From: Deltaproteobacteria bacterium
GTDB lineage: Bacteria > Desulfobacterota > Binatia > Binatales > Binataceae
DNA: 32,000 nt
Direction: 5' to 3'
Assembly: GCA_021794015.1 (NCBI GenBank)
Contig: JAJYRQ010000004.1
Coordinates: forward strand, 72,901 to 104,900
Below are positions 1 to 32,000 of the stretch, piece by piece; position 1 is the stretch's first letter, and the number at the start of each line of letters is the position of its first letter. The translations under genes were made by a program, and so were the position numbers. The notes under the pieces are model-generated. The model did no database searches and was not told the DNA's origin. It saw only the letters and a program-made list of their open reading frames with translations.

Positions 1-55
1 AAAGCCGGGAAGCTTAGCTGCTGGGACTAGGTCTGAGCGCGTTGGCCGGGGGGAG

Positions 56-601
56 TCAGGCGCGAACTTTTTCCCGGCCCCGCTTGGCCGCGCGCTCTCG
101 CTCCGCAGTGGGTCCCTTGTGCAGGTTGGGCCGCGCCGCCGGAAAGGACTTAGCCTGCTGCTGCGCCTGCGGCTTGGGCGACGGCTTGGCGCCGAGCGCA
201 GGGGCGCTGGAGGGAGCAACTGCGTCCTCCGGCTGCTCGATGGTCTTGAGTTGCCTGATCGCCTCCACGCGCCGTTCTCTCCAGGCCTTCAGCCCGTGAC
301 GCATATAGTCGGGGTTGATGTCGAGCATGTCGCAGATGTTGTCAAACGAGAAGACCCAGTGCTTGTCCTCGTGGTTGATCCACTCCTCGGCATCACGGAA
401 CAGCCGCTGCCCTTTGCTGGTGGGCGAGTCGATGCACTTCATGAAGCATTCGACGGCGTCCTCGAGCACGCTGAGCACGAGCCGCTTCTCACCCTCGAGC
501 AGATGCTTTCGGCGCATCGCTTCGAAGTACTGTACCGGCAGCAGCGTGTCAGGCTCGAAGAGCCCGGGGAGTCGTTCGTCGAGAGTTTCCTTTTCTTGCA
601 T
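56..601 (-). CDS. hypothetical protein of the iscX-distal end of the ISC cluster (start taken at internal Met66 of ORF 56..796 so that it does not overlap iscX)
   Basis: ORF track 56..796 -; the N-terminal 65 aa overlap iscX antisense-free on the same strand, whereas MQEKETLDERLPGLFEPDTLLPVQYFEAMRRKHLLEGEKRLVLSVLEDAVECF... begins at 601, just downstream of iscX. The C-terminal third is low-complexity Pro/Ala/Lys. Confidence 0.6.
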   Translation of the reverse strand: MQEKETLDERLPGLFEPDTLLPVQYFEAMRRKHLLEGEKRLVLSVLEDAVECFMKCIDSPTSKGQRLFRDAEEWINHEDKHWVFSFDNICDMLDINPDYMRHGLKAWRERRVEAIRQLKTIEQPEDAVAPSSAPALGAKPSPKPQAQQQAKSFPAARPNLHKGPTAERERAAKRGREKVRA

Positions 602-692
602 TTTTGTCTCGCGGGGTTTCCGCGCCACCCGTGCCTCCACCGCAGCCTCCCTTGGAGAGAAGACGTTGTAAGCGGCTATTATATTCGAATCT

Positions 693-911
693 TCAGCGAT
701 TTTCACCCTCTGATGAGTAAATTTCGTGCCAGGCCATTTGGATCGCCTCGAGCCGGGCCTCGTTGGAGCCTCCCCCGTCATCGTCGAATTCGTCAAGATC
801 GATCACCCACTGGCGCAGGTCCGTAAACCTGACCTGCAGGGGGTCGAGGCCGGGATGGTTTTCAGCGAGAATCTCCGCGATTTCCTCCGCCTGGTCCCAC
901 TTAAGACCCAT
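693..911 (-). CDS. iscX: IscX, Fe-S cluster assembly adaptor
   Basis: 72 aa acidic protein MGLKWDQAEEIAEILAENHPGLDPLQVRFTDLRQWVIDLDEFDDDGGGSNEARLEAIQMAWHEIY, typical IscX (W/L-x-D-...-V.FtdL..WV..L..F.dd....nE..LEaIqmaW), directly downstream of hscA. Confidence 0.93.
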   Translation of the reverse strand: MGLKWDQAEEIAEILAENHPGLDPLQVRFTDLRQWVIDLDEFDDDGGGSNEARLEAIQMAWHEIYSSEGENR

Positions 912-985
912 GGTGGGGCTCTCCTTGTTGGTGCAGCAGGGTCGTTTTGCGCTGTTCCTTGCCCCGGCGGCCCGTAGACCGCCGC

Positions 986-2848
986 TCAGGGTAACTGTTC
1001 GACCGATTTTCGTTCCAGCGCCTGTTTGATTGCCTGGTTCATGATCCGCTCGGCAAAGGGCGTTGTGAGTTCGTTGAGTTCCTGGGTGAGCCGCGCGATA
1101 AGCTCGTGGTCGGTGCCTAGGCGGGCGGCCTCGAGCCGCGCCGCGCAGCGGTCGATGGCGGTGCGCTCCTGCGGCTCGACCAGCGCCGGGAAGTTGGCAA
1201 GCTGGCGGCGCGCCGCCTGGAGAATCTGGTCCGCCTGGTTGCGCGCGACCGCCAGCATCCGCTGTTCGAGGTCCTGCTCTCCTCGCTCGATCGACTCTTC
1301 GAGCATCCGCTCGATTTCCTCTTCGGTCAGCCCGTAGCTCGGTTTTACCTCGAGTGAGTGCTCACGGCCGGTGCGCTGGTCGCGGGCGGTAACGTTCAGG
1401 ATGCCGTTGGCGTCGATAAGAAAGGTCACCTCGATGCGCGGCGTGCCGGCCGGCGCCGGCTCGAGCGGTCCGAGCTTGAAGCGAGCCAGCGAGCGATTGT
1501 CGTGCGCGATCTCGCGCTCGCCCTGGACCACGTGAATGTCGACGTGGGTCTGGTCGTCCACCGCGGTGGTGAACATTTCGGTGACGCTGGTCGGTATCGT
1601 GGTGTTGCGATGGATGAGCCGTTCCATGACGCCGCCCATCGTTTCGATGCCCAGGGAGAGCGGCACCACGTCGAGCAGAAGCATGTCCTTGCGCCCGCCG
1701 GTCAGAACCGCAGCCTGGACCGCAGCTCCCAGCGCGACCACTTCGTCGGGGTTGATGGAACAAAGAGGCTGGCGGCCAAACAGTTCGGCTACCCGCCGGC
1801 GCACCAGCGGCATCCGGGTTGCCCCGCCCACGAGCACCACCGCGTCGAGCTCCTCTGGCTTGAGCTTGGCGTCCTCGAGCGCGCGCCGGCAGCAGGCCAG
1901 CGTACGGTTCACCAGTGGCTCGGCCATCCTCTCCAGTTGCGAGCGTTCAAGCTCGCGGCGCACCGTTATGTCTGCGGCCTGGAGCACGAGCTCGGTACGC
2001 TCGGCGGCGCTGAGCCTGCATTTGGCGGCTTCGGCAGCAGTTCGGGCCGCCCTCCAAAGCTGCCGGCTTTGACGCAGCGGCGGGGACAACTGCTCCATCA
2101 GCCACTCCTCGATCAGGCGGTCTATGTCGTCGCCCCCCAGGTGCGTGTCGCCGTTGGTGGCCAGGACCTCGAAGATGCCCTCCTTGACGCTTAGCAGCGA
2201 GACGTCAAAGGTCCCGCCGCCCAGATCATATACCGCAATACGGCCCGCCGTCATTGCGTTAAGTCCGTAGGCCAGGGAAGCGGCGGTCGGCTCGTTCACC
2301 AGCCGGACAACTTCAACTTCCGCCAAGCGGCCGGCGTCCTTGGTGGCCTGCCGCTGGGCATCGTTGAAGTACGCCGGCACGGTAATTACCACCCGCTCGA
2401 CCGATTCACCGCTGGAGGCCTTCACCCGCGCCTTGAGCGCGCGCAGGATTTCGGCCGAAACCTGCGGCGGGGTATATAGACGGCCGCTCACCTGGAAACG
2501 CACCACCGGGCCGCCTAAGTCGGCGAAGCTGTAGCGTATGCGGTCCTCGGGCGCGACCTCGGCGCCGCCCAGCCCCATGTAGCGTTTGACGGACCTGACC
2601 ACGACCGCTGCCGGCGCGCTCCCGGCCTGATCGCCAGGACCTTGCCCCCGGCCCCAGTCGTCCAGTTTGCCCTCAAGCTCGGCCGCCTTCAGACCCACGC
2701 CGATTGTGCCCTCCGGGCCCAGCGCTACGACCGACGGCAGCAGGGTTGCTCCGGTGGCGGGATCGCCGATAATCCGCGGGCCGGCGTCTTCCATCACGGC
2801 AATCAGGCTGTTGGTGGTGCCGAGGTCGATGCCGAATATGCGCGACAT
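986..2848 (-). CDS. hscA: HscA, Hsp70-type Fe-S assembly chaperone
   Basis: 620 aa with Hsp70 signatures [76 protein letters not shown]; adjacency to hscB/iscSUA identifies HscA rather than DnaK. Confidence 0.95.
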
Positions 2849-2917
2849 GGGATTTGGGTCTTTTCTCTCTGCGGTTTACGAAGCAGCGTTCGCCTGGAGC
2901 CGTGGCGGCGATGCCGT

Positions 2918-3559
2918 TCAGTTTTCGGCCGCGGCCGCCAGCGCGCGGTCCATGTCTCTCAGCAGGGTACGCAGGTAGGCGATCTTCGAAAGCGCCTGCT
3001 TGAGTCCCGCGGTCAACTCATCCTGTCCGCCCGCGTTCCGGTCCCAGCGGACGAAATTTCCTTCCAGCTCCCGGTGGGCGCGGTCGAAGCGGCTCCGGAC
3101 CTCCGCGCGCCTGCCTTCGATCTCGCCTCGCAAACGGTCGCGGTCGTTGCCGGCCGGGCTCGCCCCGAGTTCGGCGAGTTGTTCCTGGATTTCGAAGACC
3201 ATTTCGGCCAACTCGGGAGGGACCGTCTTGTTGTCCTCGGCAAGTTTCTCGCCACGCAGCTCGAGCCAGTAAAGCCCACGGCTTATCGGGTCGCGCAGCG
3301 TGCGGTAGCTGCGCGTCAACAGCGCCATCGCCCTAAGGCTTGCCGCGCGAACCGCGGCATCGTCCGTCGCGAAGCGGTCGGGATGGATGCGCCGGCCGAG
3401 CTCGTGATACCTGCTCTCGAGGGCGGCGCCGTCAAGCGCCAACCGGGGCTCAAGCCCCAGCGCCGCAAAACAGTCGAGCTCCTCCCCGAGCGGCCTGCCG
3501 CACCGCTCGCACACCAAGCCTGTGCCGCTCGGCGCTGCGCATGACGGGCACCGGACCAT
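2918..3559 (-). CDS. hscB: HscB J-domain co-chaperone with N-terminal CxxC...CxxC extension
   Basis: 213 aa; LGLEPRLALDGAALESRYHELGRRIHPDRFA with HPD motif, then HSCB C-terminal-like helices; N-terminus MVRCPSCAAPSGTGLVCERCG. Confidence 0.88.
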   Translation of the reverse strand: MVRCPSCAAPSGTGLVCERCGRPLGEELDCFAALGLEPRLALDGAALESRYHELGRRIHPDRFATDDAAVRAASLRAMALLTRSYRTLRDPISRGLYWLELRGEKLAEDNKTVPPELAEMVFEIQEQLAELGASPAGNDRDRLRGEIEGRRAEVRSRFDRAHRELEGNFVRWDRNAGGQDELTAGLKQALSKIAYLRTLLRDMDRALAAAAEN

Positions 3560-3562
3560 CGC

Positions 3563-3877
3563 TCATACGACGAACGATTCGCCGCATCCGCAGCTCCGCT
3601 TGACGTTCGGATTGACCAGCCGAAACCCGGAGGCCATCAATTCCTCGGTGTAATCCAGCTCCGAGCCGTTGACATAAAGAAAGCTCTTCTTATCGACAAT
3701 CAGCAGCGCCCCGTCCCGCGCGAACGACTTGTCGCGTTCATTGGCAGCATCCAGCTCCATCCGGTACTGCAACCCCGAACAGCCCCCACCGACCACTTTG
3801 ACCCGCAGTCCGAGGCCGGGGCGTCCCGCCGTCAACTCGCGAATCTTGCTTGCCGCTCGCTCAGATACCGAAACCAT
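3563..3877 (-). CDS. iscA: IscA-family A-type Fe-S carrier
   Basis: 104 aa; GGGCSGLQYRMELD and C-terminal CGCGESFVV, the three conserved cysteines of A-type carriers; position within isc cluster. Confidence 0.93.
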   Translation of the reverse strand: MVSVSERAASKIRELTAGRPGLGLRVKVVGGGCSGLQYRMELDAANERDKSFARDGALLIVDKKSFLYVNGSELDYTEELMASGFRLVNPNVKRSCGCGESFVV

Positions 3878-4058
3878 CGGCGATTAACCTGCCTGCGGGT
3901 TTTTCTTGCCGCCCGTCCGCTTCACGCCCGAGGCTGCGCCTTGGCGCGACCGACCCCGCCTCGGGTCGTTCCGTGCCGCGCCAGCCAAGCCATACGACCC
4001 CCGACTCCGGGCGGCGCGGGCCAGGGCCTTTCAGGCCCGGCTTCTCGGGCGCTTGGGC

Positions 4059-4478
4059 CTAGGCCTCTGCGGCCGTCTTCTTGGACTGCTCGGCGGCGTT
4101 GCCCCGGTGTTTCTTCCAGTCGCTAATTGCGGCCTTTATCGCATCCTCGGCAAGCACCGAGCAGTGAATCTTTACCGGCGGCAGGTTCAGCTCCTTGACG
4201 ATTACGGTGTTCTTGATCGCCAGCGCCTCGTCGATATGCTTGCCCTTGACCAGTTCCGTGACGTAGCTGGAGGACGCGATCGCGCTGCCGCAGCCGAAGG
4301 TCTTGAACCGGGCGTCCTCGATAACGCCGCCCTCATCGATCTTAAGCTGGAGCTTCATAACGTCTCCGCACTCGGGAGCGCCGACGACGCCCGTGCCGAC
4401 GCTCGGATCGTCCTTTGCGAAGCTCCCGACATTGCGGGGATTGGTGTAGTGGTCAATCACCTTGCTGGAGTACGCCAT
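4059..4478 (-). CDS. iscU: IscU Fe-S scaffold
   Basis: 139 aa; VVGAPECGDVMKLQL, FKTFGCGSAIASSS, ELNLPPVKIHCSVLAEDAI (LPPVK motif recognised by HscA). Confidence 0.97.
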   Translation of the reverse strand: MAYSSKVIDHYTNPRNVGSFAKDDPSVGTGVVGAPECGDVMKLQLKIDEGGVIEDARFKTFGCGSAIASSSYVTELVKGKHIDEALAIKNTVIVKELNLPPVKIHCSVLAEDAIKAAISDWKKHRGNAAEQSKKTAAEA

Positions 4479-4517
4479 AAAAACCTCTGTGCTGTGGCAG
4501 GGGGGTTTGTCCCTGAC

Positions 4518-4685
4518 CTAACAAGGCCTTGAGCGATAATCACCCAATTCGAAGGGCCGTCCGGCGATCTCGCGGATTTCTGCGGCAACCCGGTCGTTGC
4601 CGGGCAGCAAGCAGAGCCGCCCGAGCCTTTCGTCCAGGCGGGCGACCTCCCGCCGCCGAGCCGCGGATTTGATTAGCCGCTCCAT
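4518..4685 (-). CDS. small hypothetical ORF between iscS and iscU (55 aa from internal Met)
   Basis: ORF track 4518..4703; ATG at 4683-4685 lies directly after the iscS stop (4688-4690) on the same strand. No family recognised. Confidence 0.3.
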   Translation of the reverse strand: MERLIKSAARRREVARLDERLGRLCLLPGNDRVAAEIREIAGRPFELGDYRSRPC

Positions 4686-4687
4686 CG

Positions 4688-5908
4688 CTAGTCTGTTCTC
4701 CACTGGACCGACTTGAGGTCGATTCCCTCGCGCGCCATCTCATAAAGCGGCGACATTTCGCGCAGCCGCTTTACCTCCTTGGCCACCCGATCGACGACGT
4801 AGTCCACCTCTTCCTCGGTGTTGAAACGGCCCAGGCCGAACCGGATCGAGCTGTGCGCGAGTTCCTCGCCGACGCCCAGCGCGCGGATCACGTACGAGGG
4901 TTCCAGCGTGGCCGAGGTGCAGGCCGAACCTGAACTTACCGCGATGTCGCTGATTCCCATCAGCAGCGACTCGCCCTCGACGTAGGCAAAGCTCACGTTG
5001 AAGTTGCCGGGCAAGCGCTGGGTCGGGTGTCCGTTCAGGTAAACCTCATCCAGCCGCTCGAAAACGCCGGCCTGCAGCTTGTTGCGCAGGTCGGTCAGCC
5101 GGCGCGCCTCGGCGGCCATCTCGGCCGCCGCGATCTCGCATGCCGCTCCGAAACCGACGATCCCCGGCACGTTGAGCGTTCCCGAACGCATCCCGCGCTC
5201 GTGACCGCCGCCGTCGATTATCGGCGCAAGCCGCACCCGCGGTCCCCGTGACCGCACGTACAGCGCGCCCAATCCCTTGGGGCCGTAAATCTTGTGCGCC
5301 GTCAGCGAAAGCAGGTCGATCCCGTCGCGCTCAACGTCGACTCCAATCTTGCCGACCGCCTGCACCGCGTCGCAGTGAAACAGAATCCCCTTGTCCTTGG
5401 CAATCTTGCCGATCTCCGCTACCGGGTGAATCGTGCCAATCTCGTTGTTGGCGTACATGATCGTGATCAGCACGGTCCTGTCGGTGATCGCCTGGCGCAC
5501 GTCGTCAGGGTCCACCATGCCGTACTTGTCCACCGGCAGGTAGGTTACCTCCGCCTTGCCCAGCCGTTCCAAGGCCCGACAACTGTCGAGCACCGCCTTG
5601 TGCTCGGTCACGCAGGTGATGATGTGGTTGCCTTTCTCCCGGTAGAACTCAACGACACCCTTGATCGCCAGGTTGTCCGATTCGGTGGCCCCGCTGGTGA
5701 AAATGATCTCCTTGGACTTGGCGTTAAGCAGCGAGGCGATCGTGGCGCGCGCCTTTTCCACCGCCTCTTCCGCCTCCCAGCCGAAAGCGTGATTGCGGCT
5801 GGCCGCGTTGCCGAACTTCTCGCTGAAGTAAGGCAGCATCGCCTCCAGCACCCGCGGGTCAAGCCGCGTGGTTGCGTGATTGTCCATGTAAATCGGCAGC
5901 TTAACCAT
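4688..5908 (-). CDS. iscS: IscS cysteine desulfurase
   Basis: 406 aa; [68 protein letters not shown] (PLP Lys), [19 protein letters not shown] (active-site Cys loop). Confidence 0.97.
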
Positions 5909-6018
5909 CCCTCGTCCTCTCTCGGCGCTTTCCGGTCAGACCGTGCCTCGCTCCGACCTCGGGCCTTGTCAAGAACCCCTTTTGCGGCCTGCTTAAGCCG
6001 CGGCGCTCGGATCAGCTA

Positions 6019-6043
6019 ATAGTGGACCTGTTCAGTCTTCTAT
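6019..6043 (-). promoter_or_regulatory. candidate IscR/Rrf2 type-1-like operator
   Basis: Minus-strand ATAGAAGACTGAACAGGTCCACTAT: dyad ATAG-N2-GAC ... GTC-N2-CTAT. Hand alignment gives 19 of 25 positions agreeing with the E. coli type-1 IscR consensus as I recall it; it overlaps the -10 of the predicted iscS promoter. Confidence 0.45.
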
Positions 6044-6069
6044 GTAGACCCGTCTGCGCGGATTGTCAA
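6041..6069 (-). promoter_or_regulatory. candidate sigma-70 promoter for the isc operon
   Basis: Minus strand TTGACA (6069-6064), 17-nt spacer, TACATA (6046-6041), about 135 nt upstream of the iscS start. Confidence 0.5.
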
Positions 6070-6256
6070 GAGGGTTTCCCAGGTGCTCTGACTGCCGGTA
6101 ATAGACGGCCAATTTAGCTGTTCGGCCGCACCGGCGGCTGGGCCATGGGTGCTGTCCTTACGGTCAGGGCCAGGGGCAACGTAGGGCAGTGCAAGACGAG
6201 ATAGCCGGAGTGTTTGGGTGGGGGCTGGATTCGCTGACACGGCCTTGTCGCGCCGC

Positions 6257-8098
6257 TCAGAAGAGCCTGTCCCGAGCGTCTTGGGGCGATTCGTTGGGCA
6301 GGCAACTGGGCACCCGCAGGACCAGTTCACGGCAGACTTCCTCCTCGGCGCGTCGTAAGCGAACGTCCCGCAGTTCGAGCAGGCCCAATCCGGAGTCGAT
6401 CAGGATGTCGGTAAAAGCGATGGCCGGCTTGATGCCCATGGCGTAGCGGCCGCCGTCAACGCCCACTAGTTGTTGCCCGGTCGTTCCCGAGACCAGCGTG
6501 ATGTGCAGGTTGACGTGCCAGCCGGCGACGAGGAAGCCGTAGAGACCTTCGTACGCACTGACATCGCCGTAGACCAGGGCGTCGGCGCCAAGCCAGCGGG
6601 CTAGCTGGCGGGCGGGGACGGCTTCGAGCCGGGACGTGGTCAGGACGGAGTGTGCGGCGAGCGTGGCATCGACCTCGGGCAGCGGCACAATCGTGAATTC
6701 GCGTTGGGCGAGAAAGGCGGTAAAGACCCGGCGAAGCCGGTTGGCGTAGGTCCAGCGCCAGCGGGAGCGCGAGGCGGCGGTGCGAAGCGTGACCGGCACG
6801 CGGTTTACCAGCAGGTTGCCGCTTCCTTCGTAGGCAAAGGGCAGCACCGCGATGCGCTGCGGGGGCCTGCGGCAGTAGTCGGGCGCGACCTTGAGCGCAA
6901 ACATCTGCGGGTCGGTTTCGATCATGCGGTCGAGAATTGTTTTGCGGCCGTGCCTGCGCAATCCAAACTCAGGCAGGAAGAACTGCTCAGGCTTTTCGTC
7001 GGGGTCGCCGTAGCCGGTGGCCAACGCTGCGAGTACCGGCGCGGTGGCCAACGCCGACGGGCCCGGCGGTTGCGCAGCGGTAACTCGCGCCGAGGTCGGC
7101 AGCGTTTCGGCGCTCTGGCTGAGGCCGTTGGGCGGCGCAGGACCCGGCCGCTGGCCGGAGGCGTCCGCTCGGCTGCTCGGCGCCGCGTCGGAGGCCGACG
7201 CGGCCATCGCCTGGCGGTCGCGTGCTTGAGCGGGGCGCCCGCTCAAGACCACCCCGCGCACTCCGCCCACCAGAGGAAAGCGCAGCACGACCTCGCGCGC
7301 GGCTTCCTCTTCGGCGCGCCTTAGGTCGACGTCGCGCAAGTCGGTGGTGTTGAAAGCCGAGTTCATTGCGATGTCGGCCCAATCTACGGCTGGACGGAAC
7401 TCCAGTTTGTAGCGCGTGGCCTCGCCGGCCAGAACGAGATCGCCGGTTTGCCCGGAGACTATGGCAAGTTTGAGGGTTACCTCCCAGCCGGCAAGCAGGA
7501 ACAGGTAGTAGACTTCGTAGTGCAGGACGGCGCCGTAGACAACGGTGTCGGCTCCGAGCCAGCGGGCCAGGGTTTGCGGCGGCACTCGGCTGAGCTTGGC
7601 GTCGTTGGTGATGCCGTGCGCGGCCAGGGCGGCGTCGACCTGCGGGAGCGCGACGGTTTCGAATTCCCGCTGGCTTAGGAAGCCGTGCACGAGCTTGCGC
7701 AGCCGGTTGGAATCGGTCCAGCGCCACTCGGCCAGGCGCTCGGAGTCGCGCATGGTGAGCGGGAGCTTGTCCAGGATGTAGTTTCCGCTGCCGCGGTCAA
7801 CGAAGGGTAGAACGGCGATGCGCAAAGGCGGATGGTGGCGGTACTCGGGCGAGGTTTCGACGCTGACGCCGCCCGGATCGGTCTCCAGAATCCGGTCAAG
7901 CAGCGTCTTTCTGCCGTGTTCCATCGCGCCGTACTCCGGCAGAAACAGCGGCTGAGTGTTGCGCTCCTGCTGGGCCGTCGCCGCGGCGCATCCGGCCAGC
8001 AGGGCCAGCGTTACGAGCCACAACGCGCGCGCACGGCTAGGCCGGCTCCTGCGATGCCGACGACTCGTGCGCCCGTTTCTGTCAGGGCAAAAAGCCAA
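6257..8098 (-). CDS. putative lipoprotein with two tandem copies of a DUF799/GNA1162-like domain
   Basis: 613 aa; signal/lipobox-like LWLVTLALLAGC; two paralogous blocks FLPEYGAMEHGRKTLLDRILETDP...RIAVLPF...ARWLGADTVVYG...DLRDVDLRRAEEE and FLPEFGLRRHGRKTILDRMIETDP...RIAVLPF...ARWLGADALVYG...ELRDVRLRRAEEE. Family name is from general resemblance. Confidence 0.7.
   Translation of the reverse strand: MAFCPDRNGRTSRRHRRSRPSRARALWLVTLALLAGCAAATAQQERNTQPLFLPEYGAMEHGRKTLLDRILETDPGGVSVETSPEYRHHPPLRIAVLPFVDRGSGNYILDKLPLTMRDSERLAEWRWTDSNRLRKLVHGFLSQREFETVALPQVDAALAAHGITNDAKLSRVPPQTLARWLGADTVVYGAVLHYEVYYLFLLAGWEVTLKLAIVSGQTGDLVLAGEATRYKLEFRPAVDWADIAMNSAFNTTDLRDVDLRRAEEEAAREVVLRFPLVGGVRGVVLSGRPAQARDRQAMAASASDAAPSSRADASGQRPGPAPPNGLSQSAETLPTSARVTAAQPPGPSALATAPVLAALATGYGDPDEKPEQFFLPEFGLRRHGRKTILDRMIETDPQMFALKVAPDYCRRPPQRIAVLPFAYEGSGNLLVNRVPVTLRTAASRSRWRWTYANRLRRVFTAFLAQREFTIVPLPEVDATLAAHSVLTTSRLEAVPARQLARWLGADALVYGDVSAYEGLYGFLVAGWHVNLHITLVSGTTGQQLVGVDGGRYAMGIKPAIAFTDILIDSGLGLLELRDVRLRRAEEEVCRELVLRVPSCLPNESPQDARDRLF
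6310..7018 (-). repeat. second copy (C-terminal) of the internally duplicated lipoprotein domain
   Basis: Aligns by eye with residues about 50-266 of the same protein (nt about 7301-7951). Confidence 0.8.
7301..7951 (-). repeat. first copy (N-terminal) of the internally duplicated lipoprotein domain
   Basis: See paired repeat at 6310..7018; FLPEYG/FLPEFG, HGRKT(L/I)LDR(I/M)(L/I)ETDP, RIAVLPF, REF, LARWLGAD blocks collinear. Confidence 0.8.
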
Positions 8099-8272
8099 TT
8101 TCGAGTCCCTGGAAAGCCGATCCGGCGTACAGGCGCAGCTATTGCTTGCCGAGCGCGGCCGGCGGGTACGGCCGGGCCGGCTCAGCGCGGCCGGCGTATC
8201 GACACTTGCCCAATCGGTCCGCTCCCTCTCGGTGCCGGCGGGCTTGGGAACCTCGGCTAGCGCCGGACCTGC

Positions 8273-9223
8273 TCACACGCCCAGCGCCTTTGCCGCCAGA
8301 AAACTAACTGTCAGCAGCACGGCGAACTCCAGGTGGAGTTGCGCTTCGAGGTTAATTGCCGGGTGGAGCGCTGCGCCCTCGCTTGCGCGGCAAAGCCTAT
8401 GGACCTTAAGCGCGTGCGGCAGCGTTGCCAACACCACCAGGCCCGTAACGGGTACCGTCCGCGTCACCACCCCGGCGAGCACGGCGCCGTAGGCGGCGGC
8501 GTTAAAGCACGCCAACTCCCAAAACGCGCCTCGCCGGCCGAGAATTGTGGCCAAGGTGCGCTTGCCGTGGGTGCTGTCGCTGGCGATATCGCGCAGGTTG
8601 TTCACCTGCAGGATGCCCGATCCGAGAAAGCCCATCGAAAGCGATACCCAGACCGCAGCCGCGGAAAATTTAAGCGCCGTGACGTAATAGGCGCCCAGTA
8701 CGATGGCCGGTCCCAGAAAAAGAAACGACAGCAGATCGCCCAGCGCAAGGTAGCCCAGCGCCAGCGGCGCCCCGGTGTAAAAGTAGCCGGCGGCTACGCT
8801 CGGCACGCCGATGGCCAAGACCGGCCATCCGCATCGGTAGGCAAGCCAGAGGCCGATCGCCGAGCCCAGTGCAAAGGCGGCTACGCCTCCGGCCCAGACC
8901 TGTTCAGGGCGCAAGAAGCGGCGCTGGATGGCCAGGCTTGGTCCAAAATTCTCCACCGCCAGCACGTCGAAGGAGTCCACGCCGCTGACGAAATCGCTGT
9001 AATCGTTCACCAGGTTGGTCCCCGCCTGTATGGCGACCGCGCCGATTAGCGCCAGCACAAACCTCACCGGCGAGAAATGGCCGTGGTAGACGGCCGCCGC
9101 GGTTCCCACCAGCACCGCCCCCGAGGAGACGGTCAGCGTCCACGACCTGGCCGCTACGATCCAGGTCATCAGCTTGCCGGGCCTTCCCTGACTATCCTCC
9201 AAGATCGCTTCTGTCTGCGTCAT
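8273..9223 (-). CDS. UbiA-family polyprenyltransferase, MenA-like (1,4-dihydroxy-2-naphthoate polyprenyltransferase type)
   Basis: Start taken at MTQTEAILEDSQG (internal Met of ORF 8273..9277); GTNLVNDYSDFVSGVD matches the N-D-x-x-D motif of MenA/UbiA; multiple hydrophobic segments; second region ...NNLRDIASDSTHGKRTLATILGR. Confidence 0.85.
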   Translation of the reverse strand: MTQTEAILEDSQGRPGKLMTWIVAARSWTLTVSSGAVLVGTAAAVYHGHFSPVRFVLALIGAVAIQAGTNLVNDYSDFVSGVDSFDVLAVENFGPSLAIQRRFLRPEQVWAGGVAAFALGSAIGLWLAYRCGWPVLAIGVPSVAAGYFYTGAPLALGYLALGDLLSFLFLGPAIVLGAYYVTALKFSAAAVWVSLSMGFLGSGILQVNNLRDIASDSTHGKRTLATILGRRGAFWELACFNAAAYGAVLAGVVTRTVPVTGLVVLATLPHALKVHRLCRASEGAALHPAINLEAQLHLEFAVLLTVSFLAAKALGV

Positions 9224-9424
9224 AAGCCCGCGTCCCCGCCATCTTGGCTCTGCGGTACCAGCCACCGGCGCGCCCATGGGCCACCGGTGGCAGAGCCGCT
9301 CGTCGCGGATGACGAAGGTTGAATCTAGCAGGCTCGCCGCCTGGGCTCCACATCTCCCGAGCTGCGGCGAGCTTACTGTCCGGCAGCGGCCGATGCCGGC
9401 GAGGTGCGGTAAAGAGGGCGGACG

Positions 9425-10216
9425 CTACGGCCCTGTGCTGAGAAACTGCTGTTGCTCGCCTTCCAGGACCAGACAGGTCAGAATCCCGCTTTCGTAGGCG
9501 CCGGTGTCGATCCCGATGCGATTGTGGCGTACGTCGGGAGCCGTGCTGATGCAATGCCCGTGCACCACGATGGCGCCGAAATCGGCTTGCGAGGTCACGA
9601 ACCGCTTGCCGATCCAGAGCAGGTCCCGGTCGCTCTGGGCGTCTATCGGGACGCCGGGGCGGACCCCGGCATGAACGAAAAGATAATCACCCTCGCGGTG
9701 GCGGACTTTGAGCGCTCGGAAGAACTGCAGGTGGGATGCCGGCATCTGGCTGGCGACCCGGGCGCGCAGCTCTGCCAGGGCTGCCGCGCTCTGGACCCCT
9801 GCGGGTGGTGTGGCGATCCCGTAGCTGGCCAGGGTGTCGCGCCCGCCGTAGGTGAGCCAATGGCCCCCCGCTTCGTCGTCGCCGTCCAGGAAGCGAAGCA
9901 GGAGGTCTTCGTGGTTGCCCTTGAGGGCGACCGTTTCGAAGCCGGCAAGGGGTTGTCGCACCAGGGTTTCGACCGCGCGGCAGGAGTCGGGACCGCGGTC
10001 GATGTAGTCGCCCAGATAGACCGCCACGCGGCGCACGGCCGTTGCCCGTCGGGCGTTGTCGCGGATCGCCGCGTGGATGCGGTCCAGCAGGTCGGCCCGC
10101 CCGTGAACGTCACCGATCACGTAAACGACGCATCCGGAAGGTACACGCCCGGCGGGCGCTCCCGGCCCCTCGCCCGCCGGCGGCAGACGAAAGGGAGGCG
10201 GAAAAGGCTCATTCAT
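9425..10216 (-). CDS. PPP-family metallophosphoesterase (Ser/Thr phosphatase-like)
   Basis: 263 aa with GDVHGR, GDYIDRGPDS, LKGNHED, and later HGH...(VVHGHC), the PPP metal-binding signatures. Confidence 0.92.
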   Translation of the reverse strand: MNEPFPPPFRLPPAGEGPGAPAGRVPSGCVVYVIGDVHGRADLLDRIHAAIRDNARRATAVRRVAVYLGDYIDRGPDSCRAVETLVRQPLAGFETVALKGNHEDLLLRFLDGDDEAGGHWLTYGGRDTLASYGIATPPAGVQSAAALAELRARVASQMPASHLQFFRALKVRHREGDYLFVHAGVRPGVPIDAQSDRDLLWIGKRFVTSQADFGAIVVHGHCISTAPDVRHNRIGIDTGAYESGILTCLVLEGEQQQFLSTGP

Positions 10217-10790
10217 CCGCCGGCTCCGGCCGTTCGCCCCAGCGGCGGAAAAGCGAGTGCTCGATGCCGAACTGGTCGAGCGCCTTGCCGATGGTCTGAT
10301 GGATGAGATCCAGGATCGTCAGGGGACGATGGTAAAAGGCGGGCACCGGCGGCAGAATGACCGCGCCCAGGTCCGCAGCCTCAGCCATAAGCTTCAGGTG
10401 GCCTTTGTGCAGGGGCGTTTCCCGCACCATCAGGACCAGCCGCCGGCGCTCCTTGAGCGTTACGTCGGCGGCACGCCCGACCAGATTTGCGGCCGCCGAG
10501 TTGGCGATCGCCGATAGGGTCTTGATACTGCACGGAGCCACGATCATACCCCGGGTAGGAAACGACCCGCTGGCGGGCGCGGCGCTGAGATCCTCGCTGT
10601 CATAGACCACGTCGGCCATGGCCTTGACTTCGGCCAGCGAGTAGGCGGTTTCGATCTTGAAGTTTCGCGCCGCCGCCTCGCTGATTATCAGGTGAGCCGG
10701 CGCGCCCAGCCTGCGCAGCGCCTTGAGCGTCTCGACGCCATAAATGACGCCCGAGGCGCCCGTGATGGCGACCAGCAGCGGCGCGGTCAC
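10209..10790 (-). CDS. ubiX: UbiX-family flavin prenyltransferase
   Basis: 193 aa; VAITGASGVIYGVETLKAL, FPTRGMIVAPCSIKTLSAIANS, ERRRLVLMVRETPLHKGHL are typical UbiX/Pad1 motifs. Confidence 0.96.
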   Translation of the reverse strand: MTAPLLVAITGASGVIYGVETLKALRRLGAPAHLIISEAAARNFKIETAYSLAEVKAMADVVYDSEDLSAAPASGSFPTRGMIVAPCSIKTLSAIANSAAANLVGRAADVTLKERRRLVLMVRETPLHKGHLKLMAEAADLGAVILPPVPAFYHRPLTILDLIHQTIGKALDQFGIEHSLFRRWGERPEPADE

Positions 10791-11188
10791 CGGCGCCTCT
10801 CTGCCTGCTTGAGTCTGCGTATCAGCTTATCGGTTACCTCGCGGCAGTGCATGATGACGGTGCCGAGCCTGCGGCGGTCCAGGCCGTCCCAGTGGACACC
10901 GGCGGCTACGACCACGTTGGTGTTAAGCGCTGCGGCCAACGCTTCGGCGGCCTGTTTGACCACGACGTCTTCCTTGTGGCCCGGGTAGGTCAGGACCGAG
11001 GAGGTGGCGCTGGTCTTCGCCGGGTCGGCCAAGCTTGGGCGAGGTTGAGCGGCGGCGACGGCGCCGATGTGCGGCCGGGTTCCGCCCCATATGAAAACCA
11101 GCAGGTCGGCGCCGATCCGGACTGCTTCGGCTTCGACGCGCAGCGTACGGGTGCTGCTGCGTAGCCGAAGACGCTCTACGGCCGCCAT
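10787..11188 (-). CDS. LpdD-like prenylated-flavin chaperone domain protein (start uncertain; ORF extends to 11257)
   Basis: GADLLVFIWGGTRPHIGAVAAAQPRPSLADPAKTSATSSVLTYPGHKEDVVVKQAAEALAAALNTNVVVAAGVHWDGL, the pattern I recognise for the small protein accompanying UbiD-type hydroxyarylate decarboxylases; 4-nt overlap with ubiX. Confidence 0.78.
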   Translation of the reverse strand: MAAVERLRLRSSTRTLRVEAEAVRIGADLLVFIWGGTRPHIGAVAAAQPRPSLADPAKTSATSSVLTYPGHKEDVVVKQAAEALAAALNTNVVVAAGVHWDGLDRRRLGTVIMHCREVTDKLIRRLKQAERRR

Positions 11189-11382
11189 GACTTGTCGCGC
11201 CGGCCAGCGCCGTGGTTTCGTTGCCGGCCGGCGACGCCCGTGCTCAAGCCGCACCAACGACGCCCGCCAACCCGCACCAGGGCGGGCGGTTTCCTGTCAC
11301 GCGCGGGCCTTTTGGCGTCTTGAACCAGGCTTTCGATGCTTGCGGCTAGAGCGTCGCGCCGCATCCGGTTGTCGGCCGACAT
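11176..11382 (-). CDS. small hypothetical ORF directly after the ligase stop codon
   Basis: 68 aa ORF; ATG at 11380-11382, two nt past the ligase stop. No homology recognised; may be spurious. Confidence 0.2.
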   Translation of the reverse strand: MSADNRMRRDALAASIESLVQDAKRPARDRKPPALVRVGGRRWCGLSTGVAGRQRNHGAGRRDKSWRP

Positions 11383-11383
11383 C

Positions 11384-13063
11384 TCAGGTCTTGCTTGCCT
11401 TCAACGGGAACTCGGGGGAGTCTGCGGTTAGGCGGCTGTCGATTTGCTGTCGCAGCGCCTTTTTGTCGACCTTGCCCGAATCGCCCACCGTCGGCATCGA
11501 AGCTACCATCTCGAGCCGTTCTGGGAACTTATACCGGGCGATCTTTTTCTCGGCCAAAAAGCGGGTCATCGCTTCAAAGCTGAACGTCCGGCCCGGCCGC
11601 GTCACGACGCAAGCCGCGGCGCGCTCGCCGTACACCGGGTCGGGGATTGCGACCACGGCTACCGCGGCGACTGCGGGATGCTCGTTGAGCAGGCCCTCGA
11701 CCTCGGCCGGGTAGATGTTCTGCCCGCCCCGGATAATCACATCCTTCTTGCGTCCTAGCACCCACAGGCAGCCACGCTCCATCTTGACCACATCCTCGGT
11801 TGTGGTCCATCCCTCGGCGTCAAAGACCTGCGCCGTCAAGGCGGGATCACGGTAGTATCCGGCGGGAGCGTGTGGCCCACGTATCCAGAGCACGCCGGGC
11901 TCGCCGTCAGGCGCTGCCGTGCCGGCGTCGTCGAGCAGCCGCACCTGGTTGCCCGGCAGCGGGCGGCCCACGGTACGGCGGCGCAAATCAGCCGGATCGT
12001 TGACCTGGCAGCCGGAGACCGACCCGCGGTCTTGCGTGCCAAGGTCGCTGGTGATGACGGCACCGAGCCGCCGTTCCGCCTCTTCCGCTAACTGAGGCGA
12101 GAGATAGCCGCCGGCGCAGCGGATGAACCGCAGCGCTGATAGGTCGTAATCCTCGGGTTTGCTTTCCAGCATCCGCACCAGGTGCGTGGGCACGACCCCG
12201 ATGGCGGTGACTCTCTCCCGGGCCATCAACTCAAGCGCAGTTTGCGGATTGAACTCTTCGAGCATCACCGTTTTGGCGCCGACCAGCGGCGCAGCGAAGT
12301 AGGTCAGCGTCCCGGCGGCGCCGCCGGCGTGGGGCGCCACCGCCATGGTCACGTCGTCGGCGCGCAGTTGCCACAGCTCGACGCGCGCCTTCGAGGTGCA
12401 CAGCCGCGGCGCAATCGGCCATTCCACCAGCTTGGGGAGCCCGGTGGTGCCGCTGGTGGTGGTCAGCAGCGCCACATCCCAAAACGGGTCCAGCCGCCGG
12501 CGCGCCAGCGTCGCCGGCTCGGCCTTGTCCAGGTAGTCGCGGGCCGCTCTGACCAGTGAGCGCACGCCAGCCGTGTCGCCAGCCGGAAGCTCCGCGTCGA
12601 AAAGGTAAATTCGCGTCAGGCTGGGGAACCTGCCCATCAGCTCCCGGTACATGGCCAGGTAGTCGAAGTCGCGGTAGCGGCGCGGGATGACCGCCATGCT
12701 GGCCTGGGTCTGCTCGACCATATATTCCAGCTCGGCCTGGCGCAGGTAGGGGTAGGCGGTAAGGGAAATCAGGCCAGCACGCTCGCAGGCGATGCGTGCC
12801 AGGAAGCCGTAGACGCTGTTGGGCGCCTGGACGATCACGCGGGCGTCGCGCGGCAGCCCGTCATCGATCCAGGCCGCCGCGATGGCGTCGACGAGGCGCG
12901 CGGCCTCGGCCCAGGTGACCCGGTAGTTGGAATCGACGAGCGCTTCCCGGTCCGGCCGCTCGGCCGCATTGCGTTGGTAGAAGTCGTAGAAAGTCTCGTT
13001 GGTCCAGTGGCCTTGGCGTACGAACTCGTCCACCATCGGGGGAAGGTAACGGATCGGCCTCAT
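11384..13063 (-). CDS. AMP-forming acyl/aryl-CoA ligase (ANL superfamily)
   Basis: 559 aa; LLTTTSGTTGLPKLVEW (P-loop-like), GWTTTEDVVKMERGCLWVLGRKKDVIIRGGQNIYPAEVEGLL, and C-terminal GKVDKKALR with the catalytic Lys. Confidence 0.94.
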   Translation of the reverse strand: MRPIRYLPPMVDEFVRQGHWTNETFYDFYQRNAAERPDREALVDSNYRVTWAEAARLVDAIAAAWIDDGLPRDARVIVQAPNSVYGFLARIACERAGLISLTAYPYLRQAELEYMVEQTQASMAVIPRRYRDFDYLAMYRELMGRFPSLTRIYLFDAELPAGDTAGVRSLVRAARDYLDKAEPATLARRRLDPFWDVALLTTTSGTTGLPKLVEWPIAPRLCTSKARVELWQLRADDVTMAVAPHAGGAAGTLTYFAAPLVGAKTVMLEEFNPQTALELMARERVTAIGVVPTHLVRMLESKPEDYDLSALRFIRCAGGYLSPQLAEEAERRLGAVITSDLGTQDRGSVSGCQVNDPADLRRRTVGRPLPGNQVRLLDDAGTAAPDGEPGVLWIRGPHAPAGYYRDPALTAQVFDAEGWTTTEDVVKMERGCLWVLGRKKDVIIRGGQNIYPAEVEGLLNEHPAVAAVAVVAIPDPVYGERAAACVVTRPGRTFSFEAMTRFLAEKKIARYKFPERLEMVASMPTVGDSGKVDKKALRQQIDSRLTADSPEFPLKASKT

Positions 13064-13115
13064 GGGGAATCGCCTTACTGCGAGCGGTCCTGGCTGCCGT
13101 TCGGCCCCGGCAAGG

Positions 13116-14612
13116 TCAAGTGCCCGGCTTTTTCTGGGTCGAAGGAGCGGCCGGGCGGGTCAGGCGGTCGATCATCTGCGCCACCGGACTTGAGCCGGCG
13201 AAGCCGTACTCATTCCAGCGTTCGGAGACCTTTTGCAGCACGGTCCGGTCCATGAAAATTTCCCGGGGCTTTTTCTTCCACTCAAAGGGCGTGCAGGCGT
13301 CGAGCAGGATGCGGCTGGTTATTTCGCGCGCCTCGATGGGCAGTCCGGGGTCGAGCGGGGTGGAGCGGCCGCGGTCGATAATCTGGGCCGAGCGCTTGGG
13401 ATCGAAGCGGGTTGCCAGCGCCCACATCACGCGGTCCCAGTCGTCGGCGGCGACGTCGTGGTCCACCACAATTACGCCCTTGACGCCGTAGTGCCCGGTG
13501 GTGCTCGCGATCACCGCGTTGGCCACGTGGTTGGAATGCCCGGGGTACATCTGGCGCACCGACACGATCACCCAGTAGCGTCCGCAGGCCTCGGGCGGGA
13601 TGTAGACGCTCTGGATGCCCGGTACGCGCATGGTTTGCAGGTCGGACCAGAGCGTGGCGGTGCGGTTGAGCGACTGGATCATGTGAATGTCGTTGATCGG
13701 CTTACCCACGGTCGTGGCCCAGAAAATGGGATTATTGCGGTGTAGGATGCGCTGAACCCTGAGCGCCGGCTTCGGCCACTCCTCGTCGGCGTTGCCGGAA
13801 TAATAGCCGGTGTACTCGCCGAACGGCCCCTCGGGGTGCAGGTCCTTCGGGTCGATGTAGCCCTCAAGAATAATCTCGGCCGTGGCCGGCAGCTTGAGCC
13901 CGGTAAGATCGGACTCGAACACCGGCACCGGCGCCTGGCGCAAGGCTCCGCAGACGTCGTACTCGTCGGTTTGGGCGCTGACCAGCGTCGAGCTGGCCAG
14001 GAACAGGACCGGATCGCAGCCGATGACGGCCGCGGCCGGCATCACCTCGCCCCGTGCCTCGTGTTGCTTGAGCATCATGTCCCCGTGCTTGCCCTTGATT
14101 ATCTGGCAGCCGGCAAGGTCTTTGCCCAGTATCTGCATCCGGTAGGTGCCCAGGTTGGTCCAGCCGGTTTCCGGGTCTTTGGTCACCAGGTAGACTGCGG
14201 TGCCGATGAAGCGGCCGCCGTCCTCCGGGTAAAACCAGGGAGCGGGAAACATGTTGAGATCGACGCGGCTTCCCGTGAGCACGTTCTCCATTACCGGCGG
14301 CTGCTCGAATAACCGCGGCTTGATCAACTGGCGCGTGGTCAGCTCCATCCAGCGCTTGGAGAGCTGGCTCATCGAGAGAGCGGGGTCCTGCTCAAGACAG
14401 ATGGCGAGGCGCTGCGGCGTGGTAAAGGCGCTGGTCAGGACCGGAATCCGGTACCCTTTGACATTGCTATAGAGGAGCGCGGGCCCCTTCTGCTCTTCGT
14501 TCACCTTGGAGACGTGGCAGAGTTCCAGGTTCCAGTCGACTTCCGTTTTGACCTCGTGCAACACGCCGCGTTCCCTGCACGCGGCGATGAAATCTCTTAG
14601 GTCGCGGATCAT
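13116..14612 (-). CDS. UbiD-family (de)carboxylase
   Basis: 498 aa; MIRDLRDFIAACRERGVLHEV N-terminus, NLGTYRMQ, HPEGPFGEYTGYYSG (conserved acidic residues of UbiD), HSNHVANAVIASTTGHYGVKGVIVVDHDV. Confidence 0.95.
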   Translation of the reverse strand: MIRDLRDFIAACRERGVLHEVKTEVDWNLELCHVSKVNEEQKGPALLYSNVKGYRIPVLTSAFTTPQRLAICLEQDPALSMSQLSKRWMELTTRQLIKPRLFEQPPVMENVLTGSRVDLNMFPAPWFYPEDGGRFIGTAVYLVTKDPETGWTNLGTYRMQILGKDLAGCQIIKGKHGDMMLKQHEARGEVMPAAAVIGCDPVLFLASSTLVSAQTDEYDVCGALRQAPVPVFESDLTGLKLPATAEIILEGYIDPKDLHPEGPFGEYTGYYSGNADEEWPKPALRVQRILHRNNPIFWATTVGKPINDIHMIQSLNRTATLWSDLQTMRVPGIQSVYIPPEACGRYWVIVSVRQMYPGHSNHVANAVIASTTGHYGVKGVIVVDHDVAADDWDRVMWALATRFDPKRSAQIIDRGRSTPLDPGLPIEAREITSRILLDACTPFEWKKKPREIFMDRTVLQKVSERWNEYGFAGSSPVAQMIDRLTRPAAPSTQKKPGT

Positions 14613-14659
14613 CTTCCTACCTCCGGTAAGCTGCTATTGGCCGGCCGCCGTGCTCCGCC

Positions 14660-15763
14660 TCAGCCCAGCCGCTGGCCGGCCAGGATCGTTGAAAGGATCA
14701 GGTCCATGGGCGACGCGCCCGCAGGCGAGGCCGGCACGCGCGCCTTGTTGCTCCAGACGGTCTCGGGGCGCGCCTGCAGGATGAAGACATCGGTTGCTCC
14801 CGCAGTCCCCCGTTCCACCGCCCATTCGAGGTCGAGCGGGTAGCCGTAATGCTGTTCGAGGCGCTTGCCGATGCCCGCCAGCTCGACGATTTCCTCGTCG
14901 CGCAGTGAGGGCGCCTCCTGCAGCTCGGCGGCCAGCTCGAAGCGCCGCGAAACCTGGCTTTCGCGGTCGACCGTATAGTAAACCTGCTTGCGCGAAACGA
15001 CGCGGCGGAGAATCTCCAGGCCGACCTTGTTGACCATGAATTCGTCGGGGGTAACTTCGCCGCCTACCACCGATTCGCCGAAACCGAAGTTGGCGTTGAT
15101 AAGGATGGTCGACGGGTCGCCGTTGGAGGGATTTAGGGTGAACATCACTCCGGCCGCCGATGAATCGACCATCTTCTGCACGCCGACGCAGATCGCCACC
15201 TTGTCGTGGTCGAAGCCCATCCGAGCGCGGTAGGCGAGCGCCCGCGCGCCGAAAAGACTCGCAAAACATCGCCGCACGTACTGCAGCACCTGGCCGGCGC
15301 CACGAATCCAGAGAAAGGAATCCTGTTGGCCGGCGAAGCTGGCGTTGGGCAGGTCCTCGGCCGTGGCGCTCGAGCGTACTGCAACCGCAACCGCCGCATC
15401 GCCGCAACGTTCGCCCAGTCGGCGGTAGAACTCGGCGATCTCGTCTTCCAGTTGTGCGGTGAATGTTGCGCTTTCAAGATGGGCGCGGATTTCGGCGCTC
15501 GCCGCATCCAGCGCTTGCGGGTCGCGGTAGTCGAGCTGTTCGAGGTGCGAAGCGAGAAGGTGCTGCGCGCCGCTCCCGGCCAGAAACTGCCGATAACCCG
15601 CAACGGTTACCGCAAAGCCCGGCGGGACCAGCGCTCCGGCGCGCATCAACTCGCCCAGCGAGGCGCACTTGCCGCCCACCAGCGCGGTCGAACCTTGGCT
15701 GCAGTCGTGCAGCCAGCAGACCAGCGGACTCGCCTTCATCGTGCTTCCCTCGACTCCTCGCAA
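14660..15763 (-). CDS. PEP-synthase N-terminal (ATP-grasp) domain protein, phenylphosphate synthase beta-subunit-like
   Basis: 367 aa, about 40 kDa; VGGKCASLGELMRAGALVPPGFAVT, AVRSSATAEDLPNASFAGQQDSFLWI, GVMFTLNPSNGDPSTILINANFGFGESVVGGEVTPDEFMVNK, DLEWAVERGTAGATDVFILQARPETVW. Lacks the mobile His domain, which sits in the neighbouring gene. Confidence 0.85.
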   Translation of the reverse strand: MRGVEGSTMKASPLVCWLHDCSQGSTALVGGKCASLGELMRAGALVPPGFAVTVAGYRQFLAGSGAQHLLASHLEQLDYRDPQALDAASAEIRAHLESATFTAQLEDEIAEFYRRLGERCGDAAVAVAVRSSATAEDLPNASFAGQQDSFLWIRGAGQVLQYVRRCFASLFGARALAYRARMGFDHDKVAICVGVQKMVDSSAAGVMFTLNPSNGDPSTILINANFGFGESVVGGEVTPDEFMVNKVGLEILRRVVSRKQVYYTVDRESQVSRRFELAAELQEAPSLRDEEIVELAGIGKRLEQHYGYPLDLEWAVERGTAGATDVFILQARPETVWSNKARVPASPAGASPMDLILSTILAGQRLG

Positions 15764-15821
15764 CCCAGCGCCAGGGCTTGGTAGGCTGAGGGCGCAGGCG
15801 CTACCGCGCCCTGACGCCGGC

Positions 15822-17669
15822 CTATGGAACGACCGTGATGGTGCCCTCGGAACCGTCGACGCGAATCGTCGTGCCGCTTTTTATCACCGAGGTTGCCGAC
15901 CCGGTGCCGACCACGGCCGGCACACCGTATTCACGGCAGACGATCGCCGCGTGGCACATGACGCCGCCGACGTCGGTGACGCAGGCCTTGATCTTGACGA
16001 ACGCCGGCGCCCACGACGGCGAGGTGGTGGGAGCCACCAGGATTTCTCCTTCCTGGAGTTCGCCGATCTCCTCGACGGAGCGGCAGACGCGAGCCTTTCC
16101 TTCGACCACGCCGGGACTTCCGGCAAAGCCGGTAAGCCGGGGGATGCTGGCTCCGTCGCCCGCCTCGCGCAGCTTCGCCCAGGCGTTGAGCGATTCGTTG
16201 GTTATGCCCCAGAGCACCACGGTAAAAGGCTCCTGGATGATCTCCGGCTTGGTGCCGACGGCCGGCGGCGGCCTCCAGGCGCGAAACTTCTCCATCACGC
16301 CCTTGCGCCACTGGATTTCCTGGGGCCACACCTTGGGACCGCGCGGCTTCACGCCCGTTGCCCAGGCGGTCACCAGGTCCCACAGCGCGTCCTTGATCTC
16401 GGCGCGTTTGAGGTACCAGATGTCCTCGACATCGTGGATAAACCCGTGCTCCTTCATGATTGCGGCGACTTCGCGCAGCTTGTTCCAAAACTCCGAATGG
16501 AACCAGTGCTCGACGTAGAAGAGGTGGTTCTCAACGTAGGGGAAGACAGTCCTGGAGGTGCCGAGGAGCTGATCGAAGGTGGCGCGATCCTGCTCGCTCT
16601 TGATAAGGGCCCGGTATTCGGCGGTGATGCGGTCGCGCTCCGCGCGTATCTGTTCTACCGGACGCTCGATCGCTACGCCTTGGCGAAGCTTGTCAAGGTA
16701 GGTGCGAATCGACGCAAGCGGCAGGTCGAGATCATCATTCCAGCACCTGTCATGGTGGTACCAGCCGGTGCCGGCGGAGATGTAGAACCACGGATCGCGC
16801 ACCTCGGCCAGCGCGGCCAGCCATTTCCGCCCGGCCTCGGTGCCCTTTAGCGCCGTTTCGACCTGGGCGAAGCCGCCGCTTGAACTCAACACGCCGTCAA
16901 CGCCAAGTTCGAGCGCCTTGCGTGCCAGCTTCTTCAGCTCGTCGTCCGGCCGATACATGATGGTCTCGATGCCGGCCACCATCTGCGCCAGCCGCAGACT
17001 CGGAACGTCCGGGAACAACTTGCGGCAAAAATCCAGGAAGGTCACATAGGCCGCGTAGCCGAGATTGAGAAACTCGAAGTGGTACTGCCAGCAGCGAATC
17101 CCCAGGTCGATCAGCTGATCGTAGGCGCGCAGCAGATGGTAGCCCTTGGATTCACCCACGCCTTCGAACACCACGCGGCTGTCCTCGAGCGCCGGCAAAG
17201 GCTCGATCTTGAGCGCGCGCAACTCACCGATGGTTGCCTTGAGCTTGGTCTCCCATTTGGCCACCAGGCGGTCCCAGTTCTGGTAATAATAGCCGGCCCG
17301 TTCCATGAAGTGGGCGACCCGAGCTTCGATTTCCTTCGGATCGGTGACCGGCACCGGGCTGATGTAGAGGTAGCCGTTGACGATTCGGTGGTCTACGCCG
17401 TAGACCGGCGGAATGGCGAAGATGCGGGTGTTGTATTGCGAGAGGGCGAGGAACCAGGCTTCGTCCCAGATGATGTCGAAAGGATACATCGGTTCGGGGT
17501 AGTGTAGCCCGTCGTAAAACCAGAACATCTTCTCTTCGTAGGCGCGCCGCTCCGGGTCGTCCGTCACGAAACGATAGTGGTAGGGGTAGATTCGCTCCCA
17601 ACCCTCGGTTCCCGGGATGGCTTCGACGGCATGGGGAAGCTGGAACTCTGCCTTGGATTTGGCGCTCAT
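15822..17669 (-). CDS. PEP-utilising mobile-domain protein, phenylphosphate synthase alpha-subunit-like
   Basis: 615 aa, about 70 kDa; C-terminal GEILVAPTTSPSWAPAFVKIKACVTDVGGVMCHAAIVCREYGVPAVVGTGSAT (phospho-His swivelling domain) fused to a long N-terminal region unlike the PEP/pyruvate TIM barrel. Confidence 0.82.
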   Translation of the reverse strand: MSAKSKAEFQLPHAVEAIPGTEGWERIYPYHYRFVTDDPERRAYEEKMFWFYDGLHYPEPMYPFDIIWDEAWFLALSQYNTRIFAIPPVYGVDHRIVNGYLYISPVPVTDPKEIEARVAHFMERAGYYYQNWDRLVAKWETKLKATIGELRALKIEPLPALEDSRVVFEGVGESKGYHLLRAYDQLIDLGIRCWQYHFEFLNLGYAAYVTFLDFCRKLFPDVPSLRLAQMVAGIETIMYRPDDELKKLARKALELGVDGVLSSSGGFAQVETALKGTEAGRKWLAALAEVRDPWFYISAGTGWYHHDRCWNDDLDLPLASIRTYLDKLRQGVAIERPVEQIRAERDRITAEYRALIKSEQDRATFDQLLGTSRTVFPYVENHLFYVEHWFHSEFWNKLREVAAIMKEHGFIHDVEDIWYLKRAEIKDALWDLVTAWATGVKPRGPKVWPQEIQWRKGVMEKFRAWRPPPAVGTKPEIIQEPFTVVLWGITNESLNAWAKLREAGDGASIPRLTGFAGSPGVVEGKARVCRSVEEIGELQEGEILVAPTTSPSWAPAFVKIKACVTDVGGVMCHAAIVCREYGVPAVVGTGSATSVIKSGTTIRVDGSEGTITVVP

Positions 17670-17770
17670 GGTGTTCCTCCCGTGCGATGCGGCTGATGCG
17701 CACCCGCTTTGCGTTTCACCCGCGGCCTTTCTTCGGTCCTTCCGCGCAAGGCAATCTGAAGCGGCGTATG

Positions 17771-17786
17771 AGCAAGGGTTATGCCA
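17771..17786 (-). promoter_or_regulatory. sigma-54 (-24/-12) promoter for the phenylphosphate-synthase-like operon
   Basis: Minus strand TGGCATAACCCTTGCT versus consensus TGGCAC-N5-TTGC(A/T): GG and GC elements separated by exactly 10 nt; about 100 nt upstream of the 17669 start codon; a sigma-54 activator gene is divergent. Confidence 0.8.
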
Positions 17787-17911
17787 ATAGTCTTGCGCTC
17801 AGGCCTGGTTAACCGGCGTTAGCCGGCTTCAGGGTCGCCTGCCGCAGGGATAAATCGCCAAGGACAGGCGCAGCGCGAAGCGTCGGCGCGAGAGGCTGCG
17901 CGAGGCAATTG

Positions 17912-17929
17912 ATGATTTGGTCAAATCAT
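17912..17929. promoter_or_regulatory. candidate activator (XylR/DmpR-family) upstream activating sequence
   Basis: Perfect inverted repeat ATGATTTG-GT-CAAATCAT; an imperfect 12-bp tandem direct repeat TTGGTCAAATCA/TTGGTGAAATCG (17917-17940) overlaps it; about 125 bp upstream of the -24 element. Confidence 0.65.
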
Positions 17930-18018
17930 TGGTGAAATCGTTTGATCCGAGCCGGCCCAGGGTGCGAATATGGTCAAGCAATCCTCCCGGTGTTCGCGGC
18001 TTTTGGAGGGCCAGGGCA

Positions 18019-19812
18019 ATGAATCGACCGCAGTTGGCAGGTATCGATTGGATGTCACACGGGACTCCCTGTCCTTTGGCTGTTGCAGCGACCGAATGCC
18101 CGCTTGGCCTCAGCACGCTCGACGCCATTGTGCCGGACATGAGGGACCTGGTCGTGCGCCTGCGCTTTGCGCCGGAAGAGGGCGAGATCCGGCTCGACGC
18201 TGAGCGAGTAGCCATAATGCACCTGTCGACGTTTGCCGCGCTGCGCCGGGAACTTATCGATCGGCTGGGCGTGCCGCAGGCGCGCGGCCTGTTCATGTCG
18301 ATGGGGTATGCCAGCGGGATGCGCGACGCCGGGATGGCGCGTGCCACGCACGCAGGCGACACGGTGCGCAACGCGTTTGTGGTGGGTCTTCAACTGCGAA
18401 GGCTTCAGGGCTTCGCGGCCGCCAAGGTTGAGCGGCTGGAGATCGATGTTGCCGGCGGGTGCTTCGAGGCCGAGTTCGCCGCCTCGGGCTCTTGTGAAGT
18501 CGAGGCCCACCTGACGGTTTACGGCAGTGCCGCGGCTCCGGCGTGCTGGATGCTGGTCGGGTATGCGTCGGGTTATGCCAGCGCGTTTCTGGGTCGTGCC
18601 GTCTTGTTCAAAGAGACCGAGTGCCGAGCGACAGGGGCTGTTGAATGCCGCATCGTGGGCAAGCCGGTGGGTCAATGGAGCGACGAGGAGGACCTGCCTG
18701 CGCTACAGCCGGCGGCAGTTGCCGGCCAGATGCTCGCGCAGCGCTCCTGGCCCGCGTTCGACCCCCGAGCGACCCCTTTGAGCGAGGAGATGGTTGGGCA
18801 GTCGCCCGAATTTGTCGCCGCCTGCCGGCTTTTGCAAAGGGTTGCCGGCACTGAGGCGACGGTACTGCTGCAAGGGGAAACCGGTGTTGGCAAGGAGATG
18901 TTCGCCCGCGCCCTGCACCGCATGAGCAAGCGCGCCCCCGGTCCCTTCGTTGCCGTCAACTGCGCCGCAATTCCGGAAAATCTCATTGAAGCCGAGTTGT
19001 TCGGCGTGGAGAAGGGCGCCTTCACGGGCGCAGCATATTCGCGGCCGGGCCGGTTCGAACGTGCCGACACCGGCACTCTGTTTCTGGACGAGGTGAGCAG
19101 TCTGCCGCTGGCCGCCCAGGCCAAGCTTTTGCGCGCCATCCAGGAGCGCGAGATCGAGCGCGTAGGCGACGTCAAAGCGCGCAAAGTGGACGTGCGGATC
19201 GTGGCCGCAACCAGCGTGAACCTGGCAAACGCAGTCTCAGCCGCGCTGTTCCGCGACGATTTGTATTTTCGGCTAAGTGTGTTCCCCTTGCACATACCAC
19301 CGCTGCGGGCGCGGCGCGAGGATATCCCGCTGCTAGTGCAGCGCTTCGCCGGCCGCTATGCCCGGCTCTACGGGCGCGAGATCGGCGGCCTCACGGCGGG
19401 CGCGCTCGAACGGCTGCTGAACTACGACTATCCGGGGAATATTCGGGAGTTGCAGAACATGGTCGAACGGGCGGTCATCCTTTGCGACAACGGTCGCCCA
19501 CTCGACGTTCAACATTTTCCCCCGTGCGCAGACCAACTGCGGGCGCCGGCAACGGCTGGCTCGGTGGGTGCTGCAGCGCTCGCCTCCCGCGCCAGCACCG
19601 AGGTGCCGGGCGATTGGTCCCCGCTGGTCGAACGCTTTTTCAGCCGCCGCCTGACTTTTCGCGAATTCGAGGAGGCGCTGCTCGCGGAGGCGCTACAGCG
19701 GAGCAATGGTAATCTCTCGGCAGCCGCGCGAATGCTCGGCTTGACCCGCCCGCAGGTTGCTTACCGATTCAAGAAGCGCCAGCGCAGGTCGCTCGAATCG
19801 AGCTGCCGCTGA
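18019..19812 (+). CDS. sigma-54-dependent transcriptional activator, XylR/DmpR/PoxR-like (XylR_N + V4R + AAA+ + Fis HTH)
   Basis: GETGVGKEMFARALH (Walker A), GAFTGA, GTLFLDEVSSL (Walker B), V4R-like ...FKETECRATGAVECRIVG with paired Cys, C-terminal SNGNLSAAARMLGLTRPQVAYRFKK. ATG at 18019 is preceded by ggaggg and is preferred over the TTG at 17917. Confidence 0.94.
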   Translation: MNRPQLAGIDWMSHGTPCPLAVAATECPLGLSTLDAIVPDMRDLVVRLRFAPEEGEIRLDAERVAIMHLSTFAALRRELIDRLGVPQARGLFMSMGYASGMRDAGMARATHAGDTVRNAFVVGLQLRRLQGFAAAKVERLEIDVAGGCFEAEFAASGSCEVEAHLTVYGSAAAPACWMLVGYASGYASAFLGRAVLFKETECRATGAVECRIVGKPVGQWSDEEDLPALQPAAVAGQMLAQRSWPAFDPRATPLSEEMVGQSPEFVAACRLLQRVAGTEATVLLQGETGVGKEMFARALHRMSKRAPGPFVAVNCAAIPENLIEAELFGVEKGAFTGAAYSRPGRFERADTGTLFLDEVSSLPLAAQAKLLRAIQEREIERVGDVKARKVDVRIVAATSVNLANAVSAALFRDDLYFRLSVFPLHIPPLRARREDIPLLVQRFAGRYARLYGREIGGLTAGALERLLNYDYPGNIRELQNMVERAVILCDNGRPLDVQHFPPCADQLRAPATAGSVGAAALASRASTEVPGDWSPLVERFFSRRLTFREFEEALLAEALQRSNGNLSAAARMLGLTRPQVAYRFKKRQRRSLESSCR

Positions 19813-20130
19813 TCCACACCTGGTGGCTGCGTGCAGGGGTCGAGACGCCCTGTCGCGATGTCGGCGCCGCCGGCCGACTACCGAGCGAAGGCCGGGGACT
19901 GAGCCGCTCAGTCTGGCCAGGTCAGGGCGAGTTTTGACTTAGGCCGACGCAGGCCGCGGCCCCTGGAAACCTTGTCGGCAAAATCAGCGGCCCTCCCGTC
20001 CCCGCCGCCTTGGGCCTCGCCGGCTATCCGCTACGGCGACCCGTCCGCCGCTGCGGCCAGGACCGGCTAGCAGCCCAGCAGGGAGGGGTAACGAGCCCTT
20101 CTAATGTCGGGGCTTGCCAAAATAAGGTAC

Positions 20131-20158
20131 TTTACAAAGGTCGCTCCGGGGCTATACT
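20131..20158 (+). promoter_or_regulatory. candidate sigma-70 promoter for the sdh/frd operon
   Basis: TTTACA (20131-20136), 16-nt spacer, TATACT (20153-20158); each element one mismatch from consensus; 52 nt upstream of the GTG start. Confidence 0.55.
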
Positions 20159-20210
20159 TGGGGCGGCATCCCGGGGGTGCGCCAAGTCTAGTCGAGAGGA
20201 GTGTGCAGGA

Positions 20211-21026
20211 GTGTCCGCAGCGGCTATCTCTCGTTCGCAGGTTGGAGTTGATGGGGTTCGGCTGGGGTTGACCCGGCGGCGCGACCCGTGGTGGGTGCAG
20301 CCGGGGGCGGTTTTTGTCGGGCTTGCGGCTTTCGTTGTGTATGTGACGTGGGCGGGATTGCAGGGGCGCTACTATCGTTTCGGTCCTTATCTCTCGCCCT
20401 TTTACTCGCCTGAATTGTGGGGATCGCCGGAGGCCTGGTTCGGTGCGGCGCCGCCGTGGTGGTACCCGCAGTGGCTTAGGTTTTCGCCCGCGGTCTTCAT
20501 TCTATGGATTCCCGCCGGGTTCCGGCTGACCTGCTACTACAATCGCGGTGCTTACTATAAGGCGTTTTGGGCGGATCCACCAAACTGCGCGGTCGGCGAG
20601 CCGCGCAAAAGCTACTGGGGCGAGAACTACTTCCCCCTCTTGCTGCAAAACATTCACCGCTACTTCATGTACCTGGCGGTTCTGCTCGTGCTCGTGCTGC
20701 TCGATGACGTATGGCATGCGCTATGGTTCACGAACGCCGCCGGTCACCTGCGCTTCGGGATCGGGGTGGGGACGCTGGTGATCACCCTCGATGTTGCTTT
20801 GGTGGCCGCTTACACCTTCGGCTGCCATTCGCTGCGCCATGTCTGCGGCGGTCGGCTTGACTGCCTGGCGGGGCGTCCGGTGCGGGCCGCGCTCTATGAT
20901 TGCACCAGCGGGTTGAACCGTAGGCATATGGCTTGGTTCTGGGTCAGTTTAGCCTGGGTGGGGTTTAGCGACCTTTACGTGCGGCTGTGTGCCATGGGTG
21001 TTTGGACCGACTGGAGAATTCTCTGA
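20211..21026 (+). CDS. succinate dehydrogenase/fumarate reductase membrane anchor subunit (large single-subunit type)
   Basis: GTG start at 20211 (VSAAAISRSQVGVDGVR...), about 271 aa, several transmembrane segments, conserved-looking histidines (NIHRYFMY, VWHALWF, GCHSLRH), 1-nt overlap with the flavoprotein gene. Confidence 0.8.
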   Translation: MSAAAISRSQVGVDGVRLGLTRRRDPWWVQPGAVFVGLAAFVVYVTWAGLQGRYYRFGPYLSPFYSPELWGSPEAWFGAAPPWWYPQWLRFSPAVFILWIPAGFRLTCYYNRGAYYKAFWADPPNCAVGEPRKSYWGENYFPLLLQNIHRYFMYLAVLLVLVLLDDVWHALWFTNAAGHLRFGIGVGTLVITLDVALVAAYTFGCHSLRHVCGGRLDCLAGRPVRAALYDCTSGLNRRHMAWFWVSLAWVGFSDLYVRLCAMGVWTDWRIL

Positions 21027-22843
21027 TGCTGGCCTACGAGGCGATCCGGCACGATGTTCTGGTGATCGGCGCGGGCGGCGCGGGCCTGCGGGCGGCGATC
21101 GAGGCCTCGGCCGAAGGCGCCTCCGTCGGCGTGGTATGCAAGTCGCTGCTCGGCAAGGCGCACACCGTCATGGCCGAGGGCGGTATCGCCGCGGCGATGG
21201 CCAACGTGGATGAGCGCGACAACTGGAGGGTCCACTTTTCCGACACGATGCGCGGCGGCCAGTACGTCAACAACTGGCGGATGGCCGAGCTTCATGCCAA
21301 AGAAGCTCCGGAGCGGATTCGTGAACTGGAGGCCTGGGGCGCGCTCTTCGACCGCACCGGCGACGGCCGCATCCTGCAGCGCCACTTCGGCGGCCACCGC
21401 TACGCCCGCCTGGTTCACGTCGGCGACCGCACCGGTCTCGAGATGATCCGCACGCTACAAGACCACGGCATCCACCGCGGTATCGAGTTCTACATGGAAT
21501 TTACGGTTTGCGCGCTCTTGACCGAAGGCAACCGGGTGGTGGGCGCGGTGGCCTACAGCCGCGAAAAGGGGACCTTTTTCGTCTTCCAGGCCAAGGCCGT
21601 GGTTTTGGCCACCGGGGGTATCGGACGTTCCTACAGGATTACCAGCAATAGCTGGGAGTGTACCGGTGACGGGTTGGCGCTGGCCTACCGCGCCGGCGCC
21701 GAGCTGGCCGACATGGAGTTTGTGCAGTTTCATCCCACCGGGATGGTCTGGCCGCCGAGCGTTGCCGGTCTTTTGGTGACCGAAAGCGTGCGCGGTGAGG
21801 GCGGCGTTCTGCGCAACAACCAGGGGCGGCGCTTCATGTTCGACGACATTCCCGAGGCTTACCGCGCCCAGACCGCCGACAACGAGGAAGAGGGGTGGCG
21901 CTACACCCAGGGCGACAGGAACGCCCGGCGGCCGCCCGAGTTGGTGACCCGCGACCACGTCGCCCGCTGCATCGTGCGCGAAATCAAGGAAGGCCGCGGC
22001 AGCCCGCACGGCGGTGTGTTTCTCGATATCGCGTGGATCCGGGAGAAAATCCCCAACTCCGCGGAACATATCAAGCGCAAGCTGCCTAGCATGTACGACC
22101 AGTTCCTCAAGCTGGCCGGGATCGACATCACCAAGGTCCCGATGGAGGTCGGCCCCACCACCCACTACATGATGGGCGGCATCCGGGTGGACGGCGATTC
22201 CCAGGTGTCCTCGGTCGAGGGGCTGTTCGCGGCCGGTGAATGCGCTGCCGGGCTGCACGGCGCAAATCGTCTGGGCGGCAACTCTCTCTCCGACCTGCTG
22301 GTCTTCGGCCGGCGCGCCGGACTGTACGCGGCCCAGTTCGCCCGTCAGGCTCAGTGGGTCGAGGCCGACCAGAACCAGGTGCACGCTGTCATCGCGCATG
22401 CTGTCGAGCCGTTCGAGCGCGCCGCGGCGCACCCGGCCGACTCGCCTTACCGCATCCTGGAGGAGCTCCGGGAACTGATGCAGAACCTGGTCGGCATCGT
22501 GCGCACGGGCGAGGAAATGACCCAGGCGCTCGACGGCCTGGCCAAGTTCAAGGAGCGCGCCCTGCGGGTGGGCGTTGTGGGCAATCGCTTCTACAACCCC
22601 GGCTGGCACACGTCACTCGACCTGGACAATCAGCTCATCGTTTCCGAGGCGGTCTGCCGGGCCGCGCTCACCCGCTCGGAAAGCCGCGGCGCGCACTATC
22701 GGCTCGACTACCCGAACAAGGACGTGCGTTGGGGACATATCAACCTGGTCGTACGCCGGGCAGACGATGGCATGGCGGTCGTCGAGCGGCCGCTGCCGGA
22801 GATGCCGCAGGAACTCAAGGCCATTATCGAGGAGATGAAGTGA
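21026..22843 (+). CDS. sdhA: succinate dehydrogenase/fumarate reductase flavoprotein subunit
   Basis: HDVLVIGAGGAGLRAAIEAS (FAD), KSLLGKAHTVMAEGGIAAAM, ATGGIGRSYRITSNSWECTGDGLALAYRAGAELADMEFVQFHPTG, GANRLGGNSLSDLLVFGRRAG. Start at ATG 21026. Confidence 0.96.
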   Translation: MLAYEAIRHDVLVIGAGGAGLRAAIEASAEGASVGVVCKSLLGKAHTVMAEGGIAAAMANVDERDNWRVHFSDTMRGGQYVNNWRMAELHAKEAPERIRELEAWGALFDRTGDGRILQRHFGGHRYARLVHVGDRTGLEMIRTLQDHGIHRGIEFYMEFTVCALLTEGNRVVGAVAYSREKGTFFVFQAKAVVLATGGIGRSYRITSNSWECTGDGLALAYRAGAELADMEFVQFHPTGMVWPPSVAGLLVTESVRGEGGVLRNNQGRRFMFDDIPEAYRAQTADNEEEGWRYTQGDRNARRPPELVTRDHVARCIVREIKEGRGSPHGGVFLDIAWIREKIPNSAEHIKRKLPSMYDQFLKLAGIDITKVPMEVGPTTHYMMGGIRVDGDSQVSSVEGLFAAGECAAGLHGANRLGGNSLSDLLVFGRRAGLYAAQFARQAQWVEADQNQVHAVIAHAVEPFERAAAHPADSPYRILEELRELMQNLVGIVRTGEEMTQALDGLAKFKERALRVGVVGNRFYNPGWHTSLDLDNQLIVSEAVCRAALTRSESRGAHYRLDYPNKDVRWGHINLVVRRADDGMAVVERPLPEMPQELKAIIEEMK

Positions 22844-23592
22844 TTCCCAGCACCGCAACGTTTCTTATCTGGCGGGGGGACGCGCAAGGCGGCGCGTTCC
22901 AGGAGTACCGGATCGGGATTTCCGAGGGCATGGTAGTGCTGGATGCCGTCCACCGTATCCAGGCCGAGCAGGATAACACGCTGGCGGTACGCTGGAACTG
23001 CAAGGCTGGCAAGTGCGGCTCCTGCGCCGCCGAAGTCAACGGCCGGCCCAGGCTGATGTGCATGACGCGCCTCGGTGACTTGGCGCTCGACCGGCCGGTG
23101 ACGCTCGAGCCGATGCGCACCTTCCCGCTTTTGCGGGACCTGGTGACCGATGTCTCGTGGAACTTCAGGACCAAGCTGGCGATTCAGCCCTTGCGCACGC
23201 GGCCGGCCGACGCGCCCGACGGCACTTGGCGCATGATGCAGCGCGACGTGGACCGGCCCCAGGAGTTCCGCAAATGCATCGAGTGCTTTCTCTGCCAGGA
23301 CGTATGCCACGTACTGCGCGACCACCGGCTGTTCGACCGTTACATCGGGCCGCGTCTGCTGGTCTACACGGCGCAGCTCGAAATGAACCCCATCGACGCG
23401 GCCGACCGGCTGGGCGACCTCAAAGACCTTCACGGAATCGGCTACTGCAACATCACCAAGTGCTGCACGACGGTCTGCCCCGAGGAGATCAAGATCACCG
23501 ACAACGCGATAATCCCGCTCAAAGAGCGGCTGGTTGACGCTTTCTACGATCCGCTAACCCGTCTGGCGCGCGCGCTCGGGCTGCGCGGCTAG
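22840..23592 (+). CDS. sdhB: succinate dehydrogenase/fumarate reductase iron-sulfur subunit
   Basis: GTG start overlapping the sdhA stop (GTGA); WNCKAGKCGSCAAEVNGRPRLMC ([2Fe-2S]), CIECFLCQDVCHV and NITKCCTTVCPEEIKIT (further Fe-S ligands). The longer ORF from 22240 is an upstream artefact. Confidence 0.95.
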   Translation: MIPSTATFLIWRGDAQGGAFQEYRIGISEGMVVLDAVHRIQAEQDNTLAVRWNCKAGKCGSCAAEVNGRPRLMCMTRLGDLALDRPVTLEPMRTFPLLRDLVTDVSWNFRTKLAIQPLRTRPADAPDGTWRMMQRDVDRPQEFRKCIECFLCQDVCHVLRDHRLFDRYIGPRLLVYTAQLEMNPIDAADRLGDLKDLHGIGYCNITKCCTTVCPEEIKITDNAIIPLKERLVDAFYDPLTRLARALGLRG

Positions 23593-23912
23593 GCGCGCCT
23601 CGAAAGGCCACCAGGTCTGGGTTGCCCCGGGCGCCGGCTGATGCCGCGCCTTTACGGGCGCCGTGTGGGGCTGCGTGGGGAGGACTGCTCTTGTCTTCGG
23701 CCGGGAAACTTTGGCTCGCGCTTAGGGAGTCTTTCCTGGAAAAATCGAGAGTTGGCGCGGCTGTAGCGCTGAAGCCGGTTTGCTAAAAAAGGCGCACCGC
23801 GCGATTTCCGGTCGGAGCGTATAACCCCCGCTCTTTTGCGCGGCGAGCCGGGAAGTTCGCGGCTTGGCTGAGCGGCGCGCCGTCACCGGCCGGAACGAGG
23901 GCGCGGTTCGCA

Positions 23913-26300
23913 ATGCGCCTTCGGCTTGAATTGGCTGTCGTATTGGTCTTTCTGGCGGCCGCCGCGCTGGCGCGCGCCGCGCAGGCGGGCGCCGATCTTT
24001 GGCTCAGCGGAGTTCTCAAGGATGCCTTGGGCAGGCCGATTGCAGGCGCGAAACTGACCGTCCAAAATCGCGCCGGAAGGGTGGTCGCTCGGCTCGTCAG
24101 CGACGCCAAAGGCGAGTTCGCGGTGCGTGGGCTTAAGCCGGGGCGCTACGCAATCGTCGCGCGCCGGCTGGGGTTCAAACCTGCAACCGCGCTGGCGACG
24201 GTTGCACCTTCCGGCGCGCCTGCCCGCGTGGTTCTGTCCCTGGAGTCCGAGCAGGCGCTCCAGGTCCCGGTTCGCGCAAGTCGGCTGGCGCGCGCGCCCA
24301 ACCAGCTCTCCAGCGCCGGCAACAGCGCTTACACCTTTACCAGCCAGGAGATCGAACAGCTTCCCCAGGGCCAGGACACTTCGCTGGAGGGGCTGCTTAC
24401 CCAGATGCCCGGGGTGAGCCAGAGCGTCGACGGGCGGATTCATATTCGCGGCGCGCAGGCCAACTTTCAGTACCAGATCGACGGGATCATACTGCCGTTC
24501 GACTCGAACACCGGCTTCGGCCAGTTTCTAAGTCCGCGCTTTTTCGACCGCGTGAGTCTGCTCACCGGCACGCTGCCCGCCGAGTACGGACTTCGCACCT
24601 CGGGCGTGGTGGACATCAGGAGCAAGCAGGGCTGCAGCCGGGAGGGCGGAAACTTCGAGATGTACGGCGGCCAGCGCGAGACGGCGATGCCCAACTTCGA
24701 GTACGGCGGATGCCGGGGCAACTTCAGCTACTACCTAACCGGCTCGTTCCTGCACGACGACCTGGCCTTCAGCCAGGCCACGCCGGGGCCAAACCCGATT
24801 CACGACCGGACCACCCAGGGCGACCTGTTCGGCTACGCCTCCTACAACCTGAGCCCGGCGGCGCGCCTGACTTTGATCGCCGGCGCCTGGGCGGACGAAT
24901 CGCAATTTCCCGACTGGCCGGGCCAGACGCCGGCCTATCAGCTTGCGGGAGCGAATCCGGCCAACTATCCCTCGCAGGCGATTAACAACACCCTGTTTCA
25001 GCAGGACTACTTTGCAGCGCTGGGCTTTCAGCAGGCGCTTAGCCGGGACCTGAGCTACGACTTGGCCGGCACGGTCCATTACGTAACCCTTTCATTCCGG
25101 CCCGACCCGGCGCCCGACCTTCTGTACCAGGGCGTTTCCTCGCGCGTGTTCCACAGCGACCTTGCGGGGACGCTCCAGGGAGACGTCAGCTACCAGTTGA
25201 ACGAGGCGCACAGTCTACGCGCCGGCTTTTACGCCGGAGCCTATGCCGTCGAGCTAGACGATAGTTCCCTGGTTTTCCCGGTAAACTCGGCCGGCCAGCC
25301 AGGCAACGTTCCGGTGAGCGTGCTCGATGATCTGAACCGGCTCAACTGGCTGTTCAGCGTCTATGCCGAAGACCGCTACCGGTTGACTGACCGGCTGACC
25401 GTTGACTATGGCCTGCGCTGGGACGAGATGGTGTCGTTTGCCGACGCTGGCCAGTTAAGTCCGCGATTCAACCTGCTCTACCAGTTGTCGGCCGCGACGG
25501 CGCTACATGCCGGCTATTCGCGTTTCTTGGCCACGCCCCAGTTCGAGGCGATCACCACCCGCAGCGCCCAGGCGTTTGCCGGTACCACCCAGGCGGTCAC
25601 GGTGCCGACCGATTTCAGCGTATTGGCGGAGCGCGACAACTACTTCGACGCCGGGCTGGTCCATCGGCCGACCCGCTGGCTCACCCTGGAAGAGGACAGC
25701 TACCTGGTGCTGGCGCGCGATGCGCTGGGCGGCGGCCAGTTCGGAGCGGTGCCGATAATCTCGCCTTACAATTACCGTTACGGCCGCACCTGGGGCGCCG
25801 AGACCAGCGCTGCGGCGAGGTTCGGCCGCTTCTGGGCGGACCTGAATTTCAGTTACTCGATCGCCCAGGCGCGCGACCTTATCACCCAGCAATACAACTT
25901 TGCTCCGCTCTCCCAGCTCTCTTACGTTGCCGGCCATTACATCATGCGCAGCCAGGGACAGATTTACACCGTCTCGGGGCAGGTGGGTTATCGCTTCGGC
26001 CGCTATCTTTTGACGGCCGACACGTTTTTCGGCAGCGGTCTTTGGGGCGGCTTTGCCAACACGTTTGAATTCGCCCCGACCTGGCAGGTTGACGTGGCCG
26101 TAGCGCGCAGCTTTGAGCTGCCCGGGGTGGGAGAAGCCACGGCGCGGCTGATGGCGGTCAACGTCTTCGATCGGGTTAATCTGCTCCAGAACGGGACTGG
26201 GCTGGGCGTTTTTGCTCCGGCCTACCTGCCGCGGCGCTCGCTTTACGGAGCGCTGCGCGTGCCGCTGCTGGCCGGTTCCTCTTCCTCCGCAACGCCGTGA
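23913..26300 (+). CDS. TonB-dependent receptor-like outer-membrane protein with N-terminal carboxypeptidase-regulatory-like domain
   Basis: 795 aa; signal-like N-terminus; LSGVLKDALGRPIAGAKLTVQNRAGRVVARLVSDAKGEFAVRGLKPGRYAIVARR; plug-like SLEGLLTQMPGVSQSVDGRIHIRGAQANFQYQIDGIILP; long beta-barrel-like repeats. Confidence 0.88.
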   Translation: MRLRLELAVVLVFLAAAALARAAQAGADLWLSGVLKDALGRPIAGAKLTVQNRAGRVVARLVSDAKGEFAVRGLKPGRYAIVARRLGFKPATALATVAPSGAPARVVLSLESEQALQVPVRASRLARAPNQLSSAGNSAYTFTSQEIEQLPQGQDTSLEGLLTQMPGVSQSVDGRIHIRGAQANFQYQIDGIILPFDSNTGFGQFLSPRFFDRVSLLTGTLPAEYGLRTSGVVDIRSKQGCSREGGNFEMYGGQRETAMPNFEYGGCRGNFSYYLTGSFLHDDLAFSQATPGPNPIHDRTTQGDLFGYASYNLSPAARLTLIAGAWADESQFPDWPGQTPAYQLAGANPANYPSQAINNTLFQQDYFAALGFQQALSRDLSYDLAGTVHYVTLSFRPDPAPDLLYQGVSSRVFHSDLAGTLQGDVSYQLNEAHSLRAGFYAGAYAVELDDSSLVFPVNSAGQPGNVPVSVLDDLNRLNWLFSVYAEDRYRLTDRLTVDYGLRWDEMVSFADAGQLSPRFNLLYQLSAATALHAGYSRFLATPQFEAITTRSAQAFAGTTQAVTVPTDFSVLAERDNYFDAGLVHRPTRWLTLEEDSYLVLARDALGGGQFGAVPIISPYNYRYGRTWGAETSAAARFGRFWADLNFSYSIAQARDLITQQYNFAPLSQLSYVAGHYIMRSQGQIYTVSGQVGYRFGRYLLTADTFFGSGLWGGFANTFEFAPTWQVDVAVARSFELPGVGEATARLMAVNVFDRVNLLQNGTGLGVFAPAYLPRRSLYGALRVPLLAGSSSSATP

Positions 26301-26391
26301 GGCGAACCGGGCCGCCGGCCGCTTAGGCCGGCGTGGACGGCGAGCCGAGCGCAACTGCCAATAGCGCGCGCCTGGCGCAGCAGCGCAGCCG

Positions 26392-27015
26392 TCAGGCGCG
26401 GGGCCGGTTCACAGCGCCAACCACGTAGGGCATGCTGCGCACGGCGTACTGGGCAACCGACGCCAGCGCGAGCGCTGCCGTCGCGCACAGAAGCGCGTTC
26501 CATTGCAGGGGAGGCAAGCCATAGTGCCCGGCCAACACGCCAACTCCGCACACAAAGGCGGCCAAGGTGTAGCCCTTGCCGAGGTAGGTCGGCTTGACCG
26601 GTATCTCCCGCAAAGCGAAAAGACGCGCCGCTCCAAACCCGGCCATCAGCACCAGCTCTCGTGCCACCAGCGCCCCGACAAACCAAGTCGGCAGAAGACG
26701 CGCAAAAACCAGCGCCAGCGCCCCGCTCAAGGCAAAGACCTTGTCGGCCGTCGGGTCCAGCAGCGCCCCGGTCGTGCTGACGCAGCCAAGCCTGCGCGCC
26801 GCCAGGCCGTCGAGCAGGTCCGTCGCCCCTGCCAGACAGAGCACAAAAAGGGCCGGCTCAAGCCTGCCTCGTACGACCAGCAGCACAAAGAGCGGCGCCG
26901 ATAAAAGCCGCGCCAGGCTAAGACAGTTGGGCGCTTGGCGGATAAGCTCCCCGCCGGAACGCACAGCGCAGGCCTGCGAAGCCATCTCGGCCGATCTGTC
27001 GAACCCCTTGCTCAT
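26392..27015 (-). CDS. CDP-alcohol phosphatidyltransferase family protein
   Basis: DLLDGLAARRLGCVSTTGALLDPTAD exactly fits D-x2-D-G-x2-A-R-x8-G-x3-D-x3-D; hydrophobic segments; start at Met6 of the ORF gives a 4-nt overlap with hflX. Confidence 0.88.
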   Translation of the reverse strand: MSKGFDRSAEMASQACAVRSGGELIRQAPNCLSLARLLSAPLFVLLVVRGRLEPALFVLCLAGATDLLDGLAARRLGCVSTTGALLDPTADKVFALSGALALVFARLLPTWFVGALVARELVLMAGFGAARLFALREIPVKPTYLGKGYTLAAFVCGVGVLAGHYGLPPLQWNALLCATAALALASVAQYAVRSMPYVVGAVNRPRA

Positions 27016-28346
27016 CTCGGCAAAGCGCACGCGGCTGCAGCTTTACGCAGCCGGCCCGCCAGCGGACGGCTGACCACGGCGCTCAGCCGCACCACGCCGT
27101 CGCGGTAGTCCTCTGCAAGCACGCGCCCGTCGCGCCGGGCCATCGCGACCAGGTCGTTGCGCTCGCTGGGAAGCGTCACCCTGACCTCCTCGCGGGGACC
27201 GTCCAATAGCGCGCCGATCGTCTCGACCAGAGCGTCGATCCCGCGGCCGGTCAAGGCTGACACCGCTAAGGCGTCCCCCGCCCACGGAGGCGTGCCTTCG
27301 ACCAGGTCTGCCTTGTTTGCCACAAGCAGGCGCGCAATGTCGGCCGCCCCGATCTCGGCGAGCACGTTTTCCACCACCCGCGCATGCTCCGCAGCCAGGG
27401 GAGAAGCGGCGTCAACCACGTGGAGCAGAAGACCGGCGCCGCGCACTTCCTCCAGGGTGGCCTTGAAGGCGTCGATCAGCGTGTGAGGCAGCCGGTGGAT
27501 AAAGCCAACCGTGTCAACCATGACCGCCCTCACGCCGCCTGGAAGCTTGAGCCTGCGAACCGTCGGATCGAGGGTGGAGAAAGGCCGCGCGGCGGTCTCG
27601 AGACAGGCGCCGGTAACCCGGTTCATCAGGGTGGTCTTGCCCGAGTTGGTGTAGCCGACCAGCGCCACCGTGGGATAGGCCAATTCGGTGCGCCGGCTGC
27701 GCTGCAGCGAGCGCGTACGCTGCACCTCGTCAAGCCTTCGCTTAAGCCGGTCAAGTCGTTGCCGCAGCCGGCGGCGGTCAACCTCGAGCTGCGTTTCGCC
27801 GGGTCCGCGCGTTCCGATTCGGGCGGCCGCGCCTCCTGACACCGCCTGGCGCGATAGGTGTTTCCACTGGCGCACCAGCCGCGGCTGAAGATAGCTGAGT
27901 TGGGCGATCTCGACCTGCAGCTTGCCTTCCAGGGTATGCGCCCGCTGGGCGAAGATATCCATGATGAGCTGGCTTCGGTCGATGACCGGCAGGGCAAGCT
28001 CGCGCTCGACGTTGCGTGCCTGGCCGGGAGTTAGGGCCTGGTCGAAAATAACCAGCGTGGCCGCGTTGGCGCGCGCTTTTTCTCCCACCTCGGCCAGCTT
28101 GCCGCGCCCCACCAGGCCGAAGGGATCGGGCTTTCTCAGACGCTGATAGGTGGCGCCGACCACGCGGGCTCCCGCGCTCTCGGCCAGCGCCCTGAGTTCG
28201 GCAAGCGAGTCCTCGACGCTTATTCCCCCCGGCTCTCCAAGTTCAACCCCGACCAGGAGCGCAAGCTCGGCCTGCCGGCTTAGCTGATCTTTGGTCTCGT
28301 GCAGAGCGGGACCTCGCCGTTTGACTCTCCAAGCTGAACCTAGCAC
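27012..28346 (-). CDS. hflX: GTPase HflX
   Basis: IFDQALTPGQARNVERELALPVIDRSQLIMDIFAQRAHTLEGKLQVEIAQL, GTRGPGETQLEVDRR, VALVGYTNSGKTTLMNRVTG, VDTVGFIHRLPHTLIDAFKATLEE. Confidence 0.96.
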   Translation of the reverse strand: MLGSAWRVKRRGPALHETKDQLSRQAELALLVGVELGEPGGISVEDSLAELRALAESAGARVVGATYQRLRKPDPFGLVGRGKLAEVGEKARANAATLVIFDQALTPGQARNVERELALPVIDRSQLIMDIFAQRAHTLEGKLQVEIAQLSYLQPRLVRQWKHLSRQAVSGGAAARIGTRGPGETQLEVDRRRLRQRLDRLKRRLDEVQRTRSLQRSRRTELAYPTVALVGYTNSGKTTLMNRVTGACLETAARPFSTLDPTVRRLKLPGGVRAVMVDTVGFIHRLPHTLIDAFKATLEEVRGAGLLLHVVDAASPLAAEHARVVENVLAEIGAADIARLLVANKADLVEGTPPWAGDALAVSALTGRGIDALVETIGALLDGPREEVRVTLPSERNDLVAMARRDGRVLAEDYRDGVVRLSAVVSRPLAGRLRKAAAACALPR

Positions 28347-28449
28347 AGAAGGCGCTTGTGGTTAAAGCCGCGCGCACCCAACGCCCGCCGTCACCCGGCG
28401 AGCCGAGACAGCGCAGCCGGCATGCGCGCTTGCAGGGGATGCTGCTATC

Positions 28450-29766
28450 GTGGCTGCAGGAAGACCGCGGCGGGCTTTTCTTGGCCGCTGCGGTGCTGCT
28501 CAAGGTTTTCGGACGGCGCCTTTGCTCAAGAAGCTGGCATCAAAAGCTCTGCTCGTTCTGGCCGGCGTGCTGCTGGCCTGGGCTGCCGGCGAGGCGCTAA
28601 TCCGACTGACACCTCTTTATCGGCCGAGCTTTTACACTTACGCCCGCTGGCGCGGCTGGCAGCTTAAGCCGGGCGCGCGCGGCTGGCAGCGGGGTGAGGG
28701 TGAGGCCTTCGTCTCGATAAATCGAGAGGGGTTTCGCGGCCCCGCGCGCAGCGTCCGCAAGCCGCCGGGAACCGTGCGCGTGGCCGTGCTGGGAGATTCC
28801 TACGCGTTGGGAATCGGGGTGGATTACCCGCAGACGTTCAGCGCCGTGATGGAGAGGCGGCTTGCCGGCTGTCCGGCGCTCCTCGGCCGGCGCGTCGAAG
28901 TGTTGGATTTCGGGGTGGACGGCTACGGCACTGCGCAGGAGCTCTTGACCTTCACGCGCCAGGCATCGCGCTACGAGCCCAATGCCGTCGTTTTGACAGT
29001 GACCACGGGTAATGATTTGCGGAACAACTCGGTCATCCTGGAAGGCGACAAGTGCCGGCCGTTCTTCGTGCGGCAAGACGGCCGCCTCGAGCTGGGCGGC
29101 CCGTTCATCGATTCGGCTTGGTTTCGCTTCCAGTGCTTTGCCCGCTTCGAGTCGCGCCATTCGCAGCTCTTGAACCGGCTCGGCGACCTGCGAAGCTTTT
29201 TGCGCGAGCGCTGGCGCGCCGGCCGCCCCAGGCCGAGCCCGAGGCCTGGCGCGGAGCGCGGTCTTAGCGAAGACATCTATAAGCCGCCGCAAAGCGCGGC
29301 TTGGCGCGATGCCTGGAGCGTCACGGAGGACGAGATCACGATGCTTTCACGGCTCGCTAAGAACGACGGTGCGCGCTTTCTGGTCGCCACGCTCAGCAAC
29401 GGCGTCCAGGACCATCCCGACCCCAAGGTTGGCAGCGGCTATGTCGAAGCTCTAGGGCCGGGCGCCGATCTCTTCTACCCCGAGCAAAGAATCACAGCTC
29501 TGGGCCGCCGCAGCGGGTTCCCGGTCCTTGTTCTGGCGCCCAAGATGCGCGCCTATGCCGAAGCTCACCGGGTTTATCTCCACGGTTTCAACAATACCCA
29601 GCCCGGGACCGGACACTGGAACGCCCTCGGGCATCGCGTAGCCGGCCGGCTAATCGCCGACGAACTCTGCCGCCTGCTCGATGCGCGCCGTCAGGGCTCC
29701 GGCTTACCGGCTGGCGAGCCAGCCGGTAAGCCGGCGATCGCGCTGCCTGCCTCGCCGGGCCGCTAA
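28450..29766 (+). CDS. membrane-anchored SGNH/GDSL-type hydrolase (start uncertain)
   Basis: VAVLGDSYALGIGVDYPQTFSAVMERRL (block I GDS), LDFGVDGYGTAQELL, VLTVTTGNDLRNN, C-terminal HWNALGHRVAGRLIADEL; N-terminal hydrophobic segment. Confidence 0.78.
   Translation: MAAGRPRRAFLGRCGAAQGFRTAPLLKKLASKALLVLAGVLLAWAAGEALIRLTPLYRPSFYTYARWRGWQLKPGARGWQRGEGEAFVSINREGFRGPARSVRKPPGTVRVAVLGDSYALGIGVDYPQTFSAVMERRLAGCPALLGRRVEVLDFGVDGYGTAQELLTFTRQASRYEPNAVVLTVTTGNDLRNNSVILEGDKCRPFFVRQDGRLELGGPFIDSAWFRFQCFARFESRHSQLLNRLGDLRSFLRERWRAGRPRPSPRPGAERGLSEDIYKPPQSAAWRDAWSVTEDEITMLSRLAKNDGARFLVATLSNGVQDHPDPKVGSGYVEALGPGADLFYPEQRITALGRRSGFPVLVLAPKMRAYAEAHRVYLHGFNNTQPGTGHWNALGHRVAGRLIADELCRLLDARRQGSGLPAGEPAGKPAIALPASPGR
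29701..29732. repeat. 14-bp perfect inverted repeat with 4-nt loop at the 3' end of the SGNH hydrolase gene
   Basis: GGCTTACCGGCTGG-CGAG-CCAGCCGGTAAGCC. Confidence 0.9.
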
Positions 29767-29940
29767 GCCGGCCCGCCGCAGGATGATAGAGAGGGGGAAC
29801 AACGCGCTGCCGACCCGGACCGCGACCTCCCATTCCGATGGCAATGCGGTCCTGTCTTTCAATGAGTCGCCGCGCCGTTACCCGGCTCGATAGCGCTGCT
29901 GTGCGCTCCCCGTGCCGGCACTGCTACTCCCGCGCTTCGT

Positions 29941-30633
29941 TCACTGCTCCCCCCTGACGCCATCCCGCTGAGAATTCCTTTCCCCTATTTTCTTCAGTCC
30001 TGCGGTGCGGCGACCATCCTTGGGCAGCGCGGCCGCAGCGAAGTGCCAAGCCATCCTGGGCGACGTGCTGAACACACACGTGCCCACCTTCTTCTTGCTC
30101 GGGTCGGTCACAATAAGCTCGAGCAGTGAGTTGGCCGGGTTGACCCGATAGAGTAGACGCGCGAGGGTGCCCCCCTCGTCGATAGTGATGGCCCCTGTAC
30201 CGTCAGGATGCGCGGTATACGTGCCGGAGTAAGGCGTGAAGGGCTGGAAAGTTCCCTGCAAGCTGTTGGCCGCCAGCAGCGCCCCGACATTGCCGCTGCC
30301 GTCAAAGCTCAACTGCCCCGTCACGCTGCCGGCCCCGCCGTCGCTCTTGGACATCATGCGAAAACTGCAGTCACCGATCAGGCTCTCCAAGCCAAAGCGC
30401 GGCGCCGCGGTCGGCGTAGCTTGTGCCCAACTGCGCCGCTGGCTTCTTGGCAGGAGCATCCCCACGCAGACCAGGAGCATGGCGCAGCGTGCGACTTGCG
30501 CAAAGCGAGATGCCTTCGATTGCGTCAGCCGACAACCAGCCACCTCAGTTCCAGCGCGTCCTAATTGAGCATCAAGAACACGAATCGCGCCTGTTCCAGC
30601 CGCGGTTCTCATAGACTTAGACCTAACTTCCAA
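29941..30633 (-). CDS. hypothetical exported protein (start uncertain)
   Basis: 230 aa ORF; internal hydrophobic segment CAMLLVCVGMLLPRSQRRSWAQA resembling a signal peptide, then GDCSFRM...GQLSFDGSGNVGAL...YSGTYTAHPDGTGAITI, a plausible secreted beta domain. Confidence 0.55.
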   Translation of the reverse strand: MEVRSKSMRTAAGTGAIRVLDAQLGRAGTEVAGCRLTQSKASRFAQVARCAMLLVCVGMLLPRSQRRSWAQATPTAAPRFGLESLIGDCSFRMMSKSDGGAGSVTGQLSFDGSGNVGALLAANSLQGTFQPFTPYSGTYTAHPDGTGAITIDEGGTLARLLYRVNPANSLLELIVTDPSKKKVGTCVFSTSPRMAWHFAAAALPKDGRRTAGLKKIGERNSQRDGVRGEQ

Positions 30634-30706
30634 GCCAATCGGCCAAGCGCGTTTCTGATGCTGCTATCATTAAAGAGCCGAGTGAACGTCAGGGCTTGGT
30701 GTATCT

Positions 30707-31234
30707 TTATCTCCGGCCTTCTCCTTGGATCGCGTCCACAAGGTCCGTGGCCGGACCATGGCCCGGCCCACGCGGGCGATTTGCGCCAGACCCAAGGCCG
30801 CCAAGACGCAGCAGGTACGCTTCGTCCTGGCTGGCACCCGAGTAGGAGCCATAGTTTGCGCGAGCGCCTCGAGCGGCCTGTGCCGCGCCGCGCCCGTGCC
30901 CCGGCACGCGGAAACCGTAACCGCCAGGCGATGCGCCCCTGGATGGTTGCGAACCTGACCACAGATAACCCCGATAGTAGGGCACGGACTTAACCCGCCC
31001 TCCAACCCCGGGCGCATAGCCGTCCGGACTGTCCACTGGCGACAAAATCGCCACCCCGCGGGTGGATGGAGCCACGGCTTCTTTCCACCATTGGTATAAC
31101 AATCCAGGCTGCGCTTGGGTAGCCGGGGCGCTTTCCTGCGCGCCCGCCGCCTTCGTCAGTGACAGAAGCGCCGTGAGAGCAACGAAACAGACAACAGCCG
31201 AGGACCAAGGCGTCATGGAAGTGCTGCTTCTCAT
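30707..31234 (-). CDS. hypothetical exported protein downstream of the HlyD-like gene
   Basis: 175 aa; signal peptide-like SAVVCFVALTALLSLTKAAGAQ; ATG overlaps the stop codon of the upstream gene by 4 nt. Confidence 0.45.
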   Translation of the reverse strand: MRSSTSMTPWSSAVVCFVALTALLSLTKAAGAQESAPATQAQPGLLYQWWKEAVAPSTRGVAILSPVDSPDGYAPGVGGRVKSVPYYRGYLWSGSQPSRGASPGGYGFRVPGHGRGAAQAARGARANYGSYSGASQDEAYLLRLGGLGSGANRPRGPGHGPATDLVDAIQGEGRR

Positions 31235-32000
31235 TTGTGAGCCAAATTATACTTGATTTTGCTCAGTGTCGTGCCCGAGGCAGGGTTGGCATGGGGCTGC
31301 GAGGTTACACTGGCTGTCAAACGAACCTGCACGGGAGCCTCTTGGCTGAGGTTGGAGAAGTCGCCCACGATCACCCGTTCCGAGCCGTCGAGCGGCTTCC
31401 AGAACACGGTCTCGGCGGCGGCGCCCTCTTCGAGAGGACCGGGCCGGCCAAAGAAGCCGGGGTAAATACCATTCCACGCCTGATTCCCGCCGATGTGGGG
31501 CCCAGGAACCGACACGCGGCGATTGAGCACCTCAGTCCATTTGCTGTCGCTGATGCCTGTCTCGATCTCGACCCGCACCGCCTTGCCATTCTGGTAGAAC
31601 CAGCAGTAGTCCTTGCCTCCGACGTGAACGATAGCATCTTCAGGAACTACCATAGCGTTAGGACGTTCAATGACCACGGTACCGTAGGCGTACATCCCGG
31701 GCAGGATTTGAGTGCTGGTGTGCGGGTCTCCCACGGAAACCATTTGGTGGGAGCCGAGGTCCCGGTATTGCTTCGGGATGTTCGTATTGTCCAGGTCGAT
31801 TTCGGCACGCAGCGTACGGCTGGTGTCGTTGAGGGCCCAGGAGGTACGCGTCACGGCAGCCGTAATCGGTTGGTCGCGGAAAGCCTTGACGAGCACGCTC
31901 GCCTTGCTTCCTCGCTTTACGTAAGCGGCGTCCGCTTCGGGAATGTCAACAAAGACGCGGACCACGTCGGTTCGAACGACGACGTAAACCGGCGCAGCAG
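31231..32000 (-). CDS. HlyD/RND-type periplasmic adaptor, 5' end cut by the window edge
   Basis: Frame is open to the window edge (AAPVYVVVRTDVVRVFVDIPEADAAYVKRGSKASVLV...); LPGMYAYGTVVIERPNAMVVPEDAIV...GGKDYCWFYQNGKAVRVEIETGIS is membrane-fusion-protein like. Confidence 0.75.
   Translation of the reverse strand, partial: AAPVYVVVRTDVVRVFVDIPEADAAYVKRGSKASVLVKAFRDQPITAAVTRTSWALNDTSRTLRAEIDLDNTNIPKQYRDLGSHQMVSVGDPHTSTQILPGMYAYGTVVIERPNAMVVPEDAIVHVGGKDYCWFYQNGKAVRVEIETGISDSKWTEVLNRRVSVPGPHIGGNQAWNGIYPGFFGRPGPLEEGAAAETVFWKPLDGSERVIVGDFSNLSQEAPVQVRLTASVTSQPHANPASGTTLSKIKYNLAHK

Follow-up and report, generated by a model that had tools for sequence, protein, structure and literature searches.

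The locus at positions 9425-19812 of the window (the whole 32 kb stretch of DNA that was analysed) contains seven minus-strand genes in one operon, divergent from a plus-strand gene for a sigma-54 activator (Table 1). The operon begins with ppsA- and ppsB-like genes; then come those for a UbiD resembling PpcB, for an aryl-acid ligase, for LpdD and UbiX, and lastly for a PPP phosphatase. Domain content was assigned from Pfam and NCBIfam and, together with motif reading, it revealed eight full-length ORFs with intact catalytic motifs; the coordinates and strands given for them in the initial annotation were all borne out. The same genes were obtained by independent gene calling on the same contig (MAG GCA_027403145.1), where three of them are called from later starts, which shortens PpsB to 359 aa, LpdD to 133 aa (start at 11188) and the regulator to 597 aa; the true start of the last is probably 18019. 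An identical PpsA is encoded by 23 contigs, drawn from several samples, with the same gene order among the matches listed; chance cannot account for such a gene set.

Table 1. Genes and regulatory features of the locus, with the family models or readings on which each row is based.
Feature	Position	Strand	Basis
PPP-family metallophosphoesterase	9425..10216	-	PF00149 Metallophos
UbiX flavin prenyltransferase	10209..10790	-	TIGR00421 237 bits, NF004685 244 bits
LpdD-like prFMNH2-binding chaperone	10787..11257	-	PF21758 (LpdD chaperone / PAC_bac), E=6.7e-36
AMP-forming aryl-acid ligase, 559 aa	11384..13063	-	AMP-binding + AMP-binding_C
Standalone PpcB-like UbiD carboxylase (type II clade), 498 aa	13116..14612	-	UbiD_N, UbiD, UbiD_C; TIGR02724
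ppsB-like, ATP-grasp nucleotide-binding subunit, 367 aa	14660..15763	-	PF01326 PPDK_N, E=8.5e-109
ppsA-like, phenylphosphate synthase alpha, 615 aa	15822..17669	-	PF00391, NF006152
Sigma-54 -24/-12 promoter TGGCATAACCCTTGC	17772..17786	-	103 nt upstream of ppsA ATG
Perfect palindrome ATGATTTGACCAAATCAT, candidate upstream activator-binding site	17912..17929	.	read from sequence
PheR/DmpR-type sigma-54 activator	17917..19812	+	Pfam XylR_N, V4R, Sigma54_activat (AAA+), HTH_8

Probable phenylphosphate synthase and carboxylase

The mobile His domain of PEP-utilizing enzymes occupies residues 539-609 of PpsA and carries the motif MCHAAIVC; the protein is predicted to be composed of a substrate-binding domain and a phospho-His swivel domain. 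Relationship to some other split phosphotransferase had been considered; PpsA belongs to the same NCBIfam equivalog (NF006152, 1101 bits, cut-off 723) as the A. buckelii U120 protein (1347 bits), with which it shares 69% identity, and it is off consensus at just five of 264 highly conserved columns. PpsB, a standalone PPDK_N protein, is 54% identical to its A. buckelii counterpart; of 114 highly conserved columns, 11 are off consensus in this protein, more than in any other of the 82 homologs, and this divergence counts against a role in phenol metabolism.

The UbiD protein exceeds the cut-off of the phenyl_P_beta model TIGR02724 (589 bits against 469) and stays far under that of the VdcC model (297 bits against 650). 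It has 55% identity with PpcB, 30% with PpcA and 28.5% with PpcX. Consistent with the initial proposal of a carboxylase of the phenol pathway, it groups with PpcB in a neighbour-joining tree, as part of a tight clade whose 49 single-UbiD loci include Geobacterales and Anaeromyxobacter MAGs, and it does not branch with PpcA, PpcX or the quinone/hydroxyarylate decarboxylases. The six signature residues of AnFdc1 (N168, R173, H191, E233, E277 and E282) are retained here and in all 57 standalone homologs. The full prFMN/Mn signature is thus kept in the standalone enzymes and lost in canonical PpcA (H191L) and PpcB (H191R, E233D, G281A), the UbiD of the locus having the ancestral residues. In vitro carboxylase activity is not known for any enzyme of the single-UbiD type, and assays are reported to have failed (PMC6114531), a point against the phenol reading.

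Downstream genes, regulator and promoter

The ligase, which is probably a 4-hydroxybenzoate-CoA ligase, has as its nearest solved relatives the salicylate- and 2,3-DHB-AMP ligases (235 bits; 125 bits for benzoate-CoA ligase). Its being nearer to these adenylating enzymes than to the classical benzoate-/4-hydroxybenzoate-CoA ligases counts against phenol. Orthologs with 66-72% identity directly follow UbiD in pps clusters in all three contexts sampled, and in two of the three they adjoin genes for XDH-type Mo-enzymes; in D. sandiegensis and in survey locus L087 the neighbours resemble 4-hydroxybenzoyl-CoA reductase. Within the 32 kb window, no genes for 4-hydroxybenzoyl-CoA reductase or benzoyl-CoA reductase were found, a further point against phenol.

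LpdD matches the L. plantarum structures 8pzh and 8p4w (E=2e-4), with a conserved GGTxPHIG motif. The proposal that it stands in place of the gamma and delta carboxylase subunits was not upheld, LpdD being a prFMNH2 chaperone (PMC10865409). The end of lpdD and the beginning of ubiX overlap by 4 nt, the two genes being translationally coupled, and the phosphatase gene in turn overlaps ubiX by 8 nt. The phosphatase has the PPP motifs GDVHG, GDYIDRG and GNHE, and its relatives in the PDB are lambda phosphatase, RLPH2 and an ApaH-like enzyme. Its orthologs close phenol clusters of both layouts (4/4 sampled contexts); since they also occur in canonical clusters with PpcD, the phosphatase is not simply a replacement for the delta subunit.

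Sigma-54 control, as initially claimed, agrees with an activator combining XylR_N and V4R domains and with a near-consensus -24/-12 promoter, which lies in the divergent intergenic region on the correct strand and has one mismatch to TGGCAC-N5-TTGC. Of the 81 loci, 40 have the strict sigma-54 motif upstream of ppsA, the nine that are LysR-regulated all lacking it; palindromes related to that of the locus (TTTGAyCAAA) are found upstream of ppsA in 15 of the 81, 17-fold over the background rate of the same loci. Promoter, PheR-like activator and enriched palindrome parallel the PheR system of A. aromaticum (PMC10715001). The best NCBIfam match of the regulator is MobR (505 bits, under its cut-off), and its sensor domain matches PoxR (5fru, E=3e-47), as well as DmpR (6iy8) and MopR (5kbe). 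The Zn site is kept, and MopR H106 and W134 are replaced by R and A, respectively. Both residues that anchor the phenol hydroxyl in MopR, PoxR and DmpR are therefore gone, which counts against phenol; A at position 134 is seen in no other of 44 type II regulators.

Layout among related loci and known pathways

The survey comprised 80 related genomic loci, 81 with the present one. A single PpcB-like UbiD without PpcA, PpcC and PpcD is the arrangement met most often in the close relatives of PpsA (49/81, this locus counted), Geobacterales included, and it is known from G. metallireducens and D. anilini, with the shared core "PpsAB + PpcB + PpcY/UbiX" (PMC6114531, PMC5946492). The UbiD protein (MCL5044441.1) is already named phenylphosphate carboxylase subunit beta at NCBI; the novelty implied by the initial annotation is not supported. 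Its list of missing subunits proved correct: with the A. buckelii proteins PpsC, PpcA, PpcC and PpcD as tblastn queries, nothing in the 32 kb window matched up to E=10. The term "minimal" suits this locus: the CBS protein PpsC and a UPF0261/MarK-like protein, carried by 36 and 35 of 38 comparable loci, respectively, are absent with no remnants, their place being occupied by the ligase. Both absences count against phenol. The operon is a stripped-down form of the widespread single-carboxylase layout reported from Geobacter and Desulfatiglans.

With the clusters of G. metallireducens (Gmet_2100-2102) and D. anilini the locus shares ppsA, ppsB, one PpcB-like UbiD and UbiX (PMC6114531, PMC5946492, PMC1924859), as well as the lack of PpcA, PpcC and PpcD; the likeness to G. 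metallireducens is based on the literature description and on a Geobacterales MAG of the same layout, whose UbiD is 72% identical. Unlike the present locus, Geobacterales-type loci carry PpsC and the UPF0261 protein. LpdD and the PPP phosphatase are additional here, and the ligase is EntE/AliA-like; a CoA ligase is present in the D. anilini cluster too, but there, as in the Thauera cluster, it is PaaK-like. The canonical Thauera/Aromatoleum ppsABC-ppcBDAC cluster (A. buckelii U120, L073) has in common a divergent PheR-type activator, a sigma-54 promoter and a downstream UbiX, and some canonical clusters, such as that of A. toluvorans, end with the same phosphatase family; in contrast, the locus lacks PpsC, PpcA, PpcC (gamma), PpcD (HAD delta), PpcX and the riboflavin-kinase-like and Nudix genes. 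The UbiD, UbiX and LpdD trio recurs in the gallate decarboxylase LpdBCD of L. plantarum (PMC10865409), which differs in substrate and in direction from the aryl-phosphate carboxylation proposed here, the two LpdD proteins being only distantly related in sequence. Phosphorylation of a phenolic hydroxyl by a split, PpsAB-like ATP-dependent dikinase, followed by carboxylation, dephosphorylation and CoA ligation, also characterizes the Hpe/Acv (HpeHI/AcvAB) and MarK pathways (PMC9618137, PMC12624787). In those pathways, however, a biotin enzyme carboxylates the acetyl side chain and the phosphatase is HAD-type (NagD-like), whereas the locus has a UbiD ring carboxylase and a PpsA of the phenol equivalog.

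Proposed function and alternatives

Gene content, family membership, conserved catalytic residues, promoter and synteny are observed directly; from them we infer the substrate, the regiochemistry, the oligomeric state of the carboxylase and the phosphatase role. The locus is likely a sigma-54-controlled operon by which phenol, or a phenolic very close to it, is activated anaerobically, in the single PpcB-like carboxylase layout. The activator would take up its effector, probably sit on the palindrome and open the promoter. PpsB (ATP-grasp) and PpsA, through its substrate and swivelling phospho-His domains, would convert phenol and ATP into aryl phosphate, AMP and Pi. A homo-oligomeric UbiD may then carboxylate phenylphosphate at the para position, yielding 4-hydroxybenzoate with release of phosphate, using prenylated FMN made by UbiX and presumably delivered by LpdD. 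The ligase would yield 4-hydroxybenzoyl-CoA, feeding a benzoyl-CoA pathway encoded elsewhere; the phosphatase, a conserved accessory, might aid aryl phosphate cleavage or supply dimethylallyl monophosphate to UbiX. Phosphorylation, prFMN-type carboxylation, CoA ligation and sigma-54 control, all put forward initially, are consistent with every homology and context test run. The operon is intact and stands under a phenol-type sensor, and it most likely enables an uncultured anaerobe to convert phenol to 4-hydroxybenzoyl-CoA.

The same chemistry might act on, or respond to, another hydroxyarene or an arylamine (cresol, catechol, hydroquinone, aniline), as the initial annotation suggested in part. 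The altered regulator pocket keeps this reading alive, and the divergent PpsB, the ligase's resemblance to ortho-hydroxybenzoate-adenylating enzymes and the PpsAB homologs for cresol (CreHI), hydroxyphenylethanones (HpeHI/AcvAB) and aniline (PMC9618137, PMC7500099) point the same way. The evidence from the enzymes does not lean its way: PpsA is of the canonical equivalog at 69% identity and has few consensus departures, whereas between the phenol enzyme of D. anilini and PpsA of Thauera identity is only 42% (PMC6114531); the kinases for phenol, for alkylphenols and for hydroxyphenylethanones are reported to fall into separate clades (PMC9618137), and the carboxylase partner is UbiD-type, not biotin-type as in Hpe/Acv. 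Such a substrate is thus unlikely, and still less probable is a decaying, partly disabled type II phenol cluster which, after the loss of PpsC and of the UPF0261 gene, can no longer sustain growth on phenol. The disappearance of two near-universal members, the changed pocket and the PpsB deviations would fit decay; against it stand the intact ORFs, the recurrence of identical PpsA across samples, the near-consensus promoter, the same lack of UPF0261 in three type II loci with the same ligase (L013, L036 and L088), and the finding that PpsC is stimulatory without being required (PMC6114531).

It is very improbable that the UbiD is an ordinary reversible 4-hydroxybenzoate decarboxylase/phenol carboxylase acting on free phenol rather than phenylphosphate, even though, unlike canonical PpcA and PpcB, it retains the whole signature by which self-sufficient prFMN decarboxylases are marked, and the phosphatase subunit PpcD is absent. 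Carboxylation of free phenol is thermodynamically unfavourable, and the PpcB model, not that of VdcC, was passed. Moreover, ppsAB immediately precedes UbiD in 57 of 57 loci, a linkage that would otherwise be pointless and therefore argues for the use of phenylphosphate.

Gene order and related loci

The ORF list and the Pfam/NCBIfam matches bear out the eight-gene module of the initial annotation in coordinates and strands (see table). The first four genes of the operon are spaced by about 47-58 bp, and the last three overlap by 4 and 8 nt. Independent gene calls from the MAG GCA_027403145.1, which covers the window, agree with this structure, except that PpsB, LpdD and the regulator are given later starts. 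Homology and conserved context lend good support to the proposed function in phenol activation.

Coordinates of the features in the window and in related loci (L numbers)
Feature	Locus	Position	Strand	Basis or remark
ppsA-like	window	15822-17669	minus	PEP-utilizers mobile His domain, NF006152
ppsB-like	window	14660-15763	minus	PPDK_N ATP-grasp
UbiD, PpcB-like	window	13116-14612	minus	complete UbiD, TIGR02724 phenylphosphate carboxylase beta
AMP-binding ligase	window	11384-13063	minus	Pfam
LpdD-type protein	window	10787-11257	minus	PF21758
UbiX	window	10209-10790	minus	Pfam/NCBIfam
Metallophos PPP phosphatase	window	9425-10216	minus	PF00149
XylR_N/V4R/sigma-54/HTH_8 activator, divergent ORF	window	17917-19812	plus	Pfam/NCBIfam
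Activator from the later start	window	18019-19812
Sensor domain of the activator	window	~18140-18720
Sigma-54 -24/-12 promoter	window	17772-17786		103 nt upstream of the ppsA ATG
Perfect 8+8 palindrome	window	17912-17929		divergent intergenic region
MenA-type UbiA prenyltransferase	window	8273-9277	minus	TIGR00751, 124 bits (cut-off 102)
Succinate dehydrogenase/fumarate reductase operon	window	20010-23592
Over-long 450-aa ORF	window	22240-23592
UbiD alignment references, canonical cluster	L073	13719-15140; 15736-17226
UPF0261 examples	L014	14548-15828		PF06792 + PF23189
UPF0261 examples	L091	4364-5635		PF06792 + PF23189
PNPOx-like example	L063	4872-5345		PF01243
Mo-enzyme genes	L086	13300-17078		FAD_binding_5, Fer2_2, MoCoBD
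Mo-enzyme genes	L087	14768-17650		FAD_binding_5, Fer2_2, MoCoBD
Phosphatase ortholog	L089	7001-7837
Phosphatase ortholog	L090	7001-7738
Phosphatase ortholog	L091	7001-7858
Phosphatase ortholog	L092	7001-7852

When one genome per species was scanned, 595 encoded PpsA relatives emerged; the best 80 loci were compared by mapping onto all of them, with tblastn, the reference proteins of the window and of the canonical Aromatoleum buckelii U120 cluster (L073). The latter has the order regulator, PpsA, PpsB, PpsC, PpcB, PpcD, PpcA, PpcC, PpcX, UbiX, riboflavin-kinase-like, Nudix. Three layouts were found, matching three clades of PpcB-like proteins in a neighbor-joining tree: type I, the canonical multi-subunit one (14 loci); type II, with one PpcB-like UbiD, in 49 alpha-, beta-, gamma- and deltaproteobacterial loci, some of them from Geobacterales, Desulfuromonadales and Anaeromyxobacter; and type III, with one more divergent UbiD and a LysR regulator, in 8 loci mostly from Desulfobacterales. 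The type II consensus, optional genes in brackets, is (PNPOx-like), regulator, PpsA, PpsB, UbiD, UPF0261, (Nudix), PpsC, (LpdD), UbiX, (PPP phosphatase). Among the 38 informative type II loci, PpsC occurs in 36, UPF0261 in 35, UbiX in 34, the PPP phosphatase in 13, Nudix in 12, LpdD in 9 and the ligase in 4.

The window belongs to type II, with the UbiD gene directly after ppsAB and ubiX downstream. The initial annotation had considered the single-UbiD layout distinctive; it is instead a common and published alternative, since in G. metallireducens a ppcB homologue alone is reported to accompany the pps genes, the D. anilini cluster comprises ppsA, ppsB, ppcB and a ligase, with ppcC absent from the genome, and a core of PpsAB, PpcB and PpcY (UbiX) recurs in nitrate, sulfate and iron reducers as well as in syntrophs (PMC6114531, PMC5946492, PMC1924859). 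The locus thus falls, in reduced form, among the known single-PpcB clusters for phenol activation and is already annotated as such, its UbiD carrying the NCBI name 'phenylphosphate carboxylase subunit beta'; taken alone, it has a correct public annotation and fits known biology.

Searches of the window by tblastn, down to E=1-10, revealed neither genes nor remnants of PpsC, PpcA, PpcC, PpcD, riboflavin-kinase-like, Nudix, UPF0261, PNPOx-like or DUF2390 proteins. In type II loci UPF0261 comes after UbiD, whereas in the window the ligase directly follows UbiD and both PpsC and the UPF0261 (MarK-family) gene are absent. The two genes are nearly mutually exclusive within type II: UPF0261 accompanies the ligase in one locus and is missing beside it in four, and all 39 loci devoid of the ligase carry UPF0261 (Fisher p=3.7e-5, a value that overstates independence, the loci being phylogenetically related). 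Some LysR-regulated loci contain both. MarK, a member of the UPF0261 family, was recently demonstrated to phosphorylate phenolic hydroxyls as an ATP-to-ADP kinase (PMC12624787); besides type II, a UPF0261 gene follows the single PpcB-like UbiD in 5/6 type III loci. A PNPOx-like gene lies beside the regulator in 20/38 type II and 6/9 type I loci, and its product may be an accessory for flavin or prFMN handling.

Synthase and carboxylase

Phenylphosphate synthase catalyzes the reaction phenol + ATP + H2O -> phenylphosphate + AMP + Pi. The window PpsA has the features of the synthase alpha subunit, i.e., a size of about 70 kDa and a C-terminal phospho-His domain (PF00391, residues 539-609) with the His motif MCHAAIVC, and it belongs to the family of the characterised PpsA: it scores 1101 bits with NF006152 (cut-off 723; A. 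buckelii PpsA, 1347 bits) and is 69% identical to the A. buckelii protein, PpsA being about 70% identical across all three locus types. The separate beta subunit of about 40 kDa is encoded directly downstream, as a PF01326 (PPDK_N) protein of 359-367 aa (E=8.5e-109). The CBS-domain gamma subunit PpsC, which is reported to be stimulatory and not essential (PMC6114531), has no tblastn match in the 32 kb window even at E=10, and it is carried by 9/9 type I loci in addition to most of the type II ones.

Of the alignment columns with at least 97% conservation among homologs, PpsA deviates at 5 of 264, UbiD at 6 of 226 and PpsB at 11 of 114, the last being the highest count among 82 PpsB homologs; this deviation of PpsB coincides with the absence of PpsC in the window. 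Decay of the operon is unlikely, because all its ORFs are intact and an identical PpsA is present on 23 contigs, which, among the places listed, come from several samples and all have one gene order.

The single UbiD of the window is a beta-type subunit, scoring 589 bits with TIGR02724 (cut-off 469) and resembling A. buckelii PpcB (55% identity) more than PpcA (30%) or PpcX (28.5%). A second, alpha-type UbiD was not found in the window, the only UbiD gene reaching 196 bits with TIGR02723 (cut-off 565), nor did tblastn detect there the gamma (PF09662/TIGR02725) and delta (HAD phosphatase, TIGR02726) subunits of PpcABCD, both of which are missing from all 38 informative type II loci. Identity of the window enzyme to the other type II UbiDs lies at 71-81% in nearly all cases and at 67% in one, and in the neighbor-joining tree the enzyme adjoins that of L031, one of the related loci.

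The UbiDs were aligned to Aspergillus niger Fdc1, whose reference sequence was checked against PDB 4za4. Following the Fdc1 literature, we take N168, H191 and E233 to be the ligands of Mn and of the prFMN phosphate, and R173, E277 and E282 to be the catalytic E-R-E network. All six residues are kept in the window UbiD, and the signature is complete in 49/49 type II and 8/8 type III proteins, i.e., in all 57 standalone PpcB-like enzymes. The canonical subunits, PpcB and PpcA alike, are devoid of the Mn-ligand histidine: PpcB has H191R in 14/14 sequences, with E233D and G281A in 13/14, and PpcA has H191L in 11/11; in PpcX, N168, H191 and E233 are all lost. This contrast between standalone and canonical enzymes is a lead that extends beyond the window.

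Because the full signature is retained, the standalone PpcB-like UbiDs look, from their sequences, like complete prFMN enzymes, and the adjacent UbiX and LpdD genes, which provide for cofactor supply, fit this view. The window LpdD matches PF21758 (E=7e-36) and PDB 8pzh (E=2e-4); LpdD is a characterised chaperone binding prFMNH2 (PMC10865409). We infer both the direct use of phenylphosphate by the window UbiD and the mode of phosphate release. For strict anaerobes having a PpcB homologue alone, activity assays of phenylphosphate carboxylation are reported to have failed, and a different mechanism was suspected (PMC6114531).

Ligase and phosphatase

The best solved relatives of the ligase are salicylate- and 2,3-dihydroxybenzoate-AMP ligases (235 bits), benzoate-CoA ligase structures scoring 125 bits; its closest kinship is not with the benzoate-CoA ligase clade of the classical benzoate/4-hydroxybenzoate-CoA ligases, and no NCBIfam ligase model reaches its cut-off. 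The protein has a large set of orthologs (66-72% identity), located immediately after UbiD in pps clusters in 3/3 sampled contexts. In Dethiosulfatarculus sandiegensis, an isolate (L086), and on the metagenome contig L087, the pps-ubiD-ligase cluster adjoins genes for a Mo enzyme of the xanthine dehydrogenase type, the class that includes 4-hydroxybenzoyl-CoA reductase. Because of this conserved cluster context, the enzyme presumably serves such clusters as their 4-hydroxybenzoate-CoA ligase. It is a non-orthologous counterpart of the PaaK-like ligase in which canonical and some type III clusters end. A recent horizontal insertion of the ligase is unsupported, since it is 70-79% identical to its type II counterparts and 60-69% to those of type III, in step with the UbiD clades. 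The Mo-enzyme genes of both loci resemble 4-hydroxybenzoyl-CoA reductase, and L087 also contains three UPF0261 paralogs.

The last gene of the operon encodes a PPP-family phosphatase (PF00149) with the motifs GDVHG, GDYIDRG and GNHE. Orthologs sharing 51-58% identity with it stand at the end of the phenol cluster in 4/4 sampled contexts, both canonical and single-UbiD. A simple exchange of this enzyme for the HAD delta subunit is ruled out, as orthologs also close canonical clusters bearing PpcD; thus the phosphatase is a conserved accessory and no simple PpcD substitute, since the Aromatoleum toluvorans cluster has both. Two roles are plausible. The enzyme could hydrolyze an aryl phosphate, in agreement with the phosphotyrosine-like substrates that PPP enzymes typically take, or it could supply dimethylallyl monophosphate to UbiX, in line with the position of its gene, which always comes after UbiX or Nudix and in the window is translationally coupled to ubiX. 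Among the papers accessible to the search, none ties this phosphatase family to phenylphosphate; together with the MarK-family UPF0261 protein, the phosphatase is a conserved yet apparently unstudied member of phenol clusters, and both represent further leads beyond this locus.

Regulator, promoter region and flanking genes

The divergent regulator has a XylR_N/V4R sensor, an AAA+ sigma-54 interaction domain and HTH_8, and it is accompanied by a cognate -24/-12 promoter. Its top NCBIfam match is MobR (505 bits, below the exception-level cut-off of 999); the sensor domain matches the structures of PoxR, DmpR and MopR (E=3e-47 to 1e-38), and its Zn site C155/E178/C181/C189 is intact. In MopR, H106 and W134 hydrogen-bond the phenolic OH (PMC10715001), which the equivalent residues bind in PoxR and DmpR as well. 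Both residues are found in all 14 type I regulators; the window regulator has R at position 106, as in 15/44 type II regulators, and A at position 134, which among these 44 occurs in the window only. It is mainly this altered pocket that hints at a possible effector other than phenol.

A broader reading, possible yet rather doubtful, is that phenylphosphate carboxylation has a second system with a mechanism of its own, whose irreducible core the locus represents. The carboxylase would be a self-sufficient, homo-oligomeric prFMN UbiD keeping the metal and prFMN ligands lost by canonical PpcA and PpcB, and it would work with no gamma or delta subunit, PpsC or UPF0261 aromatic-kinase-like partner; the dedicated ligase or the PPP phosphatase would give thermodynamic pull or aryl-phosphate cleavage, and the sensor pocket would be re-tuned (H106R, W134A), suggesting a non-phenol or anionic effector.

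As a reduced member of the known clusters, the locus is a compact seven-gene version of the single-PpcB system, including UbiX and LpdD and lacking PpsC and UPF0261, and therefore it is a convenient candidate for the heterologous reconstitution of the single-subunit carboxylase.

The -24/-12 promoter, TGGCATAACCCTTGC, is on the correct strand for ppsA; a strict motif of this kind is present upstream of ppsA in 40/81 loci and in 0/9 of the LysR-regulated ones. The divergent intergenic region also contains the palindrome ATGATTTGACCAAATCAT, which the repeat finder did not report at its length settings and which was read directly and tested by script. Related TTTGAyCAAA palindromes lie upstream of ppsA in 15 loci, with a 17-fold enrichment in related loci (16 matches in 36 kb upstream of ppsA vs 36 in the other 1.4 Mb of these loci, a difference partly confounded by the AT-rich intergenic composition). 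The initial annotation began the regulator at 17917, within this palindrome, and the overlap speaks for the later start at 18019. Scans for terminators and sigma-70 promoters gave nothing above shuffled expectation.

Housekeeping genes surround the operon: one flank carries isc/hsc genes, a lipoprotein and MenA, and the other the sdh/frd operon, a TonB receptor, PgsA and HflX. The MenA gene, 147 bp downstream of the operon, was ruled out as a member of the module, as it adjoins no related cluster; it is probably a mere neighbour, because it is not conserved beside related clusters. In the sdh/frd operon the first gene product (271-338 aa) has no Pfam match and is a presumed membrane anchor, and the Fe-S subunit, contained in the over-long ORF, is called as 250 aa.
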